A DNA stretch of 64,000 bases, taken from the NCBI GenBank assembly GCA_043827405.1, contig JBDRPD010000053.1, positions 96,221-160,220 on the forward strand, given 5' to 3'. Below the pieces are notes generated by a model, which saw nothing but the letters and a program-made list of their open reading frames with translations, ran no database searches and was not told the DNA's origin. The number at the start of each line of letters is the position of its first letter. The stretch's first letter is position 1. Origin of the DNA: Elusimicrobiota bacterium. Lineage in GTDB: Bacteria; Elusimicrobiota; Elusimicrobia; UBA1565. This document shows positions 1 through 64,000 of this stretch, in pieces. The translations under genes were made by a program, and so were the position numbers.

Positions 1-613
1 ACCAAGCTCCACAGCGGAGCGCAGTCGGAGCGCAGACCTTTGAGCCCCATTTGGTGCCGTCGCGACAGCACGGCAGCGCCGTGGTCGCCGACGGTCCCGT
101 TGATGAGGATCCGGTCGCCGGCGCGAATCCCCTCCGGCCCCAGCGCGGAGCGCCGTCCGAGCTCGCCGACGCCCGCAGTGTTGATAAAGAGGCGGTCGAC
201 GCCGCCGCGCTCCACCACCTTGGTATCGCCGGTCACGATGCGGACTTCCGCCTCCCGCGCCGTCTCGCCCACCGAGCGCAGGATGCTCCGCAGAAAATCA
301 AACTCCAGCCCCTCTTCAATGACGAGCCCCAGCGACAGGTACCGCGGCGTCGCTCCCGCGGCGGCGAGGTCGTTGACCGTACCGCAGACCGCCAGCCGGC
401 CGATATCCCCGCCGGGAAATACCGCGGGGCTCACCGTATAGGTATCGGTGGTGAAGGCGAGACGTCCGGGAGCCGGCTCGATCTCGGCGGAGTCCCCCAG
501 CCGCCGCAGAATCGGATCAGGCAGAGCGCGGACGATCTCGCCCACCAGCTCATGCGAGAGCCGGCCGCCGCTGCCGTGCGCCAAGAGAATCCGCTCAGTT
601 TTCCCGGCCATAC
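1..613 (-). CDS. hypE: Hydrogenase maturation protein HypE (carbamoyl dehydratase), 3'-truncated by the window start
   Basis: Hand translation of the minus strand from the ATG at about 613 gives MAGKTERILLAHGSGG..., the HypE N-terminal motif. The ORF track missed it because no stop codon lies inside the window. It overlaps the hypD stop, consistent with translational coupling in a hypFCDE order. Confidence 0.8.
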
Positions 614-1686
614 TTGTAATACGCCGCGCAGGTCCCTTCGCTTGAAACCATGCATGCCCCGACGGGCGCGAGCGGAGTGCATACGCCGGCGAAGAGCGGG
701 CAGTCCGGAGGCTTGCGCACCCCTTTGAGAATATCTCCGCACATGCAGCCGGAATCAGTCCGCTCGGCTTCGACCTCGACTTCGATTCCCTGCTCCGCGT
801 CGAAAGCCGCGAACTCCGGGCGCAGCGCGAGCCCGCTCCCGGGAATCACGCCGATCCCCCGCCATGCCGCGTCGCATGGCTGGAAGACCCGGCTCATCGC
901 CGCCATCGCTTTAGGGTTGCCCTCGGGCCGCACGCTCCGCTTATAGGCGTTCTCCAGCTCGCTGCCGCCGGAAACGACCTGCCGCGCCAAAGAGAGGACG
1001 CCGCGCGCGATATCCAACGGCTCGAAACCCGCGACCGCGCAGGGGATATTGAACTCCGAGGCGAGAAATCCGTAGGGCGCCGTACCGATAATAGTGCTCA
1101 CATGCCCGGGCAGCAGCAGCCCCTGCACGCGGATATCCGGATCCTGCGCCAGCGCCCGCAGCGCGGGCGGCACGAGCTTATGCCCGCTGTAGACGAAATA
1201 GTTCGTCAGTCCGGCATCATGGGCCGCGATGACCGACGCCGCCACGCTCGGCGTCGTCGTCTCGAAACCGACGCCCAGAAAAACGACTTTTTTACCGGGG
1301 TTCTCACGCGCGATCGCCGTCGACTCCAGCGCCGAGTAAACGGTGCGCACGTCCGCCCCCGCCGCCCGCTCCTGCTCCAGGCTCGACGACGAGCCCGGAA
1401 CGCGGTACATGTCGCCGAAGGTGACCACGATCACGTCCGGCCGCCGGCAGAAAGCGATCGCGCGGTCCATATAGCCGTTGGCGGTAACGCACACCGGGCA
1501 GCCCGGGCCCGAGAGAAGCTCCAGCTGCCGCGGGAAAATCTGCCGCAGACCGCTGCGAAACAGCGCCACCGTATGCGTTCCGCAGACCTCCATCAGGACC
1601 GCGGACTTGCCGTCGAGCGCCTCGGCGATCAGCCGGACCGCAGCCTGCACCGCATCCGCCTGACGGTACTCGTCAAGAAACTTCAT
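595..1686 (-). CDS. hypD: Hydrogenase maturation factor HypD
   Basis: 363 aa carrying the HypD motifs CGTH, GPGCPVC and GFETT and a C-terminal CPxC. The start is an ATG. Confidence 0.9.
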   Translation of the reverse strand: MKFLDEYRQADAVQAAVRLIAEALDGKSAVLMEVCGTHTVALFRSGLRQIFPRQLELLSGPGCPVCVTANGYMDRAIAFCRRPDVIVVTFGDMYRVPGSSSSLEQERAAGADVRTVYSALESTAIARENPGKKVVFLGVGFETTTPSVAASVIAAHDAGLTNYFVYSGHKLVPPALRALAQDPDIRVQGLLLPGHVSTIIGTAPYGFLASEFNIPCAVAGFEPLDIARGVLSLARQVVSGGSELENAYKRSVRPEGNPKAMAAMSRVFQPCDAAWRGIGVIPGSGLALRPEFAAFDAEQGIEVEVEAERTDSGCMCGDILKGVRKPPDCPLFAGVCTPLAPVGACMVSSEGTCAAYYKYGREN

Positions 1687-1913
1687 GCGCTTTCCTCAGC
1701 GTCTCCCGTCAACCGCTGAATCAGCTTGCGGTCTTCCGCCGCCTGCTCCCGATCCAATTTCTGGATGGCAAAACCGGCATGCACGATCACGTATTCTCCC
1801 GGTTGGGGATCATCCACCAGGTCCAGGCGGACATCCTTCTCAACCCCGCCCATACGGACCGTTCCGACCTCGCCGTTCACGGCGACCAGCTCCATAGGAA
1901 TCGCAAGACACAT
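1683..1913 (-). CDS. hypC: Hydrogenase assembly chaperone HypC
   Basis: 76 aa beginning MCLAIP, the HypC/HupF signature with N-terminal Cys2. It overlaps the hypD start by 4 nt. Confidence 0.85.
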   Translation of the reverse strand: MCLAIPMELVAVNGEVGTVRMGGVEKDVRLDLVDDPQPGEYVIVHAGFAIQKLDREQAAEDRKLIQRLTGDAEESA

Positions 1914-1918
1914 ATTTA

Positions 1919-4210
1919 TTAATCCGCAAATAATCCGGCGGCCATCACCTGGCCCAAGCAGATACCCCCGTCATTGGGCGGCACTTGCCGGTGCATCAGC
2001 ACGCGAAAGCCGGCTTCCTCCAAACGACGCGAGCTCCATTCTAACAAAAGCGCGTTCTGGAACACGCCGCCGGTCAGGGCCGCCGTCTCCAGGCCGGTTT
2101 CGTCGCGCACCGCGCAGCATGCGGCGGCCGTCATATCGGCGACCGCGGCATGAAACCGCGAAGACATGATATCCGGCGCCGCGCCGCGCCGCAGGTCCTC
2201 GACGACGGCCCGCACCATGGGCACGGGATCAAGGACCAGCAGCCCTTCCGCTTTCTCCAGCGCATAGGGATACGCCCCTTCCTCCCCCGCGGCGGCCGCC
2301 TCCAGCTCAATTGCCGCCTGGCCCTCATAGCGTATCTCGCGGCGCAGGCCGATAATCGCCGCGACCGCGTCAAACAGGCGGCCCATGCTCGAAGTCAGCG
2401 GGCTGTTAAGGTTCCGGTCGATCATCTTGTCGAGCACCGCCCATTTATCCCGGTCGAGCTTGCGCACAAAATCGATATCCAGCTCCAGGAATTCCGCGCC
2501 GAACGCTTCGCGCAGCCACACCGCGCCCATGCGCCACACCTCACGCACCGCCGCGTCGCCGCCCGGCAGCGGGACCGTCCGGAGACGCGCCGCCCGCCGG
2601 TATCCCTTGAAGTCCGCGGCCAGCAGTTCACCCCCCCAGACCGTCGCATCGTCGCCGCGGCCGGCGCCGTCGAAGACCACGCCGATGACCGTCTGCGACA
2701 CCCCGTTGTCCGCCATACAGGAGGCGACATGCGCATGGTGATGCTGCACCTTAACGAGCTCAGCGTCCGGCAGCCGCGCGCACAGCTTTTCCGCGTACTG
2801 CGTGGAGAGGTAATCCGGGTGCAGGTCGCAGGCGATGCGGCGCGGCTTAATGGTCAATAGCCGCGCCAGATGATCTACCCCTCGCTCGAATGCGTCAAGC
2901 GTCTCCAGGTTCTTCAGGTCGCCGATGTGATGGCTCAGATAGGCGTCGGACCCGCGTCCCAAGCAGAAGACGCTTTTAAGCTCGCCCCCGCAGGCGAGGA
3001 CCGGCTCCTTGAGCGTCCCCGGCAGGCGGATGGGCGCCGGAGCATAGCCCCGGGAGCGGCGGAGCAGGCGCTCCTCTCCGCGAAAAACGCGACTCACCGA
3101 ATCGTCGCACCGCGTTTCGATGCCGCGATCATGCAGCACAAACGCATCCGCGATCCCTCCCAGCCGCGCCAGAGCTTCTTCGTTAATATGAGCTATCGGC
3201 TCGTCGCTGACATTCCCGCTCGTCATGACCAGGACTTCCGGGCAGCCGCCGGCGAACAGCAGCGAATGCAGCGGCGCATACGGGAGCATGCAGCCCAAGC
3301 GCTTCTGCCGCGGCGCGACCGACGGCGCCAGCGCCGCCGCCTCTACCCGCTCCAGCAGCACGATCGGCCGGGCGACCGACTCAAGGAGAGCGGCCTCCTC
3401 GCGGCTTACGCGGCAGCAGCGCCGCACCGCGGCGGCAGCGCCGGCCATCACGGCGAAGGGCTTGTCTTCCCGGTACTTGCGGCCGCGCAATGCGCCGACG
3501 GCGCGCTCGTCAAACGCGCTGCAGGCGAGATGGAAGCCCCCGATCCCCTTCACCGCGAGGATATTGCCGTCGCGCAACAGCGCCGCAGCCCGAGCCACGA
3601 TTTCAAGGGAATCGCCCTCGATGACCGGTCGGCCGGCGGCATCCGTAAGCCGCAGCCGCGGTCCGCAAACGGCGCAGGCATTGGGCTGCGCATGGAAGCG
3701 GCGGTTTTCCGGGTCCTCGTACTCGGCGAGGCATTCCGGACACATGTGAAACGACGCCATAGCGGTCGCCGGACGGTCGTAGGGAACGCTGCGCACTATG
3801 GTAAAGCGCGGGCCGCAGTTGGTGCAGTTCAGGAAGGGGTAGCCGCGGCGCCGGTCGGCGGGATCGGCGAGCTCCCGCAAGCACTCCCCGCACGTCGCGA
3901 GATCGGGGGAAACATCGGCCAGCGCCTGCGCCGAGCCGGTGCTGGGCAGGATGCGGAAGTCCTCATCCTCAGCCGGCTCAACCTCCCGGGAGGTCAACGA
4001 CTTGATGCTCGCCTGCGGCGGCGGCTCAAGCTCGAGCACGCGCAGAAATTCCTGCACCTTCGCGGGGGGGCCCTGCACCTCGATGCGGACCCCGTCGGAG
4101 GTATTGCTGATCCAGCCGCGCAGGCCGCGCCTCCGGGCCTGCCGGTACACGGCGGGCCGGAAACCGACTCCCTGTACGCGTCCGCGTACCTCGATGCGCA
4201 GCCGCTTCAT
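1919..4210 (-). CDS. hypF: Carbamoyltransferase HypF
   Basis: 763 aa with an N-terminal acylphosphatase-like domain (VRGRVQGVGFR), two CxxC zinc-finger pairs, and YrdC-like and Kae1-like domains. Confidence 0.9.
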   Translation of the reverse strand: MKRLRIEVRGRVQGVGFRPAVYRQARRRGLRGWISNTSDGVRIEVQGPPAKVQEFLRVLELEPPPQASIKSLTSREVEPAEDEDFRILPSTGSAQALADVSPDLATCGECLRELADPADRRRGYPFLNCTNCGPRFTIVRSVPYDRPATAMASFHMCPECLAEYEDPENRRFHAQPNACAVCGPRLRLTDAAGRPVIEGDSLEIVARAAALLRDGNILAVKGIGGFHLACSAFDERAVGALRGRKYREDKPFAVMAGAAAAVRRCCRVSREEAALLESVARPIVLLERVEAAALAPSVAPRQKRLGCMLPYAPLHSLLFAGGCPEVLVMTSGNVSDEPIAHINEEALARLGGIADAFVLHDRGIETRCDDSVSRVFRGEERLLRRSRGYAPAPIRLPGTLKEPVLACGGELKSVFCLGRGSDAYLSHHIGDLKNLETLDAFERGVDHLARLLTIKPRRIACDLHPDYLSTQYAEKLCARLPDAELVKVQHHHAHVASCMADNGVSQTVIGVVFDGAGRGDDATVWGGELLAADFKGYRRAARLRTVPLPGGDAAVREVWRMGAVWLREAFGAEFLELDIDFVRKLDRDKWAVLDKMIDRNLNSPLTSSMGRLFDAVAAIIGLRREIRYEGQAAIELEAAAAGEEGAYPYALEKAEGLLVLDPVPMVRAVVEDLRRGAAPDIMSSRFHAAVADMTAAACCAVRDETGLETAALTGGVFQNALLLEWSSRRLEEAGFRVLMHRQVPPNDGGICLGQVMAAGLFAD

Positions 4211-4316
4211 GTGCTAACCATTATCGCCTATAGTGGGCGCAGAGGGATACAGCGTCAAGCAACCGTTCTCCGCTGGTATTGACGCCGTAACGCTTCGCCT
4301 TTACCCTAATAGCGAA

Positions 4317-7300
4317 ATGGCCAAATCCGTAGCCGCCGGCCGGGGGCTCCTTTTCTGCCTCCTGGCGGGCGCGTTGTTATTGTGCGGCTTACCGGCTGAG
4401 CTTTTCGCCCAGCACGGCAAGCTCTCACCGCGCCTGCGCACCATGCGCCGGCAGGCCGCTGAGGGCCGTCCCGTCACCGGCTTCGGCGTCGCCGCGGACG
4501 CCGGCACGGCGGATCCCATCGTCAGCCTGCTGCTGCGCCTGCGCCCGGGAGCGACCCGGGAAGCCGTCGTCGCGCGCTATCCCGGCTCCCACTTCGGCGT
4601 CCTCAACGGACGCATCCTGACGGCTCGTCTACGCGCCTCGCTGCTGGACGCCATCGACACCGACCCGGACGTGGACTACGCCGAGTCGCCGGCGCGCTAT
4701 GAGCCCGCGCTTGAGATCGCGAAGTCCTCCACCACCAGCGGCTCCGTCTACCTCGGCATCCTCGATCCCAGCTCGGTGGACTTCGGCGCCAATAAGGGCC
4801 AGGGCGTGGTGATCGGCTTCGTCGACACCGGCATCGACTGGGACCACTACGACTTCCGCGACGACGTCAATGTACTGCAAAGCCGCATTCTCTCCATCTG
4901 GGACCAGACGATAGCCTCCCATGGCGGCGGGCCCAACCCCGCGGGCTACGCCTACGGCGCGGAGTACACCCAAACCCAGATCAACAATGAAATCGACGGC
5001 CTCCCCGCCGGCGTCCTGCAGACCCTGGACACCAACGGCCACGGCTCCCATGTCGCCGGCATCGCGGCGGGCGACGGCAGCGACTCGGACGGCAGCCCCG
5101 CCGCCGGCACCTATAGCGGCATCGCACCCCAAGCCGATATCATCATGGTCAAGACCAGCTTCATCCCCAGCGACATCCTCGACGGCGTCAACTATATCGT
5201 CGGCAAAGCCGCCGCCGCGGGCAAGCGCGCCGTCGTCAACCTCAGCATCCAGGGCCAAAGCGGCGCCCATGACGGCACGCTGAGCTTCGAGCAGGGAATC
5301 AATACCGTTGCCGCCAGCACGCCGGTAGTCATCGCCATGGGCAACTATCACGACAAGAGCGACCATGCGCTCTACACCTTCGCCCCCAGCGGCATCCACA
5401 GCTTTACGGCCAGCCGGATCCTCGCGGCCTCAACTTTGGAGTTTGAGTTCTGGGCCGCCACCGGCGACGCCTACGACCTGACCATCACCGACGGCATCAA
5501 CACCCCGGTCTCGGTCTCCAACAACCAGGACAAGACCAGCCAGGCCATGGGCACCGCCTCTCTCGATATCTACAACGGGACCAACTCGCACCCCGGCGGC
5601 GACAAGCAGATTCTGATCACCATCACCGGCACCATCAGCCAGAGCAACTTCACCTTCAGCTTCACCCGCGTCTCCAACGGCGGCACCGGCAAGCTGCACG
5701 GCTGGAATATCTACACCGACTACGCGAACTTTACCAGCGACGTCGACCTGACCAGCACGCTGACCTCCCCGTCGGTAATCGCCAACGGCATCGGCGTCGG
5801 TTCCTACTGCAGCAAACAGACCTGGTACGACGGCACCAATACCCAGCAGACCGACGCCTGCACTTTGGGTGAGATATCTTCTTTCAGCGGCCACGGCCCC
5901 ACGCGCGACGGACGGCAGAAGCCCGACATCGCGGCCCCCGGCCATCGCCTCGCCTCGACGCTGAGCACCGACTCCTCCGCGACTTCGGCCTATACCGCGC
6001 AGGACAACCGCCACTACCTCCGGCGCGGGACCTCGATGGCGGCGCCGGTCGTCGCCGGCGCGATCGCGGTGCGGATCCAGCAGAACTCAACGCTCACCGC
6101 CGCCCAGATCAAGTCCAACCTGCAAACCGATACCCACACCGATTCCATGACCGGCGCCAGCCTCCCCGACGGGACCTGGGGCTACGGCAAACTTAAGGTT
6201 TTGGCCTGCGGGAACACCGTCGACAGCGCGCCCTCGGCCGCCGTGCCGGTCACCCTGGGAGCTTCATCGATTTCCTGGACCTGGGGCGCGGTCACCAACG
6301 CCACGTCCTACAACATCTACTATGCCACCGATACGGGCACCCTGATCGCCAATGTCGCCTCCCCGGCCTACACCTTCACCAGCCTCGCGGCGAACACCGA
6401 CTACCGCCTCGAAATCCGCGGACAGAACATCTGCGGCGAGGGTACGGGCGGCGTCTCGCTGACCACGGCGACGCTCACCGTCCCGGTCTCCGGCAGCGGG
6501 ACCTTCGCTCAGGAGATCACGCGCGTCACCGTCGGCTACAGCAAGCTCAGCGGGCAGAACGAAGGCTATCTGCTGCATGCCTCGACCGCCGCCGACTTCA
6601 CCGGAACGATATTCTCCAGCTCCACGCCAAACTCGGACCTCGGCACTTTGCTGATCGAGGGCTTAAGCGGCTTCACCACCTACTACTTCCGCATCGGCAC
6701 GCTCAACCCGCAGGGCGCGTCGGTCTTCTCGACGCTCGGCTCGACTAGAACCGACACCACTTTGCTCGCTCCCGGCACGTCCACTTTTTCCAACATCTCG
6801 GAGAGCGCGCTGCGCGCGAACTGGACCCGCAACGGCAATCCGTCCGGGCTGCAGTATTTCGCGTACCTCTCGACGGCGGCGGACTTCAGCGGCACGCTGC
6901 TGACCGAACAGACAAGCGGCCTTTACGCCGACTTCTCGAGTCTGTCGGCCAACGCCACCTATTATTTCCAGGTCCGCCCGGCCACCGGCCCATTCGGCGC
7001 AGCCTCATCGACGGCCACCCATGCCCTGGCGCCCGGCGCCGTCACGCCGGCCTTTACCGGCGTCTACCTGTCCAGCGTCACGGCCTACTGGACCGACGGC
7101 GGCAACCCCTCCGGCACCTGGATGCTGGTTGAGTCCTCGACCGAAGCCGGCTTCGGGACACTGATCGACTCATCGAGCACCCAGAATACCTCGCGCCTGC
7201 TGACCGGCGTCTGGACCAATACCACGGTCTACGTGCGGGTCTCGGCGCTCAACCGCCACGGCATCCCCACATCCTATCTGACGCTCTCGACGGCCACTAT

Positions 7301-8327
7301 GGCCAATCCGCCCGGCCTTGTCGCCGCGCCGTTCGCCAGCGTGACCTCGTCGATCACGGTGCGCTGGACGCCGCTGCCCACATCCCCCTCTTCGGCGGCC
7401 TGCCAGGGCTATCAGGTGGAGGCCTCCACCTCGCCCACGTTTTATCCGATCGCCACCGCCAACCGCACCGCCGATGCGGCCGCGAGCTCGCTGGGAGTGG
7501 AGGGCCTGCTGTTTCAGACGACGTATTACCTGCGCGTCGGCGCGGTCAACCTCAACGGCGTCCCCACCTTCACCAACTTGGGCTCCAGCGTAACCGTGAT
7601 AGCGATACTCTCCAGCAGCACGCTCAACGGGAGCGAGCTGACGCTGTCCATCCTGCCGTCGGTACTGCAGCTCCAATACGTCGAGGTGAATATCCCGCCC
7701 GGCACGCTGCCGGACGGGGTGAGCGTCACCGTCAACGCGAGCGTGCCTTTTGATTTCGACTCATCGGCGGTCAAGCAGGTAAACCTGACCCCGCTGGGCG
7801 CCGGCGTCGCCATCGATATCGACGCGCAGGGAAATCAGCCGCTGGGTCCGGTGGCGATCCGTATGGACTACGATCCCGCCTTCCTGCCGCCCGGCGTCAG
7901 CAAGCACCAGCTGGTCATCGCGCACCTGCGCGACGGCTACTGGGACGTGCTGGAAACGGAAAACGACACCGCCGGCAATGTCCTGCGGGCGCAGACCCGG
8001 CACTTCTCGCTGTTCGCGCCGTTCTATGTCGCCGCGGGCACGGCGCTGGATAATGTGCAGATCTTCCCGATCCCCTGGATGCCGGGCTCCGGAGACGCCA
8101 ATTACGACGCGCCCAAGCTGAGCATCATGAATCTCCCCGCGGGAGGAAGCGTTCAGCTCTATTCCATAATCGGCGAATCGCTCGGCACCTGGGACGCGAG
8201 CGCCGCCGGCATGGTCTACTGGGACGGAAAATCCAAGCGCGGCATGGAAGCCGGCTCCGGGACCTACCTGGTCGTCATCTCCGGGGCGGGCGCGCGCCGG
8301 GTCGAGCGCGTGGTGGTTATCCGATGA
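4317..8327 (+). CDS. Secreted subtilisin-like serine protease (S8 family) with multiple fibronectin-III-like repeats and a T9SS-type C-terminal sorting domain
   Basis: The catalytic triad motifs are present: VIGFVDTGID (Asp), HGSHVAGIAAG (His) and GTSMAAPVVAG (Ser). A signal peptide begins at the ATG at 4317 (MAKSVAAGRGLLFCLLAGALLLC); the track start at 4233 is a GTG extension. Repeated roughly 90-aa Ser/Thr-rich modules follow (SISWTWGAVTNATSYNIYYA...). The C-terminus (VQLYSIIGESLGTWDASAAGMVYWDGKSKRGMEAGSGTYLVVISGAGARRVERVVVIR) matches the type-A Por/T9SS C-terminal domain, which is FlgD-Ig-like. Confidence 0.8.
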   Translation: MAKSVAAGRGLLFCLLAGALLLCGLPAELFAQHGKLSPRLRTMRRQAAEGRPVTGFGVAADAGTADPIVSLLLRLRPGATREAVVARYPGSHFGVLNGRILTARLRASLLDAIDTDPDVDYAESPARYEPALEIAKSSTTSGSVYLGILDPSSVDFGANKGQGVVIGFVDTGIDWDHYDFRDDVNVLQSRILSIWDQTIASHGGGPNPAGYAYGAEYTQTQINNEIDGLPAGVLQTLDTNGHGSHVAGIAAGDGSDSDGSPAAGTYSGIAPQADIIMVKTSFIPSDILDGVNYIVGKAAAAGKRAVVNLSIQGQSGAHDGTLSFEQGINTVAASTPVVIAMGNYHDKSDHALYTFAPSGIHSFTASRILAASTLEFEFWAATGDAYDLTITDGINTPVSVSNNQDKTSQAMGTASLDIYNGTNSHPGGDKQILITITGTISQSNFTFSFTRVSNGGTGKLHGWNIYTDYANFTSDVDLTSTLTSPSVIANGIGVGSYCSKQTWYDGTNTQQTDACTLGEISSFSGHGPTRDGRQKPDIAAPGHRLASTLSTDSSATSAYTAQDNRHYLRRGTSMAAPVVAGAIAVRIQQNSTLTAAQIKSNLQTDTHTDSMTGASLPDGTWGYGKLKVLACGNTVDSAPSAAVPVTLGASSISWTWGAVTNATSYNIYYATDTGTLIANVASPAYTFTSLAANTDYRLEIRGQNICGEGTGGVSLTTATLTVPVSGSGTFAQEITRVTVGYSKLSGQNEGYLLHASTAADFTGTIFSSSTPNSDLGTLLIEGLSGFTTYYFRIGTLNPQGASVFSTLGSTRTDTTLLAPGTSTFSNISESALRANWTRNGNPSGLQYFAYLSTAADFSGTLLTEQTSGLYADFSSLSANATYYFQVRPATGPFGAASSTATHALAPGAVTPAFTGVYLSSVTAYWTDGGNPSGTWMLVESSTEAGFGTLIDSSSTQNTSRLLTGVWTNTTVYVRVSALNRHGIPTSYLTLSTATMANPPGLVAAPFASVTSSITVRWTPLPTSPSSAACQGYQVEASTSPTFYPIATANRTADAAASSLGVEGLLFQTTYYLRVGAVNLNGVPTFTNLGSSVTVIAILSSSTLNGSELTLSILPSVLQLQYVEVNIPPGTLPDGVSVTVNASVPFDFDSSAVKQVNLTPLGAGVAIDIDAQGNQPLGPVAIRMDYDPAFLPPGVSKHQLVIAHLRDGYWDVLETENDTAGNVLRAQTRHFSLFAPFYVAAGTALDNVQIFPIPWMPGSGDANYDAPKLSIMNLPAGGSVQLYSIIGESLGTWDASAAGMVYWDGKSKRGMEAGSGTYLVVISGAGARRVERVVVIR

Positions 8328-9349
8328 GGGGCGCGCTCCTGCTGCTGGCGCTTGCCCTTCCCGCGAGCGCGTCGATCAGCAACACCGGCGGGTCGACGGC
8401 GCAGTTCCTGCGCATCGGCGCCGGCGCCCGGGCGCTGGGCATGGGAGACGCCTTCAGCGCCGTAGCCGAAGGCCCGGCCGCCATATACTGGAATCCCGCC
8501 GGCCTCGCGCAGCAGCGCCGGCCCGAACTCGGCTACACCCACATCGAGCTTCTGGATTTTTTCCATCACGAGCATATCGCCTACGCGCATCCCATTCCCC
8601 TGCTGCGCGGAACGCTCGGGACGGCGCTGACCTTCTTCTACGAGGACCGGCAGGATCTGGTCACCAACCGCAATGTGAAGGTCGGAACCTTTAAAAACCA
8701 CAGCGAAGTGTTCGCCTTCGCCTATGCGCGCGCATTCCGCATCGGCCACGACTGGGGGATGAGCGACCGCGACGCCTTCGCCGATCTCTGGCGCCTGGGC
8801 GGAGCGGAAATGCCCCTGCGGCCGGCGGACGAGATATGGAACGGCAACCTGCTGCTGGGGCTGTCCCTTAAAGGGGTGCGCAGCACGCTCTATGATCGCT
8901 CCGCGACGGCCTTCGCGGTGGACGGCGGCGCGATCTTCCGTCATTACGCGCTGTCCAAGATGAGTCTCAGCTTCGTTTTTCGCAATATCGGCACCAAGCA
9001 CCGCTTTATCAATAAGGCGCAGGACCTGCCCGCCGAGTTCTCGTTCGCCGCGGCCTTCGATCAGCGCTGGGACCGGCACCGCGTCCTGCCGGTCTTTGAA
9101 TGCGTGGTCCCCGTCTACGGCGTACCGACGGGGAGGCTGGGGGTGGAGTACAGTTTCCCGGTGAGCGACGACGCCTACGCCGCGGTGCGCGCCGGCTACA
9201 AATCCCTGCAGGCGCATGAGATCGGCGCGCTGTCCGGCTTGACCGGAGGCATCGGCTTCGGCTACCGGCACCTCTCGGTCGACTTCGGCCTGCAGCCGAT
9301 GGCGGTGCTGGGCGAAGCCTTCCGCGCCGAGATTTCCTACCGTTTCTAG
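8324..9349 (+). CDS. PorV/PorQ-family outer-membrane beta-barrel protein (candidate T9SS cargo shuttle)
   Basis: It has a signal peptide followed by the family-typical N-terminal motif GGSTAQFLRIGAGARALGMGDAFSAVAEGPAAIYWNPAGLA, and ends in a Phe (...ISYRF) as outer-membrane barrels do. Its ATG overlaps the protease TGA (ATGA). Confidence 0.55.
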   Translation: MRGALLLLALALPASASISNTGGSTAQFLRIGAGARALGMGDAFSAVAEGPAAIYWNPAGLAQQRRPELGYTHIELLDFFHHEHIAYAHPIPLLRGTLGTALTFFYEDRQDLVTNRNVKVGTFKNHSEVFAFAYARAFRIGHDWGMSDRDAFADLWRLGGAEMPLRPADEIWNGNLLLGLSLKGVRSTLYDRSATAFAVDGGAIFRHYALSKMSLSFVFRNIGTKHRFINKAQDLPAEFSFAAAFDQRWDRHRVLPVFECVVPVYGVPTGRLGVEYSFPVSDDAYAAVRAGYKSLQAHEIGALSGLTGGIGFGYRHLSVDFGLQPMAVLGEAFRAEISYRF

Positions 9350-9400
9350 CTGCCTACCGGGGACTGGAAGCCTCAACCCCTTAGTCCATCGAGGCAGCTT

Positions 9401-9452
9401 GCCCCGACGACGACAGGATACTGCGCTGATGCGAAACTGTCGTCGTCGGGGC
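9401..9452. terminator. GC-rich 16-bp perfect hairpin between convergent genes (putative bidirectional terminator, no U-tract)
   Basis: Stem gccccgacgacgacag (9401-9416) pairs with ctgtcgtcgtcggggc (9437-9452) around a 20-nt loop. It sits just after the PorV-like stop and abuts the stop of the minus-strand ORF 9452..9691. Confidence 0.35.
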
Positions 9453-9691
9453 TAGCTGATGCTGATCGGAGGGAAGTCCCCTTTCGACCAGCGGACGTCG
9501 CCGTCCGGTCCGACGAAGTAGTACAGCGGCATGCCCCGGACGCGGCACAGCTTCGCGACGCGGCCGTCCGCATCGAGCAGCATCTTGTACTCCACCTTGC
9601 TGCCGCGCAGATAGCCGACGGTGCGCGGGCGCTGCCCGTTCTGGAACAGCTTCGTCCCGATCAGTTCTTCTTCAACTTTTTTTATCTTCAT
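9452..9691 (-). pseudogene. TlpA/ResA-like thioredoxin-fold C-terminal fragment (79 aa), probably a truncated gene remnant
   Basis: The C-terminal segment KMLLDADGRVAKLCRVRGMPLYYFVGPDGDVRW resembles the end of TlpA/ResA thiol-disulfide oxidoreductases (VLDTD..YxV..PTTFLI..GKV). The CxxC-containing N-terminal half is absent. The first roughly 10 codons are AT-rich while the rest is GC-rich, suggesting a junction-derived start. Confidence 0.35.
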
Positions 9692-9914
9692 AGGATTACC
9701 TTGCAGACAGTGTACTCCGGGACGGGTTTTTCACTATGAAGCGAAGGGGCAGGCAGATTCGGGTATTGGCTCCAGAACGGCCTATTCCTAAACTCTCACT
9801 AATGTGAAATGGAAGTTCACAGCGGGGAGCGGCTTCCGCATGATTTTTGCGCTCTGCGGACGCTATTGTTAGGGCGCTCAGTCTGGAACTTAACTTGCTC
9901 CTCATTCGTATATA

Positions 9915-10454
9915 TTGGGAGTGGCGTCCTCAAAAGTCCCTATAGTCACACCTTCGCTATATTTTATCCGGGGACAGCAGGTGATCCTGGACTCGGATCT
10001 GGCGGTGTTGTTCGGTGTCTCGACGAAACGGCTTAACGAACAAATCCGGCGCAACCGAGATCGCTTCCCTGTTGATTTCGCATTTCGCCTAAATTCGACC
10101 GAATCCGAATTTTTGAGGTCGCAAATTGCGACCTCAAAAAAAGGACGCGGAGGCCGTCGATATTTGCCTTTCGTGCTGACTGAACACGGAGTTGTAATGG
10201 CGGCGAACGTGTTGAACTCAGTTCGGGCAGTCGCCATGAGTGTTGAAGTCGTAAGGGTTTTTGTCCGGTTTCGCAAAGCACTTCATTCCCGAGGCTCTCT
10301 CGCGAAGAAGCTTGAACAGCTCGAACAGGCAGTAAAAACGCGTTTAGACAAGAACGACACGGAAATCGAAGAATTATTCCAGGCCGTTGAATCGCTCATA
10401 AACATTAATGTCGATAGTCCTGGTCCAAATAGAAAAATAGGATTTGTTCCATGA
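9915..10454 (+). CDS. ORF6N domain protein (KilA-N-like DNA-binding; phage antirepressor-related family)
   Basis: FIRGQQVILDSDLAVLFGVSTKRLNEQIRRNRDRFPVDFAFRL...LRSQIATSKKGRGGRRYLPFVLTEHGVVMAANVLNS matches the ORF6N family consensus. The C-terminal half is coiled-coil-like. The start is non-ATG (TTG at 9915 or GTG at 9921). Confidence 0.7.
   Translation: MGVASSKVPIVTPSLYFIRGQQVILDSDLAVLFGVSTKRLNEQIRRNRDRFPVDFAFRLNSTESEFLRSQIATSKKGRGGRRYLPFVLTEHGVVMAANVLNSVRAVAMSVEVVRVFVRFRKALHSRGSLAKKLEQLEQAVKTRLDKNDTEIEELFQAVESLININVDSPGPNRKIGFVP
10110..10140. repeat. 31-nt perfect palindrome TTTTTGAGGTCGCAAATTGCGACCTCAAAAA inside the ORF6N CDS
   Basis: Read directly from the sequence. It encodes the conserved LRSQIATSK motif. 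Both strands have the T-run upstream and the A-run downstream of the stem, so it is not a canonical intrinsic terminator in either orientation. Confidence 0.6.
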
Positions 10455-10538
10455 ATCGCTCTAACGGGGGCGCAAATACTGCGGGGTGGCAGGCCCAGAC
10501 ACCATATGAGCCCGGGATGAGGGATTGGCGGCAGCCGC

Positions 10539-11399
10539 TCAGAACGGCATAACCTTGCGCACCACCGTCTCGATCAGAAAGAACGCCGTATCGGGTCCCT
10601 TGCGGTCGGTGGTGCAGACGTCCGCCGCCTGCACGCTCTGAATCAAATGCGGGTAGTACTCGCGCAGCTCAAGCTCGGAGGCGCGGGTAAACAGATGCTG
10701 CTTCATCATGATGCCGCCGCGCCGGTCTCCCATCTGGTCCCACAGCTTGCGCAGGCCGTCGAGGTTGGGATCGTAGTAGTCGGTGCGGGGATAGAGGTAC
10801 ACCTTGCCCGCATTAGGGCAGTAGTACTCCCCCTTCTTGTCCTCGGAGACGAGCTTTACCTTGAGCAGACGCTTGAGCGACTTCTTCACCACCGGCTGCT
10901 GAAATCCCGTCGCCTTGGCGAGCTCCGCGACGCTCCAATGCCCGATGTCGTTGGCCAGCACCGTAAACACCCAGTAGAGCTCGGATGACGAGTTCACGCA
11001 GGAGGCCTGCTCTTTGGTGAAGGGGATGCTGCGCGCCTCGTAGTTGCGCACCATGGCCTTGCGCAGCGGCGCCACCGGGACCTCGGCCGAACGCACCGTG
11101 GAGGTCATGGCGCTGACGATGAGCTTGAACAAGCTCTCCGTTCCGACCAAGCTCTTAAGATAGGACTCGACGAACTCCTTGCGCCGCGAGGCGTCGTAGG
11201 GCAGGCGCAGGGCCTGCGAGATCTTTTCGACCAGCTTGGCCCCGGGCGCCGACACGCCCTTCTCCACGTTGAGGTACTGCCGGTAGGTGCAGCCGAAAAA
11301 AACCCGGCCGCCGGAATCCTGATAGAACGAGCGCGCCGAGTTATGCCCCGCGTCCGACCTCAGCGTCTGCAGCGTATTGGAAAAATATTCCCAGGACAT
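10539..11399 (-). CDS. Hypothetical protein with a predicted winged-helix DNA-binding region
   Basis: The GC-rich ORF has a likely ATG start at 11399 (MSWEYFSNTL); the track's 11438 is a TTG extension. The segment ELAKATGFQQPVVKKSLKRLLKVKLV resembles a wHTH. No confident family assignment. Confidence 0.45.
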   Translation of the reverse strand: MSWEYFSNTLQTLRSDAGHNSARSFYQDSGGRVFFGCTYRQYLNVEKGVSAPGAKLVEKISQALRLPYDASRRKEFVESYLKSLVGTESLFKLIVSAMTSTVRSAEVPVAPLRKAMVRNYEARSIPFTKEQASCVNSSSELYWVFTVLANDIGHWSVAELAKATGFQQPVVKKSLKRLLKVKLVSEDKKGEYYCPNAGKVYLYPRTDYYDPNLDGLRKLWDQMGDRRGGIMMKQHLFTRASELELREYYPHLIQSVQAADVCTTDRKGPDTAFFLIETVVRKVMPF

Positions 11400-11403
11400 A
11401 GGG

Positions 11404-11901
11404 TCACCTGTAGTTCTCGAACTGCAGCGCCAGGCCAAAGTCCTTGCCCTTGAGAAAGGAGATCGCCTCCTGCAGCTCGTCTTTCGATTTGGCCGTCACC
11501 CGCAGCTGGTCCTTCTGGATGGACGCCTGGACCTTCAGCTTGGTCTTCTTGAGCTCTTTGACGATCTCTTTAGCCTTATCGGAAGGAATTCCCTGCGTGA
11601 TCTTGACGAGCATCCGCGCCGTACCGCCGAGGGCGCTTTCCACCTTCTCATCGACGAAATTCTTCAGCGGTAGTTCGCGCTTGGCCAGCCGCATATTGAG
11701 CACATCCAGCAGCGCCTTCACCTTGAAATCGTCGGTGGACTGCAGCGTCAAAACCGCCGCCTTCTGATCATATTCAATCGTGGATTTGGTGCCGCGGAAG
11801 TCATAGCGATTGCCGATCTCCTTGAGCGCGACCTGAACGCAGTCGCCGATCGCGTGCATGTCGACCTTGGATACGACGTCGAACGAGAATTCCTTTGCCA
11901 T
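11404..11901 (-). CDS. yajQ: YajQ-family (UPF0234) nucleotide/c-di-GMP-binding protein
   Basis: 165 aa beginning MAKEFSFDVVSKVDMHAIGDCVQVALKEIGNRYDFRG, the typical YajQ N-terminus. An ATG start with a GGAG Shine-Dalgarno upstream. Confidence 0.8.
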   Translation of the reverse strand: MAKEFSFDVVSKVDMHAIGDCVQVALKEIGNRYDFRGTKSTIEYDQKAAVLTLQSTDDFKVKALLDVLNMRLAKRELPLKNFVDEKVESALGGTARMLVKITQGIPSDKAKEIVKELKKTKLKVQASIQKDQLRVTAKSKDELQEAISFLKGKDFGLALQFENYR

Positions 11902-11906
11902 AGCTC

Positions 11907-13568
11907 CTACTCCAGTCCCATGGGAATTTTTACGCCCTTCTTGCGCGCCACCGCTTTGGCTTCGTCGTAGCCGGCGTCCACATGGCGCGCCACGCCGATA
12001 CCCGGGTCATTATTGAGCACCCGGTCCAGCCGCACCGCCATCTCGGGCGTGCCGTCGGCCACGATGACTTGTCCGGCATGCAGAGCGTAGCCGATGCCCA
12101 CGCCGCCGCCGTGATGGAAACTGACCCAGGAGGCGCCGGACGCCGTATTGAGCAGGGCATTGAGTATCGGCCAGTCGGCGATCGCGTCCGAGCCGTCCTT
12201 CATCGCCTCCGTCTCGCGGTAGGGGCTGGCCACCGAACCGCAGTCCAAATGGTCGCGCCCGATCACGATCGGCGCCGAGATCTTTCCTTCCTTTACCAGT
12301 TCATTGAAGCGCAGCCCGGCTTTGGCGCGGTCCCCCATGCCCAGCCAGCATATGCGGCAGGGAAGGCCCTGGAACTGGACCTTCTCCTGCGCCATCAGGA
12401 TCCACCGCGCCAGCGACTTATCCTCGGGAAAAAGCTCGAGGATGGCCTTGTCGGTCTCCGCGATATCGGCGGGATCGCCCGAGAGCGCCGCCCAGCGAAA
12501 CGGCCCCTTGCCCTCGCAGAACAGCGGACGGATGAACGCCGGAACGAAGCCCGGGAAATCATAGGCGTTCTCCACCCCGGCCTTATGCGCCATGGTGCGG
12601 ATATTGTTGCCGTAATCGAAGGTAATGGCGCCCTGCTTCTGGAGCTCCAGCATCGCCCTGACATGGACGGCTATCGACGCCATGGAGCGCTTTTCGCAGC
12701 CCTTGGGATCGCGGTAGCGCAGGGCCGCCGCCTCTTCCAGGCTCAAGCCTTGCGGAATATAGCCATAGAGGGGATCATGCGCCGAAGTCTGGTCGGTCAG
12801 CAGGTCGATCTCGATGCCGCGCTTGGCGATTTCCGGCAGCAGCTCGGCGGCGTTGCCCAGCAGACCGACCGACAGCGGCTCCTTCTTGCGCTTGGCCTCC
12901 AGCACCAGCTCCAGCGCCTTATCCAGATCCGTCTCCATGCGGTCGATATAGCGCGTCTCCAGGCGCTTCTTGATGCGCTCTGGATCGACTTCGATCCCGA
13001 GAAAACTGGCGCCGCACATGGTCGCGGCCAGCGGCTGGGCGCCGCCCATGCCGCCCAGGCCGGCGGTCACCAGCAGCCGGCCCTCCAGCGTGCCGCCGAA
13101 ATGCTGCCGCGCGGCTTCGGCGAAGGTCTCGTAGGTGCCCTGCAGAATACCCTGCGTTCCGATGTAAATCCAGGAGCCGGCGGTCATCTGGCCGAACATT
13201 ATGAGCCCCTTCTTCTCGAGCTCGTTGAAAACGTCCCAGTTCGCCCACTCCCCGACCAGATTGGCATTGGCGATCAGCACCCGGGGAGAATGCTCATGGG
13301 TGCGGAACACCCCGACCGGCTTGCCGGACTGAATGAGCAGCGTCTCGTCGTTCTCCAGCTTGCGCAGGCAGTCGACGATGGCATGGTAGCACTCCCAGTT
13401 GCGGGCCGCCTTGCCCCGCCCGCCATAGACCACCAGATCCTGCGGGCGCTCGGCCACCTCGGGATCAAGATTATTCATCAGCATGCGCAGCGCCGCTTCC
13501 TGCTGCCAGCCCTTGCAGGTCAGCTGCGAGCCGCGCGGCGCACGAATCGCCGTTTGCGTTGCCGTCAT
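11907..13568 (-). CDS. hutU: Urocanate hydratase
   Basis: 553 aa with strong urocanase similarity across its length ([43 protein letters not shown]-binding GLGGMGGAQ). Confidence 0.9.
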
Positions 13569-15064
13569 ATGATCCCTCCGAAGTAGTCCAGCAGTATGAG
13601 ACGCTGCGTCGTCTCGATCCGCTCCGCGAGCGGTTCATCCCCGCGCAGCGGCTTGACGTGCCGGCGCAGCCGCCGGTACAGCTCCGCCACGCCCCGGCCG
13701 GGCCGCAGCGGCTTATGGAACTCGAGCCCTTGCGTCGCGGCGAGCAGCTCGATCGAAATCACATGCGCGGTGTTCTCGATGATCAAGCCCAGCTTGAGCG
13801 CGGCCCACATCCCCATGCTGACAAAATCCTCTTTATTGGCGGACGTCGGCACGGAGTCGGACGACGCGGGATGCGCGAGCGTCTTGTTCTCGGACACCAG
13901 CGCCGCGGCCGTAACCTGCGGGATCATGAAGCCCGACTCCAGGCCGGGGTTGCCGGCCAAAAAAGCCGGCAGGCCGGGCCCGCCCTGGGAGACGACCTGA
14001 AATATCCGCCGCTCGGAGATTCCCCCCAGCACGGTCATGGCCTGCGCCGCGCCGTCGAAAGCAAGAGACAGCGCCTGGCCGTGGAAATTGCCGCCGGAAA
14101 GCAGCTCTTTCCCGAAGATCAGCGGATTGTCGGTGACGCTGCCCATCTCGATCTCTACCGTCCGCCGCCCGGCTTCCAGAGCGTCGATCACCGCGCCGTG
14201 CACTTGGGGGATGCAGCGCAGGCTGTAGGGATCCTGCACCCGCTCATCGTCATCGCGGTGCGACTCCCGGATCTCGCTGTGCGCCAGCAGCCGCCGCATC
14301 CGCGCCGCGGTCTTCACCTGCCCGGGATGCGCTTTAACGCGGGAAAGCCGCGCGTCATAGGGCACCGGAGTCCCCTGAATCGCTTCCAGGCTCGCCGCGC
14401 CGGCGAGATCGGCCGCAGCGCAAACACGCTTGGCGCGCAGCAGCGCCAGGCCGCCCACCGACTGCATGGTCTGCGTGCCGTTAATCAGGCTCAGCCCTTC
14501 CTTGGCGTCCAAAGTCAGCGGCTTGAGCCCCGCCGCCCGCATAGCGCCGGCCCCGCTCATGACGCGCCCGCGGAAAAATGCCCGTCCCTCACCGATCAGC
14601 GGCAGCGCGGCATGCGCCTGCGGGGCGAGATCGCCGCTGGCGCCCACCGAACCGCGCGACGGGATCCAGGGGAGCACGCCGCGGTTAAGCATCGCCGCCA
14701 GGCGCTCCACGAGCAGCGGCCGGCAGCCGGAATAGCCGCGCGCCAGCTCATTGGCCCGCAAAAAAAGGATGCCGCGCGCTTCAGCTTCGCTTAACGGCTC
14801 CCCGACGCCGCAGGCGTGGCTGAGCAGGAGATTGCGCTGCAGGGTTCGTATCGAGTCGAGCGGAATCCGCGTGGACGCGAGCTCGCCGAAGCCGGTATTC
14901 ACTCCATACACCGGACGTCCTGACGACAGCGCCCGTTCCAGGCTGCGCTTGGCCCTGGCCGTGCGCGCCCGCGCGGCCGTCCCGAAGCGCACTTTGCGCC
15001 CCCCCACCGCGACCTCCCACAGGTCCGTCAGGCGCACGTGCGAGCCGAGTTCAAATGCTTTCAT
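13565..15064 (-). CDS. hutH: Histidine ammonia-lyase
   Basis: 499 aa carrying the MIO-forming ASG motif ([14 protein letters not shown]) and overall HAL/PAL family similarity. Its stop overlaps the hutU start (ATGA). Confidence 0.9.
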
Positions 15065-15699
15065 TTTTTCACCAGCCTGAGCAGGTCGCCCAGCGTCTTC
15101 GGATGCTTCGCCGGCGGCAGCTTCGAGATCAGATAGCGGAACACCCCGTGCAGCAGGCGCACGTCATGCATCGCGCGGTGCGCGCCGTCGGAGGTCAGGC
15201 CGTGCCGCTGCTTGAACTCCGCGTCGATCTCGCAGTCCACGATATGACCGAGACCGTTGCGCTGAAAGCTGAACTGGCGCCGGGCCAGCTGCAGGGTGCA
15301 CAGCTCGGGGATATCCGGCACGGTCAGGCCGGCATCCTGGAACTCCGCCGCCATGAACCGCTTGTCGAACTGCAGGTTATGACAGACGATCACCGTCCCC
15401 CGGAGCCGCTCCCGCACTTCGGCCGCGATCTGCCGGAAGGTCGGCTTGCCGGCGACCATCTCATCGCTGATGCCGTGAATGCGCTGCGCCCCGGGATCCA
15501 TGGGAGTCTCCGGATCGATCAGCGTCTGGTATTCGTCGATCGTCTCGCCGTTGCGGACAAAGAGAATCGCCAGCTCGCACAGCCGCGCGCCCCAGGACGG
15601 GGAAAGCCCCGTCGTTTCGGTATCCAGAAACGCGAAGGTAACGTCCTCCAGCGGCGTCTTCAGCCCGCTGCCCTTGGCGCTGGTGCGTGTTCGCGGCAT
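15061..15699 (-). CDS. DnaQ-like DEDDh 3'-5' exonuclease (DNA polymerase III epsilon-like domain protein)
   Basis: The Exo I motif FLDTETTGL is present, together with the downstream Exo II/III residues (HNLQFDKRF, HRAMHD). Its stop overlaps the hutH start. Confidence 0.75.
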   Translation of the reverse strand: MPRTRTSAKGSGLKTPLEDVTFAFLDTETTGLSPSWGARLCELAILFVRNGETIDEYQTLIDPETPMDPGAQRIHGISDEMVAGKPTFRQIAAEVRERLRGTVIVCHNLQFDKRFMAAEFQDAGLTVPDIPELCTLQLARRQFSFQRNGLGHIVDCEIDAEFKQRHGLTSDGAHRAMHDVRLLHGVFRYLISKLPPAKHPKTLGDLLRLVKK

Positions 15700-15716
15700 G
15701 CCGATTCCGCCCGGCG

Positions 15717-16862
15717 TCAGCGCTGCACCGCGACGGCCACCGCCTCCCCGCCGCCCAGGCAGATGGCGGCGATTCCGCGCTTGGCGCCCCGCTTCTTCAT
15801 CGCGTGCACCAGAGTGGCGACAATGCGGGCGCCGCTGGCGCCGATCGGATGACCGAGGGCCACCACTCCGCCGTTGACGTTGACCTTTTCCCGGGGGATA
15901 CCGGCGAGCTTCATAACCGCCAGCGCCACCACCGAGAAGGCCTCATTAATCTCAAACAGGTCGACTTCCTCTACCTTCCACCCCGTCTTCTCGAGCAGCT
16001 TCTTGATCGCTCCGGCCGGCGCCGTGGTAAACATCTCCGGCTCCTGGCTGAAAGTTGACCAGCCGACCAGCTTGGCCAGCGGCTCCCTGCCGTCCGCCTT
16101 CTCGCTGGAAGCCAGCACCAGCGCGCAGGCGCCGTCGTTGAGCTTGGAGGCGTTGGCGGCGGTCACGGTACCGTCCTTCTTGAAGGCGGGGCGAAGCTTG
16201 GGAATCTTGGCGAGCCTGGCCTTGCCCGGTTCCTCGTCGACCTCGAACTCATCAACGGGGACGATCTCGTCCTTGAAGGCGCCGTCGGCCACCGCTTTCT
16301 GCGCCAGCTCGTAGCTCTCGACGGCGAATTTGTCCTGCTCCTCGCGGCTGATCTGCTCCTGCTCCGAGCAGGTCTCGCCGCACATCCCCATATGCTGGTC
16401 CTTGTACGGGTCCCACAAGCCGTCATGGATCACCGAATCAATCAGCTTGCCGTGGCCGAGCCGGTAGCCGCCAGAACGGGCCTTGTCGAGCAGATAGGGC
16501 GTCCTGCTCATCGACTCCATGCCGCCGGCGACGACGATATCGGACTCGCCGAGGAGAATGGACTGGCCGGCCATCATGATCGCCTTCATGCCCGAGCCGC
16601 AGACCTTGTTGACCGTGGTCGCGCCGACGGAAACGGGGATGCCGGCCCCGATCATGGCTTGGCGCGCCGGAGCCTGCCCGATGCCGGCGCCGACCACGTT
16701 GCCCATGATCACTTCCGAGACGTCCTCGGGCTTCACGCCGGCGGCTTCAACGGCGGCCTTAATGGCCTTGGCGCCGAGCTGCGGCGCGGTATAGTTGGCC
16801 AGCGCGCCGTTGAACGAGCCGATAGCGGTGCGCTTGGCGCTCAAAATCAGAATTTCCTTCAT
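15717..16862 (-). CDS. Acetyl-CoA C-acetyltransferase (thiolase II)
   Basis: 381 aa with thiolase motifs: the active-site Cys region VNKVCGSGMKA and the C-terminal GGVVALGHPIGASGARI and AICLGGGEAVA. Confidence 0.85.
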   Translation of the reverse strand: MKEILILSAKRTAIGSFNGALANYTAPQLGAKAIKAAVEAAGVKPEDVSEVIMGNVVGAGIGQAPARQAMIGAGIPVSVGATTVNKVCGSGMKAIMMAGQSILLGESDIVVAGGMESMSRTPYLLDKARSGGYRLGHGKLIDSVIHDGLWDPYKDQHMGMCGETCSEQEQISREEQDKFAVESYELAQKAVADGAFKDEIVPVDEFEVDEEPGKARLAKIPKLRPAFKKDGTVTAANASKLNDGACALVLASSEKADGREPLAKLVGWSTFSQEPEMFTTAPAGAIKKLLEKTGWKVEEVDLFEINEAFSVVALAVMKLAGIPREKVNVNGGVVALGHPIGASGARIVATLVHAMKKRGAKRGIAAICLGGGEAVAVAVQR

Positions 16863-16971
16863 AATCGCCTCCGAGGAATAATTACTGCGGATAGTGATTT
16901 TGAGTATAGCAAAGGGCTTATTGCGCGAGAAAGCGCATATCCCTATCTGTCTGCGCCGCGGCTGGGCCGGC

Positions 16972-19185
16972 CTACTTCGACGTCAGGTTAAAGACCCCGT
17001 CCCAGATAGCGGGCGGCGGAATCACCAAATAGTCCTTGCAGGCGTTGTGATAGAGCTTGGTCGGCTTGTCATCGGGCAGCAGCTTAAGCACTTTTTCGAA
17101 GTCCGTTTTCGCGTCCTCGAAGCTGCGCTTGAGGTACTTCTCGATGGCGCCGTGATAGAGCGGCAGGGCCTCCGTCCACTCCTTGGAGAGCTCGCCCTTC
17201 TTGGCCAGCAGCTCGTAGACCATAATGGGGATATCCTTGCCGACGACGCGCACCGAGCCGAGCCGCCGGGCCTCGACCGCCTCCTTGGCTCCCTCATAAG
17301 TATCTTCGCTGCACATAACCACCGAGCCGAAAAACTTGTTGGCGCCCTCGAGACGGCTGGAAAGGTTCACCTCGTCGCCCAGCACCGTATAGGCCAGCTT
17401 GCGCGCCGAGCCGGTATTGCCGACGACGACCTCGCCGGAATTCAGGCCGATGCGCACGGCGGGCTTTTCCGGCATGGTGGGATCGACATACTCATCATTG
17501 AGCCGCTGGATGGTCTTGATGCAGCCGAGCGCCGCCAAGCAAGCCTGCTCACGGTGTTTGTGAACCTTGAGCGGGGCGTTCCAGAAAGCCATGATGCAGT
17601 CGCCGATATACTTATCAACCACGCCTTTGCTTTCCAGGATGTCGTCGGTCAGCGCCGTCAGGTAGCGGTTGAGGAAGTTGATGAGGGCTTCCGGCGTCAT
17701 CTTCTCCGAGATCGACGTGAAGTGCGCGATATCGAGAAAGAAGATCGTCATATCCCGCTTCTCGCCGCCGAGGCGCAGCTTGCTGCGGTCTTTAACGAGA
17801 ATGTCGACGATCTCCGGCGCCACGTACTGACCGAACATGGCGCGCACCTCCTTCTTCTGCTGCTGTTCGAGCATGGTCTTGTGGACCATCAGCACGCCGA
17901 AGGTCACGCCGAGCGACAGCATCGGCGCCCAGAACTCCAGCACGTAGAGGTTGACGAAGGCGAAATAGGTCGCCAGCACCCAGCCGACGAGCAAACCCAC
18001 GAACGCCAGGCCCGCCGTCAGCGCCGGCAAGGACACCAGCCAGTAGGCCGCGCAGGCCAAGGCAAAGATCATAATATAGCTGACCGCGCGCGGCGCTTCC
18101 CGCAGATAGCGGTTGTTGAGCAGATTATCCACCAGCGTGGCATGGGACTCGACTCCGGGCGTACTGCCGCTGAAGGCGGTGGGAAAGTGGTCGTAGGCGC
18201 CCTGCGCCGTGGCGCCGACCAAAACCAGCCCGCCGTCGAGCTGCTTCTTGATCAGCTCGCGCTCGGCCGACATCAGCTTATCCAGCTCAAGAATCTTCCA
18301 GGCCGGAATGCGCTTGATGCCGTAGCGGGCCGGTCGCGCGACGGGCTGGAGCTTATTATTGTCGTCGATCTCAAAATCCTGAAACCCCGGGATCTCGCCG
18401 CGCAGGTTCAAACGAATCTGGTTGCGGCCATGCTCCTTGACGTAGCTGTCGGGCTCGCGCTCCTCGAAGGCGGCGAGAACTTTGAGGCCGAAGCTGGTCA
18501 CCCGTTCTTTATCCGTAGTCCAGGTATCCCGCATCGGAACCTGGGCGTTGACGCCCACCAGAAACGGGATCTCACGCACCGTCCCATCGTTGTCGGACAG
18601 CGGCTGCTGGACCAAGCCGTAGTTCTTGTAGACTCCCTCGAGCTCGTCAAAGAACGGCAAATCGAAATCCCAGACCTGGTTAAACTGATATAACTCGCCG
18701 CGCGTGTCCAGCGCGATCGCGTGCACGAGCTTTTTACCGGCCTTATTGGTCCAGCGTATCAGCGCCCGGTCCTTGGGCCCCGGGATCAGCTTCCCGCTCT
18801 TGTCCCGCTTGCTGTCGTTGGGATCGAGAAACAGTATATCGAGGCCGACCGCCTTGGTCCCGGAGGCGTAGAGATTGTCGAGCAGCTTGCCGTAGACGTC
18901 GCGCGGCCAGGGATAAGCGCCCACTTTCTCCAGCGAGGTATCGTCGATCGAGACCACCGTTATCCGGGGATCCCCTTCCTCCATGCCGCGCCTGCGAAAC
19001 AGGGTATCCACCCAGGCATCATCGTGGGAGCTGAACACAAAAAAGAAATTCAGGGCGGCCAGCAGCAGCGCGAAGCCGGCGGTGAATCGTTTATGAAAGG
19101 CGTACTTCGCCGACTTCCCCTCACCGTCGCCGGCGTCGGCGGCTCCCATTGCTTTGGCTTTTTCACTAGCGGTTTTTGTGGCCAT
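16972..19185 (-). CDS. CHASE2 sensor-domain class III adenylate/guanylate cyclase
   Basis: The N-terminal CHASE2 hallmark is present (VVSIDDTSLEKVGAYPWPRDVYGKLL) before a cluster of TM helices. The cyclase catalytic core follows (RDMTIFFLDIAHFTSISE, GDCIMAFWNAP, GLNSGEVVVGNTGS). The tail is TPR-like. Confidence 0.8.
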   Translation of the reverse strand: MATKTASEKAKAMGAADAGDGEGKSAKYAFHKRFTAGFALLLAALNFFFVFSSHDDAWVDTLFRRRGMEEGDPRITVVSIDDTSLEKVGAYPWPRDVYGKLLDNLYASGTKAVGLDILFLDPNDSKRDKSGKLIPGPKDRALIRWTNKAGKKLVHAIALDTRGELYQFNQVWDFDLPFFDELEGVYKNYGLVQQPLSDNDGTVREIPFLVGVNAQVPMRDTWTTDKERVTSFGLKVLAAFEEREPDSYVKEHGRNQIRLNLRGEIPGFQDFEIDDNNKLQPVARPARYGIKRIPAWKILELDKLMSAERELIKKQLDGGLVLVGATAQGAYDHFPTAFSGSTPGVESHATLVDNLLNNRYLREAPRAVSYIMIFALACAAYWLVSLPALTAGLAFVGLLVGWVLATYFAFVNLYVLEFWAPMLSLGVTFGVLMVHKTMLEQQQKKEVRAMFGQYVAPEIVDILVKDRSKLRLGGEKRDMTIFFLDIAHFTSISEKMTPEALINFLNRYLTALTDDILESKGVVDKYIGDCIMAFWNAPLKVHKHREQACLAALGCIKTIQRLNDEYVDPTMPEKPAVRIGLNSGEVVVGNTGSARKLAYTVLGDEVNLSSRLEGANKFFGSVVMCSEDTYEGAKEAVEARRLGSVRVVGKDIPIMVYELLAKKGELSKEWTEALPLYHGAIEKYLKRSFEDAKTDFEKVLKLLPDDKPTKLYHNACKDYLVIPPPAIWDGVFNLTSK

Positions 19186-19275
19186 CTAGATCACCTCGTA
19201 TGCGCGATAGGCTAGCAGGCTATGAGTGAGTTGGCAATACCACCACCCGGCGCCCCACCCGGTACCCCACTACTC

Positions 19276-19351
19276 GGTACCGGTTATTAACATTAACTTT
19301 CGTAAGCAGTATTTAGCACCAATGCGAAAGTTAATGTTAATAACCGGTACC
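19276..19351. repeat. Perfect 27-bp inverted repeat GGTACCGGTTATTAACATTAACTTTCG / CGAAAGTTAATGTTAATAACCGGTACC with a 22-nt spacer, 90-165 nt upstream of the cyclase start
   Basis: Read directly from the sequence. The arms are AT-rich in a GC-rich genome and are flanked by GGTACC motifs. The position lies between the ccdA 3' end and the cyclase 5' end on the minus strand. Confidence 0.7.
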
Positions 19352-19353
19352 AA

Positions 19354-20085
19354 CTATAGTCCTAGGCCTCCAAAGAAACGGGTCCAGGACGGAAAAAACG
19401 ACAGCGGCCAGGTCGCCAGACGGGAAAACCAGCCGGCCGCCAGCACCGCGCCAAGCAGGATCAGCAGAATACCCGCCCCGCGCTCAATGGCGGGCAGCTT
19501 CGGCTTGATGCGGTTGAGCAGCGGGATAGCCCGCTCCAGCGCCAGCGCGCAGAGAAACAGCGGCAGCGCCATGCCCAGCGAGTAGATGCTCAAAAGCAGC
19601 ACCCCGGTCCCGACCGAACCGCTGCGCCCGGCCATCACCAGAATCGCGCTCAGCTGGGGCCCCACGCAGGGCGTCCAACCGGCGGCGAAAGCCGCGCCGA
19701 CAAGCACATTGCCCAGCAGGCCCGCCGGCTTCCGGTCGAAGTGGAATCGCCCTTCCTTATGGAGAAAGCCCACTTTGAGCACGCCCACCATCCACAAGCC
19801 GAACAGGACCAGCGCGATCCCGCCCAGCCGTTCGATCCAAACGCGGTAAGCGAACAGCACCCGGCCGAGATACGACGCCGAAGCGCCCATGGCGATGAAC
19901 ACCAGCGAGAAGCCGAGGATGAAGAAGCCGGCATTGATCAGCACCAGACGCCGGGGCGTCTTCGAGGTCAGCTCATCGAAGGTCGCACCGCTCAGCGTCG
20001 CCAGATACACCGGTATCAGGGGCAGGACGCAGGGCGACACGAAGCTGGCCAGCCCCGCGACGAAGGCCAATCCGACTTCCACCAT
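19354..20085 (-). CDS. ccdA: Cytochrome c-type biogenesis / disulfide-reductant transfer protein CcdA (DsbD transmembrane-domain family)
   Basis: A polytopic membrane protein with the two conserved Cys in TM helices (FVSPCVLPLIP ... GWTPCVGPQL). Confidence 0.75.
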   Translation of the reverse strand: MVEVGLAFVAGLASFVSPCVLPLIPVYLATLSGATFDELTSKTPRRLVLINAGFFILGFSLVFIAMGASASYLGRVLFAYRVWIERLGGIALVLFGLWMVGVLKVGFLHKEGRFHFDRKPAGLLGNVLVGAAFAAGWTPCVGPQLSAILVMAGRSGSVGTGVLLLSIYSLGMALPLFLCALALERAIPLLNRIKPKLPAIERGAGILLILLGAVLAAGWFSRLATWPLSFFPSWTRFFGGLGL

Positions 20086-20088
20086 CCG

Positions 20089-20991
20089 CTAGACGGAAAC
20101 GGCTGCGCCCTTCATCGTCCGGGCGACTACCTCTCCAATCTCGCTGAGATTCTCGACCACATGGATGCCGACCCGCCGCAGCGCCTCGACCTTGGCGGCA
20201 TAAGTGCCCGATCCGCCCTCGATGATGGCCCCCGCATGTCCCATCCGGCGCCCGGGAGGCGCGGTAGAACCGGCGATAAAGGCGTAGACCGGCTTGGACA
20301 TATGCTGCTTGTAGTATTCGGCGGCGTCCTCTTCCGCGGTGCCGCCGATCTCGCCGATAAGGACGCAGAGCTTGGTCGCGTCGTCTTCCTCGAACATCTT
20401 CAGCGCGTCGGTATGGCTGGTGCCGGCGATCGGATCACCGCCGATCCCGACCACGGTGGACTGCCCGATGCCCTGGGTAGTCAGCTGCCATACCGCCTCA
20501 TAGGTCAAGGTCCCCGAGCGCGACACCAGGCCGACCGGGCCCGGCTTGTGGATATAGCCCGGCATGATGCCGGCCTTGCACTCGCCCGGCGTGATCACGC
20601 CCGGGCAGTTGGGTCCCACCAACCGGACCTTCTCGCCCGCCGCGCGGCGGCGGTCCAGATCGGCCTTCACCCGCGCCATATCCATCACCGGTATGCCCTC
20701 GGTAATGCAGATAATCACCTCAATGCCGGCGTCGGCTGCTTCGAGGATCGCGTCGCCGGCGAACGGCGGCGGAACGAAGATCAGCGTGGCGTTGGCGCCG
20801 GTGGAGCGCACCGCGTCCTCGACCGTATTGAAGACGGGGCGGTCGAGGTGGGTCAGGCCGCCCTTGGTGGGCGTGACGCCGCCCACGATCTGGGTGCCGT
20901 ATTCGATGCACTGCTTGGCGTGGAACGTGCCTGTTCCGCCGGTGAAGCCTTGGACGATGATCTTGGAATCTTTATTCAGCAGAATGCTCAT
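20089..20991 (-). CDS. sucD: Succinyl-CoA synthetase alpha subunit
   Basis: The CoA-binding motif GFTGGTGTF, the phospho-His region (GHAGAII) and the SucD C-terminus are present. The preferred start is the ATG at 20991 ([15 protein letters not shown]); the track start at 21036 is an extension. Confidence 0.9.
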
Positions 20992-22157
20992 TTCCCCCCC
21001 CCTACGGCCGCGACCGCTTTCTGCGCCGCGCTCCAAAGACTGTCGGCCAGCGTCATGGAGATTCCGGAATCCGCCATGAGGGCCTTGCCCTTTTCCACAT
21101 TCGTCCCCTCGAGGCGGACGACCAGCGGCACCTTGAGCTTCACTTTCTTGGCCGCGGCGATCACGCCCTCGGCGATCACGTCGCAGCGCATGATGCCGCC
21201 GAAGATGTTGACCAGGATCGCCTTGACCTTCTTGTCCTTGAGTATGATCTGGAAGGCCTTGGTGACCTGCTCGGCGGTGGCGCCGCCGCCCACGTCCAGG
21301 AAGTTCGCGGGCTGGCCGCCGGCGAGCGCGATGGTGTCCATGGTCCCCATCGCCAAACCGGCGCCGTTGACCATGCAGCCGATATTGCCGTCGAGCCCGA
21401 TATAGGACAGCCCGGTTTTCTTGGCTTCCCGCTCTAGCGCCGTCGCCTCGGTATCCTTGCGTTTGGCGAGGTCCTTTTGCCGGAACAGCGCGTTGTCGTC
21501 GGTTACGACCTTGCCGTCGAGCGCCACCAGCTCGCCCTTGGCGGTGATCACCAGCGGGTTGACTTCGACCAGCGAGGCATCAAGCTTGATAAACACCTGC
21601 ACCAGCCGCGTCGCCATTTGCGCGAAGGCGCCGAGCAGCTTCGGCGGGATGTCGAGCGCGAAGGCCAGACGCCGGGCCTGGTAGCCCTGCAGCCCGGCGA
21701 CCGGATCGACGGGCTCCTTGAGGATCGCCTGCGGCTTGGTCTTGGCCAGCGTCTCAATCTCCACTCCGCCCTCGGCCGAGGCGACGATAACCGGGCGGCC
21801 GGCCCGCCGGTCCATGGTGATCGAGAAGTATATCTCGCGCGCGATCTTGGAGGCCTGGTCGACGAGGACCTCCTTGACCTTCAGCCCCTTGCCCTGGGTC
21901 TGATGCGTCACCAGCATCATGCCGACCATATTCTTAGCCGCCTCGCGCGCCTCTTTCGGGGTCTTGACCAGCTTGACGCCGCCGCCCTTGCCGCGGCCGC
22001 CGGCCAGCACTTGCGCCTTCAGCACCCAGGGGCCTTTGCCGGCGCGCTTAAGCGCCGCCGGCAGCTGGCGGGCGTCGGTTATGACTCCTCCGGTCGCGGG
22101 GACCGCGATGCCGAAGGACCGGAAAACATCTTTGGCTTCATATTCAAGTAGTTTCAT
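20988..22157 (-). CDS. sucC: Succinyl-CoA synthetase beta subunit (ATP-grasp)
   Basis: The sequence [20 protein letters not shown]... matches SucC along its full length. Its stop overlaps the sucD start. Confidence 0.9.
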
Positions 22158-22238
22158 CGGGGATGGGCTCCAAGCGGAAATTTAGTCCGATTTGACTCCG
22201 CATAATTTGAGCAAATGGTAACATATTGAAAAAGCGGC

Positions 22239-25080
<2,842 letters not shown>

Positions 25081-25084
<4 letters not shown>

Positions 25085-25116
25085 CTTTCTCTGACATTTC
25101 CTGACACCCCCTGACA
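25081..25116 (+). promoter_or_regulatory. Four direct CTGACA repeats phased at exactly 10 bp (CTGACtttctCTGACAtttcCTGACAccccCTGACA), about 70-105 nt upstream of the receiver-domain gene
   Basis: Read directly from the sequence. The first repeat includes the korB stop codon. A CATAAT -10-like hexamer follows at about 25150. Confidence 0.45.
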
Positions 25117-25185
25117 TGTACGGTATTGCCCCCCCGCATCCGGCGCCGCATAATATCGTACGGACGATTCCTCCCCCCTTTGACC

Positions 25186-25614
25186 ATGAACGCCGACTAC
25201 GACATGTTCCGGGCCTCGCGCCCCAAGAAAGTGCTGATCGTCGACGACGATAAGGATCTCCTCGAGGTGTATCAGGACGCGCTGCGCCGGCTGGATTTCG
25301 CCGTGGAGATATGCGCCGACGGCTACGCGGCGCTGCGGCGCATGGAGGAAACGCTGTTCGACGTCGTAGTGCTGGATTTGATGATGCCCAACTGCACGGG
25401 CTTCGAAGTCCTGCTGCAGCTGCAGCGCAAGGAGGGGCCCAAGCCGGCGGTGATCGTCATCACCGGCGCGCACAAAGACCCGGATACCGTCGAACGCATT
25501 CGCCGGGAGCCCGTAGTTTTTGACTTCCTCTTCAAGCCCTGCCGGCTGATGGTATTGGCGGATACGATACGCCGGGCCGTTCCGGCCCAGCTGCCGGGCT
25601 GTCCTACTTCTTAG
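25186..25614 (+). CDS. Stand-alone response-regulator receiver domain protein (CheY-like)
   Basis: KKVLIVDDDKDLLEVYQDALRRLDFAVEICADGYAAL...FDVVVLDLMMPNCTGFEVL carries the phospho-acceptor Asp context. There is no output domain. An ATG start. Confidence 0.75.
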   Translation: MNADYDMFRASRPKKVLIVDDDKDLLEVYQDALRRLDFAVEICADGYAALRRMEETLFDVVVLDLMMPNCTGFEVLLQLQRKEGPKPAVIVITGAHKDPDTVERIRREPVVFDFLFKPCRLMVLADTIRRAVPAQLPGCPTS

Positions 25615-26323
25615 CCTTGTTCTTGGTCTTCTTGGCGGGCTTGCCCAGCGAACGCAGATAGGCGACCAGGTCAGCGATCTCCGACTCCTTCAGGTTGCTG
25701 GCGTATTTCGGCATCCGCTTGCCTTTGCCCTGGGTGGTGAAGCCGATCAGGGCTTTATCGCTCTGCGTGAGCGTCCCCTCGTCGGTCAGGTCAAGCGCCG
25801 GAAGCTCCAGCTTGAAAGCCTTGGCGATTCCCGCCTTACCCTTGGCGTCCTCACCGTGGCAGCCGCCGCATTTCTTGGCGAACAGGGCCGCCGTCTCGGG
25901 GGCGACGGGCTTCTCCTCAGAGCCCTTGGTTTTCGCCGTCTTTCCCTCGCCCTTGCCCAACGAGCGCATGTAGGCCACCACGCCGGCCACATCGGAGGCT
26001 GAGAGCTTCCCTTGGTAGGACGGCATTTTGCCCTTGCCGCCGGTGATGAGAGCGATAAGCTGCTGGTCGCTCTGTTGGCGCGTCGTTTTATCCGTGAGAT
26101 CGAGCGCGGCGGCCTTGAGCTTGAACATCTTCGCCATCTTGACGTTGCCCTTGGCATCCTGGCCGTGGCAGGACGCGCATTGTTTCGCGAAGACACCCCG
26201 GCCGGCCGGGCCCTCGGCGCGCACCGGACAGGTCAGGATAGCCGCCATCAGCCCAAAAGCAACCGCCACGACAATCAGTTCATCCCCGGCATCCATGTCC
26301 AATACCTCCGCAGCCAAATCCAT
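25604..26323 (-). CDS. Diheme c-type cytochrome (class I)
   Basis: Two CxxCH haem-binding motifs (CASCHGQ, CGGCHGE) lie in duplicated roughly 90-aa modules, each with a Met ligand region. There is an N-terminal membrane anchor or signal and a Lys-rich C-terminal tail. Confidence 0.75.
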   Translation of the reverse strand: MDLAAEVLDMDAGDELIVVAVAFGLMAAILTCPVRAEGPAGRGVFAKQCASCHGQDAKGNVKMAKMFKLKAAALDLTDKTTRQQSDQQLIALITGGKGKMPSYQGKLSASDVAGVVAYMRSLGKGEGKTAKTKGSEEKPVAPETAALFAKKCGGCHGEDAKGKAGIAKAFKLELPALDLTDEGTLTQSDKALIGFTTQGKGKRMPKYASNLKESEIADLVAYLRSLGKPAKKTKNKAKK

Positions 26324-26361
26324 CCATAAAGTACAACATCCTTATCGGCTTATCTGAAAAA

Positions 26362-26820
26362 TTATTTCCCGCAGCGGCAGCGCCCTTCCACCGCTTTATA
26401 ATAGTCGCTGGAAATCACCATGCACTGACCGGCGATATTGATCAGCAGCGCATTAAACTTCTCCTGCCGCGCGAACTCAATGAGCTGAACGGGCGAGAGC
26501 TCGAGCCAGTCGACCACGGTATCGTGCGCCTTGAGCGCCCCGATATCGGAGAATACCAGCAGCGCGGTCTCACCGGTCCCGTTGTCGGCCAGCAGAAAAT
26601 CCAGCTGCTGATCGGATTCGACGACTCGGCGGGCGGCGCGCAGTTCCTCCGGCAGCGCCCGGACGCCGACCAGCGGCCGGCTCTTGGCCAGCGCCGCGCA
26701 TACCGCGCCGAAGGCCGCGGCGGACTTCAGCAGATCGCCCTTAAGCGCCAAAAACTTATCCATCGCCTTATCCAGCTCGGGATTAACCGGAAGCTCGACG
26801 CCGTTCTTGTTGTTGGCCAT
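26362..26820 (-). CDS. Hypothetical protein (weak SseB-like similarity)
   Basis: 152 aa; TALLVFSDIGAL...QLIEFARQEKFNALLINIAG loosely resembles SseB-family proteins, and a CxC sits at the C-terminus. This is a low-confidence family call. Confidence 0.35.
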   Translation of the reverse strand: MANNKNGVELPVNPELDKAMDKFLALKGDLLKSAAAFGAVCAALAKSRPLVGVRALPEELRAARRVVESDQQLDFLLADNGTGETALLVFSDIGALKAHDTVVDWLELSPVQLIEFARQEKFNALLINIAGQCMVISSDYYKAVEGRCRCGK

Positions 26821-27093
26821 GCTCTTCCCCCTCTAAATCCTATACGCTGGCGCAGGCCGGCGGATATGGGACCTGCTGATATTATAGCGCCTCACATACG
26901 CCATATGCCGCCGGGACTTCCTTCGCGCGCTAAAAAAATCTAAAATACAGCCGCTAGGAAAGTCCTGCGGCGCATGCAGGACCCCTGGGCCAGCTTTAGC
27001 CGGTTCCGACAGACCCCATCGGCGCTCTTGCCGAACTTCCGGGGTCCCGGTGGTAGGCGCCCTCACTACATCATCTGTACAGAGGAGGATATT

Positions 27094-28422
27094 ATGGCTG
27101 AGGCCAAGAAGATTATCATCATTGGAGCCGCGGGACGGGATTTCCACAATTTCAACGTCCATTTCCGCAACAACCCCGAATACGAGGTGGTGGCGTTTAC
27201 CGCCTTCCAGATCCCCGGCATTGCGGGACGAACTTATCCCCCGGAGCTTTCCGGAGAGCGCTACCCCGAGGGTATCCCGATTCACGACGAGAGCGAGCTC
27301 GCCGACCTCATCCGGAAACATAAGGTCGAGGCCTGCATATTCTCCTACAGCGACGTCTCGCACAACGACGTCATGCACCGCGCCTCGCTGGTGACCTCCA
27401 CCGGCGCCGACTTCGTCATCCTCGACGCGAGCAAGACCATGATCAAGTCCAACAAGCCCGTCATTTCCGTCTGCGCCGTACGCACGGGCTGCGGCAAGAG
27501 CCAGACCTCGCGCGCGGTCGCCCAGCTGCTGCGCGCCAAAGGCAAGAAGGTCGTCCTGGTGCGCCATCCCATGCCGTACGGCGACCTGAGCGCCCAGCGC
27601 TGCCAGCGCTTCGCTTCGGTCGAGGACATGGACAAGGCCGATTGCACCTTCGAGGAGCGCGAGGAGTACGAGGCGCATACCCAGCTCGGCCTCGTGGTCT
27701 ATGCGGGCGTGGATTATGAGGAGATTCTGCGCTCGGCGGAAAAAGAGGCGGACATCATCCTGTGGGACGGCGGCAACAACGATACCCCCTTCTTCAAGCC
27801 CGACCTGAGCATCGTGCTGGTCGATCCGCACCGGGCGGGCCATGAGGTCCTCTACCATCCGGGAGAGACCAACCTGCGGATGGCGGACGTCATCCTCGTC
27901 AACAAGGTCGGCACCGCGAAGGTAAAAGACATCGCGACGGTCGAAGCGAATGCCAGAAAAGCCAACCCCAACGCCCTGATCATCCGCGCCGAGTCGACGG
28001 TCACCGCCAAGGACCCCGACGCCATCAAGGACAAGAGGGTTCTGGTGATCGAGGACGGACCGACGCTGACCCACGGCGAGATGACCTTCGGCGCCGGACA
28101 TGTGGCGGCGCGCAAGCACGGCGCGGCGGAGATCGTGGACCCGCGGCCGTACGCGGTCGGCTCGATCAAGAAGACCTTCGAGAAATACACCCACCTGACC
28201 GACATCCTGCCGGCCATGGGCTACGGCGACACGCAGACCAGAGAGCTGCAGGAGACGATCGACAATACTCCGTGCGACGTGGTTCTTGTCGGCACGCCCT
28301 TCGATATCGGCCGCATCATCAAGAGCGACCGGCCGATGATCCGCGTGACCTACGAAATGGACGCCACCGGCAGAAATGCGCTCGGCGGCATTATCGACGA
28401 GTTCCTGACCAAGCACAGCTAA
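27094..28422 (+). CDS. P-loop NTPase of the cyclic 2,3-diphosphoglycerate-synthetase-like (CPGS-like) family, function unknown
   Basis: The ATG at 27094 has a perfect AGGAGG Shine-Dalgarno 7 nt upstream; the track start at 26974 is an extension. A Walker-A motif RTGCGKSQTS is present, together with an N-terminal Rossmann-like segment (IIIIGAAGRDFHNF). It is co-directional with, and 21 nt upstream of, carbamate kinase. Confidence 0.5.
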   Translation: MAEAKKIIIIGAAGRDFHNFNVHFRNNPEYEVVAFTAFQIPGIAGRTYPPELSGERYPEGIPIHDESELADLIRKHKVEACIFSYSDVSHNDVMHRASLVTSTGADFVILDASKTMIKSNKPVISVCAVRTGCGKSQTSRAVAQLLRAKGKKVVLVRHPMPYGDLSAQRCQRFASVEDMDKADCTFEEREEYEAHTQLGLVVYAGVDYEEILRSAEKEADIILWDGGNNDTPFFKPDLSIVLVDPHRAGHEVLYHPGETNLRMADVILVNKVGTAKVKDIATVEANARKANPNALIIRAESTVTAKDPDAIKDKRVLVIEDGPTLTHGEMTFGAGHVAARKHGAAEIVDPRPYAVGSIKKTFEKYTHLTDILPAMGYGDTQTRELQETIDNTPCDVVLVGTPFDIGRIIKSDRPMIRVTYEMDATGRNALGGIIDEFLTKHS

Positions 28423-28443
28423 GGCGTCGTCGCGAGGCGGCAT

Positions 28444-29409
28444 ATGAGCACCCGTAAGTCGAAGCGGCCCAAAGTTGTGGTCATGGCGCTGGGCGGAAAC
28501 GCCATCATCCAGCCCGGCCAAAAGGGAACGATCACCGAGCAGTTCGCCAACACCCGCACGGCGCTGGCCGGCGTGACCAGCCTGATCCGCATGGGCTATC
28601 GCGTCGTCATAACGCACGGCAACGGGCCGCAGGTAGGCAACCGCCTGCTGCAGTCCGAGGCCGCCTCGAAGAAGGTCCCCGACATGCCGCTGGGCGTCCT
28701 GGTGGCCGACAGCCAGGGCGGCATGGGCTATATGATCCAGCAGTCGCTGCAAAACCTGCTGTGGCGGCGCAGGATGAAGCGGCCGGTGGTGACCATGCTC
28801 ACCCAGGTGCTGGTGGACCGCAAGGACCCGCGGCTGAAGAAGGCGACCAAGCCCATCGGGCCGTTCTTCAGCCCCCAGGAAGCGCGGCCGCTGATGCGCA
28901 AGAAGGGCTGGATCATGAAGGAAGACGCCGGACGCGGCTGGCGCCGCCTGGTCCCCTCGCCGATGCCGATCAAGATCGTGGAGCACCGGACCATCAAGCG
29001 CCTGATCAAGGCCGGCATCATCGTCATCGCCGCCGGCGGCGGCGGCATCCCGGTCGTGCTTGAGCCCAACGGCGACTTCGAAGGCGTCGACGTGGTGGTC
29101 GACAAGGACCTCGCCTCGACCATCCTGGCCATCAACGCCAAAGCCGAGACGCTGATCATTACCACCGGAGTCGACAAGGTCGCCCTGAACTACAACACTC
29201 CGCAGCAAATAGAGCTGGACCGCCTGACGGTGAAGGAGGCCAAGCGCTGCCTGCGGCAGGGGCACTTCCCCGCCGGCAGCATGGGGCCGAAGATCGAGGC
29301 CTCCATCATGTTTCTGGAGAACGGCGGCAGCAACGTCATCATCACCTCGCCGGAAAAAGTGCTGGACGCCATCCGCGGCAAAGCGGGAACCCATATCGTG
29401 AGGAAATAA
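28444..29409 (+). CDS. arcC: Carbamate kinase
   Basis: KVVVMALGGNAI...VITHGNGPQVG...IIVIAAGGGGIPV are amino-acid-kinase-family carbamate kinase motifs. Confidence 0.85.
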   Translation: MSTRKSKRPKVVVMALGGNAIIQPGQKGTITEQFANTRTALAGVTSLIRMGYRVVITHGNGPQVGNRLLQSEAASKKVPDMPLGVLVADSQGGMGYMIQQSLQNLLWRRRMKRPVVTMLTQVLVDRKDPRLKKATKPIGPFFSPQEARPLMRKKGWIMKEDAGRGWRRLVPSPMPIKIVEHRTIKRLIKAGIIVIAAGGGGIPVVLEPNGDFEGVDVVVDKDLASTILAINAKAETLIITTGVDKVALNYNTPQQIELDRLTVKEAKRCLRQGHFPAGSMGPKIEASIMFLENGGSNVIITSPEKVLDAIRGKAGTHIVRK

Positions 29410-29410
29410 C

Positions 29411-30643
29411 ATGAGCAAGACCCAGGATTATCTCGACAAGGACAAGAAGTACGGGGCGCAGAACTATGCCCCCCTGCCCGTCATTCTCGAGCGCGGCGAA
29501 GGCGTCTTCGTCTGGGACGTCGAAGGCAACCGCTACTTCGACATGCTCAGCGCCTACAGCGCGGTCAACCAGGGGCACAACCATCCCAAGATCATCGCCG
29601 CCGCCAAGAAGCAGATGGACGTGCTGTGTCTGACCTCGCGCGCCTTTCACAACGACCGCATGCCGGACTTTCTGGAGAAGCTGTGCAAACTCTCCGGCAA
29701 GGAGAAAGCCCTGCTCATGAACACCGGCGCCGAGGGCATCGAGACCGCCATCAAGGCTATGCGCCGCTGGGGCTATGAGATCAAAGGCGTGGAGAAGGAT
29801 AAGGCGGAGATCATCGTCTGCCGGGAGAACTTCCACGGCCGCACCACCACTATCGTCGGCTTCTCCACCGATCCGGTCGCCTATGAGGGCTACGGCCCGA
29901 CGACGCCGGGGTTCGTGATCATCCCTTTCGACGATCCGGACGCCCTGGAGAAAGCGGTCACCCCGAACACCGTGGGCTTTTTGGTCGAGCCGGTACAGGG
30001 CGAAGCCGGCGTGCGCGTCCCGGCCGAGGACTACCTCAAGAAGGTCCGCGATATCTGCACCCGGAACAAAGTGCTGCTGTGCGTCGATGAGATCCAGACC
30101 GGGCTCGGCCGCACCGGCAAGAACTTCTGCTTCCAGAACAGCGGCATCACGCCCGACCTGATCGTCATGGGCAAGGCGCTCTCGGGCGGCGTATATCCGA
30201 TCTCCGCCGTGGTCGCCGACGCCGCGGTCATGGACGTGTTCAAGCCCGGCACCCACGGCAGCACCTACGGCGGCAACCCGCTGGCCGCCGCCATCGGCAG
30301 CGCCGCCATCGACGTCCTGCTCGAGGAAGACCTGCCGGAGAAGGCCATCGAGCTCGGCGCCTACTTCCGGGCCAAGCTCGACACGCTCAAGAACGGCAAG
30401 GTCAAGGAGGTCCGCAGCAAGGGCATGCTTCTGGCCATCGAGTTCACCGAACCCATCGCCAAAAAGTTCTGCAAGAAGATGATGGCCGGCGGCATCCTGG
30501 CCAAGGACACCCATGACGTCACGGTGCGCTTCGCCCCGCCCCTGGTCATCACCAAGGCGCAGATCGACGAAGCCTTCGCCGTGATCGAGAAAGCGTTTAA
30601 GGAGCTGTTCGCGGAAGGCGCCTGTTCCTGCTCCTGCGGCTGA
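29411..30643 (+). CDS. rocD: Ornithine aminotransferase (class III PLP aminotransferase)
   Basis: The sequence YGAQNYAPLPVILERGEGVFVWDVEGNRYFDMLSAYSAVNQGHNHPKI is OAT-like, with DEIQTGLGRTG and the lysine context MGKALSGGVYPISA. It begins 2 nt after the arcC stop. Confidence 0.8.
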   Translation: MSKTQDYLDKDKKYGAQNYAPLPVILERGEGVFVWDVEGNRYFDMLSAYSAVNQGHNHPKIIAAAKKQMDVLCLTSRAFHNDRMPDFLEKLCKLSGKEKALLMNTGAEGIETAIKAMRRWGYEIKGVEKDKAEIIVCRENFHGRTTTIVGFSTDPVAYEGYGPTTPGFVIIPFDDPDALEKAVTPNTVGFLVEPVQGEAGVRVPAEDYLKKVRDICTRNKVLLCVDEIQTGLGRTGKNFCFQNSGITPDLIVMGKALSGGVYPISAVVADAAVMDVFKPGTHGSTYGGNPLAAAIGSAAIDVLLEEDLPEKAIELGAYFRAKLDTLKNGKVKEVRSKGMLLAIEFTEPIAKKFCKKMMAGGILAKDTHDVTVRFAPPLVITKAQIDEAFAVIEKAFKELFAEGACSCSCG

Positions 30644-31573
30644 TCAGCCCGCGAGCAAGGTAATCAGCGCCTTCTGCGCGTGCAGGCGGTTTTCCGCCTC
30701 ATCGAGCATGGCGCACTGCGGCCCGTAGGCCACGTCGTGCGTAATCTCCTCGCCGTAATGCGCGGGGAGACAGTGCAGGACGATGGCGTCGGGCTTGGCG
30801 AGCTTCACCAGTTCGGCGTTCACCTGATAGCCGGCGAACTCCTGGCGGCGCTTCTCGGCCTCTTCTTCCTGCCCCATAGACGCCCAGACATCGGTGTAGA
30901 TCACGTCGGCGTCTTTGGCCGCCTCTTTGGGATCATCGAGCACGACCAGGCTGCCGCCGGTTTTCTTCCCCGTCTCTTCGGACCAGGCGCGCACCTCGTC
31001 GACCACTTTATAGCCGGAAGGCGAAGCCACCGCCACCTGCATGCCGAAGGGGATGCCGCCGAAGGCCAGCGAGTTGGCGCAGTTATTGCCGTCGCCGATA
31101 AAGGCCAGCTTCAAGCCGTCGAGCTTGCCCTTGCGCTCGATAATGGTCTGCATGTCCGCCAGCGCCTGGCAGGGATGCGCGAGGTCGCTGAGCCCGTTAA
31201 TGACCGGGACGTCCGCGTACTTGGCCAAATCCTCGATGATCTTATGGCCGAAGACGCGCGCCATGATAATGTCGACCTGGCGCGACAGCACCTTGGCGAT
31301 GTCCTCGGTGGTCTCGCGCTTGCCCAGGCCGATATCGGAAGGCCCGAGGTACATCGCCGCGCCGCCCATCTGGAACATGCCGGTCTCAAACGATACGCGC
31401 GTGCGCAGCGACGGCTTCTGGAAAATCATCGCCATCATCTTCCCCCGCATCGGCAGGGGACGCTCGCCGGCCTTGTAGGCCTTCTTCATGGCGGCCGCGG
31501 TATCCAGGATGTGCTGGATCTCATCTCGGGAAAAGTCCTTGAGCGTTGTCAGACTCCGGTTCTTAAGGTTCAT
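30644..31573 (-). CDS. argF: Ornithine carbamoyltransferase
   Basis: The STRTR motif (SLRTRVSFE), HPCQALAD and HCLPAHYGEE are present, over an OTCase-length protein (309 aa). It could act catabolically (arcB-like) given the adjacent carbamate kinase. Confidence 0.85.
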   Translation of the reverse strand: MNLKNRSLTTLKDFSRDEIQHILDTAAAMKKAYKAGERPLPMRGKMMAMIFQKPSLRTRVSFETGMFQMGGAAMYLGPSDIGLGKRETTEDIAKVLSRQVDIIMARVFGHKIIEDLAKYADVPVINGLSDLAHPCQALADMQTIIERKGKLDGLKLAFIGDGNNCANSLAFGGIPFGMQVAVASPSGYKVVDEVRAWSEETGKKTGGSLVVLDDPKEAAKDADVIYTDVWASMGQEEEAEKRRQEFAGYQVNAELVKLAKPDAIVLHCLPAHYGEEITHDVAYGPQCAMLDEAENRLHAQKALITLLAG

Positions 31574-32745
31574 TTCGCTGTTGTCTCCTTGTAATCGTGA
31601 ATGATTCGGACCACTTCGGGAATATCACGCTCTTGCACGCTGCCGAGCGCCAGGCGCAGCGCGCCCTCCTGCCCGGGTCCAAAGAAGCTGCCCGGCAGGA
31701 GGATGGTATTGCTTTTTTCGACGAATCCCCGGCCGACCTCCTCCGCCGTCGCGGGGAGGTCGAAATTCAGATAGACGAAAAAAGCCCCGGCGGAGGCGAT
31801 ACGGAAGGCCGATTCCCGCGCCGCGAAAGCGGTGCGAAACGCCGCGACTCTTTGCCGCAGCTGCGCGATGCGGTCGCGCAGCCAGCCCCCGGCGTCGCGC
31901 AGCCCCGCCGCCGCCGCGAGCTGCCCGATCCGGGGGGCGCAAATGACGTTGGAGTCATGGACTTTCAGGAACTGGCGCAGGAAGACCGGCGCGGCGGCGA
32001 CAAAGCCGATGCGAAATCCCGTCAGGCTGAAGGTCTTGGAATAGGAGTGGATCGACACCGCATGCTCGGCGAAATTCGCGATATTGAGCACCGAGGCGGG
32101 CCGGGGGTAGTCGTCGTGAAAATAGTTGTACACCTCGTCCGAGATCAGCACGACTCCGCGCTCCGCGCACAGCGCGAACAGCGCGTCGACGTCGGCCTGG
32201 GCGTAGGACTTGCCGGTCGGATTGCTGGGATTGACCAGGACCAGCGCCTTGGTCTTGGGCCCCAGCAGCGGACGAATCTTCCCGACATCGAGCGCGTAGC
32301 CGTCCCGCGCGTTGAGCGCCGCCGCCACCGGCTTGAGGCGCAGGATCCGCGCCGTCATATAGTGGTTGAAGTAGTAGGGCGCGAGGAACACCACCTCATC
32401 GCCGGGCTCGGCGAGCGCCGCCAAGGTCGAGAAAAAAGCGTTGTTGGCGCCGGCGGTAACGCAGATCGAATCCGGACCGGGAGCGTGGGAGTACAGGCGG
32501 CGCAGCTCCTTGGCGATGGCCGCGCGCAGTTCAGGCAGGCCTTCATCCGGCGTGTAGGGGTAGTAGTCCTCGGACTCCAGCGCCCGGATCAAAGCGCTGC
32601 GGATGCTTTCAGGCGGCGGATAGCCCGGAACGGCCTGGCTTAGATCGTAGACCTTGGCGGCGGAATCCAAAGCGAGCGAGGCGAAGCGCTTAAAGTCGCA
32701 GATGGGAGGAAAATAGAGCTCAGCGATGTTGTCCGGGAAATCCAT
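31570..32745 (-). CDS. Class I/II PLP-dependent aminotransferase
   Basis: The PLP-lysine motif SYSKTFSLTGFRIGF and NPSNPTG are present. Its stop overlaps the argF start. Confidence 0.75.
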   Translation of the reverse strand: MDFPDNIAELYFPPICDFKRFASLALDSAAKVYDLSQAVPGYPPPESIRSALIRALESEDYYPYTPDEGLPELRAAIAKELRRLYSHAPGPDSICVTAGANNAFFSTLAALAEPGDEVVFLAPYYFNHYMTARILRLKPVAAALNARDGYALDVGKIRPLLGPKTKALVLVNPSNPTGKSYAQADVDALFALCAERGVVLISDEVYNYFHDDYPRPASVLNIANFAEHAVSIHSYSKTFSLTGFRIGFVAAAPVFLRQFLKVHDSNVICAPRIGQLAAAAGLRDAGGWLRDRIAQLRQRVAAFRTAFAARESAFRIASAGAFFVYLNFDLPATAEEVGRGFVEKSNTILLPGSFFGPGQEGALRLALGSVQERDIPEVVRIIHDYKETTAK

Positions 32746-32813
32746 AAGCGCTGCGGAACCGGCTCTATTCTAGCTAATTCAATTTGGCATAATACGCTGA
32801 CCCGAGGTGATCC

Positions 32814-34055
32814 ATGAACGTTCTGGTTCTCAACTCTGATACTTCTTCTATAAAGTTCCAGGTCATTGAGACCGATCTCGAACTCATCAAGCAGCGCCAG
32901 GACCGCACTTTGGCCGGCGGCTTCATCGAGCGCATCGGCAGCGAAGCCCTCATCACCCTGCAGGCGCCCGGGCAGCGCAAGGTCAGGAAGGCCGCGCCGA
33001 TCCGCTCGCACCGCGACGCCATCGACTATATCTTCCGCTGGCTGGTCTCGGCGGACTCCATGCTTGAGCACATCAAATCCCTGGGCGACATCCACGCCGT
33101 CGGCCACCGCGTGGTGCACGGCGGCGAGAACTTCCAGAAATCCGTGCTCATCACCAAAGAGGTAATCGAGAGCATCGAGGACTGCGTGGAGCTGGCGCCG
33201 CTGCACAATCCGGCCAACCTCAAAGGCATCAAGGCGGCGCAGGAACTGCTCGGCGATGGCGTCCCGCAGGCGGCGGTATTCGACACCGCCTTTCACGCCA
33301 CCATGCCGGAAACCGCCTACCTGTACGGCATCCCCTATCAGCTCTACCGCCGGCACAAGATCCGGCGCTACGGCTTTCACGGCACCTCGCACCGCTATAT
33401 CGCCTATCGCTACCGCATCTACAAGAAGATTCCAAAAAACAAGGTCCATATCATCAGCCTGCACCTGGGCAACGGCTGCTCAGCCTGCGCCATCAAGAAA
33501 GGAGAGTCGATCAACACCACCATGGGCTTCACTCCCCTGGAGGGCCTCATGATGGGCACGCGCTCGGGAGACATCGACCCCTCGGTGATCGATTATCTGG
33601 TGCATAAGGAAGGCATGACCGTGGACCAGGTTGAAACGGTACTCAACAAGCAGTCCGGCCTGCTCGGCGTCTCCGGGCTGACCAGCGATATGCGCGAACT
33701 CCTGGCGGAAGAAGCCCAAAACAATGACCGGCGCTCCGCTTTGGCCATCGATATGTTCTGCCAACGGGTGCGGCGCGCTATCGGCAGCTATATGGCGGAG
33801 ATGGGCGGCGCCGACGCGGTGGTCTTTACCGGCGGCATCGGTATGAACTCCCCTAAAATCCGCACCCGGGTGTGTGAGGGCTTGGAGTGCATGGGAATTG
33901 AGCTCGACAAGAAGGCGAACCTTGGCGTTCATTCCGGGAAATGCGGCGTAATTTCCAGCAAAAAAAGCAAGGTCTCGCTTTTCGTCATCCCCACCAACGA
34001 GGAACTCCTGATCGCACGCGACACCGTCCGCGTAATCGAAGGCGTTATCAAGTAG
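32814..34055 (+). CDS. ackA: Acetate (or propionate) kinase
   Basis: VLVLNSDTSSIKFQV is the N-terminal ASKHA motif, followed by HRVVHGGE, GFHGTSH and VVFTGGIGMNS. Confidence 0.8.
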   Translation: MNVLVLNSDTSSIKFQVIETDLELIKQRQDRTLAGGFIERIGSEALITLQAPGQRKVRKAAPIRSHRDAIDYIFRWLVSADSMLEHIKSLGDIHAVGHRVVHGGENFQKSVLITKEVIESIEDCVELAPLHNPANLKGIKAAQELLGDGVPQAAVFDTAFHATMPETAYLYGIPYQLYRRHKIRRYGFHGTSHRYIAYRYRIYKKIPKNKVHIISLHLGNGCSACAIKKGESINTTMGFTPLEGLMMGTRSGDIDPSVIDYLVHKEGMTVDQVETVLNKQSGLLGVSGLTSDMRELLAEEAQNNDRRSALAIDMFCQRVRRAIGSYMAEMGGADAVVFTGGIGMNSPKIRTRVCEGLECMGIELDKKANLGVHSGKCGVISSKKSKVSLFVIPTNEELLIARDTVRVIEGVIK

Positions 34056-34161
34056 GCCCTTTCTCCTAAATATCCCTGGGCTTTTTTCGTCCCAATAATT
34101 GCCCGAAACGCCCCTGCGTCCGGAACGCAAACCGGCTAAATAATGAGCAAGGAACACCGGA

Positions 34162-35022
34162 ATGCGAACCTTGCTCATAGCCCTGATTCTAACCTTGCCC
34201 GCGCAGGCGCGGGCCGTTAACCTCGCGCTCGGCCCCGGCATCCGCGGCGGTTCAGCTTCCACCCCCTCCCTTATGCCGGCGCCGGTAGCCATGGCCTGGG
34301 CCGTCAGCCTGCAGATACCGCTGCGCACAATGGACTTCAGCAGCGTACTGCCGGACATGCGCGGCTGTATGATAGGGCTAAGCGAGCTGCGCCTGGAGAA
34401 TCCTGCGCACTGGGAACCCCTGGGCCCCGTTATCTCGCAGCTCGACGCTGTCGGCGTCCGCCCCGATGAGTTCGCGGCCATGGACTCCGGCCGCCAGCAG
34501 AAGCTTCTGGTCCAGGCCGCCTCAAGCGTCGCCCAGCGCAAGCGTGTTCAGGCGGCGAAGCTGATTTTCCGCATCGGCGAGGACCGTATCGCCGAGGAAG
34601 AGCTCGATGCGGTGGAGCAGGAAGCCAATGAGCTGCAGCGCAGCGCGATGTATCTCAACGACGCGCAGTACGGCGGCGTCCAGACCATAGTCCGCCGGGC
34701 CGCCAAGCAGCGCGCCTTCGCGCGCAGCGAGAGAACTTTGCTGCTGGCGGAAAACACGGCGGCGGCGCTGGCCTCGTACAAGAAGGAAAACGAAGGCGAA
34801 AGGGTTCTGCGCACCGTAATCGCACCGGACGGCAGGAAGGTTCGCTTCGTCAGCTCAGGGACGCGCTATCGCGTATGGTACGAGGGCGACGCCGCGCCCG
34901 CCGTTGAATACGATCTCAGCAAAACCGACGGCGACGACATCGCCGCCTACAACGTCGAGCGCAACGGCCGCCGCGGCGTCCACGTCAACGGCCGAGTTCT
35001 CTGGGAAGACGGAAAGTACTGA
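34162..35022 (+). CDS. Secreted hypothetical protein
   Basis: A signal peptide MRTLLIALILTLPAQARA is present. No recognisable domain. Confidence 0.45.
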   Translation: MRTLLIALILTLPAQARAVNLALGPGIRGGSASTPSLMPAPVAMAWAVSLQIPLRTMDFSSVLPDMRGCMIGLSELRLENPAHWEPLGPVISQLDAVGVRPDEFAAMDSGRQQKLLVQAASSVAQRKRVQAAKLIFRIGEDRIAEEELDAVEQEANELQRSAMYLNDAQYGGVQTIVRRAAKQRAFARSERTLLLAENTAAALASYKKENEGERVLRTVIAPDGRKVRFVSSGTRYRVWYEGDAAPAVEYDLSKTDGDDIAAYNVERNGRRGVHVNGRVLWEDGKY

Positions 35023-35034
35023 CGGGGCAGGCGG

Positions 35035-36090
35035 CTAGGTAGCGGCCCGGAAGGAAAGGATGTCCCCCTCTTCGACGATATACTCCTTGCCCTTAAGCAT
35101 AAACTTCCCGGCTTCCTTGACCTGAGCCTCGCCGCCAAGCCCGATCAGGTCCTCGTACTTCATAACTTCCACCCGGATGAAGCCGCGTTCCAGATCCGAA
35201 TGGATGGCGCGGGCAGCGCGCGGACCGTTTGAGCCCTGCGGCACCGTCCAGGCCCGAACCTCGTCCTCGCCGACCGTGAAGTAGGACATGAGCCCCATCG
35301 AGTCATAGATAACGCGCGTCAGCACGGCCACCGCCGGCTCCGCGATGCCCAGCCCCTCCAAAAACTCCTTCTTCTCCGCCGCATCCTCGATCTCGGCGAT
35401 CTCGCCCTCCAGCTTAACGTCGAAGACCGCGCATGCCACCCGGCCCGGATAGGCCTGCTCGATTTCGCCGCGCAGCTGGGCCGCGTCCGTCCCCTGCGCC
35501 GCGTTGATCACCGCGATCACCGGCTTGTCGGTCAGGAACTGATAAGAGGAGAGCAGGCGCGCTTCGCTTTCGCTAAGCTCAGCGCTGCGGATGGCGTTCC
35601 CGGCCTCCATCTCGCCGGCCAAGCGCTCAATAAGCTTCAGCTCGTTCTCCTTCTCCACGCTGCGTCGGGTTCTGAGCTCGTTTTTCAGGTTGGAGACGCG
35701 CTTATCCAGAAACAGCATGTCCGCGAACTGCAGCTCGGACATAAAGGTGTCCAGATCACGCGCCGCGTCCACGGTGCCGGACGGATGAAAGACGGAGGGG
35801 TCGTCGAATGCGCGCACCACGCAGATCAGGCCGTCGAGGTCGCGCACGTCGCCGAGCCAGGCCGCCTTGCCCTGGGTCTTCTCGACATCGGGCAGCAGCA
35901 GCACGTCCATGCGGGCGTAGTTCGTCTTCTTGGGGTTATACATCTCATGCAGCCTGTCGACGCGCGGGTCCCGCACATGGAAATTGCTCGGCAGCCCCTT
36001 GGGCGGGACGGTCTGCACCGTCACCCCGGTCAACAGCTTAAACAGGGTCTTCTTTCCGGCCCCCAACAGTCCCAACATGCCAATCTGCAT
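35035..36090 (-). CDS. ychF: Ribosome-binding ATPase YchF (Obg-family) with a C-terminal TGS domain
   Basis: An N-terminal P-loop (GLLGAGKKT) is followed by a coiled-coil insertion and the C-terminal TGS motif ...ARAIHSDLERGFIRVEV. Confidence 0.8.
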   Translation of the reverse strand: MQIGMLGLLGAGKKTLFKLLTGVTVQTVPPKGLPSNFHVRDPRVDRLHEMYNPKKTNYARMDVLLLPDVEKTQGKAAWLGDVRDLDGLICVVRAFDDPSVFHPSGTVDAARDLDTFMSELQFADMLFLDKRVSNLKNELRTRRSVEKENELKLIERLAGEMEAGNAIRSAELSESEARLLSSYQFLTDKPVIAVINAAQGTDAAQLRGEIEQAYPGRVACAVFDVKLEGEIAEIEDAAEKKEFLEGLGIAEPAVAVLTRVIYDSMGLMSYFTVGEDEVRAWTVPQGSNGPRAARAIHSDLERGFIRVEVMKYEDLIGLGGEAQVKEAGKFMLKGKEYIVEEGDILSFRAAT

Positions 36091-36284
36091 CCTAATTCTC
36101 CTTCGGTGTTGTTTCCGGCCCGGCTAGCATAGCCCTTATTCCGCGCGCCGCGCCAGCCCCGGGCTGAATTCGGAATACTTATCCTGGGTCATTAGCCTTT
36201 CTGAACCCGGGCCTCATGTCCGCGGCGAGTTGGGACTTTCGTATCTCACAGAACATCCCCAATGTCCGTATTCTACCTGGGCAT

Positions 36285-37865
36285 ATGGGACCGAACTGTA
36301 AAATTCGGCGCATACTGACCGCGGGGATTCTCGTATGCGCCGTCCTCTCCGCCGGGACCCATAGCCGGGCGCAAGTAGTAGGCCGGGCCGCGACTGCCGC
36401 CGGTTCTTCCGCCGGCGCGGCGAATGCCGCCGCCGCCGCGAGCATCTCGGCCGGCCGCAGCCAAATCGCTCCGCCCGGGCTCGCGCTTCCGACGCTTCCT
36501 TCTCTCGACTTAAGCGCGCCGAACTTCCGCGCCCCCGCGACGCTGGCGCCTATCGCGGCGAACCAGGCGGTCACGGCGGTAAAGCCCGTCCTGCACACGA
36601 TCACCCCGCACGAGCAGGGCAGAGTCGAGCGCCGGCATCGCCCACGCGCCAAGCAAGCAAAAACCAAGAAGAAAAAAAGCTCGCCCTCGAACCTCGAGCA
36701 TCTGGGAGATTTCTGGAAAGGCATTGAGGACCAGCAGGCTCCCCGCGGCGGCCTGCTCAAGAAGTTCTGGGATGGGGCGAGCATTAAAGGCTCGATCGCC
36801 CCGAAAATCGGCCGCGGCGTCGAGTCCATCGGCAGAGCGGTCGCCGCCTGGACCCCGCCGAAACTCAGCCCCGCGCCCGAACGTCTCGAGGATATCCGCG
36901 AGCTCAAGGTGGGGACCTACAACACGATGCACCTGCTGCAGCATCCCGGCCGCTACGTGTACGACAAGGCGAAGGGCCAGCTGGTCAAAGTTAAAGACGG
37001 CCCCTACAAGAACCAGGCGCATGTCCAGCAAACGGCGGAAGCGATCCTGGAGAGCGACCTCGATGTCGTAGTGCTCCAGGAAATCGAAAGCCTGGAGCAT
37101 CTTGAAAAATTCAACAAGGAGTATTTGGACGACTCTTATGACGTATTCCACCTTGAAGGAAACGATCCCGTTGGGATCAATTCGGCCGTTCTAGTCAAGA
37201 AGGGGCTGCCGGTCGAAATCGAATACCGCTCGCACAAGGATGAGACCTGGTACAACCCGGTGCGCGGCAAGGAAAAACCGATCTTCACGCGCGACCTCCC
37301 GGCCATGATCGTCCGCCCCCGGGGCCAGGAACGCCCGCTCTTCGTGCTGCTCGCGGCGCATATGAAGTCCAAGCATTCGGCCAAGGACAGCCCCGAGCAC
37401 ACTCTCGATCCCGAAAACCGCAACCAGCGCAAAGTCCAGGCCGACCGCATGGCGGACATCATCCTGAAGCTGCAGCAGGAGTTCGGAGCGTCCGTCCCGG
37501 TCATGCTCACGGGGGATTTCAACGGCGAGCTGACGGAGGACGCCTTCGCCGACTTTTTCCGGCGCACCGGCATGCTGGACAGCTTCGACCTGCTGGCGAA
37601 TCCCCCGCCCCCCGGGGAGCGGGTCACGCATACGTTCCATCCTTTCGACGGCCCGACGCAGTATCACCAGCTCGACGCCCTGCTGGTCACCCCGGCCATT
37701 CAGGGCATCATCAAGAACGCCGCCGTCTACCGCTACCACGACCATAACGGCAAGGTCCGCCCGATCCCGAAGACCTTTGAAGAACGTAAACGGAACCCCT
37801 CGGATCACTTCCCGGTCATCGTGACTCTGGACTTCCCGCCGATCCTCAAAGCCGCCCGCCGCTAG
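36285..37865 (+). CDS. Secreted endonuclease/exonuclease/phosphatase (EEP) family protein
   Basis: The EEP motifs LDVVVLQEIE, GDFNGEL and SDHFPVIVTLDF are present. A signal peptide follows the ATG at 36285; the track's 36216 is a GTG extension. An Ala-rich, low-complexity linker sits between the signal peptide and the EEP domain. Confidence 0.7.
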   Translation: MGPNCKIRRILTAGILVCAVLSAGTHSRAQVVGRAATAAGSSAGAANAAAAASISAGRSQIAPPGLALPTLPSLDLSAPNFRAPATLAPIAANQAVTAVKPVLHTITPHEQGRVERRHRPRAKQAKTKKKKSSPSNLEHLGDFWKGIEDQQAPRGGLLKKFWDGASIKGSIAPKIGRGVESIGRAVAAWTPPKLSPAPERLEDIRELKVGTYNTMHLLQHPGRYVYDKAKGQLVKVKDGPYKNQAHVQQTAEAILESDLDVVVLQEIESLEHLEKFNKEYLDDSYDVFHLEGNDPVGINSAVLVKKGLPVEIEYRSHKDETWYNPVRGKEKPIFTRDLPAMIVRPRGQERPLFVLLAAHMKSKHSAKDSPEHTLDPENRNQRKVQADRMADIILKLQQEFGASVPVMLTGDFNGELTEDAFADFFRRTGMLDSFDLLANPPPPGERVTHTFHPFDGPTQYHQLDALLVTPAIQGIIKNAAVYRYHDHNGKVRPIPKTFEERKRNPSDHFPVIVTLDFPPILKAARR

Positions 37866-37972
37866 CTCTCCGCTCGATCGTCAGCATCTATCATACGGAT
37901 ACCATCAATTTATTGGACTAATAACATCCCAGCCGCTACAATAATGAAAATCCCGGCAGACAGGAGCGAAAC

Positions 37973-38350
37973 ATGGACCTCAAGAAATATTTCACCAGCA
38001 CCAAAGGCCTCGGCGTACTGGCCACTTCCAACGACCAGGGCGTCGTCAACACGGCCGTCTATGCCCGGCCGCATGTGATCGGTAAAAACAGGGTCGCCTT
38101 TATCATGACCCCGCGGCTGACGCATGAGAACCTGCAGTCGAACCCGCGCGCTTCCTACCTCTTCCACGAGGCGGGCTTCGAGCACGCCGGCAAGCGGCTG
38201 ATGCTGACCATGGTGGGGGAATCGACCGACAGCCGCAAGATCGAGGCGCTGCGCCGCCGGACCACGCCGGCCATCTGCAGCGGCAAAAAGGGCGACCGGC
38301 GCTACCTGGTCACCTTCCGCATCGACAAGGTGCTGCCGCTAACCAACTGA
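37973..38350 (+). CDS. Pyridoxamine 5'-phosphate oxidase-like FMN-binding split-barrel protein
   Basis: 125 aa; the GVLATSNDQGVVNTAVYARPHVIGKNRVAFIMTPRLTHENLQSNPRASYLF pattern is typical of PNPOx-like proteins. Confidence 0.6.
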   Translation: MDLKKYFTSTKGLGVLATSNDQGVVNTAVYARPHVIGKNRVAFIMTPRLTHENLQSNPRASYLFHEAGFEHAGKRLMLTMVGESTDSRKIEALRRRTTPAICSGKKGDRRYLVTFRIDKVLPLTN

Positions 38351-38370
38351 ATCTCCTCCGTACCCGTACA

Positions 38371-38406
38371 GCCTCGAGGCTCCGGTGTCGGCCGGAGCCT
38401 TGAGGT
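38371..38406. terminator. GC-rich hairpin (stem about 15 bp with two G-U pairs, 6-nt loop) followed by ACUAUUU on the plus strand; a convergent-gene terminator
   Basis: gcctcgaggctccgg (38371-38385) and ccggagccttgaggt (38392-38406) can pair. It lies between the PNPOx-like stop (38350) and the cNMP-binding gene stop (38412). Confidence 0.45.
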
Positions 38407-38411
38407 ACTAT

Positions 38412-38855
38412 TTAGTCGCCGTAAAGGCGCTTCTCGGCCAGGGTCTTCAGGTGTTCAGCCAGCTTCTGATTGCGCTCCACCAGAGCCTTTAAGTCGTCCT
38501 CGACCAGGCGGAAGAGCAGGCTGTCCGCAACGGCTACCGCGCTCGCCACGCGCTTCTCGTCCCGGATCAAGGCTATCTCTCCGAAGAGCTCCCCGGGCCC
38601 GAGCGAACCCATCTCGGCGCCGGCCATCCCCAGCGACTGCCGGATGGCGACCTCGCCGGCACAGACGACATAGAGGTCCTTGGACATCTCGCCCTGCTGG
38701 ATGACCGTCGCGTCTTGGGGATAAAGGAAGAGCCCGCTGCGGGGGAAAAGCTCCTTTACCTGCGCCGCCGACAGGGACGGATAGAGCGCCTCCATGTCGA
38801 GCGCCTTGTGCAGCGTCTTCACCGCCTGCTCGTCAAGCTCCTTCGCTTCCGCCAT
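38412..38855 (-). CDS. Single-domain cyclic-nucleotide-binding (CAP/cNMP) protein
   Basis: The cNMP-binding signature is present: GEVAIRQ ... GELFGEIALIRDEKRVASAVA. There is no DNA-binding or other output domain. Confidence 0.7.
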   Translation of the reverse strand: MAEAKELDEQAVKTLHKALDMEALYPSLSAAQVKELFPRSGLFLYPQDATVIQQGEMSKDLYVVCAGEVAIRQSLGMAGAEMGSLGPGELFGEIALIRDEKRVASAVAVADSLLFRLVEDDLKALVERNQKLAEHLKTLAEKRLYGD

Positions 38856-38884
38856 AAATCCCTCTCACGGTCTCCGACCGTTTC

Positions 38885-39943
38885 CTAAACACGAACCTTG
38901 AAGGTCTCGTCCTTCTTGATGCTCAGACAGAAGGCCCCCAGCAGCTGCGAGGCCTGTTCCAGATCACGCAGATCGACCATCTCCACCGTGCTGTGCATAT
39001 AGCGATTGGGGATGCTGACCAGCGCCGAAGGCACGCCGCCGTTCTTGGTCCAAATCGCCAGCGCGTCGGTGCCTCCGCCGAAGGTCTCGATCTGCAGCGG
39101 GATCTTCTTGCTCTTCGCCGTCTTGCGCAGGCGCTCGACCACCAGCGGGTGATTCTCGCGCCCGATCGACACGGTCGGCCCGCCGCCGAGCTTCACCTCG
39201 CCGTGCTGCATGACATTAATGCCGGGGGTGTCCGTCGCATGGGTCACATCCACGGCCACCGCCGCATCCGGTTTGACATTAGCCACGGTCATGGCCGCGC
39301 CCGCCAGCCCGATCTCCTCCTGCACGCTCGAGCAGGCATAGATCGCGCATTTGGGTTTGCCGGCGGCGGCGATGCGCAAAGCCTCGATCGCCGTCCAGAT
39401 CCCGGCGCGATTATCGAAGCCCCGGGCCACCGCCGTCCGGCCGTTGATCATCTCGAAGTCGTCGACAAAGGTGATCGGATCGCCTACCGCCACCCGCTTC
39501 TGCGCGTCTTTTTTATTCTTGGCGCCGATATCGATATAGCACTCGTGCATCTTCGGCGCCTTGGCCTCGACGCCGCGCTCCTGCAAATGAATCGCCATAA
39601 CGCCGAGCACGCCGCGAACGCAGCCCTTCTCGGCATGGATACTCACCCGCTTGCCGCGAATGGTGGCGGTATCGACGCCGCCGATCTGCTGCACATAGAC
39701 GAAGCCGTTGCCGTCGATATGCTTAATCATGAGACCGATCTCATCGGCATGGCCGTCCAGCATGATCCGCGGCCGGGCGCCGGGGTTGAGCACCGCCACC
39801 GCGTTGCCGTAGCTGTCGGTCATCACCTCGTCGGCGAAGCCGCGGGCATAGTCGCACCAGATCTTCTGCACCTTGGACTCGTAGCCGCTCGGCGACGGCG
39901 TCGTCAGCAATTCCTTCAGAAAGGCCAGGGACTCATTTCGCAT
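38885..39943 (-). CDS. M42 family metallo-aminopeptidase (FrvX / glutamyl aminopeptidase-like)
   Basis: The N-terminus LKELLTTPSPSGYE, the metal ligand context MLDGHADEIGLMIKHI, and GGGTDA are present. Confidence 0.8.
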   Translation of the reverse strand: MRNESLAFLKELLTTPSPSGYESKVQKIWCDYARGFADEVMTDSYGNAVAVLNPGARPRIMLDGHADEIGLMIKHIDGNGFVYVQQIGGVDTATIRGKRVSIHAEKGCVRGVLGVMAIHLQERGVEAKAPKMHECYIDIGAKNKKDAQKRVAVGDPITFVDDFEMINGRTAVARGFDNRAGIWTAIEALRIAAAGKPKCAIYACSSVQEEIGLAGAAMTVANVKPDAAVAVDVTHATDTPGINVMQHGEVKLGGGPTVSIGRENHPLVVERLRKTAKSKKIPLQIETFGGGTDALAIWTKNGGVPSALVSIPNRYMHSTVEMVDLRDLEQASQLLGAFCLSIKKDETFKVRV

Positions 39944-40053
39944 AGTTCAACTACCTCTTAGACCTGAATATAGATGGATACTACATCTCTCAACCACGGC
40001 CTGCAAGAAGCCGGGCCCTTTCGCTCAGGCGGCCCGTTCACTAAGTTGGTAAA

Positions 40054-40767
40054 ATGGGGATTCGAATGGCAAGCACCCCAGAAGCAAGGCCGGCCTGCAA
40101 AAGCCGCGGGAGAACCGTCGCCATGCGCCGATACTCCAAGCCCGAGATCTGGAGCGCGCGGCTGTCCGCCCTCGGTACGATCATGTCGGCGGCGGGTATC
40201 GCCTGGCTGCTGGCCGACGCCTTCGCGGCCGGCAGCCGCGTCCACATCGTCACCTTCATCGTCTACGGTGTCGGCCTGCTGAGCATGTTCACCGCCAGCG
40301 CCGTCTTTCACTACCATGCGGGCGAGGAGCGCCTGCTGTGGAAGCATATCGACTACGCGGCGATCGCCCTCATGATCGCGGGCAACTTCACCCCCTTCTG
40401 TTCGTTGGCGCTCGACACCTTCTTCGCCTACTGCGTATTGTCGGTCGTCTGGGTGGTCGCCATCGCCGCCATCACTTTACGCATCGCCCGGCCGGATCTC
40501 CCCAAGTGGAGCTTCATCACCGCCTATCTGATCATGGGCTGGCTCGGCATCCTGATCGCGCCGGCATTATGGGATGTCCTCGAATTAAAGGGCTCGTTTC
40601 TGACCTTGTTCGGCGGCGGGCTGTACACCTTCGGCACTATTGTCTTCAACCGCTATGAAGGCGACGTGGAACCGCCGGGCTTCGGCTTCCATGAGCTCTG
40701 GCATATCTGCATCCTCGCGGGAGCCGGCGTGCATTTCTGGGTGGTCCGGCTCTACATGCTTCCCTAG
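40054..40767 (+). CDS. Hemolysin III / PAQR family membrane protein
   Basis: Seven predicted TM helices, with the conserved HELWHICILAGAGVHFWVV C-terminal motif and AVFHYHAGEE. The start is ambiguous: 40054, 40066 or 40123, all ATG. Confidence 0.75.
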   Translation: MGIRMASTPEARPACKSRGRTVAMRRYSKPEIWSARLSALGTIMSAAGIAWLLADAFAAGSRVHIVTFIVYGVGLLSMFTASAVFHYHAGEERLLWKHIDYAAIALMIAGNFTPFCSLALDTFFAYCVLSVVWVVAIAAITLRIARPDLPKWSFITAYLIMGWLGILIAPALWDVLELKGSFLTLFGGGLYTFGTIVFNRYEGDVEPPGFGFHELWHICILAGAGVHFWVVRLYMLP

Positions 40768-40780
40768 CAGCCCTCCGGCG

Positions 40781-41509
40781 ATGGCAAACTCGATCCTCAA
40801 TATCCCGGTCCCCAACCTGCTGCTCATCCTCATCCCGGTGGCGGTAGTGATCGGCATCTATTCGAGATGGTCCCTGGGAGCGGGCACGCCGGTTTACGCC
40901 GCCTGCCGCATGGTGCTGCAGCTGGTCCTGGTGGGCTACGCATTAACCTATGTCTTTGAGTCCAAACATCCGGCGATCGTCTACCTGGTGCTCTGCATGA
41001 TGCTGACCGCCGCCAGCTGGATCGCCCTGCGGCCCCTGGCCGAACAGCGGCGAAAGCTCTACTGGAAAGCGGCCTTGGCGGTAGGCGCGGGCAGCCTGCC
41101 CATCCTGGCATTGGTAACCGGAGGCGTCCTGCGCCTCGATCCCTGGTTCGCCCCCCGCTATCTGATCCCGCTGGCCGGGATGATCTTCGCCAACTCCATG
41201 AACAGCCTGAGCCTGGCGGCCGAGCGTTTCGATTCGGAGCTCAAGGGCGGCGCCGATTACCAACGGGCGCGCAACGCGGCCTACCGCGCCTGCCTGCTGC
41301 CGCTGATGAATATGTTTTTCGCCATGGGACTGGTATCCCTGCCGGGAATGATGACGGGACAGATTCTGTCCGGGACCGATCCCCTAATCGCCATCCGCTA
41401 CCAAATTCTGGTCATGTGCATGGTATTCGGCGCTTCGGGCATCACCGCGGCCGTCTACCTGACCCTGCTCAAGCCCGACGTCAGTGCGTCAGCCAGCGCT
41501 GAACGATAA
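40781..41509 (+). CDS. FetB/YbbM (UPF0014)-like ABC-type permease
   Basis: A polytopic membrane protein; the pattern (LIPLAGMIFANSMNSLSLAAERF...MMTGQILSG) resembles FetB-family iron-export permeases. The ATG at 40781 is an internal start of the track ORF 40640... Confidence 0.5.
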   Translation: MANSILNIPVPNLLLILIPVAVVIGIYSRWSLGAGTPVYAACRMVLQLVLVGYALTYVFESKHPAIVYLVLCMMLTAASWIALRPLAEQRRKLYWKAALAVGAGSLPILALVTGGVLRLDPWFAPRYLIPLAGMIFANSMNSLSLAAERFDSELKGGADYQRARNAAYRACLLPLMNMFFAMGLVSLPGMMTGQILSGTDPLIAIRYQILVMCMVFGASGITAAVYLTLLKPDVSASASAER

Positions 41510-42044
41510 AGGCCAGCGGCAGCAGCGTCCCGGCGGCGAAAAACCACTTCCCCCGTCCCCAGAAGCCCTGCGGCCCTTTCAGGATCAGCAGACCCGTCAC
41601 CGCCAGCCCCAGCAGCAGGAGCGCGAAGATGTCCGCGACTATAGTCCAGACGCCCTTTAAGTGGTTGAGATGCAAAGCGTTGGACTCAAACAGCAGCGGC
41701 CGCTGGTGAAACAGCTTTACAAACGCCCCGCCATCCACCGGATCGAGCACCGCCTCGCCTCCATGGCGCAAAAACAGCTTGAATTCCGTGGGGCTTAAGA
41801 GGTGGCGTCCCTGCACATCCTGGGGAGCGAATCCCAACTGCTTAACGGCCGCCGCTTCCATCGCGTCGAGATCTCCCCGGGGCAGCGGCGCGGTTTTGAC
41901 CGTATATTCCTCGATGCGAAAGTTGGGGTTCCAGTCGCCCATATGATTGACGGCCACCCCGCTCACGCAATAGAGCGATACCAATACCGTCAGGAAGTAG
42001 CCGACATCGCGGTGCAGGACGCGCGCGAGCTTCTGGACGTTCAT
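41481..42044 (-). CDS. PepSY-associated TM-helix protein
   Basis: An N-terminal TM helix follows KLARVLHRDVGYFLTVLVSLYCVSG, and a C-terminal TM helix is also present, the typical PepSY_TM layout. The start is probably the ATG at 42044. Confidence 0.5.
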   Translation of the reverse strand: MNVQKLARVLHRDVGYFLTVLVSLYCVSGVAVNHMGDWNPNFRIEEYTVKTAPLPRGDLDAMEAAAVKQLGFAPQDVQGRHLLSPTEFKLFLRHGGEAVLDPVDGGAFVKLFHQRPLLFESNALHLNHLKGVWTIVADIFALLLLGLAVTGLLILKGPQGFWGRGKWFFAAGTLLPLAFIVQRWLTH

Positions 42045-42054
42045 CGCGGGAACT

Positions 42055-42543
42055 TCAGCGCGAATCGGTAATGCGCGCTCCAATGCCGCGGAGCATTACG
42101 ATAGTCTCGGCCTCGGTGACGCTTTTCGGATCGAAGGCCTTGCCCTGCTCTTCTGCGTGATGCTTCCTGCCGGCGATGGTCTGCTCCAGCGTAAGCTTCC
42201 GGCGAAATACCGTCCCTTCGCCGATCACGCTCTTGCCCTTGGCGCTCATGGGGAAGACGATGACGCCGTCCTCCACTTTAAACTTAACGGCTTGGGGACC
42301 GGTCTCCTCGCCGATATTTATCCAGCAGCCGCGGTTCTCACAGACATCGGTCACCATGCCTTTGACCTTAACACGCCGGCCATCAAGCTCGTCGAGCCGC
42401 TTATAGAACTCGGCGACGCTGATGGCTCCCTTATCATCGGTCTGCTCGCCGTAGGCGACCGTCTTCAGCTCGGGATCGGCCTTGGCGCAGGATGCGGCCA
42501 AAGCCAGAAATACGCAAAAAGGAATAAGGATATACCGGTTCAT
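42055..42543 (-). CDS. Lipoprotein (possibly DUF4920-like), CxxxGCW motif
   Basis: A lipobox signal MNRYILIPFCVFLALAASC is present. The real start is the ATG at about 42543; the upstream 140 codons of the track ORF 42055..42963 are a spurious extension that overlaps the next gene in another frame. Confidence 0.5.
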   Translation of the reverse strand: MNRYILIPFCVFLALAASCAKADPELKTVAYGEQTDDKGAISVAEFYKRLDELDGRRVKVKGMVTDVCENRGCWINIGEETGPQAVKFKVEDGVIVFPMSAKGKSVIGEGTVFRRKLTLEQTIAGRKHHAEEQGKAFDPKSVTEAETIVMLRGIGARITDSR

Positions 42544-42589
42544 CGCACCTCCCACCGGCCCACAACTTAGCATTTCCCGGAGGCGGTGA

Positions 42590-43066
42590 TCAGCGCTCAC
42601 GCCTGGCGAAGTGATGGCCGATGCGCGTGAGTCCGGCGGAACAGTCCTTGTTGTTGGGATCATTCTTGATGCAGAGCTTCCATTCGGCGGCAGCTTCCCG
42701 GTAGCGCATCTGCTGAAACAGCACGATCCCCGTGCTCCAGTGCCCCAGCGCCTTGCGGCGGTCGGCGTCGGGGGCCTCCCGCCGCGGCGCTTTAGCCGCG
42801 GGTACCGGATACTGCAGCCGCTTGAGTCCGTCGCGGCAGTCGGCGTTTTCGGGATCGAGCTCGAAGCAGGCCGCCCATTCCTTGGCCGCTTTCTCGTACC
42901 GCTTCGCCTGGTAATAGATGATCCCGTTATTCCAGTGCCGCAGCGCCTGCCGGCGGGCGGCATCCTCTTGCGACAGCGGAGCGGCCGCCTTTTTCTTTGG
43001 GCAGGGATGCCCCCATGCCGCCGAGCAGGCGGACGCGAGCAGCATGGCGGCGAGGCAGCGGCTCAT
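42590..43066 (-). CDS. TPR-like repeat lipoprotein
   Basis: A lipobox signal LLASACS is present. There are two near-identical roughly 55-aa repeats (ALRHWNNGIIYYQAKRYEKAAKEW..C.ELDPENADC / ALGHWSTGIVLFQQMRYREAAAEWKLCIKNDPNNKDC). Confidence 0.55.
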   Translation of the reverse strand: MSRCLAAMLLASACSAAWGHPCPKKKAAAPLSQEDAARRQALRHWNNGIIYYQAKRYEKAAKEWAACFELDPENADCRDGLKRLQYPVPAAKAPRREAPDADRRKALGHWSTGIVLFQQMRYREAAAEWKLCIKNDPNNKDCSAGLTRIGHHFARRER

Positions 43067-44850
43067 GACGTCAGCGCGGGATCATGGGCGCCCGAGAGAT
43101 ACTTGAACCAGACATCGCCGTAGGAGCCGGTCGAGCCGTCGGCGCGCGTGAACTCGGCGCCGTCCCGGGAGCTCAAGCTGTTGCCGCGCCCATCGAAGTT
43201 GCTGACCCGCGTCGTCGCCTTATTGGACAGCGTGAGCGAGGCGATGCCCGCCTCCGCCAGCGTCACCGCCGGGGCGTTCAGGCTGCCGAGCTTGGCCCGC
43301 AGGCCGTAGCGCCGTCCCAGCGCCGCCAGCTCCTCCGCCCCGAGCCGGCCGGAGTCGAAAGCGGCTCGCGTGATAACGCCCTCGTCCGCGGCGCGTTCCA
43401 CCAGCACCGCCAGCGAGGCGAAGCCGTCGCGATAGCCCGCTTCCCCGCCGGCCGCCGTGAGATCGGTGAGGTCGCCGAAAAGCTCCTTGCCGTTTTCACC
43501 GGCGATCCCGTCGCCGTCGGCGTCGAAGACCAGGACCGCGTCCCCCGCGGCGATATCGCTCAGCAAATCGGGGCGGCCGTCGGCGTCCAGATCGAAGCGG
43601 ACGTCCCGGGAGCTGGTGAGCACCCCGTCGCCGTCCAGGTCGAGCACCAGCGGCGAAAGCTCCTGGACTTCCTTGATCTTCATGGGCTTGGTGGAGCCGT
43701 CCGCCATGGTCAGCTCGACCAGGTCCCGGCCCAGCGGCCGCACGTTCTCGAGCCGCTCGATGCCTTTCTTCAGATCGGTGTACAAGCCGAAAACCATCGA
43801 CTTGCTGCGCCGGCCGAAGCGGTCGTCCTTAAAACGCCGAAACGACAGCAGCGCGTCCGGATTCGAACCGCTGCTGCCTTCCGCAAAGAGCATATAGGTA
43901 GACAGGCGCGGCAGCGGCCGGCCCTCCTTGCGCTTCTCCCGCAGCAGGGACAAGCTCACGTCCGGCTGCGTCCAGATGGCACTGCGCGAGCCCCCCTGAT
44001 TCGGCCGCATATGCTCCAGCCGCATCATCATCATGAAGGTCGTCCAATGATCAAACAAGGTGTCCCAGACCGGGCGCGGCGCGGACACCAGCACGGCGCG
44101 ATTCGCGCCGCGCGGCATGCGCGAACCGGCCGGGAATACCGGCGGGGGACGGCGCATCGGCACCACGAAGCTCACGCTTGAGCCCCGCGGCTTGGCCGCC
44201 TGAACCGGCGCCTGCGGCTTCTCGTCAAATCCCAGGAGCCCGGAGAGCGCCCGGGTATGTCCGGTGGGAATCGGCACCGGCATAATGGTCACGGCTTCCG
44301 GCTTAATGAAGCCGATGACTTCGGTCAGGCCGGAGATACCGGAAACCGTGGCGCAAATACCCTCCCAGACGTCGCCGGCGAAACGCTTGAGCAAAGTCAG
44401 CTCCGGCAGCCGCGGCAGGGAGAGGGCGGGAGCGCGCAGCCCCGAGAGCTTCCGCTCGACCGCTCCTTTATATATGGACCAGTTCCGCGCCGGACGGCTC
44501 AGATAAGCCGCGATGCGTCGGCCATAAACCTGCTTATAGACGGCCCAGTTCTGCGCCGGACGGCTCAAGTATTCTGCGCCGGTGATCCTTCCGGCGGCCA
44601 GACGGCTCGCGGCCGCCCGGCCGAGGCCGGCGAGCATCGACTTCTCGCCCAGGCGATAGGCCTTGCCGGCTCCGAAGTCGCGGGCGCGCTGCGGCGGGAG
44701 ATAGGGAACGGGATTGCCGGGCTGTAAAGCGGGGGGCCGAAGCAGGGAGGGAGGGAGGATGGGCGCCAACTGAGCCGCACCGATCTCGGTGGAAAGAAGC
44801 GCGAGAACGACAAAACCAGAGAAGAGCTTCTTTAACTCTCGGCGCATCAC
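43063..44850 (-). CDS. Secreted protein with DxDxDG calcium-binding-like motifs
   Basis: The signal peptide is MMRRELKKLFSGFVVLALLSTEIGAA. The motifs DLDGDGVLT, DLDADGRPD and DADGDGIAGENG are present, along with an internal tandem peptide repeat YLSRPA(Q/R)NW(A/S)(V/I)YK. Confidence 0.5.
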   Translation of the reverse strand: MMRRELKKLFSGFVVLALLSTEIGAAQLAPILPPSLLRPPALQPGNPVPYLPPQRARDFGAGKAYRLGEKSMLAGLGRAAASRLAAGRITGAEYLSRPAQNWAVYKQVYGRRIAAYLSRPARNWSIYKGAVERKLSGLRAPALSLPRLPELTLLKRFAGDVWEGICATVSGISGLTEVIGFIKPEAVTIMPVPIPTGHTRALSGLLGFDEKPQAPVQAAKPRGSSVSFVVPMRRPPPVFPAGSRMPRGANRAVLVSAPRPVWDTLFDHWTTFMMMMRLEHMRPNQGGSRSAIWTQPDVSLSLLREKRKEGRPLPRLSTYMLFAEGSSGSNPDALLSFRRFKDDRFGRRSKSMVFGLYTDLKKGIERLENVRPLGRDLVELTMADGSTKPMKIKEVQELSPLVLDLDGDGVLTSSRDVRFDLDADGRPDLLSDIAAGDAVLVFDADGDGIAGENGKELFGDLTDLTAAGGEAGYRDGFASLAVLVERAADEGVITRAAFDSGRLGAEELAALGRRYGLRAKLGSLNAPAVTLAEAGIASLTLSNKATTRVSNFDGRGNSLSSRDGAEFTRADGSTGSYGDVWFKYLSGAHDPALTS

Positions 44851-44932
44851 TGCCTCGGCGTTGCGACGCTATCAGTCTAGCCCCGGGGTGTTACAAAGCG
44901 ATTGCGCCAAGGTAAATTTGTATTCTTGATTT

Positions 44933-46369
44933 ATGCCGAAATTTTCAGGATCGCGTCCGCCGGCGGTGGCGGGACGCTTCTACCCCGGCGATCCCGGCAA
45001 GCTCAGGACCGAAGTCGACGGCATGCTCGATGCCGCGCCGGACCCCGTCCCCGACGACAACGCGGTCGGCGGCGTCTCCCCGCATGCCGGCTACGCTTTT
45101 TCGGGCCGCCTCGCGGCGCGCGTCTGCAAAGCGCTCAAGCACAAGCGGCCCAAGACCATAGTGCTGCTCGGCACGGCGCATCACGAGGAGGTCGGCGGCC
45201 TCGCCCTGCCGGATACCGCCTCCTTCGCGACCCCGCTGGGCGAGGTCCCGGTCGATACCGGGATGGCGGAGGCCCTGCTGGCCGCCCACCCGGAAGTCAA
45301 AATCTCCCCCGCCGCCCATGCGCGCGAGCATTCACTTGAGGTCCAGCTCCCCTTTCTCCAACGCGCCCATGAAGGCGCCCATATCCTGCCGCTGCTCACC
45401 GGAGTCAAAAACCGGGGCTCCGCGGAGGAGCTCGGCCGGGAGCTCGGCCGGCTCATTAAGGAAAGAGACGCTTTACTGATCGTAGCCACCGACCTTTCGC
45501 ATTTCCCCTCCGATTCCGGAGCGCGGCGCAGCGACCTCGCCTTGCTGGCGGCGCTGGAAAAAATGGATGCGGATTTCCTCTGGGACGCCGATCGCGCCCT
45601 AATGCGTCTGGACATCCCGCAGCTGCACTGCACCGCCTGCGGCCTCGGCGCCGCGGCCGTCGGAATCACGGCCTGCCTGGAGCTGGACGCCGGCGTCTGC
45701 GAGGTCCTGCAGTACGCCAATTCCTATGACATCTCCGGCGACGCCGAACGGGTCGTGGGCTACGGCGCCGCGCTGTTTAAGAAGGGCGCGCGGCCGGACG
45801 GCCCCTTCTTCGGCCTGGGCGAGCAGGAAAAGTCGGCGCTCCTCAAGCTGGCGCGCGCGGCCCTCGCTGAATACCTGCGCACGGGAAAAGAGCCGGCGCC
45901 GCGCGCTTTCGACCTGCCCCTGCTCAATCTGCCCGGGGCGGCTTTCGTAACCTGGACCGAACGTTCGGCCTCCGCCGAACGCGAGCTGCGCGGCTGCGTG
46001 GGAACGACCCTGCGCGACCGGACGATCGGCAACTGCGTCGCCCATTTCGCCGTCCGCAGCGCCGTCTCCGACACGCGCTTTACTCCCGTCGCCGCGGCGG
46101 ACCTGCCCGCGCTGCATGCCGAGGTCTCGGTGCTCTCACCGTCCCGGCCATCCACCGCCGAGGCCGTCCGCCCCGGCCAGGGCGTGGTCTTCGAGCTCGG
46201 CCGCGCCCGCGGGCTGTTTCTGCCCCTGATGTGGGAGCGCTACCCGGACAAGGAAAAGTTCATGAACGTCCTCGCCGGCTCCAAGGCCGGCGCCCGGGAA
46301 GATGCCTGGAGAGATCCCGCGGCCAAGCTCTGGACCTTCGAAGCGGAGGCGTTCGGCGAAGAAGAATGA
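44933..46369 (+). CDS. AmmeMemoRadiSam system fusion protein: Memo-like (protein B) N-terminal domain fused to AMMECR1 (protein A) C-terminal domain
   Basis: The N-terminus AGRFYPGDPGKL...HAGYAFSG matches Memo/MEMO1-family motifs. The C-terminal half carries the AMMECR1 signature (LRGCVGTT...). It is translationally coupled (ATGA) to a radical SAM gene. Confidence 0.75.
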   Translation: MPKFSGSRPPAVAGRFYPGDPGKLRTEVDGMLDAAPDPVPDDNAVGGVSPHAGYAFSGRLAARVCKALKHKRPKTIVLLGTAHHEEVGGLALPDTASFATPLGEVPVDTGMAEALLAAHPEVKISPAAHAREHSLEVQLPFLQRAHEGAHILPLLTGVKNRGSAEELGRELGRLIKERDALLIVATDLSHFPSDSGARRSDLALLAALEKMDADFLWDADRALMRLDIPQLHCTACGLGAAAVGITACLELDAGVCEVLQYANSYDISGDAERVVGYGAALFKKGARPDGPFFGLGEQEKSALLKLARAALAEYLRTGKEPAPRAFDLPLLNLPGAAFVTWTERSASAERELRGCVGTTLRDRTIGNCVAHFAVRSAVSDTRFTPVAAADLPALHAEVSVLSPSRPSTAEAVRPGQGVVFELGRARGLFLPLMWERYPDKEKFMNVLAGSKAGAREDAWRDPAAKLWTFEAEAFGEEE

Positions 46370-47439
46370 CGGCCGACGCCTCTTTCCCGACCAAATACTG
46401 GCACCGTCTGCCCGACGACCGCGTGCAGTGCGACGTCTGCCCGCGCGCCTGCAAGCTGGCCGAGGGCCGGCACGGCCTATGCTTCGTGCGCAAGCGCGAG
46501 CACGGCGCCGTGGTGCTGACCACTTACGGCCGCTCCAGCGGCTTCTGCATCGATCCCATCGAGAAGAAGCCGCTCAACCACTTCCTGCCCGGCACGCCGG
46601 TCCTCTCCTTCGGCACCGCCGGCTGCAACCTGGCCTGCCGCTTCTGCCAAAACTGGAATATCAGCAAGTCCCGCGAGCACGACACCCTCGCCGCACAGGC
46701 TTCTCCCGAACGCATCGCCCGCGCCGCCCAAGAGCACGGCTGTTCCGGCGTCGCCTTCACCTACAACGATCCGGTGATCTTCCTCGAATACGCCGTCGAT
46801 ACCGCCGCCGCCTGCCATAAGCTCGGCGTCCGCACGATCGCCGTCACCGCGGGCTACATCACGCCCCTGGCCCGCGGCGAATTCTACCGGAATATGGACG
46901 CGGCCAACGTGGACCTCAAGGCCTTCAGCGAGAGCTTCTACGCCAAGCACTGCTCCGGGCGGCTGGCCGATATTCTGGACACTCTGGTCTACATCAAAAA
47001 AGAAACGAAGGTCTGGCTGGAGCTCACCACTCTCCTCATTCCGGGCCTCAACGACGACGCGCGGGAGATCGACGCCATGACGCGCTGGATCGCCGCCGAG
47101 CTCGGCGCCGACGTGCCGCTCCACTTCACCGCTTTTCATCCCGACTGGAAGCTGACCGACCGGCCGCGCACCCCGCTCGCTACCCTTTCCCGCTCCCGCG
47201 ACATCGGCAAAAAGAACGGGCTCCTCCACGTCTATACCGGCAACGTCAGCGACCCGGAGGGCGAGAGCACCTACTGCGGCGGCTGCGGGAAACCGCTCAT
47301 CGGCCGCGACCGCTACCGGCTCTCCGCATGGGAACTTGACGCGAACGGAAACTGCCGCAGCTGCGGCGAGCGGCTCGCCGGCGTCTTCGCCGGGCCGCCC
47401 GGAGACTGGGGCGCGCGGCGGCAACTTATTTCCCTATGA
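46366..47439 (+). CDS. AmmeMemoRadiSam system radical SAM enzyme
   Basis: The radical-SAM Cx3Cx2C cluster (CNLACRFCQNW) follows a CxxC-containing N-terminus (CDVCPRAC). The ATG at 46366 overlaps the upstream TGA. Confidence 0.8.
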   Translation: MTADASFPTKYWHRLPDDRVQCDVCPRACKLAEGRHGLCFVRKREHGAVVLTTYGRSSGFCIDPIEKKPLNHFLPGTPVLSFGTAGCNLACRFCQNWNISKSREHDTLAAQASPERIARAAQEHGCSGVAFTYNDPVIFLEYAVDTAAACHKLGVRTIAVTAGYITPLARGEFYRNMDAANVDLKAFSESFYAKHCSGRLADILDTLVYIKKETKVWLELTTLLIPGLNDDAREIDAMTRWIAAELGADVPLHFTAFHPDWKLTDRPRTPLATLSRSRDIGKKNGLLHVYTGNVSDPEGESTYCGGCGKPLIGRDRYRLSAWELDANGNCRSCGERLAGVFAGPPGDWGARRQLISL

Positions 47440-48105
47440 GCGCATGAGCTCGCGCACGTAGCGATCGGCCTCGCGCGTCGGTTTGGGCACCCGCTGGCCG
47501 TCGCAAACGGCGCGCGTCAGGCGCATCGCGCTCTTCATGTCGATCAGATGCCCGGGCGAGACATAGACCGGACGCCGGCATTCGCCGGCGCGGAAGGCCG
47601 TCCCGATCTGTTCCCCCTGGTGCAGGAGCGGCGCGGTCGAGCCAAAACCCGAAGCGGGAGTGCGATGGGTGCCGATCAGCACCGACTTGGCCACCCCGAT
47701 CGTCGGGATGCCCAGCCACAGCCCCATATGGCAGGCCAGTCCGAAACCGCGCGGATGCGCGATGCCGTGGGCGTCGAAGAAGGCGGCATCCGGCTCGCTC
47801 TTGAGCTTGCGGAAGGCCGCCAGCAGGGCCGGCGCCTCGCGGAAGCTCAACAGGCCCGGCACGTACGGGAAGTTCATGTCGGAGACGGCCCACACGCGCT
47901 CGACTTCCTTGAGCGACGGCACCGCGTAGACGACGAGCCCCGCGGTGGCCCGCATGGTCGTTAAGTCATAGCCGCAGTCGGCCCCCACCGCCAGCTTCGC
48001 CGAGACCTTGTACGGCGTAAAAATGAGCTTCTCGCGCAGCTTCAGCTGCAGCTCTTTGGCCTTGGCGGGGGTGAGGTCCCAGTCGTGCAGCTCCCTGATC
48101 TTCAT
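47434..48105 (-). CDS. nfi: Endonuclease V (deoxyinosine 3'-endonuclease)
   Basis: Strong similarity to E. coli Nfi (YVPGLLSFREAPALLAAF, DAHGIAHPRGFGLACH, GIPTIGVAKS). The real start is the ATG at about 48105; the track's 48390 is a long spurious extension. Confidence 0.8.
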   Translation of the reverse strand: MKIRELHDWDLTPAKAKELQLKLREKLIFTPYKVSAKLAVGADCGYDLTTMRATAGLVVYAVPSLKEVERVWAVSDMNFPYVPGLLSFREAPALLAAFRKLKSEPDAAFFDAHGIAHPRGFGLACHMGLWLGIPTIGVAKSVLIGTHRTPASGFGSTAPLLHQGEQIGTAFRAGECRRPVYVSPGHLIDMKSAMRLTRAVCDGQRVPKPTREADRYVRELMRS

Positions 48106-48118
48106 ACGAAACCGCCTT

Positions 48119-49231
48119 TCATCCTTTAGAGAGCTTAGCCCGCGCGACGGGAATGCGCCAGGGGATTTCAGGACCGATCTCGGGAGCGCCCGCGAAATGG
48201 TCCGGCTCGCGACGCCGGTCCTCATTGTAGATTCGTTGGAGCTCGTCCCAGCCCATAGCCCCGCCGCCTTCCGGCGCCCGCCCGGCCGCCGCAGACGCGC
48301 GCGCCAGACAGGCCGGAATTTTTTCGGCCAAGCGCAGAATCTCCCGTTCGACCTCCTCGGCGTACGGATGCGCGGCGGCCCGGCGGACATCCGCGGCGAA
48401 ACGGCGGCCGTCCGCGGAGGGAAGCCAGTCCAGCACCTCCTTGAGATGGGCCTCGGCCGCGTCGAGGAGCCGGCGGCGCTCCGGCAGGTGCACGTCCCGC
48501 CACGACCGCAGCTCGTCGAGGACGCCCTTGAGCCGCTCCTGTTCGATCCCGTGCGCGAGCATCAGATGAGAGGCGAACCAGAACCAGTGGCGGTTCTTGC
48601 TCCGCACGTACTCCAGGCTCCCGCGGCGGCGCGCGAGCTCCGCGAGCCGCGCTTCGACCGATTTTCGCGGGGTTAGGGCCTCGCCGCGGCTCAGGCTCAG
48701 GCGCCGCTGTTCGGAATCCAGAAAAAGGATCACTTGGTGGTAGGCGTCCATGCCCGTCCCGAGGTCCGCGGCCGTTTCGCCCGCCGGCACGCCTCCGAGC
48801 TCGCAGGCGGCCGCCGCGCCCACGGCCAGCGAGTAGGCCTCATTCTCCTCCAGATGCAGGAACGTCTCGATCCCCCTGCTCCGGACTTCCCGCCCAAGCA
48901 GGACGTGGCCGTAGAGCTCATGGGCCAAAGTCTCGGCCACGATCGTTCCGGTCGACCGGATGAGCCCCTCGCTGAGAAGGATGCGCGCGGGGAGCGCCCC
49001 GCTGTCCGCCCGGCCCCAGCCTCCCTTATGGGCGACATCCGAGGAAAAGGAAACGAGATAGCCGAAGTCCCGGCGCGTCTCAAGACGCGCGGCGGTCGGG
49101 CTCTTCTTGAGCGCGGAGAGGGCCCTCTCGATAACGGCGCGCTCCTCCGGCCGCCCGCGGTCCGCGATCGTCGGCGGCTCCGCGGCGCGGCAGAGGAGGG
49201 CGAGAATCGAAAGCAGCGGGAGCAGGCTCAC
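48119..49231 (-). CDS. Secreted putative zinc metalloprotease (HExxH protein)
   Basis: A signal peptide is present, and AHELYGH fits an HExxH zincin motif. No further family assignment. The start is a GTG. Confidence 0.45.
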   Translation of the reverse strand: MSLLPLLSILALLCRAAEPPTIADRGRPEERAVIERALSALKKSPTAARLETRRDFGYLVSFSSDVAHKGGWGRADSGALPARILLSEGLIRSTGTIVAETLAHELYGHVLLGREVRSRGIETFLHLEENEAYSLAVGAAAACELGGVPAGETAADLGTGMDAYHQVILFLDSEQRRLSLSRGEALTPRKSVEARLAELARRRGSLEYVRSKNRHWFWFASHLMLAHGIEQERLKGVLDELRSWRDVHLPERRRLLDAAEAHLKEVLDWLPSADGRRFAADVRRAAAHPYAEEVEREILRLAEKIPACLARASAAAGRAPEGGGAMGWDELQRIYNEDRRREPDHFAGAPEIGPEIPWRIPVARAKLSKG

Positions 49232-49289
49232 CCCGTGATTTTAGCATGGGGGGACGCGGCAAGTCGGAGCCAGGCGCCATGGTCCGCAG

Positions 49290-51872
49290 CTAGAAACGGA
49301 TAGCGAGCTCGGCGGGCGGCGCGCCGTGGAGGTAGTCCGCCTCCAGGCGATAGGCGCCGCCGGTTTCGACGACGCTCCAGCCCTCGGTCAGGGCGCGTCC
49401 GTCGAGACGGACCTCCTTGGGACGCGCCGGCGAGATCACGACCGCCCTGCCCCGATGCCCGGCGAAGGCCTGAAGCCGGACCCGCAGGGTCCTGTCCTTG
49501 GGATCATAGACGCTCTCGAGCAGCCGCGATCCGGCGGCGGCCAAATAGGGCGTCCGCGGCACGCCGAGGACAAGCTCGATTGTCCGCGCCGGCGCCTGGG
49601 TCTCGGGCATGACCGCCGAGGGATAGGGCTTCCCGTCGAAAAGGATCTCCGCGAGGAGGGGGCCGCCGCCGCGGATCTCGACGTCGATGGACTTGCCGCC
49701 GACCGCCAGCTCGAAGCGGGCCTTTTCGCGTCCTTCCGCCGGCCGGGGCTCAAACGAGAAGTTCCACGCGTTCTCCCGCAGGCCGAGCAGGTCATGGACC
49801 GCGTAGAGGAACCAGCCGCCCGCCCACAGGAACTGCGGCTTGTGGATGAGGCCGTATTCGGCCGGGGCGCCCTTCTTGGCGATGCGGAACTCGTACATCG
49901 CCGCATGCCCGCGCGGGCTGGCGGCGGCTCCGTCGACGGTCATGATCTTTTTCAGGAAGCGAAAGGCCTCATCCCGCCTGCCGGCCGCGCGCAGGGCCAA
50001 AGCGTACCAGGCGTTGCCGTGCGACCAGACTCCCCCGTTCATGTAGTAGTAGGGCTCGCCCGCCTCGCCCTCCTCGAACTTGAAAAAGTCCTTGAGGGTG
50101 TGGAAGTCCATGGGCACGGCGTTGTAGACGCCGATGTCCGGATCCACCATGGTCGCGGACGCGGTACGGGCCAAGGTCTCCGTCTTTTCCCGGTCGAGCA
50201 GGCCGAAGTGGGCCGCGAGCAAAGACCCCGTGTAGAGGTGCGGGTCCTTCTTCCCGCCCAGGTTATAGTTGATGAGATAGCCCAGCTCGCCGTCCCACAG
50301 CTTCTCGCCGAGGCCGCGCTCAAGACGGCCGGCGAGCTCCGCGTAGCGCGAAAGCTCCTCAACGCCTTGCTCGAGCGCCGAGCAGACGTAGGAAAACTCG
50401 CGCAGCGAGCGCGCCGCCAGGATCGTCATATAGGCCCGGGGACCGAAGCTCCGGCCGATGTCCCACCAGTCCGGGCGCTCGGCCCCGATAACATCGTCCT
50501 TCATGTTCACGAGCATCTGCCGCACGCTGGTCTCGAGGTACGGATAGAGCTTGCGCAGGGTTTCCAGGTCGCCGCTGTGGCGCAGGTACCTGGCCGATAC
50601 CAGGACGAACCAGAAGTGGTTCCAGTTCGTGGGCGAGGCGAACTCCGTCGCGTAGCGGCCGTCCTTCCAGTAGTAGGCATGGGGGATGACATGGTCCTCT
50701 TTCGCGCGGCTGACGATGAAGAGGAGGTCCCGCTTGGCGCGGGCCGGATCGAAGCTCACGGCCCCCATGTCCGTCATCAGGGCGTCATGCGTGAAGTGGA
50801 AGTTGTACTCCGCGGGGCAGGGCATGGGGACGATCTCGCCGTCGAGATAATGGGCGTTGGCCGCCAGCATGGCCCGCGCCCAGCGCACCGAGTGGTCGAC
50901 GGCCGCGTCGCCGGTCTCGGCGCCGCCGGCGGACTTCTCGAGCACGCGCCGCTCGAACACCTCCGCCTCGCGCCGGTAATTCTTCCGCAGATAGCCGACC
51001 ATTTCCCCGACCTCGCCGGCGCGCGCCGCGCCGATGAGTTGGACGACGGTCATCTTCTCTCCGGGCGCGAGCCGCTTGCGGTAGACGAAGGCGGCGGCGG
51101 GCCGGCCGGGAGCGGACTTCGGCAGGTCCGCCCGCGGCAGGCCGGCCTCGCGCTTTATCCACCAGCTCTCGTCCGTGCCGGGAGCGCCGAGCTTCCCGCC
51201 GTCGGTCGCGAACGCGGCGGGAGCTTCCCCCGCGTTGGCCGCGAACAGGCGCGCGTCCCCGGCTTCGCTGTCATCAAAGTGGACGATAAGCGTCGCCCCC
51301 CCGTCCCGCGACTCGGTCCAGGCCTTATCCTTGAGGGTGAAGCTGTGGCTGGTCTTGACCGCAGCCTCGAGCTGGGTGAAGAGCTCGAAGGTCTCGGGGG
51401 CGCCGCCGGTATTCGTCAGCTCAATCGCCGCCGCCATGCCGGGCTTGTTCTCGAAGAACCGGTACGAGATCTCTATCGCCTTCCGATCATCGCGCTTATG
51501 AAAAACGACTGAGTACGGGGTCAGCCGGTGCGCGTACGGCTCGCCCCCGATCCATTCTTTCGGCCCGTCCCCGATTTTCAGGCCCAGGGCCAGGGCGCGG
51601 CTCGCGTCGTGCGCCCAGTAGTCGGGACGCATGTCGACGCTGTTGGCCACGGGGTAGTAGAAGCTCAGGCGCGTCGGCAGCGGGCTGCCGTTGTACATGA
51701 CGACGCCCATATAGGGACCGCCCACCTCGATGAGGGCGGCGGCGGCTTTTTCGGCGTCCACCTCCCGCACCAGGCGCGCATAGGGCTCCTGGCAGCCGCC
51801 GGGTGAGGGCGACAGCAGATTGGCGCAGAGCGCGCCCGCCAGCAGACCGGTCCGCGTCCGTTGCATAAGCAT
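49290..51872 (-). CDS. Secreted glycoside hydrolase with an (alpha/alpha)6-barrel catalytic domain (GDE_C/GH63/GH116-like)
   Basis: 860 aa with a signal peptide. The C-terminal region GEPYYYMNGGVWSHGNAWYALALRAAGRRDEAFRFL is typical of six-hairpin glycosidases. The exact family is not resolvable by eye. Confidence 0.55.
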   Translation of the reverse strand: MLMQRTRTGLLAGALCANLLSPSPGGCQEPYARLVREVDAEKAAAALIEVGGPYMGVVMYNGSPLPTRLSFYYPVANSVDMRPDYWAHDASRALALGLKIGDGPKEWIGGEPYAHRLTPYSVVFHKRDDRKAIEISYRFFENKPGMAAAIELTNTGGAPETFELFTQLEAAVKTSHSFTLKDKAWTESRDGGATLIVHFDDSEAGDARLFAANAGEAPAAFATDGGKLGAPGTDESWWIKREAGLPRADLPKSAPGRPAAAFVYRKRLAPGEKMTVVQLIGAARAGEVGEMVGYLRKNYRREAEVFERRVLEKSAGGAETGDAAVDHSVRWARAMLAANAHYLDGEIVPMPCPAEYNFHFTHDALMTDMGAVSFDPARAKRDLLFIVSRAKEDHVIPHAYYWKDGRYATEFASPTNWNHFWFVLVSARYLRHSGDLETLRKLYPYLETSVRQMLVNMKDDVIGAERPDWWDIGRSFGPRAYMTILAARSLREFSYVCSALEQGVEELSRYAELAGRLERGLGEKLWDGELGYLINYNLGGKKDPHLYTGSLLAAHFGLLDREKTETLARTASATMVDPDIGVYNAVPMDFHTLKDFFKFEEGEAGEPYYYMNGGVWSHGNAWYALALRAAGRRDEAFRFLKKIMTVDGAAASPRGHAAMYEFRIAKKGAPAEYGLIHKPQFLWAGGWFLYAVHDLLGLRENAWNFSFEPRPAEGREKARFELAVGGKSIDVEIRGGGPLLAEILFDGKPYPSAVMPETQAPARTIELVLGVPRTPYLAAAGSRLLESVYDPKDRTLRVRLQAFAGHRGRAVVISPARPKEVRLDGRALTEGWSVVETGGAYRLEADYLHGAPPAELAIRF

Positions 51873-51934
51873 GCCCGTCTGATAAGATGTTAGCTCGCGC
51901 GGCGGGAACGCGCCAGGGGCGGGATGGAGCGAAC

Positions 51935-54900
51935 TTAGCCGTCGCCGCGGCGGACGCGCATGGTGCGCAGCGGCGCGCCGGCGAGGTCCTTGAGGACCCG
52001 GCGGCTGATGCCGCGATGGCTGATCTTGGCGTCCTTGAGCTCGACCAGCGCCCCCTCGACGATGTCCTCGACGTTCCTGCCGTCGGCGCGCAGGGCAACC
52101 AAGGCCGCCAGGAGCGGCCGCAGGCTGGGGTTGTGGCCGCGCACTTCGACGTAAGCCCCCACGTAAATACTGCCGTCCTTGGTCCTCAGCGCCGCTCCCG
52201 CCGGGCTGTCCTTGGAGTAAGAACGGTTGGCGGCGCGGAAGGCCGCGTTGATCAGGTCGGCGCCGGCGCCGGAGGGCTTACGGATCATCGCCAAATTATT
52301 ATCGCGCGCCGTCAGCAAAGAGCCGTCGTCGCCGTAGGGCATGGGGTAGAGCTCGGCCAGAGTCGCCGGCTTCTCCCGGCTTTCCACGATAATCTTCATG
52401 CTGCCGCGAGAGGCCAGCTCATTGAGAAAAGCCCGGCAATGCCCGCAGGGATTGGCCGTGACCGCGAGAGCCTTGAGCCCGGTCTCGCCATGCTCCAAAG
52501 CGTTGATGACCACCGCCTGCTCGGCGTGGATATTCACCTCGATGCCGCCGGCGTAGGATTCGATATTGCCGCCCAGGTAGACGGCGCCGCTCTCGCCCAA
52601 GCCCACGGCGCCCACCGAACGCCCGGATACCGACGGCATCGCCTTCTTGGCCGCGATGGGCCGCAAAGCGCTGATGAGCTCTTCCGGCGACACATCCAAA
52701 GCTTCCGTCAGCTCCGCCGCCTTCGCGGGGCTGAGATAAGAGGGATTGCCTTCCTCCTCAAGCCGCGCTGCCAGATCGGCCGTCAGGTAGGCCTCCGAGA
52801 GGATCAGCTTGTCGCGCGCCACCGATTGGCCGATCATGCCGGTGAACAGCTCGGCGAGCCCGGCATTCCTGCCATGCTCCGCCCAGTCCTCGGCGAGAAG
52901 CTCGGCGAAAGACTCGGCGAGGTTCGCCACCTCGTCCTTGCTCGTCATCTCGATGAAGTAGTCGGCGTGGTGGCGCAGGGGCATGATATGCTTCTTCTCG
53001 TTCTCCAGCACCCGCTCCCAGCCCTTGAGGTTGTCCTCGATGGAGCGGCCGCGCTCATACTTGTCGCGCTTGAGCCGGCGGGCGAGACGGGCGGCCGTCG
53101 GCGCCGACAGGAAGACGTTAAGGTTGGTATGTCCCACTCCGGCCTTGAGCAAGGTCTTGTGGGCGGCGAAGATCGAATCGACGATGAGCACATCCTCCTT
53201 GCCCAGCTGCATATAGTCGCCGGTCTTGAATTCGGTGGTCATCTTTTCCATATTGCGGTAAGGCATTTCCACCCGCCGGCCTTCGAGAAGCGCCTTGATA
53301 TCGGCGGCGGCGCGGTCGAGATACAGCGCGTCCGGCCGGTCGAAATCGGGGCTGCCGTCGGCCAGCCGCGGCACGTCGTTGGGATTCTTGAAATAGGAGT
53401 CCACCGGGAAGACCTTAATGCGCTCGCCCATGGTCTTGGCCAAACGCTTGGCCAAGGTGGATTTGCCGGCCGCCGTGGGCGCCTGCAGATAGATCAGGCT
53501 GCGGCCGGGGAGCGCCTCGGCCATGGTCACGAAATGATCCAGCCGCTGCTCCAGATCGCCGTCGGTGAACTTCGCATAATCGATGTCTTTAAAGATCCCG
53601 CTCACCGTCCGGCGCGCTTCCGGCAGATAGCGCGCCTTGCGGTACTTGATCAGCGCGCTCGCGGCGCGGGCGGCCAGCGGCGCGCCCGCCTTTTTGAGAA
53701 ACGCGCCGACGCCTTCAACCGCGCGAATTCCGGGGCCGAGGACGGCATTGGTGGGGCCCGGGAAGTAGTACTGAGCGAGAACGGTCGAGGAGGCCGTGAT
53801 AGCGACCACCGCATTAAGCACCCAGGACATGTCGCCGAGCATGACGGCGGCGTAAAGATGGAGGAGGCTGCCCAGCGCGACCAGCCCGGGCCATAGCGGG
53901 GAGAGCCCCTCAGGCCGGCGGCCGTCTTCCTTGTATAGGTGGTAGTAGCTCTTGATCTGCGGCCAGTTGATCAGCCAGCAGAGATAGAGCGCCGCGGTCA
54001 AAGCCAAAGACAGCCAGGAAGACAGCGGCATGAAGGCCTGCAGCGCGATAAAGGGCAGAGGCAGCAGCGCCGCCGCCATGGCCAGCCCGGTGGCGATAAG
54101 CACCTTCCTGCTGCGCTGGGCATTGTTGATCTGGCCGATAAGAAGGATGCTCTCAAGCACCCCCGCCAAGTTGGCGCCTATCCACCACGGGTTGGCGGCC
54201 TGGCCGATGGAAACGACCGAGAACATGACGGCGGCGGCGAACCAGATCAGCGGAGTGGCGACGGGCACGTCCATCACGGCTTTGCGGCCCTCTTTAAAAT
54301 TTTTATAAATCTGCGGAACGCCGATAACGCTCAGGACGATGCTGCCCGCCCCGGCGACCAGGCCGACATGCGCCGCCAGCGCCGGAAGGGCGGCGACGAT
54401 TCCCGCGCCCGCCGCCAGCGCCGCGGCCCAGCGGACCGCCGGCTTCTGCCATAAGCGCGCCAGAGCCGAAGGCGCTTTGGCCTCGGCGGCGCTGAAATCC
54501 GCATTTTCTACCGCCGGCTTGTTCTGGTAATCATCAGCGGCTTGGCCTTGCGTCTTATGCAGGAGGACACGAGCGGCGCGGCCGCGGTGGAGCGCTCCGG
54601 CCTGGGCGGAAGTTTTGCTGCCGGCCGTGCCCTGCGTGGCGATCAGCTCGCTGCCGCGCAGCGCGGAGAAGAGCCTGTCCGCCGCCTCCTTCGAAACCTC
54701 GCCGCCGGCGGTCGCCTTAAATCCCTTGAGCTGGAGCGCCTTGCCGACGCGCCGGGTGATCGCCCGCAAGCCTTTGCCGCCGGCCTCATCTTTGGCCGCG
54801 ACCGCGGCGGTCTCGGCGCTATTCTCGCCGGCGACGGTCCCGGTACGGACCAGCGGGATGACCCGGCCTGGGTGCCGGACATGGCCGGTCTCGACGGCAA

Positions 54901-55201
54901 TCGTCCGCTGATGATCCGAGAGCGAAATGACCTTATTGCCGCCGCTAACCGCCGGCAGCGCGCCGACGTTCACATTGGGCAGTACCGCGGAGAGCTTGTA
55001 GCCGTCGGCGGCGAAAACGGACGGATTGCTGAAATTGAGCGCCTGCACGACCGGGACCGGCGCGGCCTGGACCGGCGAGGTCTTGACCTGCACCTGAGCC
55101 TGGACGACGACCCCGGCGATCGCCTCGCATGGCGCGCCGAAAAAGGTCCAGCCGAATTGCAGCAGGGCCAGGAGTCCGGCGAGCGACCGTTTCATCCTCA
55201 T
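51935..55201 (-). CDS. Multi-domain fusion: secreted/low-complexity N-terminus, PQ-loop (PnuC/SWEET-like) 7-TM domain, uridine-kinase/PRK-family P-loop nucleoside kinase, and tandem (two-domain) cytidine deaminase
   Basis: It is a single uninterrupted frame. Two PQ-loop motifs (VPQIYKNFKEG and WPQIKSYYHLYKEDGRRPEGLS) lie within about 7 TM helices. The kinase Walker-A and PRK pattern is LIYLQAPTAAGKSTLAKRL...VFPVDSYF. The cytidine deaminase zinc motifs are HAEQAVV...PCGHCRAF, followed by a second degenerate cytidine deaminase domain, as in E. coli Cdd. The start is an ATG at 55201 or 55195 (MRMKRSLAGLL..., a signal peptide), or a GTG at 55225. Confidence 0.65.
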   Translation of the reverse strand: MRMKRSLAGLLALLQFGWTFFGAPCEAIAGVVVQAQVQVKTSPVQAAPVPVVQALNFSNPSVFAADGYKLSAVLPNVNVGALPAVSGGNKVISLSDHQRTIAVETGHVRHPGRVIPLVRTGTVAGENSAETAAVAAKDEAGGKGLRAITRRVGKALQLKGFKATAGGEVSKEAADRLFSALRGSELIATQGTAGSKTSAQAGALHRGRAARVLLHKTQGQAADDYQNKPAVENADFSAAEAKAPSALARLWQKPAVRWAAALAAGAGIVAALPALAAHVGLVAGAGSIVLSVIGVPQIYKNFKEGRKAVMDVPVATPLIWFAAAVMFSVVSIGQAANPWWIGANLAGVLESILLIGQINNAQRSRKVLIATGLAMAAALLPLPFIALQAFMPLSSWLSLALTAALYLCWLINWPQIKSYYHLYKEDGRRPEGLSPLWPGLVALGSLLHLYAAVMLGDMSWVLNAVVAITASSTVLAQYYFPGPTNAVLGPGIRAVEGVGAFLKKAGAPLAARAASALIKYRKARYLPEARRTVSGIFKDIDYAKFTDGDLEQRLDHFVTMAEALPGRSLIYLQAPTAAGKSTLAKRLAKTMGERIKVFPVDSYFKNPNDVPRLADGSPDFDRPDALYLDRAAADIKALLEGRRVEMPYRNMEKMTTEFKTGDYMQLGKEDVLIVDSIFAAHKTLLKAGVGHTNLNVFLSAPTAARLARRLKRDKYERGRSIEDNLKGWERVLENEKKHIMPLRHHADYFIEMTSKDEVANLAESFAELLAEDWAEHGRNAGLAELFTGMIGQSVARDKLILSEAYLTADLAARLEEEGNPSYLSPAKAAELTEALDVSPEELISALRPIAAKKAMPSVSGRSVGAVGLGESGAVYLGGNIESYAGGIEVNIHAEQAVVINALEHGETGLKALAVTANPCGHCRAFLNELASRGSMKIIVESREKPATLAELYPMPYGDDGSLLTARDNNLAMIRKPSGAGADLINAAFRAANRSYSKDSPAGAALRTKDGSIYVGAYVEVRGHNPSLRPLLAALVALRADGRNVEDIVEGALVELKDAKISHRGISRRVLKDLAGAPLRTMRVRRGDG

Positions 55202-55295
55202 CCTTATAAATATAGTGCGCTTCACGGCCGGCGGCAGGTGTCATCTGGGGCAGATTTCGCCGGCCAAACGCACTACTTATTGCGGGCCCAAGGGC

Positions 55296-56780
55296 CTATT
55301 GGGCTCGATCGATGAGCCGGGGCAGCTCTTCTTCGAGGCGCGCGGAGGCTTCTTCGCGGTCGGCGCCGACGGCGATCACGTCGAACTTGCCGAAATCGAG
55401 CAGGCAGCCGACGTTGTAGAAGATATAGTGCCCCTGGCCGCTGCGCACGTCGTAAGCCGACGCGCCGAAGATCTTGAGAAAATCAGCGAAGCGGATGCCT
55501 TTGAGACGGGAGTCCACATAGTCGCGGGCCCGGTAGCAGGGCAGCCGGCCCCGGCCGAAGACGCGCTCGCACAAAGCCATCGGTATCGAGGTCCCGCCCC
55601 AGCGGCCGTTGCATTCGACGAACATCGGCTTGGCGCTCGGGATATCCTCGCCGCAGAGCAGGAAATCGAAGGAGCAGCGCCCGACATAGCCGAGCGCCTG
55701 CCATACCCGGGCGACCTCGCGGCTCATATCCGCCATTTTTCGCTGCAATTTCTCGGGCAGCGCCGAGGGCATGCTGCCCTGAAAGACCCCGGCCTTGCCG
55801 GTCAAAATCTGCTCATAGACCCCATCCACGCGGGGCGGTCCTTCCTCGGCCGGCGGGACCCACAGCTGAGTGGAGGGCGACTGCAGCACATCGCTGCGCC
55901 ATTGGGTGAGCAGAATCTCCACCCGCCCATCCCAGGCATGGTTCTTGGCGAACACCGCGATGCGCGAGGCGGTCTCATCGACCGTCCCGGCGCCCAGCTT
56001 CTTGGCGTTGAATACCTGATTGCCCATTCCGGAAGCATAGTTGGCGACCTTGAGCGCGACCGCAGGGAAGCGGCCGGCGAAGTCCTGCGCCGCGCGCGCC
56101 AGCGGCTGCAGATCATTGGAAGAAACCGTCCGGCATACCGATTCCGGACCGAGAACCACCGTGGCCGCCTGAGTGAGCAGGCCCTTGTGGTTGGCGGCAT
56201 AGGTCGCGGGCGGAAACGGAGCCAGCACCCGCACTTTCGTCTTGACGCGCTCCCTGAGCTCGAGCGCCAGCTCCCAGACCGCGCGCGAACCCATATAGGG
56301 ATGGACCAGCAGCCCTCCGTTCTCATCGGCAAGACGCACCAGTCCCCGCATGATCAGCGGATCTTTCAGGCAGGTTCCGGCGACGCACAGCGGATCGGCG
56401 CCGGGCACCGCGGCCCGCAGATAGGCCGGCTCGCCGATACCCAGCATATCCTTGTTGTACGACTCGTAGCCGTCGATCGGACGCTGCGTCGAGACGCAGA
56501 CATCGCCGTCGCCGGCCCGGGTTCGGGAGCGGAGCTGATACCATTCGACGCCCTGCACCCCGTCGAGAAATGGGATGTCGCTGAAGTCCTCCAGCACCAG
56601 CGCCGGCAGCTTCCCGTTGCCGCCCCGCGCCTGCAGGCCGCGCCAGGGAGCGGGGTCCTCGCCGGCACGGGGATGCTCGCGCAGCAGGGCCGCCGCGCGC
56701 TCAACGGCGCGCCGGCTTTCCTCGTCGTTTCTCTGGTTTTCTGCGCGCACAACCTGCAAAGAATAGCGCACTATTTGCAT
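55296..56780 (-). CDS. ATP-grasp-fold enzyme (PGM1-like / pre-ATP-grasp family), function unknown
   Basis: The C-terminal FVECNGRWGGTS resembles the ATP-grasp E-x-N-x-R motif. The preferred start is the ATG at 56780 (MQIVRYSL...). The plus-strand ORF 55215..56804 was judged an antisense artefact on composition. Confidence 0.4.
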   Translation of the reverse strand: MQIVRYSLQVVRAENQRNDEESRRAVERAAALLREHPRAGEDPAPWRGLQARGGNGKLPALVLEDFSDIPFLDGVQGVEWYQLRSRTRAGDGDVCVSTQRPIDGYESYNKDMLGIGEPAYLRAAVPGADPLCVAGTCLKDPLIMRGLVRLADENGGLLVHPYMGSRAVWELALELRERVKTKVRVLAPFPPATYAANHKGLLTQAATVVLGPESVCRTVSSNDLQPLARAAQDFAGRFPAVALKVANYASGMGNQVFNAKKLGAGTVDETASRIAVFAKNHAWDGRVEILLTQWRSDVLQSPSTQLWVPPAEEGPPRVDGVYEQILTGKAGVFQGSMPSALPEKLQRKMADMSREVARVWQALGYVGRCSFDFLLCGEDIPSAKPMFVECNGRWGGTSIPMALCERVFGRGRLPCYRARDYVDSRLKGIRFADFLKIFGASAYDVRSGQGHYIFYNVGCLLDFGKFDVIAVGADREEASARLEEELPRLIDRAQ

Positions 56781-56836
56781 ATGGCGCCAGGGTTTTTTGC
56801 TTGACTCATTTACTGAATGGCATAATACCTTCCGTC

Positions 56837-59467
56837 GTGAAGCGCCATCCATTAACCGGAAAATATTTCACCCCCGCCCTGGCGGTGCTGCTGCTCGCGG
56901 CCTGCGCCCGGACGGAAGGCCCCGGTCACGCTTATCAAAAAGCCGCCGCCCGGCAGCAGAAGTACTTCTACCTCGATCCGCTGACCCCGTTGTTCAGCCG
57001 GGAGCGCGGGCCGGACGGCTCCTGGTTTTTCACCGCGCGCCGCGCCATGAGCCCGCCGCACCCGCGTTTCTCCGCGCGCAAGCCCCCGGGCGTCAAAAGG
57101 GTCTTTGTTCTCGGCGGCTCGGTCGTCCAGCTCTTCGATGAAGAAGCGCTCAAGGCGGCGCTGGAAGCGGCCGGCCCCGGCGAGCGCTACGAGATCATCG
57201 ACTGCGGCCTGAGCGCCTACGACAGCCGCCGCGACGCGCTCATCCTGCGCGAAGTCCTCAACTACCAGCCGGACCTCATCGTGCTCATGAGCGGCGTCAA
57301 CGAGGGTGAGCGCATCGGTCCCGCCGTCCCGCACCGCGGCCGGTGGCTGCTGCGCATGACCCTGCGCGGGCTGCTGCTGCGGCATCCCGTCCTGGCCTAC
57401 CGGCTGGCGCGCTCCGCCGTCGAACCCACGCCGCCGCCCGCCCGCATCGCCGCCGACTTCGCAGCCAACGTACGCTCCATGATACGGCGCGCCAAGGCGC
57501 GCAAGGTTCCTATCGTCCTCACCGCCCTGCCCTGGAACCTGCGCGATATGCCGCCGCGCGGCGCCCTCCCGCTCAAGGACCGGCGCTTCTTCGACGCCTG
57601 GCTCGCCTTCGAAGAAGAAGACTACGCTGCGGCGGAGAAGCTGTTCCGCCAAGCCCTGCCGGCCTTCGCCAAGGACCCGGCGCTGAGCAAAGAGCTTATC
57701 TTCGCCAAATACTATCTGGCGCGCGCGCTCGACAAGCGCGGCCGGCATGCCGCGGCCCGGGACGCCTATCAGGCGGCGCTGGAGCTCGCCGTCCCGCCTA
57801 TGCCGGCGATCAATCGCGCGCTCAAGCGCCTGAGCGATGAGGAGGACGTCCCCCTCGCCGACCTCGCGGAGGCCTTTGCCCGCGTCAGCCCGCACGGCCT
57901 CACCGGCTCGGACCTGTTCGAAGACGACATGCACTGGGACCGCTTCCTCGATCCGCTCGTCGCCGAAGTCATCGTCCGGGCCCTGCGCCCGGAGCGCCCA
58001 TATCCGGATTTCATGCGCTACCGCGCGCTGGCCAAGAAAGCCGCCGCCCGCAACGAGAAAGCCTGGATCGTCTTCCGCTTCCGGGCCTGGGGAGCGGGCT
58101 TGGGCGGCGGCGGACTTTCGGAGCGGATCGTGGCGCTGATGGACGTGGTCCATGCCGCGCATCCCGAGCTCCTGGCGAATATTCTCGAGCTCAAGCAGTG
58201 GCTGCGCGGAAAGCTGGCGGGCAATATCTGGGACAGCGAGGCGGCCGCCAATCTGGACTCGTGGTGGCCGGTCATGCTCGGCCATATCGGTGAGTCCTAT
58301 CTCCGGCGGGGGCAAAGCCTGCGCGCGCTGGGATATTTCGCCGAGGCCCTGCGTCTCAATCCGAAGCTGACCGCTGTTCGCCTGCGGCGCGCCGCGGCGC
58401 TGGCCCGCTCAGGTCGCAAAAAAGAGGCCGCGCTGGCGCTGGACCTGCTCGCCCGCGAGCACGGCGATATGCCGGAGATCGGCTACTACCGCGCCGCCCT
58501 GCCGGGCATCAAGACGCGCAAGGGAAAGCCCGCCGCCAAGCCGTCCGCAAAGATGCCCGCCTTGGCGCTCGAAGGCAGCCGTTTTCTCGGCGCCCACCAG
58601 CAGCTGATGGCCGACGCCTCCGGCGCCGCCCGGCAGGGCGACGACGCGCGGGCCCTCGACCTGCTCCAGCGGCTGGAAAAGATGGAGCCGGCCGCGGAGC
58701 TGCGCCTGGAGATGGCGCGTCTCTACCTGAACCTGCGCCAAGGCGACGCGGCACGGCATGCGGTCGACCGCGCGATGTCCTCTCCCCTGGATTACGAGCG
58801 GACCATCCGCGCCGCCCGCCTTTACGGAGACATGAAGGAACATGTGCGCGCCGCGGCCGCCTGGAAGCGGGCCGCCGAGTCGGCTCCCGCCGACGCCGAA
58901 CCATGGTTCCAGCAGGCCCGTCATCTGGAAGAAGCGCGCGTCTTTATAGAGCTCCCGGCGGTGCTCGAACGAGCGGCGGTTCTGGCCAAGCAGCCGCAGC
59001 GCCGCCTGCGCGCCGCCGAAAAGCTCGCCGACCTGGGCAAGGAGGAGCTCGCTCTCAAGTTCGCCGATCAGGTGCGCGACGCGGCGCCCGAAGCCGATCT
59101 CCGCATGCGGGTCGGCTGGCTGTATCAGCGCCTGCGGAAATATCCGCGCTGCGTTTCCGTATTCTCCCGCCTCACCCGGAATCCCAAATTCGCCGCCGCG
59201 GCGCGGCGCGACAAGGGCGTCTGCGAGTACCTCAACGGCGCTCCCGAGCAAGCCGTCAAGGACCTCGAGGCCGCGCTCGCGCTCGAGCCCGAACTCCTGT
59301 CCGCCTACCTCAGCGCGGGCACTATTCTCGAATCGCTCAAGCGTCCGCAGGACGCTTTGGACCTCTATGAGCGGGGGCTTAAAATCCCGGCCAAGAAGGA
59401 CCATGAGGAACTGCGCCGCAAGCTCACCGAAAGCCGCGACCGCGTACGAGGCGCGTCAATTCGCTAA
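56837..59467 (+). CDS. Lipoprotein with an N-terminal SGNH/GDSL-type hydrolase domain and C-terminal TPR repeats
   Basis: The lipobox signal is (M)KRHPLTGKYFTPALAVLLLAAC, from a GTG at 56837. The SGNH blocks are VFVLGGS(V), LIVLMSGVNE and DDMHWD. A long TPR-like C-terminal region follows. Confidence 0.55.
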   Translation: MKRHPLTGKYFTPALAVLLLAACARTEGPGHAYQKAAARQQKYFYLDPLTPLFSRERGPDGSWFFTARRAMSPPHPRFSARKPPGVKRVFVLGGSVVQLFDEEALKAALEAAGPGERYEIIDCGLSAYDSRRDALILREVLNYQPDLIVLMSGVNEGERIGPAVPHRGRWLLRMTLRGLLLRHPVLAYRLARSAVEPTPPPARIAADFAANVRSMIRRAKARKVPIVLTALPWNLRDMPPRGALPLKDRRFFDAWLAFEEEDYAAAEKLFRQALPAFAKDPALSKELIFAKYYLARALDKRGRHAAARDAYQAALELAVPPMPAINRALKRLSDEEDVPLADLAEAFARVSPHGLTGSDLFEDDMHWDRFLDPLVAEVIVRALRPERPYPDFMRYRALAKKAAARNEKAWIVFRFRAWGAGLGGGGLSERIVALMDVVHAAHPELLANILELKQWLRGKLAGNIWDSEAAANLDSWWPVMLGHIGESYLRRGQSLRALGYFAEALRLNPKLTAVRLRRAAALARSGRKKEAALALDLLAREHGDMPEIGYYRAALPGIKTRKGKPAAKPSAKMPALALEGSRFLGAHQQLMADASGAARQGDDARALDLLQRLEKMEPAAELRLEMARLYLNLRQGDAARHAVDRAMSSPLDYERTIRAARLYGDMKEHVRAAAAWKRAAESAPADAEPWFQQARHLEEARVFIELPAVLERAAVLAKQPQRRLRAAEKLADLGKEELALKFADQVRDAAPEADLRMRVGWLYQRLRKYPRCVSVFSRLTRNPKFAAAARRDKGVCEYLNGAPEQAVKDLEAALALEPELLSAYLSAGTILESLKRPQDALDLYERGLKIPAKKDHEELRRKLTESRDRVRGASIR

Positions 59468-59476
59468 AATACCCGC

Positions 59477-60418
59477 ATGCGCATCCTGCTCACCGGCGGC
59501 ACCGGCTTCATCGGCCGGCACGTGCTCCCCAAGCTCGGCGGCCATACAGTCCTGCTGCTGACGCGCAGCAAGGCGCGGGCGCCGGGCGGCGTCCAGGTCC
59601 TCGAGGGCGACCTCGCCGACCTCGCCGGCCTGCAGGGGCCGATCAAGGAATTCGCCCCCGAATGCTGCGTCCACCTCGCCTGGGAGGGGCGGCCCGACTA
59701 CTCGCAGGAGCAATGCAATAAAAACCGCATGCTCTCGACCCAGCTCTTCAACCTGCTGGTCGACGAAACCAAGTGCGCCCGCATCGTCGCCGCCGGCACC
59801 CGCAGCGAGTACGCCGCGCTGCGCGGCGCGCTCAAGGAGGACGACCCCGTCGACAGCCCCGGCGACCTGGCGCTGGCCAAGAAGCAGCTCTTCAACTGCG
59901 GCATGGCGCTGGCCAACACCTGCGACATCCAGTTCTACTGGCTGCGCCTGTTCTCGGTCTACGGGCCCGGCCAGCGCCCCGACTGCCTGCTCCCCACCCT
60001 CGCCATGCGTTTTCAGGAGGAGCGCATCCGCCGGCTCACCCCGACCACGAAGCACCACTTTGACGCCGACGTGAAGTACGAGGTCCTGACCCCGGCCAAC
60101 GCCCACGACTTCATCCACGTCGACGACGCCGCCGCCGCGATCGCCGCGGCGGTGACGGCGAACGCCCCGAGCGGCGCCTACAACGTGGGGACCGGCTGCG
60201 CGGTCAAGGTCGCCAAGGTCTGCGGCCTGATGGAGAAGAAGCTGGCCGGCCGCCGCGACTATACCCGGACTCTCAAGAGCCGACCGCGCAAGAACTCGGA
60301 AGGCGCCTGGGCCGACCTGACCAAGACGCGGACGGCGCTGGGATGGGAACCCAAGTACGATATCGCCGTCGGCATCGACCGCTGCCTGCGCGCCGACCGC
60401 TTCGGCCAGACCATCTAG
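59477..60418 (+). CDS. NAD-dependent epimerase/dehydratase (extended SDR)
   Basis: MRILLTGGTGFIGRHV is the Rossmann motif; an active-site Y at the 153 region follows (SVYGPGQRP). Confidence 0.8.
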   Translation: MRILLTGGTGFIGRHVLPKLGGHTVLLLTRSKARAPGGVQVLEGDLADLAGLQGPIKEFAPECCVHLAWEGRPDYSQEQCNKNRMLSTQLFNLLVDETKCARIVAAGTRSEYAALRGALKEDDPVDSPGDLALAKKQLFNCGMALANTCDIQFYWLRLFSVYGPGQRPDCLLPTLAMRFQEERIRRLTPTTKHHFDADVKYEVLTPANAHDFIHVDDAAAAIAAAVTANAPSGAYNVGTGCAVKVAKVCGLMEKKLAGRRDYTRTLKSRPRKNSEGAWADLTKTRTALGWEPKYDIAVGIDRCLRADRFGQTI

Positions 60419-61146
60419 CCGCCGCTAGGCTGATTTGCGTCTTTTTTGATTCTACCGAGCGAGCGCGCGGCTGCCGAGCGAACGTCCTGATTCTCGTCAG
60501 ATAGGTGCTTCTTCAGCTCGGGGACAGCACTCGATGCCGCCGCCCCATAATATCCCAGGAGTCGGATGAGGCGCCGGCGCCCTCTTAAGCCGGATTTTTG
60601 CAACGCGGCAGTCACGACCGGCAGCGCTTCCTGCGCCGTCGGGCCGGGCCCCATACGGGTCAGGATAAACGAGCCGGATTCTTCGGGATCAGTCAGCATG
60701 TACGAAGCTCTCTCGCTCACCTCCGGCCAGTCGCTCTGCATGGCCTCCACGAGCCGCTCCACCGACCACGAGGGCTTGGGGGCCATGGAAATACCGTAGC
60801 CGAGCAGCAGGAGATATGAAGCGAATGCGGTTAAAATTGAATAGATAAAAAATCGTTTCGCCCGCGCCGATGCCGCCCAGCCCTTAGGATCTAAAAAAAC
60901 AACAGGCAGTAGGAACAAGCCGTAGAACATGGCCAGCTCCAGGCACTCGCCCGGCCTGATCGAAGCGTCGTAAAAATAGAGCGTGCCGAGATACCATCCG
61001 GCGGGGAGCGCCAGGACTGCCGTCTTCATCCACAGACGCCGCGCATGGAGTTTCGCCAGGTGCAAAGCCGCGAGCCCCGCTATCCCCGCGAACACGAGGA
61101 CCAGCGGCGGCAGCAGCATAAGCGGAAAATCATGAAACAGCGGCAT
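60415..61146 (-). CDS. Membrane protein with C-terminal HEAT (PBS-lyase-like) repeats
   Basis: Four to five N-terminal TM helices are followed by a C-terminal segment LIRLLGYYGAAASSAVPELKKHLSDENQDVRSAAARSLGRI, typical of HEAT_2/PBS-lyase repeats. It is the last gene of a five-gene overlapping operon. Confidence 0.5.
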   Translation of the reverse strand: MPLFHDFPLMLLPPLVLVFAGIAGLAALHLAKLHARRLWMKTAVLALPAGWYLGTLYFYDASIRPGECLELAMFYGLFLLPVVFLDPKGWAASARAKRFFIYSILTAFASYLLLLGYGISMAPKPSWSVERLVEAMQSDWPEVSERASYMLTDPEESGSFILTRMGPGPTAQEALPVVTAALQKSGLRGRRRLIRLLGYYGAAASSAVPELKKHLSDENQDVRSAAARSLGRIKKDANQPSGG

Positions 61147-61148
61147 GC

Positions 61149-61379
61149 CTATTCGACCATAGAGGTGCCGGGGTTAAACCAAATATCGGTGAAGACCCAC
61201 GTCGCCGCGCTGACGATCAGCAGACAGAGCGGGATTACCCAGCACAGCCTGCCGGCGCGGTTAAGGAGCCCCCTTCCGCCCTCGCCGGAAGCGAGATAGA
61301 AGTACCCCCCCGTCGAGCATGCGCTGAGAAAGAAGAACAAAAAGTATGGGATAAGAGTAAAGACCGTATAAATTCTCAT
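61149..61379 (-). CDS. Small membrane protein
   Basis: Two predicted TM helices. The likely start is the ATG at 61379 (MRIYTVFTLIPYFLFFFLSAC), overlapping the upstream stop. Confidence 0.4.
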   Translation of the reverse strand: MRIYTVFTLIPYFLFFFLSACSTGGYFYLASGEGGRGLLNRAGRLCWVIPLCLLIVSAATWVFTDIWFNPGTSMVE

Positions 61380-62053
61380 GCCCGCACCTTCCGGTCCATC
61401 CAAGAAATCGCCCGCTTAAGCGGCAGAAGCGCCAGCAGAGATGAGAGGACCAGCGCGCTAAACACAGGAAACGGCTCATCGGGCGGCAGACACGCGCACT
61501 CGAGCATCTTCCCGAACGCGCTGCCGAATTTAAACGCCGGGAACACCATAACCGCGAGAACGATCCCCGGCCAGGCGTGCCGAAGTCCCCGCGCTTTCCG
61601 GCTCAGATAATACCCCCCAATGCTCAGGACCGGCAAGATGAGTCCCGCCGAGCGATAAAATCGCGTCAAGGATTCCGGCTGCCCTTCAACAGATGTCATG
61701 GTGAGCAAAAGCGGCGAACCGATCTCGATAAACTGCGCGCCCCCCACATCCCTCACTATCATGATCGACAGGAACGAATACCACGCCAGCAAAGGGAGCA
61801 AGAACAGAGCGGACAGGCGCGACAGGACGAAATGGTGGTGCCGCGCCGCGGCATCATCATCGTGATAGGTACGCAAAGAACGGTATCCGAACACCGCCAG
61901 CCAAATCCACTGCATGAAGCATAGAGACAGCGCATAGTATTCCGCATAAGGGATGTGCAGGAAGGAAAAAACCATAAGCGCCAGCGTGACCAGGGCGAGG
62001 CCGACGGAATCCGCGGCGACATACAGCCGGCGTTCGATCAAGCCGCCGTTCAC
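61376..62053 (-). CDS. Polytopic membrane protein, function unknown
   Basis: About 6 TM helices, with a His-rich loop (HDDDAAARHHHF). It overlaps its neighbours by 4 nt. Confidence 0.45.
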   Translation of the reverse strand: MNGGLIERRLYVAADSVGLALVTLALMVFSFLHIPYAEYYALSLCFMQWIWLAVFGYRSLRTYHDDDAAARHHHFVLSRLSALFLLPLLAWYSFLSIMIVRDVGGAQFIEIGSPLLLTMTSVEGQPESLTRFYRSAGLILPVLSIGGYYLSRKARGLRHAWPGIVLAVMVFPAFKFGSAFGKMLECACLPPDEPFPVFSALVLSSLLALLPLKRAISWMDRKVRA

Positions 62054-62436
62054 ATCTTCACCAACGCGAAATTAACGGCGGCAAGCAGCATCAAAAGCAG
62101 CGCCCATGAGGCGGCTAGCCGTCCGCTCAGCTTGATTTTCTGCTCGGATGCTTCTGGCGAAGCGCGAAGCCGCGCCGCGAGATAGGTAAACGGCAGCACG
62201 GCCAAGGCGGAGACTGCCGCCTCAAAAATTCCCGTCTTGAGTCCCGCCGCCAGGGTTGAAAAGTGGACGATATCCGCCGCGCAATCAAGCAGCCGAGTCG
62301 AGCCGACGAGCGCCGCGAGGAAAACCGCGAAGTGCCAGCGGCTGCGAAGCCGTGGAGCCAGGCCCCAGGTCAAGACCGCGACGGACATGAACATGACTCC
62401 TACGGCGAGGATGCGCGACGGCGGGTACAAAGTCAT
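62050..62436 (-). CDS. Small polytopic membrane protein, function unknown
   Basis: 128 aa with about 4 TM helices. Confidence 0.45.
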   Translation of the reverse strand: MTLYPPSRILAVGVMFMSVAVLTWGLAPRLRSRWHFAVFLAALVGSTRLLDCAADIVHFSTLAAGLKTGIFEAAVSALAVLPFTYLAARLRASPEASEQKIKLSGRLAASWALLLMLLAAVNFALVKM

Positions 62437-62954
62437 GGTCCTGCCTTTTTCTCCAGTTCTTTTAAGGCGTGCTCGACCGCGGAGTGCATATTCGGCGCCT
62501 TATCTTGCGTGAGCTTTCTTAGGTGAGGCAAGGCCTTTGGATCGCCCAGTTCGGCCAGGCCGTATACGGCTGCGACTCTGACATAATCGCTCTCGTCATT
62601 TAGAGAATCAATAAGAGTATCGAGATGTTTGGAATCCCGGGTATAACCTAAAGTCCTGGCAGCACATGCGCGCAGATCGGGACGGGGAGTCTGCAGCAGG
62701 TCCAGCAGCCCCTTGACCGCCTTTTCGCGGCTCGTCCGTGATGAGGTCTCATCCAATACCCATTCACTGGAGCCTTCCCGGATGCAAAGCTCGGCAGCCG
62801 CCTTTGCTTCCGGCTGGAGTTTCTTAAGGAGCTCGCGATCTTCCGATGAAAGCAGCATAAATTCTGTGACAAAAAATATGCCGATGAACCCAAGCGCCGC
62901 TAAAGTCCCCAGCCCCAGCAGGGTTCTAAACAGCGCTTTAATAACGTTTTTCAC
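62433..62954 (-). CDS. Membrane-anchored HEAT (PBS-lyase-like) repeat protein
   Basis: An N-terminal TM anchor is followed by the HEAT-like repeats ...CAARTLGYTRDSKHLDTLIDSLNDESDYVRVAAVYGLAELGDPKALPHLRKL. It is the first gene of the operon. Confidence 0.5.
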   Translation of the reverse strand: MKNVIKALFRTLLGLGTLAALGFIGIFFVTEFMLLSSEDRELLKKLQPEAKAAAELCIREGSSEWVLDETSSRTSREKAVKGLLDLLQTPRPDLRACAARTLGYTRDSKHLDTLIDSLNDESDYVRVAAVYGLAELGDPKALPHLRKLTQDKAPNMHSAVEHALKELEKKAGP

Positions 62955-63101
62955 GCGATTATAACGATCACTGCTCCCTCAAATAGCTTACCTCTCGCGG
63001 CGCAATCGCGCCAGATGCGGCATCAACCATCAACCACCGCCCAGCCGCAAGTTTGATCCATATCCTTGCCTCTTCAAGATGGCATGTATTACCCTTCCTT
63101 A

Positions 63102-64000
63102 ATGCTGTCCGTATGGGGACGATCAGCCGTCATATCCCTACTGCTCTGCTCCTCAGCCGCCGCCGAGCCGTCGCGGCTGATCAGCCTGCAGGGCCGTCTC
63201 ACCGACGCCGGCGGCACCGTCATCACCCTGCCGCAGCCGGTCGTCTTCTCTCTCTACACATCATCGACCGGCGGGGCCGCTTTCTGGAACGAGACCCAAA
63301 ACGTCGCTCCGGACGCCGCCGGCCTCTATGAGGTCTACCTGGGAAGCGTCACCGCCATCCCGTCCTCGGTCGCTTTCAATCAGGATTACTGGCTGGGAAT
63401 AAACGTCGCCGGCGACGGCGAGATGACGCCGCGGCTTATGTTTACGGTCTCACCCTATGCGATCTACGCCTCAAGCGCCTCGTATGTCCCGGACACCGGC
63501 ATATCCGGCAGCACTTGGGACGGTCTCACCGGCGGCGGCATCACGGCGCTGCACTCGCATGCGGGACTCGTCAACGGGCCTCACGCCGATGACCACGCCG
63601 CGGGCGGGCTGGACTCGCTGGCTCCGCTGCAAGTCGATGTCGCGACCTTGACCGTGAGCCACAGCGTCTACCTGGCGACTTCGTCGGGACGGGTGGGCAT
63701 CGGGACCAGCGATCCGCAGACCTTGCTGGATGCGGCGGGCTCGATCCTGATCGGAACGGGAGTCAGTAAAAGTACTTTCACCGCCACCGGGGCGGTCGCC
63801 ATTGACGGCGACTTAACTGTCGCTGGTTCGGGCATCCTCTCCGATACGATGTTTTTCGGCCTGCCGAAGCTTCCGCATGTCATCAATCCAAACAGCCTGA
63901 TAGTTCCGACCACGACGGGACTGCTGCTCTATGAGCCGAACCTTAAAGCCCTCTGCTACAGCAAGACGACGGCGGCAGGAGGCTGGTACCGGGGCGACAA
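63102..64000 (+). CDS. Secreted tail-fibre/adhesin-like protein, 3'-truncated by the window end
   Basis: A frame open from the ATG at about 63102 to the window end (about 299 codons) was missed by the ORF track for lack of a stop. The signal peptide is MLSVWGRSAVISLLLCSSAAA. Segments such as SGRVGIGTSDPQTLLDAAGSILIGTG resemble phage tail-fibre or adhesin repeat motifs. Confidence 0.4.
   Translation, partial: MLSVWGRSAVISLLLCSSAAAEPSRLISLQGRLTDAGGTVITLPQPVVFSLYTSSTGGAAFWNETQNVAPDAAGLYEVYLGSVTAIPSSVAFNQDYWLGINVAGDGEMTPRLMFTVSPYAIYASSASYVPDTGISGSTWDGLTGGGITALHSHAGLVNGPHADDHAAGGLDSLAPLQVDVATLTVSHSVYLATSSGRVGIGTSDPQTLLDAAGSILIGTGVSKSTFTATGAVAIDGDLTVAGSGILSDTMFFGLPKLPHVINPNSLIVPTTTGLLLYEPNLKALCYSKTTAAGGWYRGD

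Follow-up and report, generated by a model that had tools for sequence, protein, structure and literature searches.

Does a protease gene that overlaps the gene of a PorV/PorQ-like outer-membrane barrel encode the cargo of that barrel, and how does such a pair relate to the type IX secretion system of the Bacteroidota? The locus lies in a 64-kb stretch of DNA (the window, by which we mean the whole stretch analysed), and all features described below are on the + strand. The first-pass annotation had left open whether the host belongs to the Bacteroidota. It does not: the window is from an Elusimicrobiota MAG, its barrel is 100% identical to an Elusimicrobiota MAG protein, and the locus is syntenic with those of other Elusimicrobiota MAGs.

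The protease and its C-terminal domain

The cargo gene (4317..8327, including the stop codon) encodes a secreted S8 (subtilisin-family) protease of 1336 aa, as judged from the open reading frame and its translation, an independent gene call that returned the identical 1336 aa, and a Pfam Peptidase_S8 match of 103.9 bits. The longest frame of this ORF begins with a GTG at 4233, and the ATG start is at 4317. The first-pass annotation was right about the S8 gene but not about its length, given there as 1330 aa. A predicted Sec signal peptide at aa 1-31 (4317..4409; MAKSVAAGRGLLFCLLAGALLLCGLPAELFA, followed by QH) was read from the sequence by its basic n-region, hydrophobic core and small-residue site. 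The catalytic domain, in which a large insertion separates His from Ser, occupies aa 161-615 (4797..6161), the range over which PF00082 matches well above its cut-off of 21.8 bits. All S8 residues are there, namely D170 (4824-4826), H242 (5040-5042), N308 and S573 (6033-6035), as are the motifs VDTGID, GHGSHVAG and GTSMAAP. With the Asp-His-Ser triad, the oxyanion Asn and the match to PF00082, the enzyme belongs to peptidase family S8 (subtilases).

Five fn3-like repeats follow (aa 644-719, 749-812, 826-902, 915-995 and 1010-1093; 6246..7595). They match Pfam fn3 and Pur_ac_phosph_N, were recovered by a self-profile search with E values of 1e-24 to 1e-36, and presumably form a stalk. The pre-tail domain (aa ~1100-1240; 7614..8036) is kept together with the tail in relatives and has a weak PGF-pre-PGF match (E 0.19) as its sole family match; phmmer alignments of relatives extend from about aa 800-1100 to the C-terminal end.

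The C-terminal domain (aa 1247-1336; 8055..8324) ends in ...RVVVIR, and its own profile, the match of its relatives' profile to PorZ and its modelled fold point to a type IX tail of the PorZ/PorU kind. The profile of this tail matches the protease with E 7e-20 at the extreme end of the ORF, and the domain finishes at the last residue, the position expected of a type-A sorting domain. The curated models do not recognise it. TIGR04183 gives 14.2 bits on the isolated tail (last 92 aa), below the cut-off of 23, and is unreported for the full-length protease; the same 92 aa miss the thresholds of Pfam Por_Secre_tail, FlgD_ig and CHU_C and have no match to PF18962. The earlier description of a canonical type-A C-terminal sorting domain, for which a TIGR04183 search had been suggested as the check, is thus not tenable as worded, since that search fails and the tail is of the PorZ/PorU type.

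The relationship becomes apparent at the level of profiles. A profile seeded with the window tail recovers 53 tails among relatives of the neighbouring gene, which together with the window's own give an aligned set of 54. TIGR04183 matches 45 of these 54 and the PorZ tail 53 (E<=0.01), and the PorU tail matches 29. Compared with solved structures, the 54-tail profile aligns over the whole domain with residues 668-758 of PorZ (5m11, E 4e-17), followed by PorU (6za2, E 1e-7), and two substrate tails of F. johnsoniae match at about 1e-3; homology to the type-A sorting domain of the type IX system is therefore found between profiles. The best matches in a tail-seeded database search are titled 'T9SS type A sorting domain-containing protein'; this search yielded only short fragments, which give no gene context. 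An AlphaFold model of the tail (pLDDT 86) has seven strands in an Ig-like sandwich, and its best fold match is again the PorZ tail 5m11 (TM 0.77), with PorU second; the NucA/RemZ/RemA tails, the mirolase tail, the RgpB tail and the tails of substrates in complex with the SprA-PorV translocon (8glk_D, 8gl8_D, 8gl6_D) are among the other top matches. Judged by profiles and the predicted fold, the tail is a true but divergent member of the type IX C-terminal domain superfamily, and among solved structures the PorZ and PorU tails are its closest relatives. At two positions where related tails have a conserved lysine, the window tail has arginine.

The barrel

The second gene (8324..9349, including the stop codon) encodes a PorV/PorQ-family outer-membrane beta-barrel of 341 aa, recognised by model NF033709 and by the fold match of its AlphaFold model. 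A predicted signal peptide at aa 1-16 (8324..8371; MRGALLLLALALPASA, followed by S) was read from the sequence, and residues 1-22 have low pLDDT. The conserved N-terminal PorV-family motif, located through a homologue alignment at aa 28-62 (8405..8509; FLRIGAGARALGMGDAFSAVAEGPAAIYWNPAGLA), holds 14 of the 37 alignment columns that do not vary among 20 homologues, the ARA-G-G...WNPA segment among them, and aligns with PorV residues ~25-65.

NF033709 scores 117.2 bits on the barrel (cut-off 90) and 116-242 bits on ten of its relatives. PorQ is usually the top equivalog of these relatives, and it is also that of the window barrel; however, none of the equivalogs fits. PorQ proper (NF033711) was rejected at 60.7 bits against a cut-off of 220, PorV proper (NF033710) at 43.1 against 250 and PorV2 (NF052325) at 48.5 against 325; the Pfam PorV model (PF19572) reaches 15.6 bits, under its cut-off of 27. 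The proposed assignment to the PorV/PorQ family stands, as does the motif quoted for it, RIGAGARALGMGDAFSAVAEGPAAIYWNPAGLA, which is present in the barrel; of the two barrel models that had been suggested, NF033709 succeeds and Pfam PorV fails. PorV is the only match in a PDB sequence search, and the model of the barrel (pLDDT 81.7), a FadL-like 14-stranded barrel with the conserved N-terminal segment, best matches F. johnsoniae PorV (8gl6_F, E 6e-12, TM 0.69/0.64). On sequence evidence the protein is a member of the PorV/PorQ family and an orthologue of neither PorV nor PorQ. A weak match to Toluene_X was also recorded.

PorV-family barrels are homologues of FadL, and the barrel could instead conduct hydrophobic molecules as a FadL-type channel, or have some other housekeeping role in the outer membrane, and be functionally unlinked to the protease. 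FadL and TodX are indeed the next-best folds after PorV, and the weak Toluene_X match fits such a channel. The first-pass annotation had named membership in FadL or another non-PorV family as grounds for abandoning its proposal, but the TM score of 0.69 to PorV is clearly above the ~0.5 to FadL/TodX, and an unlinked channel would not explain adjacency, same-strand order and a 4-nt overlap that are kept across phyla, nor the co-divergence described below. We consider this explanation highly improbable.

Recurrence of the pair

The start of the barrel gene and the stop of the protease gene share the tetranucleotide ATGA (8324..8327), an overlap that the first-pass annotation had noticed. Slight variants apart, five related loci keep the junction GGTGGTGGTGATCCG(A/G)TGAGG, and the order of tail then barrel with the same junction was found in all five independent exact look-ups. 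We collected 80 loci through the barrel. A cargo with this tail lies directly upstream of the barrel in 53 of them, in several phyla and in many cases with the 4-nt overlap. These loci also contain 80 tail domains, every one within 10 aa of the end of its ORF; a barrel follows the tail in 58/80, a frequency that is partly biased by the seeding through the barrel, and an adjacent barrel is absent for the other 22, mostly in Eisenbacteria and unclassified MAGs. The Elusimicrobiota loci have 31 tails and 32 barrels, with a barrel within 1.6 kb of the tail in 30/31, and orphan tails are nearly absent from their flanks (~450 kb, estimated). The adjacency of tail and barrel is beyond chance.

Several genomes have two or more divergent barrels, each adjoining its own cargo, and each of these pairs has its nearest relatives in other genomes, not among the paralogous pairs of its own. 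Pairwise identities of tails and barrels correlate (Mantel r = 0.77, reached in 0/2000 permutations), although such a correlation is expected also for two tightly linked, co-inherited genes and does not prove contact. The heads of the cargo vary among relatives and are S8, M10, Kelch/GlxA-like or of no known family. The notion of a dedicated unit of cargo and PorV paralogue is thus supported by adjacency and overlap across phyla, variable heads, correlated divergence and multiple paralogous pairs per genome. The barrel has at least 570 matches in species-representative genomes, and the wider PorV/PorQ barrel family has ~9,000 matching cluster representatives.

The variety of heads also bears on the possibility that the locus is a porU-porV-like operon, whose S8 protease acts as a tail-cleaving sortase for other substrates. 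Here too a large peptidase with a PorU-like tail of the retained type, a tail that the PorU tail matches in 29 of the 54 cases, is encoded directly upstream of a PorV-family gene, much as in P. gingivalis, where porU (PG0026) adjoins porV (PG0027). As a porU-porV operon the locus was rejected: PorU is a C25-family sortase, and the head of the upstream gene product is S8. The PorU model (NF033707) matches the tails of relatives alone, the M10, Kelch-like or unassigned heads of sister pairs argue that the peptidase is a replaceable cargo, and orphan tailed substrates are almost absent from the Elusimicrobiota flanks. A sortase role has, in our estimation, a very slim chance of being correct.

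Among the neighbours in 30 Elusimicrobiota loci we found no third gene conserved with the pair. Such a self-contained unit of two genes is what one would expect of two-partner secretion, in which the barrel itself would be the channel through which the cargo crosses the outer membrane. However, a 14-stranded, FadL-like barrel has a narrow lumen and lacks a POTRA domain, and we know of no member of this fold that translocates proteins. Two-partner secretion is very unlikely to be the answer.

The pair and the type IX system

A scan of 30 window proteins, out of ~48 predicted in the 64 kb, turned up no type IX genes apart from the pair, and no type IX core genes occur among the conserved neighbours in the 30 Elusimicrobiota loci. 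A survey in 2016 found type IX systems confined to Bacteroidetes (PMC4793230). Both the survey and the scan of the window speak against a complete type IX system, encoded elsewhere in the genome, that has the protease as one of its ordinary substrates and the barrel as its general PorV shuttle, the two genes adjoining by chance. In favour of this explanation are the fold and superfamily of the tail, both type IX, the PorV/PorQ-family membership of the barrel, and the occurrence of the same pair architecture in the Bacteroidota-related Ignavibacteria, Kryptonia and Marinimicrobia (L065, L075, L079, L047). A general PorV, however, would be expected neither to score 43 bits where the equivalog cut-off is 250, nor to occur in several genomes as two or more divergent copies that each sit by their own cargo, nor to be present at a ratio of about one barrel per tail with almost no orphan tails, as seen in the Elusimicrobiota loci. 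We regard this explanation as rather improbable.

We think it probable that the two genes are instead a translationally coupled unit for the surface display of one particular enzyme, in which the protease keeps its tail and the barrel is its specific carrier or anchor. The best reading of the pair, by analogy, would be an anchor or carrier of the PorZ-PorQ type, comparable to the pairs of type-B tails and SprF. From their predicted signal peptides, both proteins would be exported by Sec; the 341-aa protein would then be inserted by BAM, as its C-terminal ...SYRF suggests, and sit in the outer membrane as a 14-stranded barrel of the PorV/PorQ type. Since the tail is nearest to those of PorZ and PorU, which are uncut and dock on PorQ and PorV, we infer that the protease retains it and that it attaches to extracellular loops of the cognate barrel, which would act as both cargo-specific carrier and anchor. 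The fn3 stalk may keep the active protease off the membrane, and the ATGA overlap may lead to roughly matched synthesis of the two partners. A recurring two-gene unit of tailed cargo and PorV/PorQ-like barrel in several phyla is not described in the literature we searched.

Against this anchor and carrier model count the scores of the window tail below every curated threshold, its two arginines in place of conserved lysines, and the 22 tails that lack an adjacent barrel. The model also leaves unexplained how a folded protein of 140 kDa crosses the outer membrane, and the label of export module used in the first-pass annotation is unproven. Candidate routes are a type IX translocon whose genes lie elsewhere, type II secretion, or another system. 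For type II secretion there is circumstantial support from gene order. In the Elusimicrobiota MAG GCA_043819795.1 a complete gspC-M cluster lies between two cargo-barrel pairs; the syntenic S8 pair is one of them and follows the cluster on the same strand after 482 nt. In the distant locus L026 (barrel 24% identical) gspK, gspL/M and gspD are directly upstream of a tailed S8 cargo and its barrel. By a rough estimate, ~0.05 such direct adjacencies are expected by chance in ~85 loci, and they were observed in two independent lineages. The protease might then be pushed through a type II secretin and caught by the barrel via its tail, independently of any type IX system. Yet the adjacency is confined to these two lineages, with no Gsp gene near the window pair, L084, L085 or the remaining scanned loci; gene neighbourhood is weak evidence of substrate status; and we know of no type II substrate that carries a type IX-like tail. 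This route is unlikely, though it deserves some weight. One may speculate, tentatively, that in Elusimicrobiota and other phyla outside the Bacteroidota-related group the pair is a self-sufficient and cargo-specific means of surface anchoring that needs no type IX machinery. Type II secretion might feed it, as the gsp clusters immediately upstream of pairs in two distant lineages suggest, and it could be ancestral to the type IX attachment complex.

Relation to known pairs of tails and barrels

The premise of the first-pass annotation, that in Bacteroidota such barrels lie apart from their partner genes, oversimplifies. The genes porU and porV of P. gingivalis adjoin, as mentioned above. PorZ and PorU retain their tails and are anchored via PorQ and PorV (PMC10202324, PMC12365241), and cargo with a type-B tail is normally followed by the gene of its cognate PorP/SprF barrel, which is required (PMC12618676); in Flavobacterium johnsoniae SprB-SprF and Fjoh_3952-Fjoh_3951, neither cargo is secreted and anchored without the barrel that belongs to it (PMC12618676, PMC9143113). 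With these precedents for cognate barrels in Bacteroidota, the logic of the window pair is a variant of a known one.

PorZ-PorQ and PorU-PorV are alike in that an uncleaved Ig-like C-terminal domain docks a surface protein on a 14-stranded barrel of the PorV/PorQ family, a docking that is only inferred for the window pair. They differ in their cargo, since PorZ presents LPS and PorU is a C25 sortase, while the cargo here is an enzyme with swappable heads; in the barrel, which here falls under both the PorQ and the PorV equivalog cut-offs; and in the host, here Elusimicrobiota with several pairs per genome. The genes porZ and porQ are unlinked, whereas the window genes overlap. The type-B pairs share with the window a cargo-specific barrel gene directly downstream of the cargo gene, but the window tail is type-A/PorZ-like and its barrel belongs to the PorV/PorQ and not the PorP/SprF family. 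TIGR04131 (type-B tail) and TIGR03519 (PorP/SprF) have no match on the window proteins; TIGR04131 matches 5/54 related tails weakly, and TIGR03519 one related barrel at 25.7 bits against 90.55.

Type-A tails are all recognised by a single PorV (PMC12618676). The window barrel shares family and fold with this general shuttle of the SprA/Sov translocon, and the tail model resembles the PorV-bound substrate tails inside SprA (8glk_D, 8gl8_D, 8gl6_D; PMC10994853). However, the general PorV serves all type-A substrates, whose tails are cleaved by PorU, whereas here there is one barrel per cargo, with the low score on the PorV model noted above. Current accounts assume one general PorV for type-A tails and dedicated barrels for type-B tails, PorZ-PorQ and PorU-PorV, all within Bacteroidota. 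Together with its relatives, the window locus defines a large and conserved class that passes on the PorZ-type tail and the PorV/PorQ-family barrel jointly, with swappable enzyme heads, and that spans Elusimicrobiota, Poribacteria and other phyla without a reported type IX system. Comparison of its many natural cognate pairs could reveal the determinants of recognition between tail and barrel, and the pairs make it testable whether a PorV-family barrel can serve as anchor or carrier of proteins in the absence of the SprA translocon. As a compact cassette of two genes, the pair is also potentially usable for surface display.

Two further groups of barrels invite comparison. In the BAM complex of Bacteroidota, BamG2-BamH2, a paralogous pair of BamG-BamH, is encoded in one operon (PMC12578637). 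The partner of BamG, however, is a lipoprotein and carries no tail of the type IX kind, and the BamG model matches barrel relatives weakly, with 28-36 bits against a cut-off of 250. The Treponema family UPF0164 (PF03687) scores 20.6 bits on the window barrel, just below its cut-off of 21.4. To our knowledge these are PorV-family-like barrels in a lineage without a known type IX system, and we know of no tail-bearing cargo partner for them. Some relatives of the window barrel carry a precomputed UPF0164 domain.

The protease gene and the barrel gene

The protease reading frame extends on the forward strand from a GTG at 4233 to a stop codon at 8327, and its likely start is the ATG at 4317, where the predicted N-terminus resembles a Sec signal peptide and the product is 1336 aa long; a separate gene call, made on an identical metagenome contig, also arrives at 1336 aa. 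Pfam places a Peptidase_S8 domain at residues 161-615 (103.9 bits), together with fn3 domains. D170, H242, N308 and S573 all lie within canonical S8 motifs, and residues 644-1093 resolve into five fn3-like repeats in a self-profile search. The barrel gene (8324-9349, forward strand, 341 aa) begins at the ATG of the ATGA that holds the stop codon of the protease gene (4317-8327). Read from its sequence, the barrel has a signal peptide, a C-terminal ...SYRF and the motif quoted in the first-pass annotation, whose description of a protease-barrel pair with an ATGA overlap is borne out.

The pair stands alone among its neighbouring genes, in a window with a GC content of ~0.65. Upstream, on the opposite strand, lie hypD, hypF and other hyp genes; downstream follow an ORF6N gene, yajQ, hutU, hutH, an RNase T-like gene, a thiolase gene and a CHASE2 cyclase gene. 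A promoter and terminator scan of window positions 4000-10600 returned nothing convincing. The hyp genes (595-4210, reverse strand; also locus L001 at 104-5887) form a hydrogenase maturation cluster of hypF, hypC, hypD, hypE, hypA and a ParA/MipZ-like gene that is probably hypB. This cluster is divergent from the protease gene, and other genes occupy its position in syntenic relatives.

Identity of the tail and the barrel

The C-terminal tail of the protease (residues 1247-1336) had been described as a canonical type-A tail for type IX secretion. The word canonical does not hold: TIGR04183, whose cut-off is 23 bits, gives the isolated tail 14.2, and FlgD_ig and CHU_C give sub-threshold scores only. 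Even so, the tail truly belongs, as a divergent member, to the superfamily of type IX tails. Among 54 aligned tails, 53 match the PorZ model at its C-terminus (best E 9e-18), 45 match TIGR04183, 29 the PorU C-terminus, 27 FlgD_ig and 21 Pfam Por_Secre_tail. When the tail profile is compared with PDB sequences, the best match is PorZ (5m11 residues 668-758, E 4e-17), which covers the whole domain and ends in ...FAVIR, compared with ...VVVIR in the window tail; PorU (6za2) is second at 1e-7, with weaker matches to FlgD and to F. johnsoniae substrate tails. The AlphaFold model of the tail (pLDDT 86.1) has seven strands and superposes best on the PorZ tail (E 5.5e-7, TM 0.77, 27% identity), with PorU next; also among the top fold matches are the tails of NucA, RemZ and RemA seen within the SprA-PorV translocon and those of mirolase and RgpB. 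A protein search seeded with the tail, which served for naming and for the structure alignment, returned almost only fragments of 95-175 aa from Bacteroidota-related phyla, which gave no gene context.

The barrel is, by its sequence and predicted structure, a PorV/PorQ-family protein in a subfamily of its own, because it passes the NCBIfam family model NF033709 (117.2 bits, cut-off 90), fails the equivalogs and is closest to PorV by both PDB profile and fold. Its equivalog scores are far under the cut-offs (PorQ 60.7 versus 220, PorV2 48.5 versus 325, PorV 43.1 versus 250), and Pfam PorV is also missed (15.6 versus 27). The earlier assignment to PorV/PorQ therefore stands for the family but not for any named member. 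A profile of 20 barrel homologues matches PorV as the sole hit among all PDB sequences. The alternative that the barrel is a FadL protein is disfavored by the AlphaFold model (pLDDT 81.7), whose best fold match is F. johnsoniae PorV (8gl6_F, E 6e-12, TM 0.69/0.64), with FadL and TodX next at TM ~0.5. Ten of ten related barrels likewise pass NF033709 (116-242 bits) and none reaches any equivalog cut-off. Among the equivalogs, PorQ gives the highest score to the window barrel and to six of these ten, which is consistent with tails retained in the manner of PorZ and PorU. The latter two are the type IX proteins that keep their tails, anchored via PorQ and PorV (PMC10202324, PMC12365241).

Recurrence and co-divergence of the pair

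Hypothetical protein ABIJ96_09330, from an Elusimicrobiota MAG, matches the window barrel at 100% identity, and the next ~90 homologues, at ~40-63% identity, come, where a source is named, nearly all from Elusimicrobia MAGs. A phmmer search of 1.84 billion cluster representatives found 9,092 relatives at E<=1e-3, 2,328 at 1e-10 and 38 at 1e-30; the window barrel thus belongs to a small subfamily of a large family. Scanning species-representative genomes with the barrel alignment gave at least 570 matches, and we kept 80 loci from Elusimicrobiota, Poribacteria, Eisenbacteria, Ignavibacteria, Kryptonia, Marinimicrobia, Firestonebacteria, Zixibacteria and unclassified MAGs.

Directly upstream of the barrel gene and on its strand, 53 of the 80 loci have a large reading frame (~150-3100 aa, several cut by contig ends) whose last ~95 aa are homologous to the window protease tail; many of these loci share the 4-nt overlap. 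Single-sequence phmmer finds 40 such tails and the converged profile 54, the window's own counted in both. Across all reading frames of the loci there are 80 tail domains, every one within 10 aa of the end of its reading frame, and 58 are followed immediately by a barrel gene. The 30 Elusimicrobiota loci hold 31 tails and 32 barrels, with 30 of the tails within 1.6 kb of a barrel, and the 64-kb window holds exactly one of each. In Eisenbacteria, one of ten tails is paired; several loci there (L039, L043, L054, L069, L074) have several tail-bearing proteins around one barrel gene, an arrangement that seems closer to a shuttle used in common than to one-to-one pairing. L005 (10001-12555) contains tandem barrel genes (10001-11008 and 11109-12173, forward strand), followed by a gene for a 1735-aa tail-ending protein on the opposite strand that converges on the second barrel gene; pairing is thus not always through co-transcription.

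An exact look-up of barrel homologues added five loci (L082-L086), all with a tail-bearing cargo gene followed by a barrel gene. All five share, with minor variants, the junction GGTGGTGGTGATCCG(A/G)TGAGG, which encodes ...VVVIR-stop over the barrel start codon and is conserved at the nucleotide level (positions 9981-10012 in L082-L086; window 8305-8330). The GGTGG run within it might double as a ribosome-binding site for the barrel gene.

The cargo heads vary, and what cargoes with differing heads have in common is the fn3 region, a pre-tail domain and the tail. S8 protease heads are found in the window and in L003, L005, L007, L008, L026, L083, L084 and L085, M10 heads in L082 and L086, whose cargoes are metallopeptidases of ~2125 aa, and Kelch/GlxA-like propeller heads in L037, L042 and L051; the cargoes of L004, L006, L048 and L065 are without a recognizable head. 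No C25 PorU sortase occurs among the heads examined. We also considered the protease as a PorU-like sortase and rejected this idea given the variable heads and the lack of any C25 match.

Pairwise identities of tails and barrels are correlated over 52 pairs (Mantel r = 0.77, reached in 0 of 2000 permutations). In three genomes, each with two pairs, the nearest relative of every pair is one from another genome, for tail and barrel alike; pairs are thus duplicated, and then diverge, as units. The co-divergence fits specific recognition between tail and barrel, but tight linkage alone would give the same result.

No conserved third gene was found across the 30 Elusimicrobiota loci: only the barrel (30 loci) and the C-terminal part of the cargo (23) recur, and other neighbor clusters, including a LuxR-type response regulator, sensor kinases and metabolic genes, occur in at most seven. 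In several close relatives (L003 at 4691-5674, also L004 and L005) the gene for the LuxR-type regulator (Response_reg plus GerE) immediately precedes the cargo gene; the window lacks it. M10-type pairs are preceded by a gene for a 252-266-aa protein with no Pfam match (L082 2818-3618, L086 2878-3636), which overlaps the cargo start by 4 nt and may be a third component particular to these pairs.

A candidate mechanism and its relation to known systems

The comparisons support the reading of the pair as a dedicated module outside Bacteroidota, Elusimicrobiota being a separate phylum; it is probably a PorZ-PorQ-like anchor or carrier pair. Sec would export both proteins, and the barrel would enter the outer membrane. 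We infer that the PorZ-type tail is kept on the protease and docks on extracellular loops of its own barrel, which would act as cargo-specific carrier and anchor, and that the active S8 protease is projected from the surface by the fn3 stalk. The ATGA overlap would couple synthesis of the two.

The closest mechanisms are PorZ-PorQ and PorU-PorV, in which a retained tail sits on a PorV-family barrel; unlike these, the Elusimicrobiota pair forms one operon with a replaceable enzyme cargo, occurs several times per genome and belongs to a different phylum. Type-A tails are all stated to be recognized by PorV (PMC12618676). The closest genetic logic is that of a type-B tail cargo followed by the gene for its cognate PorP/SprF barrel, although both protein families differ here (PMC12618676, PMC9143113). 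In BamG-BamH, a FadL-family barrel likewise serves a surface protein as a platform (PMC12578637). Our literature search turned up no report that connects Elusimicrobia with PorV or with type IX secretion, and none describing such cargo-barrel pairs. Two NCBIfam names, "PorV2" and "T9SS-dependent M6-like inactivated metalloprotease", may hint that a related pair in Bacteroidota is known to curators.

Passage through the outer membrane

The protease may be carried by a type IX translocon encoded elsewhere in the genome. However, type IX systems have been recorded in published surveys from Bacteroidota and their relatives only (PMC4793230, PMC11205867), and no type IX component was found among the recurrent neighbors in the Elusimicrobiota loci. 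Among the 30 window proteins scanned beside the pair (of ~48 predicted) there is neither a type IX nor a type II component. For the genome as a whole, this lack of type IX genes carries little weight. The first-pass proposal of a dedicated cargo-barrel module outside Bacteroidota gains from the comparative evidence, but the pair should not be read as a private PorV shuttle belonging to a demonstrated type IX system.

An alternative explanation, which we consider less likely than not, is that the pair operates independently of type IX secretion and is possibly fed by type II secretion. In its favor, MAG GCA_043819795.1 (contig JBDREN010000071.1; L082 1-21032 and L083 1-21065) has a complete type II cluster (gspC, D, E, F, G, H, a questionable I, J, K and L/M) between two cargo-barrel pairs. 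An M10-peptidase pair lies upstream of the cluster, and 482 nt downstream on the same strand is an S8 pair syntenic with the window, followed by yajQ-hutU-hutH-RNase T-thiolase-CHASE2. L026 (1051-10825), from an unclassified MAG and with a barrel that shares only 24% identity with the window's, provides a second, independent adjacency: its S8 tail cargo and barrel are directly preceded on the same strand by gspK, gspL/M, a 190-aa reading frame and gspD. However, the other syntenic loci (the window, L084 and L085) have unrelated genes where the gsp cluster stands in GCA_043819795.1, and the link to type II secretion is suggestive rather than general.

Other genes in the window

Between the barrel gene and yajQ lie an ORF6N-domain gene (9915-10454) and a 299-aa reading frame without a family match (10539-11438, reverse strand). 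ORF6N domains are known from phages and mobile elements, and GC dips to 0.573 at 10001-12000. Both genes are absent from the syntenic loci L083-L085, which suggests that they form a small insertion. Farther downstream, a 478-aa reading frame (44933-46369, forward strand) fuses AmmeMemoRadiSam system proteins B (residues 8-282) and A (302-474). A 1095-aa protein (51935-55225, reverse strand), whose N-terminal half has no family match, combines a uridine kinase domain (577-766) with a dimer-type cytidine deaminase (810-1088) and is an unusual fusion of pyrimidine-salvage enzymes.

Follow-up and report, generated by a model that had tools for sequence, protein, structure and literature searches.

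A foreign single-gene ORF6N cassette in an Elusimicrobiota genome carries a family-wide covarying palindrome inside its coding sequence

Some binding sites are embedded in the coding sequence of their own gene or of a neighbour, as with parS inside spo0J/parB, lacO2 in lacZ and galOI in galE. Short hairpin-forming sequences are also known from the surroundings of particular genes: REP elements flank RAYT genes, and the ends of IS200/IS605-type elements form hairpins. On the protein side, a close known group is PDC-S05, a candidate single-gene defence family of PADLOC that ranks within the top 12 system types of cold-seep genomes. One PDC-S05 representative lowered the plating of phages T7 and T5 about 1000-fold and that of T4 about 10-fold in E. 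coli B (bioRxiv 10.1101/2024.09.26.614923).

The locus analysed here contains a gene of this group with a palindrome in its reading frame. The window is the full stretch of 64,000 nt, taken from a metagenome-assembled genome whose source sample is SRR26275510, and all coordinates are relative to its first letter. The features of the locus are the following.

9452 to 9691, minus strand: native small gene of 79 aa, intact, of a stand-alone family with full-length homologues (GC3 85%)
9692 to 9822, minus strand: native upstream (promoter/leader) region of the 79-aa gene, low in GC and not foreign, which aligns with the spacers of loci L002, L003 and L004
9823 to 10533, plus strand: inserted single-gene cassette of about 0.71 kb, with borders good to about ±10 nt
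9885 to 9912, plus strand: promoter-like motif GGAAC-N17-CGTATA, 8 nt before GTG 9921, resembling an ECF-sigma promoter
9921 to 10454, plus strand: ORF6N-domain gene of 177 aa (PADLOC PDC-S05), start at GTG 9921, alternative start at TTG 9915
10110 to 10140, no strand: perfect palindrome of 15+15 nt with a 1-nt centre, TTTTTGAGGTCGCAA-A-TTGCGACCTCAAAAA, inside the ORF6N coding sequence
10539 to 11438, minus strand: native 299-aa HTH/DUF4423-like gene on the right flank (GC3 86%), with weak HTH matches, its stop codon abutting the insert

The ORF6N gene has no in-frame ATG before residue 95, and TTG 9915 and GTG 9921 are its start candidates; a previous reading of the sequence alone (the sequence-only reading) had already noted that only TTG and GTG candidates exist. 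Its product matches Pfam ORF6N (PF10543) over profile positions 3-86 of 86 with E=5.3e-29 and 100.8 bits, compared with a cut-off of 27.8. Three PDC-S05 models of PADLOC match the protein nearly end to end (PDLC04869, E=1.4e-47; PDLC04856, E=2.2e-46, positions 13-163 of 177; PDLC04849, E=8.6e-30). The DNA-binding domain of the protein is N-terminal, residues 103-163 form a long C-terminal helix, and the tail reads RKIGF. The gene is complete in length: its homologues have the same length, all 20 family-invariant residues of the family alignment are kept, and a 177-aa NCBI protein is 99% identical to its product. The AF2 model of the protein has a pLDDT of 79; Foldseek returned nothing better than E=0.28 for it, and a sequence search of solved structures returned nothing beyond designed coiled coils.

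The promoter-like motif in front of the gene was also found, with an ATG 6-8 nt downstream, in L005, L006 and L008, which are all three of the non-redundant Elusimicrobia homologue loci. It was absent from the 89 other homologue matches scanned, which come from other phyla, and its background rate is 0.0005 per 190 nt. Because the motif ends 8 nt before GTG 9921, its predicted position implies an ORF6N mRNA that would be leaderless or nearly so. The window copy starts with GTG and the three Elusimicrobia homologues start with ATG. Homology of the non-coding DNA downstream of the gene in the window to that of L005 hardly exceeds the alignment baseline and is not claimed.

The palindrome encodes EFLRSQIATSKK, and a palindrome is found in every ORF6N copy compared (about 80 homologues from about ten phyla), where a 12-bp core around a 1-nt centre extends up to 17 bp. 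Among 82 sequences, 5/12 of the core pairs are complementary in all, 5/12 in 95-99% and 2/12 in 91-93%. Double changes occur at 13/16 palindrome pairs, and the double-change cells number 170, compared with 63±6 in shuffles and 23-59 in slid controls. The significance of the covariation was assessed with these shuffles and slid controls, and kinship was considered through a parsimony count on a tree from the rest of the protein, in which each of five pairs changed state independently 12-19 times. The protein sequence was also held fixed and the codons redrawn in each gene. This synonymous resampling expects 4.8/12 core pairs and 0.003 perfect palindromes, compared with 11.7/12 pairs and 65/82 perfect palindromes observed. 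The compensatory changes even alter residues (S/L, A/V, T/I and R/M/K). The palindrome is a family-wide structured cis element, whose symmetry is kept by compensatory changes together with constrained codon choice.

Further copies are concentrated around the gene. We counted 95 palindromes in ORF6N coding sequence, 52 within 500 bp of the gene and only 2 in the other 650 kb or so. Many loci have 1-5 extra palindromes just upstream or downstream of the ORF6N gene, and the window copy has the internal palindrome with none in its flanks. L021, from the cultured Pedobacter sp. Leaf170, has palindromes both inside the gene and upstream of it. Two 12-mers in the window (9922-9933 and 10243-10254, 2 mismatches each) were considered as a second palindrome or half-sites and were rejected, being at chance frequency. 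In the literature mentioning ORF6N, the palindrome is discussed nowhere and its motif sequence was in no paper found. As far as we found, there is no earlier description of the palindrome in ORF6N/PDC-S05 genes or of a module made of a protein and its own site.

Judged from the sequence patterns, the palindrome is most likely a structure-forming cis site, putatively bound by the ORF6N protein itself. A simple sequence-reading dimer does not explain the strict symmetry, because the palindrome copies within a single locus differ at the covarying positions. We propose that the protein would dimerise through its long C-terminal helix and that the dimer would bind the palindrome as a structure-forming DNA site, that is, as a cruciform or a hairpin. 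Such binding could lead to autoregulation or self-recognition of the module, and any anti-phage role would act via the same contact between protein and DNA. We give this step somewhat less than an even chance. A wider generalisation is more tentative, and we put it forward with considerable doubt: ORF6N/PDC-S05 genes may be self-contained modules, each consisting of a protein and its own in-frame and often arrayed site, in which symmetry would outrank protein sequence in selection and a dimer would recognise the cruciform or hairpin.

The palindrome might instead be an mRNA hairpin, with a role in stability, processing or translation, rather than a DNA site. With -15 to -25 kcal/mol the predicted stems would be strong, the three positions at the centre vary asymmetrically as a loop would, and extra copies lie where 5' or 3' UTRs could be. 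However, G-U pairing in the sense strand is not favoured. Sense-strand mismatches are about equally G.T and A.C overall (23 vs 31), both in the coding sequence (8 vs 13) and in the flanks (15 vs 18), and G-U intermediates are rare at the palindrome pairs. Moreover, the extra copy of L006 is located upstream of a -35-like element and outside the predicted transcript, and Rfam has no family for the palindrome, giving sub-threshold chance matches only. The mismatch counts and the L006 copy suggest that the element acts at the DNA level rather than as sense RNA, and we regard the mRNA hairpin as unlikely.

Another candidate function is that of a recombination or mobility site, at which the cassettes would be moved or reshuffled by a recombinase specific for hairpins and acting in trans, or by breakage driven by the palindrome, while binding by the protein would be secondary. 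ORF6N genes do lie among housekeeping genes at sites unrelated to one another, some form tandem arrays of 2-4 paralogues, and in L047, L081 and L027 the palindrome is where gene fragments start or stop; palindrome-flanked genes also recall the REP-flanked RAYT genes. On the other hand, the borders of the window cassette are away from palindromes and no copy flanks it, no recombinase is linked to the gene in the 82 loci, and 13 loci, apparently of Terriglobia/Acidobacteriota, have the ORF6N gene with the same flanking gene families, which points to seemingly vertical inheritance. The fragment boundaries may merely mark the homology that is easiest to detect. A mobility site is a rather unlikely account of the palindrome, and we retain the putative DNA site of the ORF6N protein as the preferred reading.

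We now consider how the gene came to its place. The low-GC islet described in the sequence-only reading is real: positions 9650-10500 have 49.2% GC, which makes them the lowest-GC 800-nt stretch of the window at about 4.3 SD under the mean, and in 200-nt windows from 9600 to 10500 the GC fraction goes down to 0.465-0.54. The background was guessed at about 67% GC, and the measured value for the whole window is 64.3%. The ORF6N gene is the sole gene within this stretch. Its GC3 is 49%, compared with 80-86% in four neighbours. The stretch is partly native, since the 79-aa gene has its conserved upstream region in about 130 nt of it (9692-9822), and the spacer alignment of this region with L002, L003 and L004 has the shared blocks ATTTCAC..TTCTGGAGC..TGCCCC..TACACTG..ATG.

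The two informative relatives, L003 and L004, have both flanking genes in the same synteny as the window (S8 peptidase / PorV-like / 80-aa gene) and no ORF6N gene. In the window, 847 bp separate the stop of the 299-aa gene from the start of the 79-aa gene, compared with 127-129 bp in these relatives, where about 128 bp lie between the end of the 299-aa gene's homologues and the 80-aa gene. Because of this difference, the cassette is seen to have landed in the intergenic spacer. The spacers of L003 and L004 align mutually and with the window flanks, with no ORF6N remnants, and the native sequence restarts at TGA-GCGGC (10541-10534) and at ATTTCAC (about 9811). Both flanks of the insert are collinear with the relatives, and the insert is exactly within the spacer. 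A foreign cassette of about 0.71 kb (about 9823-10533) is thus inserted between the co-directional 299-aa and 79-aa genes, and neither is damaged. Its content is one intact ORF6N-domain gene (GTG 9921-10454) with about 90 nt of its own upstream DNA. On this point the sequence-only reading, which had taken the ORF6N gene for a foreign insertion, was right.

Two other contigs were compared. In L002, the left neighbour is different, a Mur ligase gene on the opposite strand, which makes this locus uninformative on the empty site. The separately assembled Logan contig L001 is 100% identical to the window, possibly from the same sample, and gives no comparative information.

At the islet borders, no significant terminal direct or inverted repeats and no target-site duplication were found. 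The best direct match (16 nt) and the best inverted match (13 nt; 9827-9839 / 10528-10540) are only about 2 SD above shuffles and were rejected as border repeats. No tRNA was found in 1-25000, and there is no integrase or phage gene among the called neighbours of the cassette, which are all cellular (a PorV/PorQ-like protein, an S8 peptidase, YajQ, Hyp proteins and an HTH protein). The ORF at 11907-13568 is urocanate hydratase-like, an assignment made by eye with no profile scan. Because recombinase signatures are absent, illegitimate recombination, or homologous exchange with a cassette-bearing relative, would be the likely routes into the spacer.

The polarity of gain versus loss is based on composition and on L003 and L004. 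The ORF6N gene might have been ancestral at this locus and lost from these two relatives by deletion, which would make the islet old and not a recent insertion. Only these two relatives are informative and both are distant, with about 60% identity in the PorV-like protein; the genomic GC of the relatives is lower (50-59%), and the L003 spacer contains a small palindrome, TCGCAA-TCC-TTGCGA, as a possible relic (about p=0.01-0.03). However, a GC3 of 49% beside neighbours at 80-86% marks an unameliorated gene and is incompatible with long residence, and the mutual alignment of the two remnant-free spacers with the window flanks does not fit a deletion either. We consider ancestral presence quite improbable. 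The insertion of a cassette whose ORF6N gene bears a conserved palindrome, together with the proposed binding step, is as a whole the best explanation, and one in which we have fairly good confidence.

In the sequence-only reading, insertion of the islet had halved a full-length tlpA/resA-like gene and given the remaining 79-aa ORF a new, AT-rich start, and the locus was a decaying phage or integrative-element scar. The description of the ORF itself was accurate: it begins next to the low-GC stretch with AT-rich codons (MKIKKVEEELIG), and alone it matches Pfam AhpC-TSA weakly (E=0.047, 14.1 bits, cut-off 26), at profile positions 80-123 of 124. When the 79-aa family was made into a profile and searched in a library of 1.84 billion proteins, it also matched genuine AhpC-TSA/Redoxin proteins at the C-terminal end of the thioredoxin domain (E 1e-5 to 1e-3). 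The family thus appears remotely related to the C-terminal half only of TlpA-like thioredoxin domains, and its GMP..Y.(V/L)GPDG.V motif resembles the cis-Pro loop and beta-hairpin of TlpA/ResA-type proteins.

The truncation itself is refuted by the relatives. In them the short ORF stands as a conserved gene of its own, which is the outcome by which the sequence-only reading had said it would fail. Four of them encode homologues of 79-80 aa that are 67-73% identical from end to end, the AT-rich N-terminus included, and relatives without the islet share the N-terminal sequence MKxKExEEELIG, which leaves no new start for the islet to have supplied. L003 and L004, without the insertion, carry the same 80-aa gene and no longer version that would make it a pseudogene fragment, and distant family members are likewise short (67-95 aa). 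The native, conserved sequence of about 130 nt upstream of the 79-aa start also stands against truncation. Unlike TlpA/ResA, the protein lacks a CXXC active site (C49 is its single Cys), the N-terminal half and any signal or anchor sequence, and the short form is conserved as a family of its own. Its AF2 model (pLDDT 68), an all-beta meander, matches nothing in the PDB significantly and no thioredoxin, the best Foldseek match being no better than E=1.1. The idea of a degraded scar fares no better: the ORF6N gene is intact with its invariant residues, phage genes, integrase and tRNA are absent, and this 177-aa architecture has only 3 partial matches in 50,697 phage genomes. Truncation with scar formation is very unlikely. 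For annotation, the 79-aa gene is a clean case, settled by relatives, of a short ORF beside a compositional islet that is not a truncation product.

It is barely credible that the palindrome is a by-product of codon usage and LRSQIATS, the most conserved peptide of the domain, or that the islet is an assembly chimera of a metagenome-assembled genome, since synonymous resampling gives essentially no perfect palindromes, non-coding flanking copies show the same pattern, the insert is placed exactly in the spacer between collinear flanks, and L001 has the identical sequence, though possibly from the same sample.

The distribution of the family also bears on its function. It is chromosomal, spans about ten phyla and is usually present as a lone gene. 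Of 2.9 million viral contigs, 10 contain the exact palindrome, and a detectable homologue of the ORF6N gene is present in only 4 of those. The toxin-antitoxin-like role suggested earlier finds no conserved partner gene in the 82 loci, where clustering of the flanking ORFs gave nothing shared beyond lineage-specific synteny. By its PDC-S05 family match, the ORF6N gene is a candidate anti-phage gene. No defence island or other defence genes were found around the window copy, whose neighbours are housekeeping genes; the 299-aa neighbour has weak CasR-like HTH matches only in PADLOC.

In environmental genomes, few candidate defence genes are as abundant as those for PDC-S05/ORF6N proteins, and the covarying palindrome in and beside their genes, as a likely though putative binding site, offers a concrete handle on their mechanism. 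If the module reading is true, the gene's own DNA would be part of the mechanism, serving defence or self-regulation as a sensor, nucleation site or decoy, and codon-optimised constructs would miss a functional part. In practice, the palindrome is lost whenever the gene is recoded for expression.

We finally compare the locus with known systems. The tested PDC-S05 representative is described with a Virulence_RhuM domain, whereas the window protein and 40/40 of its close homologues, which all match the ORF6N domain, have the ORF6N-only architecture. With phage anti-repressors, Rha and KilA-N regulators the window protein shares the N-terminal ORF6N DNA-binding domain; PHROG anti-repressor families match it (PHROG 4792, E=1e-18), no other protein of the locus has a PHROG match, and there are weak Rha matches. 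Unlike phage anti-repressors, ORF6N genes of the window type are lone chromosomal genes without a repressor partner or prophage context. Similar to parS, lacO2 and galOI, the predicted site lies within a reading frame and further copies occur near the promoter of the same gene. It differs from them in that the internal palindrome is universal and the promoter-proximal ones are optional, and in that the symmetry is kept by compensatory changes, which argues for intrastrand pairing and not simple read-out. As with REP elements beside RAYT genes and the ends of IS200/IS605-type elements, short hairpin-forming palindromes cluster beside the ORF6N family and travel with it. Nevertheless, ORF6N has no HUH/Y1 transposase features, and its palindromes, in contrast to REP elements, are not dispersed but confined to within 500 bp of the gene, one of them inside its coding sequence.

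In a sliding profile the GC fraction is about 0.62-0.69 around the islet and only 0.465-0.54 within 9600-10500. The stretch 9650-10500 has 49.2% GC compared with 64.3% for the window and is the lowest 800-nt GC stretch in the 64 kb, about 4.3 SD under the mean. The islet is therefore as the sequence-only reading described it, apart from a genome GC given there as 67% and computed here as 64%. Codon usage also sets it apart, as GC3 is 49% in the ORF6N gene and 80-86% in the 79-aa, 299-aa, PorV-like and YajQ genes. The next-lowest stretches (about 19001-19400 and 62501-63200, 52-54% in 400-nt windows) are far weaker. The features around the islet are listed below.

4233-9349: S8 peptidase with FN3 repeats (1364 aa); the gene directly downstream encodes an outer-membrane protein of the PorV/PorQ family
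9401-9416 and 9437-9452: perfect 16-nt inverted repeat (GCCCCGACGACGACAG ... CTGTCGTCGTCGGGGC)
9452-9691, minus strand: 79-aa gene (ORF list)
9915-10454, plus strand: ORF6N ORF of 179 aa (ORF list; Pfam ORF6N)
10110-10140: perfect palindrome with 15-nt arms and a 1-nt centre, encoding EFLRSQIATSKK (repeat search)
Neighbour genes: 299-aa HTH protein; YajQ
11907-13568: ORF taken by eye to resemble urocanate hydratase
Other side of the neighbourhood: hypF/C/D/E/A

Comparison with relatives delimits the insert. On the right, native sequence can be traced to TGA-GCGGC (10541-10534), which is TAG-GAAGCGGC in the relatives, and on the left to ATTTCAC (about 9811), so the insert spans about 9823-10533, roughly 0.71 kb. 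By composition and comparison the ORF6N gene is a foreign single-gene insertion. To this extent the earlier proposal, a degraded phage or integrative-element scar that truncated a tlpA-like gene, was half right; the insertion truncated no gene and is not degraded. The best border-to-border direct or inverted matches exceed those of shuffled sequence by no more than about 2 SD, and no recombinase signature was found at the islet. There is no tRNA in window 1-25000 and no integrase or phage gene among the genes around the islet; with an intact ORF6N gene, this speaks against a scar, and the insertion does not look phage-derived.

An Elusimicrobiota MAG encodes a hypothetical protein identical to the 79-aa one; there is also a 13-kb Logan contig that equals the window sequence, from which no comparative information was gained. 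In a large protein collection it has four homologues of 79-80 aa with 67-73% identity over 99-100% of the length, and the family alignment is collinear from residue 1, with MKxKExEEELIG kept. The relatives' contigs share the order of S8 peptidase, PorV-like gene and convergent 80-aa gene. In two of them, L003 and L004, the 299-aa gene homologue stops 127-129 bp before the 80-aa start with no ORF6N gene, compared with 847 bp between the two genes in the window. Thus the empty site carries the 80-aa gene and not an intact tlpA, and the small gene is full length in the relatives rather than cut by the insertion. About 110-130 nt upstream of it are conserved in all four loci (window 9692-9822; L002 880-988; L003 604-730; L004 103-231), so the AT-rich first codons and the low-GC 9692-9822 are native, and the islet did not supply a new start. 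This upstream region contains the blocks ATTTCAC, TTCTGGAGC, TGCCCC and TACACTG, is conserved though the relatives' proteins are only about 60-70% identical, and is retained even in L002, which has a different upstream neighbour; it could be a promoter and leader element.

For the 79-aa ORF, Pfam gives only a weak match, to the last third of the AhpC-TSA profile (E=0.047). When the family profile was searched against 1.84 billion representatives, all six strong matches were of 67-95 aa and covered the whole profile, while the weaker ones (E 1e-5 to 1e-3) were true AhpC-TSA/Redoxin proteins in which the match falls at the C-terminal end of the thioredoxin domain. The resemblance to the C-terminal part of thioredoxin domains, on which the truncation idea had been built, therefore appears real but remote, and the short form is an old, conserved, stand-alone family. 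The protein differs from TlpA/ResA-type thioredoxins in that it lacks CXXC and has a single Cys. AF2 models it as a beta meander of five strands (pLDDT 68, core about 80-86), for which a PDB search gave no significant match.

Two side observations concern the adjacent genes. The S8 peptidase (fn3 present but weak in Pfam) and the PorV/PorQ-family protein (NCBIfam E=1e-33) are kept as a pair in three relatives and resemble a type IX secretion cargo-shuttle pair, here in an Elusimicrobiota genome. The 16-nt inverted repeat lies between the convergent PorV-like and 79-aa genes, its right arm ending on 9452, where the stop codon of the 79-aa gene also ends; the repeat probably terminates transcription from both sides, and it causes a spurious sub-threshold Rfam miRNA match.

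The ORF6N ORF (Pfam E=5.3e-29) has only TTG 9915 and GTG 9921 as start candidates, as had been read from the sequence. The gene is intact: its protein can be aligned over the whole length with homologues of 171-196 aa and has 20 of 20 invariant columns. Among the matches listed, the nearest homologues are other Elusimicrobia proteins with 58-69% identity. Each stands alone, and their sites are unrelated (between rpsO-pnp and a histidine kinase gene, within an LPS glycosyltransferase cluster, and adjoining transketolase genes), with 55-57% GC compared with 61-70% for their contigs. In the last type of site, L008 (Elusimicrobia MAG CG_4_9), a 525-bp direct duplication with 95% identity (3378-3902 and 6553-7077) covers the 3' half of the transketolase C-terminal-subunit gene; the duplicates are 3.2 kb apart, enclose about 2.65 kb in which the ORF6N homologue is accompanied by an AAA_28 gene and a hypothetical gene, and look like the integration of a circular molecule via a single homologous crossover.

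Each of the four non-redundant copies from Elusimicrobia has GGAAC-N16/17-CGTAT(A/C), with the start codon 6-8 nt later, and the motif occurs in 0 of 89 other matches scanned in other phyla (background rate 0.0005). In the window it lies at 9885-9912, followed by GTG 9921, where the other three copies have ATG. This spacing supports the 177-aa GTG start, where the NCBI annotation likewise begins, and would imply a leaderless or nearly leaderless transcript. The motif resembles ECF-sigma promoters such as that of Bacillus sigma-W (TGAAAC-N16-CGTATA). It also shows that the putative promoter moves together with the gene.

The family is very large: the protein search gave at least 4508 matches, and species-representative genomes contain no fewer than 587 loci, from Acidobacteriota, Verrucomicrobiota, Planctomycetota, Proteobacteria, Bacteroidota, Omnitrophota, Patescibacteria and other phyla. 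Few of 2.9 million viral contigs and few plasmids (25 of 72,556 records) carry it, and only 3 partial matches were found among 50,697 phage genomes. No conserved partner gene was found across 82 loci. In 13 loci, apparently of Terriglobia/Acidobacteriota, the gene has the same flanking families, one of which, judged from sequence, is presumably related to methylmalonyl-CoA mutase. Some loci hold 2-4 tandem paralogues (L053 3814-6099; L084 1867-5492; also L027, L050 and L060); these have diverged, being 40-50% identical to the window protein, and most have their own version of the internal palindrome. PHROGs labels the ORF6N domain anti-repressor. The AF2 model (pLDDT 79), which has no significant PDB neighbour, consists of a DNA-binding domain of the beta/helix kind, a Gly/Arg-rich loop (residues 71-85) modelled with low confidence, and a C-terminal helix of 60 residues. 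By PADLOC the protein belongs to the candidate defence family PDC-S05 (E=1.4e-47 and 2.2e-46), and the gene is an ordinary new member of this known, abundant family. One PDC-S05 representative is reported in a preprint to have lowered T7 and T5 plating about 1000-fold in E. coli B (bioRxiv 10.1101/2024.09.26.614923); that protein has a RhuM domain, which the window protein lacks.

The palindrome at 10110-10140 was followed through the family. The same codons were located in 89 homologue loci through protein alignment alone, and the peptide patterns used to retrieve these loci lie elsewhere in the protein, so that the sample is not biased by the palindrome. A 12-17-bp stem is present in nearly all of them. 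In a gap-free alignment of 82 distinct sequences, five of the 12 core pairs are complementary in 82/82, five in 95-99% and two in 91-93%. Double changes occur in 13 of 16 pairs, with 170 double-change cells compared with 63+/-6 after shuffling and 23-59 with the partner slid; G-U intermediates are rare. Often one arm alters the protein while the other changes silently: TCG to TTG (S to L) with GCG to GCA, GCG to GTG (A to V) with TCG to TCA, and ACC to ATC (T to I) with AGG to AGA. When each protein was fixed and synonymous codons were drawn from that gene's own usage, 4.8/12 pairs and 0.003 perfect palindromes were expected; 11.7/12 pairs and 65 of 82 perfect were observed. A neighbour-joining tree of the remaining protein sequence requires 12-19 state changes for each of five pairs. 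Selection therefore acts on the nucleic-acid symmetry. As the palindrome is also found in two of three Bacteroidota-type ORF6N genes from faecal phage-like contigs, it probably characterises the domain family as a whole. We found no description of it in Rfam or the searchable literature. Because of the symmetry, the minus strand of 10111-10140 encodes nearly the same decapeptide (9/10 residues identical to FLRSQIATSK).

The palindromes are not confined to the reading frame. The 82 non-redundant loci (739 kb) hold 95 in the coding sequence of ORF6N genes, 52 at a distance of up to 500 bp from the gene (39 upstream, 13 downstream) and only 2 in the remaining 650 kb or so. Ahead of some genes (e.g. 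in L036, L040 and L059) stand arrays of 3-5 palindromes that differ from one another and are perfect or almost perfect, with a common centre CAAATTG and centre-to-centre spacing of 27-62 bp, the last ending 18-26 nt ahead of the start codon. The window copy has the internal palindrome only. Isolated matches were also seen. In the empty-site spacer of L003 (624-638), TCGCAA-TCC-TTGCGA equals the inner core of the ORF6N palindrome with a 3-nt centre; about 0.6 matches are expected by chance in the 7.9 kb of L002-L004 (within the spacer, p about 0.01-0.03), and it may be what is left of an ORF6N cassette, a target for one, or chance. The exact core also occurs in ten IMG/VR viral contigs, in six of which (L094, L095, L096, L098, L100 and L102) it lies outside any sizeable ORF with no detectable ORF6N homologue; some of these six are flanked by an A-run and T-run as in ordinary terminators, and they are either orphan sites or coincidences.

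Copies within one locus differ at some positions, yet symmetry is strict there, and the three central positions are free of symmetry constraint. Neither is what sequence read-out alone would predict, and both agree with pairing within a strand, in a cruciform or hairpin. Mismatches show no sense-strand preference (G.T 23, A.C 31) and the extra copy in L006, another Elusimicrobia locus, precedes a -35-like element, so a DNA-level role is more likely than a hairpin in the sense RNA. A recombination role is possible, but the insert borders give it no support and no recombinase is linked. The gene's own product is the candidate binding partner, for two reasons: the palindrome travels with the gene across phyla, and the protein has, beside its DNA-binding domain, a long helix through which it could dimerise. 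The promoter-proximal copies would suggest autoregulation. What merits follow-up is the palindrome, which covaries throughout the family and occurs both inside and beside the ORF6N gene. Sites embedded in coding sequence have precedents in parS within spo0J, lacO2 and galOI.

Follow-up and report, generated by a model that had tools for sequence, protein, structure and literature searches.

We analysed a window of 64 kb, by which we mean the whole stretch of DNA, from an uncultured Elusimicrobiota bacterium whose CHASE2 cyclase is 59–65% identical to its best relatives. The locus studied here reads sucC-sucD-ccdA, a palindrome, the CHASE2 nucleotidyl cyclase and a thiolase, with all genes on the minus strand (Table 1). 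The palindrome lies in the spacer between the last gene of the sucC-sucD-ccdA string and the cyclase, and is accompanied by a cluster of shorter repeats and by a promoter-like motif nearer to the cyclase.

Table 1. Genes and sequence features at the ccdA-cyclase junction, with positions counted in the 64-kb window unless a relative is named.
Feature	Positions	Strand	Remarks
sucC	22157-20988	minus	
sucD	21036-20089	minus	
ccdA (DsbD_TM family), last of the sucC-sucD-ccdA string	20085-19354	minus	C-terminus ...GL* and stop position match the orthologues
Extended imperfect palindrome, 32-nt arms, 94% complementary	19271-19356	.	the ccdA stop TAG lies within the outermost 5 nt of one side
Direct-repeat copy 1, TAGTTGGTACCGG (TAGT-TGGTACCGG)	19344-19356	minus	spans the stop codon plus the outermost 8 nt of an arm
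Inverted-repeat arm proximal to ccdA	19325-19351	.	exact reverse complement of 19276-19302
Spacer or hairpin loop, 22 nt, 36% GC	19303-19324	.	
Inverted-repeat arm proximal to the cyclase	19276-19302	.	GGTACCGGTTATTAACATTAACTTTCG on the plus strand
Direct-repeat copy 2, TAGTGGGGTACCGG	19259-19272	minus	begins 3 nt past the other arm; holds the third GGTACC
G-quadruplex-type motif GGGGTACCGGGTGGGGCGCCGGG, 12-nt tandem units	19246-19268	minus	between the palindrome and the -35 box
Putative cyclase promoter	19204-19237	minus	TTGCCA (19237-19232), 17-nt spacer, TGC-TAGCCT (19217-19209)
Conserved 16-mer CCTGCTAGCCTATCGC	19219-19204	minus	at -34 from the ATG also in L083 and L085
Promoter-like motif in relatives	L083 390-431; L085 448-489		
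CHASE2 and class III nucleotidyl cyclase	19185-16972	minus	Shine-Dalgarno AGGTGA at 19196-19191
Thiolase	16862-15717	minus	

The preliminary description of this DNA had reported a perfect 27-bp inverted repeat with a 22-nt spacing, and the sequence bears this out: the arms are complementary at 27 of 27 positions, with no G-U pairs and no bulges. The repeat had also been placed 90–165 nt upstream of the cyclase start and just 3′ of ccdA, in agreement with a cyclase ATG at 19185 on the minus strand and a ccdA stop codon TAG (19356-19354) that lies 2 nt from the repeat's outer end; the three GGTACC motifs that it counted in the region are found at 19261, 19276 and 19346. We correct it on two points, in that ccdA and the cyclase are both on the minus strand and the pairing reaches 32-nt arms, which gives a perfect palindrome of 76 bp and one of 86 bp with the imperfect extension. 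Its picture of a GC-rich intergenic region applies to the 38 nt adjoining the palindrome (71% GC), but not to the palindrome itself (37%) or to the 168-nt ccdA-cyclase spacer as a whole (49%). The genome has about 64% GC, and the palindrome lies below all intergenic regions in the window (46–73%, mean 58%).

Each arm carries tandem ATTAAC hexamers (ATTAAC-ATTAAC ... GTTAAT-GTTAAT), and the arm centres are 49 bp apart. The only open reading frame that runs through the palindrome is 27 codons long. Folded as RNA, the 86 nt reach −46.3 kcal/mol, compared with −15.7 ± 3.2 kcal/mol for shuffled sequences (z = −9.6); the corresponding DNA fold is −28.5 kcal/mol. In 100 dinucleotide shuffles of the window we found no arm matches at up to 3 mismatches. 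The palindrome is thus real and non-random. No U-tract follows the stem on either strand (GAGUAGUGGGG follows on the minus and AACUAUAGUCC on the plus strand), and the palindrome is absent from the output of a terminator scan. A canonical intrinsic terminator, with a GC-rich stem of about 5–15 bp, a short loop and a U-tract, is a poor description of a 27-bp stem of 37% GC with a 22-nt loop and no U-tract, and we rejected it. A known structured RNA was rejected as well: Rfam gave no gathering-level hit across the window, and under permissive settings the best matches were eukaryotic miRNA-precursor models at 25–32 bits, far below gathering thresholds of 99–230. Resemblances to attC, dif, the Fur box, the LexA box and REP sequences (GTAG head) were considered, and none fitted the palindrome sequence.

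The palindrome is embedded in a dense patch of short repeats. An imperfect 13/14-nt direct repeat flanks it, and only 0.35% of shuffles score equally high in local alignment. This direct repeat could be a target-site duplication. Its copy 1, however, overlaps an arm rather than abutting it and is the outer part of that arm, and the TA found 3 nt outside each arm is itself within the palindrome extension; the flanking repeats are not what a clean transposon insertion would leave, nor what a simple duplication would. The G-quadruplex-type motif next to the second copy is one of two on the minus strand in the 64 kb. Base composition predicts 21.6 copies of GGTACC, a KpnI-type site, for the window, but only 8 are present, three of them at the palindrome. 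As a separate observation, GGCGCC is enriched in the same 64 kb (112 vs 70 expected), and the GGTACC deficit and GGCGCC excess might reflect a host restriction-modification system. The local density of short repeats suits a site prone to slippage or template switching.

We compared the locus with its counterparts in relatives. The order sucC-sucD-ccdA-cyclase is kept in three of them (L003, L084 and L083), with ccdA-cyclase gaps of 11, 33 and 65 nt, respectively, vs 168 nt in the window. The repeat is absent from these three, from L085 and from about 40 further cyclase loci. The 300 nt preceding the start were compared in about 45 Elusimicrobiota cyclase loci, where the longest perfect stems measure 6–11 bp, as against 27 bp in the window. 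CcdA ends at the same aligned ...GL* in the window, L003, L083 and L084, so the stop codon stands at its ancestral place and the extra DNA begins directly after it. Neither the arms nor the loop resemble intergenic DNA of the relatives (p about 0.7, shuffling); a likeness of TTTCGC...TGCTA to the L083 promoter region, noticed by eye, was discarded at the same level (shuffling p about 0.7). In the relatives with 11–33 nt gaps, the cyclase is presumably co-transcribed with ccdA. A collection of 5.8 billion proteins held no cluster between 65% and 100% identity to the cyclase; with the nearest relative at only 65% cyclase identity, there is no close strain from which the event could be dated or reconstructed.

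The relatives do share a motif between the palindrome's position and the cyclase. The sequence CCTGCTAG[G/C]CTAT[G/C]GC is found at exactly −34 relative to the cyclase ATG in the window, in L083 (p < 0.001) and in L085 (p = 0.006). In all three, TGC precedes TAG[G/C]CT, and 17 nt ahead of the latter stands a TTG-hexamer (TTGCCA, TTGTGT or TTGAGA). This conserved motif is likely the cyclase's own extended −10 promoter, shared across the clade, an assignment that draws on three loci only. A consensus promoter scan listed no site at 19204-19237, where the hexamers are too weak for the scan. The palindrome ends 38 nt upstream of the putative −35 box. If the promoter is correct, the hairpin would fall outside the cyclase's primary leader and in the 3′ tail of sucCD-ccdA, because the promoter is downstream of it; if the conserved 16-mer is instead a leader element, the hairpin could be part of the cyclase mRNA.

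We searched widely for further copies. Within the 64-kb window there was no second copy at up to 3 mismatches, nor by blastn-short at word size 7, and about 85 fetched loci (about 0.7 Mb, mostly Elusimicrobiota) contained no copy or fragment of the palindrome. The arm 20-mer GGTTATTAACATTAACTTTC had 0 exact matches in 185,579 GTDB species genomes (one per species), in IMG/VR and in JGI metagenomes, these scans being exact-match searches that would miss copies diverged by more than about 5–10%. Phages and plasmids, searched by BLASTN with 151 nt, yielded 0 hits. A relaxed pattern, TTAACATTAAC-N17-47-GTTAATGTTAA, which requires an 11-nt core in each arm, matched 60 metagenome stretches and 1 viral stretch; we rejected these as a family, as they comprised rpsI coding sequence, TTAACA-type microsatellites and unrelated hairpins with only the seed in common. 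No transposase was found among the window proteins scanned, a scan in which RAYT was not specifically targeted. Across the 64-kb window and the exact-match collections, the palindrome is a singleton. Of the three outcomes that the preliminary description had listed as refuting its suggestions, two are therefore what we found: no other copies in the collections searched and no conservation in relatives.

Two metagenome loci deserve mention for their own sake. L118 (JGI Ga0209713_10039121) carries at 1470-1790 dense GTGTTAATGTTAACAC-type 13–16-mers in both orientations within 320 nt, an array that resembles iterons or a multi-site operator and whose relation to the window is the shared TTAACATTAAC word only. 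L129 (JGI Ga0164243_10000493, GC 0.68) has at 1190-1236 an AT-rich inverted repeat, AGTTAACATTAACAA-N14-TTGTTAATGTTAACT, in a GC-rich contig, where it fills the gap from a stop codon to the next gene's ATG. It has the core word alone in common with the window palindrome, probably by coincidence.

Other hairpins stand at gene ends elsewhere in the window. A second long hairpin (9395-9458; 22-nt arms with one mismatch, 20-nt loop, GC-rich, −47.5 kcal/mol) lacks a T-run and lies between the convergent genes 8324-9349(+) and 9452-9691(-), its right arm overlapping the stop codon of the 79-aa gene. Kinship between its loop and that of the palindrome was considered and dropped: the two share the 8-mer TTTCGCAT and a 7-mer in inconsistent orientation, at chance level. 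A third hairpin (38371-38406; 16-bp stem, 4-nt loop) separates the convergent genes 37973-38350(+) and 38412-38855(-) and was listed by the U-tract scan with a T-containing tail, ACTATTTAGT. The second gene of this pair codes for a protein with a cyclic-nucleotide-binding domain, which might receive the product of the cyclase. U-tract terminators are weakly enriched in the window (25, 22 and 19 found vs 14–16 expected). From these two gene-end hairpins, one of them without a T-run, and the marginal U-tract enrichment, hairpin-only 3′ ends may be usual in this genome.

Two stretches of lower GC were also seen in the window. The patch at 9400-11440 (55–60% GC) encodes an ORF6N (KilA-N-like) DNA-binding protein at 9915-10454(+) with unannotated neighbours and may be a small mobile or phage-derived islet. 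The run at 60415-62954 (57–63% GC) holds five small overlapping minus-strand genes, two of which encode HEAT / PBS-lyase repeat proteins while the others have no Pfam match.

Taken with moderate confidence, the reading we favour is that of a single-copy, lineage-specific palindrome which originated as a DNA-level event, after the ccdA stop codon and before the putative cyclase promoter, and whose hairpin would mark the 3′ end of the upstream operon. Its origin may have followed either of two routes, each of which would yield exact Watson-Crick symmetry in a single step: template switching during replication, in which one arm is copied from the other and perfect pairing is created or restored, or the one-off insertion of a small foldback element. 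Perfect hairpins can arise from a single template switch, and template switching can also homogenise repeat arms or make them expand (PMC10710096, PMC8604942, PMC13100816, PMC7202029). Insertion of foldback or MITE-type elements is likewise a known event (PMC10969869). The two routes differ in the ancestor they imply. For template switching it would have had one arm only; for insertion it would have been an empty site in which the stop TAG was joined directly to TGGGGTACCGGG or similar (TAG-TGGGGTACCGG uninterrupted).

Stems selected as RNA tolerate and usually gather G-U pairs, and protein operators need just short half-sites. A 27-bp stem with neither G-U pair nor bulge therefore points to a recent DNA copying event and not to long selection as RNA or as an operator. 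Since no second copy and no parent element were found, an orphan origin is favoured; the low GC, which could signal a foreign, mobile origin over local duplication, and the flanking repeat leave room for insertion as the alternative.

As for how the palindrome would act, transcription through it and any effect at the RNA level are inferred. Transcription of sucC-sucD-ccdA would enter the palindrome 2 nt past the stop codon, and the transcript would fold into a perfect stem of 27–29 bp at about −46 kcal/mol. In silico the palindrome provides the at least about 20 bp of uninterrupted double-stranded RNA that characterise an RNase III substrate or 3′ stabiliser. Such a stem would stand in the way of 3′-to-5′ exonucleases, would have the length that RNase III needs for binding or cleavage, and could pause or partly stop RNA polymerase despite the absent U-tract. 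The net effect would be to mark or stabilise the 3′ end of the upstream operon and to insulate the cyclase in part, whose transcription would begin at the putative TTGCCA-17-TGCTAGCCT promoter, 38 nt beyond the palindrome.

The alternatives to this orphan hairpin differ in what they take the symmetry to be. The palindrome may be a copy of a low-copy or undescribed MITE or foldback family, with 21–27-bp terminal inverted repeats and a short target duplication, inserted after ccdA by a transposase encoded elsewhere. We regard this as unlikely, though it has real points in its favour: 76 bp of non-coding DNA with 27-bp perfect terminal inverted repeats falls within the size range of such elements (about 50–500 bp), the composition looks foreign (37% GC vs 58% for intergenic regions and 64% genome-wide), relatives have an empty orthologous site, and the element is flanked by TA...TA and the imperfect 13/14-nt direct repeat. 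Contigs of the Logan assembly also break at the palindrome edges, as they do at repeats, and single-copy families exist, some bacterial MITE families having as few as one copy per genome (PMC10969869). Yet dispersed copies were found neither in the window nor in the roughly 85 loci, GTDB genomes, IMG/VR, JGI metagenomes, phages or plasmids, and the arm 20-mer lacks an exact match in three very large collections, so that no parent IS was found; nor is there a transposase among the window proteins scanned, or a direct repeat cleanly adjacent to the repeat ends, copy 1 being outer arm. Of the MITE-like character proposed in the preliminary description, the terminal inverted repeats and the TSD-like direct repeat thus stand, while the multi-copy part failed in all collections searched. 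The same contig breaks bear on a quite different possibility, that the palindrome is an assembly or library artefact (a fold-back chimera) or an invertible switch with a flipping spacer. In SRR26275510, the Logan contigs L001 (1-30) and L002 (1850-1884) both break inside the palindrome with a 28-nt overlap, one starting exactly at an arm's outer end and the other stopping 1 nt past the same arm's inner end; such an overlap is not expected, as a 27-nt repeat is shorter than k−1 at k = 31. Perfect palindromes are a known class of artefact, and these odd breaks fit one. Against it, the palindrome does not lie at an end of the window, and the identical cyclase protein is recorded (ncbi and Logan) with 194,892 bp as its longest contig. 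The sequence on either side is unique, and a second assembler (Logan) recovers the palindrome in full next to the cyclase, as well as one arm linked to ccdA. As for an inversion switch, site-specific inversion would need a longer spacer than 22 bp, and a flipping loop was rejected as the source of the breaks: both arms should then be broken symmetrically, but L001 continues uninterrupted through the second. An artefact or switch is thus scarcely credible, and the breaks possibly come from hairpin-induced coverage loss or minor alleles.

The two remaining alternatives give the palindrome a function in cyclase control. One makes it a regulatory hairpin in the 5′ leader or intercistronic part of a ccdA-cyclase co-transcript, tuning the cyclase by attenuation or RNase III cleavage; it overlaps the favoured reading and differs mainly in the gene served. 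The 11–33 nt gaps in L003 and L084 make ancestral co-transcription probable, the fold is very stable, and Correia elements of Neisseria act in this way (PMC2649163). The hairpin is, however, conserved in no relative, a conserved promoter-like motif lies downstream of it, its perfect Watson-Crick arms bear no sign of RNA-level evolution and no Rfam family matched at the gathering threshold, all of which makes a co-transcript hairpin rather improbable. The stable RNA hairpin in the cyclase leader that had been suggested earlier accordingly holds for its stability but not for its place, for which the 3′ tail of ccdA is more likely. The other alternative takes the symmetric ATTAAC-ATTAAC ... GTTAAT-GTTAAT half-sites as an operator through which a dimeric or tetrameric regulator controls the cyclase promoter. 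Perfect symmetry, tandem hexamers in each arm and an end 38 nt upstream of the putative −35 box are what speak for it. The palindrome is nevertheless missing from all orthologous promoters examined, 27-bp arms with centres 49 bp apart are far beyond normal geometry, the motif occurs nowhere else in the window and no regulator gene is adjacent. We consider an operator very unlikely and do not retain the proposal of a dimeric regulator's site, given its absence from every orthologous cyclase locus and arms far longer than half-sites.

Known systems offer partial parallels. In being small, with 26–27-bp terminal inverted repeats and TA ends, and intergenic near gene ends or starts, the palindrome resembles Correia elements (CREE) and bacterial MITEs (PMC2649163, PMC10969869). 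Transcripts of these elements fold into a long hairpin, open to binding or cleavage by RNase III, and the elements can also separate promoters or create them (PMC2649163, PMC10969869); for CREE the action of RNase III on the 26-bp repeats is documented (PMC2649163). CREE, however, measure 104–157 bp (with rare 71–73-bp variants), share a conserved core and number at least 100 per genome, whereas the palindrome has 76 bp, no second copy in anything searched and no clean target duplication. It is also like REP/BIME sequences (RAYT-mobilised) in being an extragenic palindrome near a gene's 3′ end, but REP are 20–40 nt, imperfect, headed by a conserved 5′ GT[AG]G and highly repeated, and no repetition was found here. 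By analogy, the palindrome would work as a transcribed palindrome of the Correia or REP type but lacks the multiple copies that mark both.

Closer in form are template-switch hairpins and quasipalindrome correction, with which it shares perfect pairing over the whole stem, lineage specificity, single copy number and local repetitiveness (PMC10710096, PMC8604942, PMC7202029). In documented template-switch cases a reconstructed ancestor shows the donor arm; here no relative is close enough. Stabilising 3′-end or intercistronic stem-loops are known from the REP sequence in malE-malF and the hairpins of the puf operon, and hairpin-only 'I-shaped' terminators from actinobacteria. The palindrome resembles these in standing right after a stop codon in a co-directional string, in its stability and in the absent U-tract. 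Those elements are conserved or repeated, usually GC-rich, and have shorter imperfect stems; the palindrome, in contrast, is AT-rich, perfect and unique.

A bolder extension, which we think improbable, would see in the palindrome the first copy to come to light of a foldback element of GC-rich Elusimicrobiota, undescribed and kept at very low copy number, that targets GGTACC-containing sites just past stop codons, here co-opted as a U-tract-free hairpin insulator that frees a signalling gene from the expression level of a TCA-cycle operon, with the SRR26275510 contig breaks as presence/absence alleles. To our knowledge, no mobile-element family of this kind has been described for Elusimicrobiota. 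Further copies in the full genome, if found, would give the palindrome greater weight, as the first such family of the phylum.

We regard the feature as ordinary in kind, a solitary lineage-specific intergenic palindrome or hairpin for which a mobile family or a regulator site is unsupported. It would matter more if long U-tract-free hairpins prove to end transcripts as a rule in the phylum. Its exact symmetry argues for recent DNA copying over a selected operator or RNA. The palindrome offers a further example of how suddenly a perfect hairpin can arise between two genes, here a pair whose coupling is tight in relatives, perhaps dividing an operon.

Follow-up and report, generated by a model that had tools for sequence, protein, structure and literature searches.

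The closest described systems are binding sites of response regulators of the OmpR/PhoB family. In Escherichia coli, the OmpR sites of ompF and ompC (F1 to F3 and C1 to C3) consist of contiguous 10-bp half-sites with an xxxACA core and a T-rich remainder, on which OmpR monomers bind head-to-tail, each dimer covering two half-sites and several dimers being lined up, at about −100 to −40 and directly upstream of a weak −35 element. The tor boxes of E. coli torCAD are four direct decamer repeats (CTGTTCATAT) bound by TorR, an OmpR-family regulator, and the half-site of the E. coli pho box is CTGTCAT. In vivo sites of ArcA, which also belongs to the OmpR/PhoB family, contain 2 to 5 direct repeats about one helical turn apart (PMC3798270), and the direct repeats of Mycobacterium tuberculosis PhoP are head-to-tail 7-bp repeats with a 4-bp spacer, bound by a winged-helix dimer (PMC4832192). 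For Elusimicrobiota, the literature searched yielded no characterized regulator binding site.

Here we describe an array of four CTGACA-type hexamers in a 64,000-nucleotide stretch of Elusimicrobiota DNA; this whole stretch, as analyzed, is referred to as the window. Comparable with the 10-bp half-sites of ompF and ompC, the array is built of 10-bp units, four in number, and ends 9 nt from a predicted −35-like element, but its hexamer is CTGACA rather than GTTACA-like. With the tor boxes it shares the copy number of four and a decamer that begins with CTG, and the TorR model lies near the candidate regulator subgroup discussed below; the decamer sequence differs, however, the tor boxes are not all contiguous, and the target of TorR is a respiratory operon whereas that of the window array is presumably a receiver-only gene. 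ArcA sites similarly hold multiple direct repeats about a helical turn apart, but their center-to-center distance is 11 bp as opposed to 10 bp, their motif is different, and ArcA mostly represses through promoter-overlapping sites, unlike what we propose for the window. The pho-box half-site resembles CTGACA, yet PhoB and PhoP sites have an 11-bp period and usually two units that replace the −35 element, while the window has four units upstream of its −35-like element. A PhoB pho box was rejected as an identification on two counts, the window having a CTGACA hexamer instead of the CTGTCAT heptamer and a 10-bp instead of an 11-bp period.

The array and its surroundings

The features of the locus are as follows (L004 is the contig with the closest orthologous receiver gene; L113 and L211 are regulator loci of other bacteria, described below).

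24080 to 25084, plus strand: korB, 2-oxoglutarate:ferredoxin oxidoreductase beta subunit; overlaps the array by its stop codon alone and lies outside the regulatory unit
25081 to 25120, plus strand: the whole array, four 10-bp units of a hexamer and a 4-nt spacer (CTGACT-ttct, CTGACA-tttc, CTGACA-cccc, CTGACA-tgta)
25081 to 25086, plus strand: hexamer 1, CTGACT, degenerate at position 6; holds the korB stop codon TGA (25082 to 25084)
25091 to 25096, plus strand: hexamer 2, CTGACA; with its spacer it makes CTGACATTTC, identical to units in L211 and L113
25101 to 25106, plus strand: hexamer 3, CTGACA
25111 to 25116, plus strand: hexamer 4, CTGACA, promoter-proximal, 9 nt from the −35-like element
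25126 to 25131, plus strand: −35-like hexamer TTGCCC, from the promoter scan; L004 has TTGTTT at the same aligned position and in the same register
25143 to 25154, plus strand: conserved GCGCCGCA block running into the −10-like CATAAT (25149 to 25154); L004 has an identical GCGCCGCA-A-TAT, equally far from its array
25186 to 25614, plus strand: orphan single-domain (CheY-like) receiver, 142 aa, the presumed target; Pfam Response_reg only (E = 2.6e-23)

A preliminary description of this DNA had reported four CTGACA-type repeats at exact 10-bp phasing that start in the korB stop codon, and this layout holds, the first hexamer being CTGACT. The half-sites are all direct and head-to-tail, the spacers between them (TTCT, TTTC, and CCCC) are all different, and the register is not continued by a fifth hexamer on either side. 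The distance from the array to the receiver start is 69 nt. The repeats are real and non-random. With up to one mismatch, CTGACA-N4-CTGACA has three matches in the 64-kb window, all within the array, compared with 0.08 expected from shuffles, and none of 100 shuffles reached three; with two mismatches allowed, no extra site appeared, the array being unique in the window. The lone hexamer CTGACA is not over-represented there (8 found versus 16 expected), and Tandem Repeats Finder returned the array as a repeat of period 10 in 3.7 copies.

The preliminary description had also taken the downstream gene for a stand-alone receiver, in agreement with its single Pfam domain. The encoded protein keeps the acidic pocket, the phospho-acceptor Asp64, Thr93, and Lys117, and is identical to a protein of an Elusimicrobiota metagenome-assembled genome at NCBI. 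On the other side of the array, korB encodes a TPP-binding beta subunit (TPP_enzyme_C) and comes after the gene of the alpha subunit (POR_N/POR); it is a metabolic enzyme gene and not the plasmid partitioning gene of that name. Succinyl-CoA synthetase genes lie opposite these alpha and beta oxidoreductase genes, and the neighbors of the array are TCA-cycle, cytochrome c, and amino-acid metabolism genes. Pfam searches of 28 window proteins gave metabolic and housekeeping functions and neither a helix-turn-helix regulator nor any other DNA-binding protein. When the 64-kb window was searched by phmmer with an OmpR-type regulator, a histidine kinase, and a receiver, only the receiver itself was matched; no other receiver, kinase, or Trans_reg_C gene is present in the window.

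Farther downstream, positions 26974 to 28422 (plus strand) encode a 482-aa protein with no Pfam match. Two genes on the same strand come next, one carbamate-kinase-like and one for a class-III aminotransferase; farther on, the other strand encodes an ornithine/aspartate carbamoyltransferase.

The promoter scan paired TTGCCC with CATAAT, already pointed out earlier as a −10-like element, at a 17-nt spacing, with a gap of 9 nt between the array and this pair. The 900-nt region scanned contains no other sigma-70-like site (0.1 expected), and from this predicted promoter we infer a transcription start near 25160. No intrinsic terminator was predicted between korB and the receiver gene. The hexamer GTACGG occurs twice, at 25118 to 25123 and 25158 to 25163.

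Two further observations concern promoter-like sequences. The CTGACA units were considered as stacked −35 hexamers, a reading that was dropped on finding no −10-like element 16 to 18 nt after any window hexamer. Elsewhere in the window, TGGAACTTAACTTGCT at 9884 to 9899 (plus strand) agrees with the sigma-54 −24/−12 consensus with one mismatch, the best such match in the window, and sits just upstream of an open reading frame starting at 9915.

Orthologous receiver loci

A protein search returned only four relatives of the receiver with an identity of at least 58%. P0002, the closest at 66%, is encoded on two near-identical short metagenome contigs, L004 and L005, in which the upstream neighbor is a divergent, unrelated gene and korB is absent upstream. 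L004 contains an array of the same kind at 149 to 188 (CTGACG-agct, CTGACA-ttat, CTGACA-tcgt, CTGACA-tccg), again with an exact 10-bp period. Between the window and this one independent orthologous locus, on which array conservation rests, 23 of 24 hexamer positions are identical compared with 5 of 12 spacer positions (Fisher p = 6e-4). The degenerate hexamer is the first one in both, as it is likewise in the regulator-linked arrays described below. The two sequences align gap-free from the array through TTG and GCGCCGCA-A-TAT and then diverge by an 11-bp indel in the leader. With proteins that are 66% identical, both loci retain four copies and an unchanged distance to the promoter-like elements. 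Only 9 of the 40 nt upstream of the array match; the similarity starts exactly at the array.

This comparison shows selection on the hexamers and none on the spacers, and also that the array, the promoter-like region, and the receiver gene constitute one conserved unit from which korB is excluded. It indicates that the array is a selected, presumably protein-binding site belonging to the receiver gene. With selected hexamers at a fixed spacing to the promoter-like region of the receiver gene, the array behaves like the regulated-promoter element proposed earlier. The accompanying proposal that it links korAB to a phosphorelay finds no support: in L004, array and receiver gene follow a divergent unrelated gene and the similarity begins at the array. 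Since the array is kept behind a different, divergent gene in L004, its overlap with the korB stop codon is incidental gene packing.

Absence from homologous loci, which the preliminary description had named as a point against function, was found in part: the array is present in L004 and L005 at 66% identity and is missing from the two homologs with 58% identity (L002 and L003). In L002, the receiver gene is inside an operon, with a 51-nt gap behind the preceding gene. A metagenome scan with the receiver alignment found the L004 contig again, no further orthologs, and 79 generic receiver loci without a CTGAC array.

Other elements of the region fared differently. The GTACGG direct repeat, which the preliminary description had listed, does exist in two copies, but neither these nor the local inverted repeats of the window are present in L004; we rejected both as functional parts, and they are probably due to chance. 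Phased A/T tracts forming an intrinsic bend were rejected as well, the T-rich window spacers not being kept in L004.

On the minus strand of L004, at 103 to 148 and 3 nt beyond the array, a near-consensus promoter (TTGACA-17-TACATA) faces the divergent gene, so the array there sits between two back-to-back promoters. The leaders of three receiver orthologs (window 25165 to 25185, L004 229 to 242, and L002 about 7955 to 7975) have no Shine-Dalgarno motif and instead carry a C-rich TCCTCC-type sequence, in the same sense as the 16S anti-Shine-Dalgarno sequence. Among the other called genes of the window, a Shine-Dalgarno-like motif is found in about 40%, while the C-rich motif is found in only 3 of 46.

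CTGACA arrays in other genomes

A scan of public genomes, in which each species was represented once, for CTGACA repeated three times with a 10-bp period gave at least 120 matches in many phyla; by our own estimate, about 17 would be expected in random sequence of the scanned size. The pattern is common across bacteria, and therefore the motif alone does not identify the binder. Among the matches listed, most are plain 10-mer tandem repeats in unrelated contexts (spacers are identical in 53 of 120), and none of those listed for three CTGACA units is an Elusimicrobiota record. CTGACA arrays of 10-bp period without two-component genes were seen in phage late regions by DUF1492/sigma-r4-like genes, at HTH/DUF3489 genes, and upstream of a uvrB-like gene.

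Several of these settings can be described individually. Three Clostridia genomes share CTGACATTCACTGACATTTACTGACA (L056, minus strand, 1582 to 1607 in reverse-complement coordinates; L058, 134 to 159; L063, 4655 to 4680) at the 3′ end of a DUF1492/sigma-70-region-4-like gene. The translated neighboring open reading frames in L063 resemble phage packaging genes (putative), and CTGACATTCACTGACATTTACTGACA may be a late-promoter or packaging-related site that is unrelated to the Elusimicrobiota element. In two Acidobacteria (L042, 2164 to 2189, and the homologous site on the minus strand of L025), a small HTH gene encoded on the other strand has a start codon (ATGTCAG) that overlaps with a three-unit CTGACA array of variable spacers. 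The array also lies about 50 nt upstream of a DUF3489 gene, a setting that resembles a mobile element. Dehalococcoidia possess several TTTCCTGACA-type arrays per genome (L027 and L078 from one genome, L065, and L045 and L114 from one genome). The flanks of these arrays are conserved, as is a GTCAAATTCGGAGG-like sequence located about 80 to 100 nt downstream; this suggests a multi-copy promoter module or regulon. In L082 (minus strand, about 4292 in reverse-complement coordinates), a CTGAC array directly follows a sequence (TTCAAGTCCCTCCTTCCGCA) resembling a tRNA 3′ terminus; such places are typical insertion points of integrative elements.

Among the loci found by motif, one from Nitrospirota (L026) and two from Holophagaceae (L086 and L113) have related regulators with REC and Trans_reg_C domains beside the array. 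Further loci of this regulator subgroup were fetched by protein similarity and not by motif, giving seven non-redundant loci. Six of the seven carry, in about 53 kb, eight arrays in which CT(G/T)ACA hexamers are repeated three or four times with a 10-bp period; at the same stringency, 309 kb of generic receiver loci served as a control and contained one match. Thus hexamer, period, and copy number (three or four) recur beside operons of one OmpR-family subgroup in other phyla. The arrays linked to this subgroup are located as follows.

L026: 2596 to 2621
L206: 2819 to 2844
L207: 2884 to 2909
L086: 1438 to 1477 and 2343 to 2382
L113: 464 to 503 and 1058 to 1097
L209: 6763 to 6802 and 7682 to 7721
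L211: 3787 to 3826 and 4381 to 4420
L212: 6988 to 7027
L213: 4771 to 4810

In three Nitrospirota genomes, the three hexamers are invariant and the spacers differ, and the arrays of Holophagaceae, “Betaproteobacteria,” and Geobacter have four units of which the outer ones are degenerate (e.g., CTAACA-cttc-CTGACA-attc-CTGACA-attc-CTGACA). These arrays stand directly behind a kinase or regulator gene, with the following gene downstream of them. Four units are present in the window, L004, Holophagaceae, L211, and Geobacter arrays, and three in the Nitrospirota arrays and L213; some units of the regulator-linked arrays are identical to the CTGACATTTC of the window. The Nitrospirota and L004 arrays end 3 to 10 nt from a good −35 element (TTGACG-17-TAATAT and TTGACA-17-TACATA, respectively), the gap in the window being 9 nt.

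BasR, DrrD, MtrA, and PhoP are the PDB profile matches of the regulator subgroup, and its nearest NCBIfam models are OmpR, RpaB, and TorR, with scores far below the cut-off of every curated named regulator. Two of three members score best against the OmpR model, at 113 to 123 bits where the cut-off is 331. Judged by these profiles, the subgroup clearly belongs to the OmpR/PhoB family and is not an OmpR equivalog. Most of its members have a 7TMR-DISM histidine kinase as their partner. The best 120 homologs of the subgroup include no named member from Elusimicrobiota.

In L113 and L211, an array is directly upstream of a 131-aa receiver-only gene. The window receiver is about 31% identical to these two receiver-only proteins and is not their ortholog. 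The 131-aa protein is a paralog of the receiver domain of the regulator (L113, 529 to 924, minus strand; L211, 3959 to 4354, plus strand), and its gene is placed between the kinase gene and the second array, flanked by arrays to the left and right. At the corresponding place, L086 and L209 have a second regulator of full length instead of the receiver-only gene of L113 and L211.

The window array thus shares with the arrays linked to 7TMR-DISM and OmpR-type genes the CT(G/T)ACA consensus, the 10-bp period, three to four units with degenerate outer ones, T/C-rich spacers, an exact CTGACATTTC unit, and a position about 10 nt from a −35 or, in the window, a predicted −35-like element. It differs in having no regulator/kinase operon nearby and in its orientation with respect to the presumed target. 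In the Holophagaceae, the beta/delta-proteobacterial-annotated, and the Geobacter loci, the TGTCAG strand faces a co-oriented presumed target whose start codon is 101 to 165 nt away, whereas in the window it is the CTGACA strand that points toward the receiver gene, 69 nt away. The Nitrospirota arrays are between divergent genes, and their target is ambiguous. From the gene neighborhoods, the CT(G/T)ACA arrays and the OmpR-family subgroup of Nitrospirota, Holophagaceae, Geobacter, and proteobacteria-annotated metagenome-assembled genomes look like an undescribed pairing of regulator and motif: in the literature searched, no paper ties CTGACA/TGTCAG direct repeats or 7TMR-DISM systems to a defined operator, and neither the CTGACA motif nor the regulator subgroup is described.

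Interpretation of the array

An OmpR/PhoB-type site fits the array best, given hexamers arranged head-to-tail in four units of 10-bp period that lie about a helical turn before the −35-like element. On balance, we lean toward an operator bound by two tandem dimers of an OmpR/PhoB-type regulator that is encoded outside the window and controls the receiver promoter. The four head-to-tail half-sites, each a CTGACA hexamer with a 4-nt spacer, would accommodate two tandem dimers, and the binder would be a phosphorylated winged-helix response regulator of the OmpR/PhoB family. At about −80 to −41 relative to the presumed start near 25160, the array has the geometry of an upstream activator site that would recruit RNA polymerase to a weak promoter (TTGCCC-17-CATAAT). 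Binding would then lead to transcription of the orphan receiver gene, probably by activation rather than repression. The induced receiver-only protein might compete for phosphoryl groups and act as a feedback device or phosphate sink, an idea suggested by the recurrence of receiver-only genes behind such arrays.

The operator could instead serve another protein that reads direct repeats, such as a ribbon-helix-helix, a different winged-helix, or an uncharacterized protein, which we regard as rather unlikely. The hexamer-specific conservation shows selection and does not name the binder, the window offers no candidate regulator, and CTGACA arrays of 10-bp period also occur in contexts without two-component genes, all of which would suit such a protein. 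However, one OmpR-family subgroup is the sole recurrent and statistically enriched gene association that was found, and the period, the four-unit layout, and the position by the −35 element all match the OmpR family.

Improbable, in our view, is an action of the array on korAB, be it as a roadblock or insulator at the korB stop codon that limits readthrough or as a CUGACA RNA element in the korAB 3′ untranslated region. The start of the array in that stop codon and the lack of a predicted intrinsic terminator before the receiver gene are consistent with such a role, and regulator-linked arrays likewise begin at or within a few nucleotides of the stop codon of the upstream gene. Nevertheless, the array is conserved in L004 although no co-directional gene lies upstream there, and arrays are found in both orientations relative to flanking genes, which fits recognition of DNA and not of RNA. 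The RNA element was rejected outright: the single Rfam match (16.4 bits, E = 0.97, the gathering score being 100) is not credible, and the predicted RNA fold is no better than that of shuffled sequences (z = 0.42).

A neutral 10-bp tandem repeat without function, generated by replication slippage, would resemble the perfect 10-mer repeats that make up most of the public CTGACA-N4 arrays among the matches listed, many of them with identical spacers. The window array is very improbable as a member of that class, its spacers differing both within the array and from those of the ortholog while the hexamers, the copy number, and the promoter distance are kept.

The preliminary description had allowed for an OmpR/PhoB-type or an NtrC-type activator array, of which the former is favored by the direct hexamers, the 10-bp period, and the OmpR-subgroup loci. 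An upstream activator sequence for an NtrC-type enhancer-binding protein at a sigma-54 promoter has very little in its favor. The best NCBIfam similarities of the receiver do include NtrC-class receivers, although this is generic receiver similarity. No −24/−12 element (TGGCAC-N5-TTGCW, up to 3 mismatches) was found on the plus strand of 25081 to 25186, and the promoter predicted here is of a sigma-70-like type. Inverted repeats are the usual form of NtrC-type sites, whereas the repeats of the array are direct and the inverted repeats of the region are not conserved. Recombinase or transposase sites (integrase arm-type sites or a mobile-element end) are hardly credible either, for although arm-type sites are phased direct repeats, the array-plus-receiver unit has different genomic contexts in the window and L004, and the unrelated L082 array follows a tRNA-like 3′ end, there is no integrase, transposase, or phage gene near the window array and no matching inverted array or terminal repeat.

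Returning to the OmpR/PhoB-type operator, it is tempting to extend this reading across phyla. The array may mark a regulon of an OmpR-type subgroup with 7TMR-DISM partners that reads CTGACA at a 10-bp period; its recurrent output would be an array-controlled receiver-only protein, a built-in phosphate-sink or feedback module, split from the kinase/regulator operon in Elusimicrobiota. We offer this extension tentatively, as possible rather than probable.

The array itself is real and under selection; as a cis-regulatory element it is of a well-known type and calls for no new mechanism. It provides a concrete cis-element and promoter model for an Elusimicrobiota gene. In addition, an OmpR-family subgroup with members in Acidobacteriota, Nitrospirota, and genomes annotated as Geobacter or proteobacteria gains a candidate motif for DNA recognition, namely three or four CTGACA units with a 10-bp period. 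Should this motif be confirmed, the regulons of 7TMR-DISM systems would be predictable from sequence, and the repeated occurrence of receiver-only genes behind arrays would exemplify transcriptional feedback within two-component signaling.
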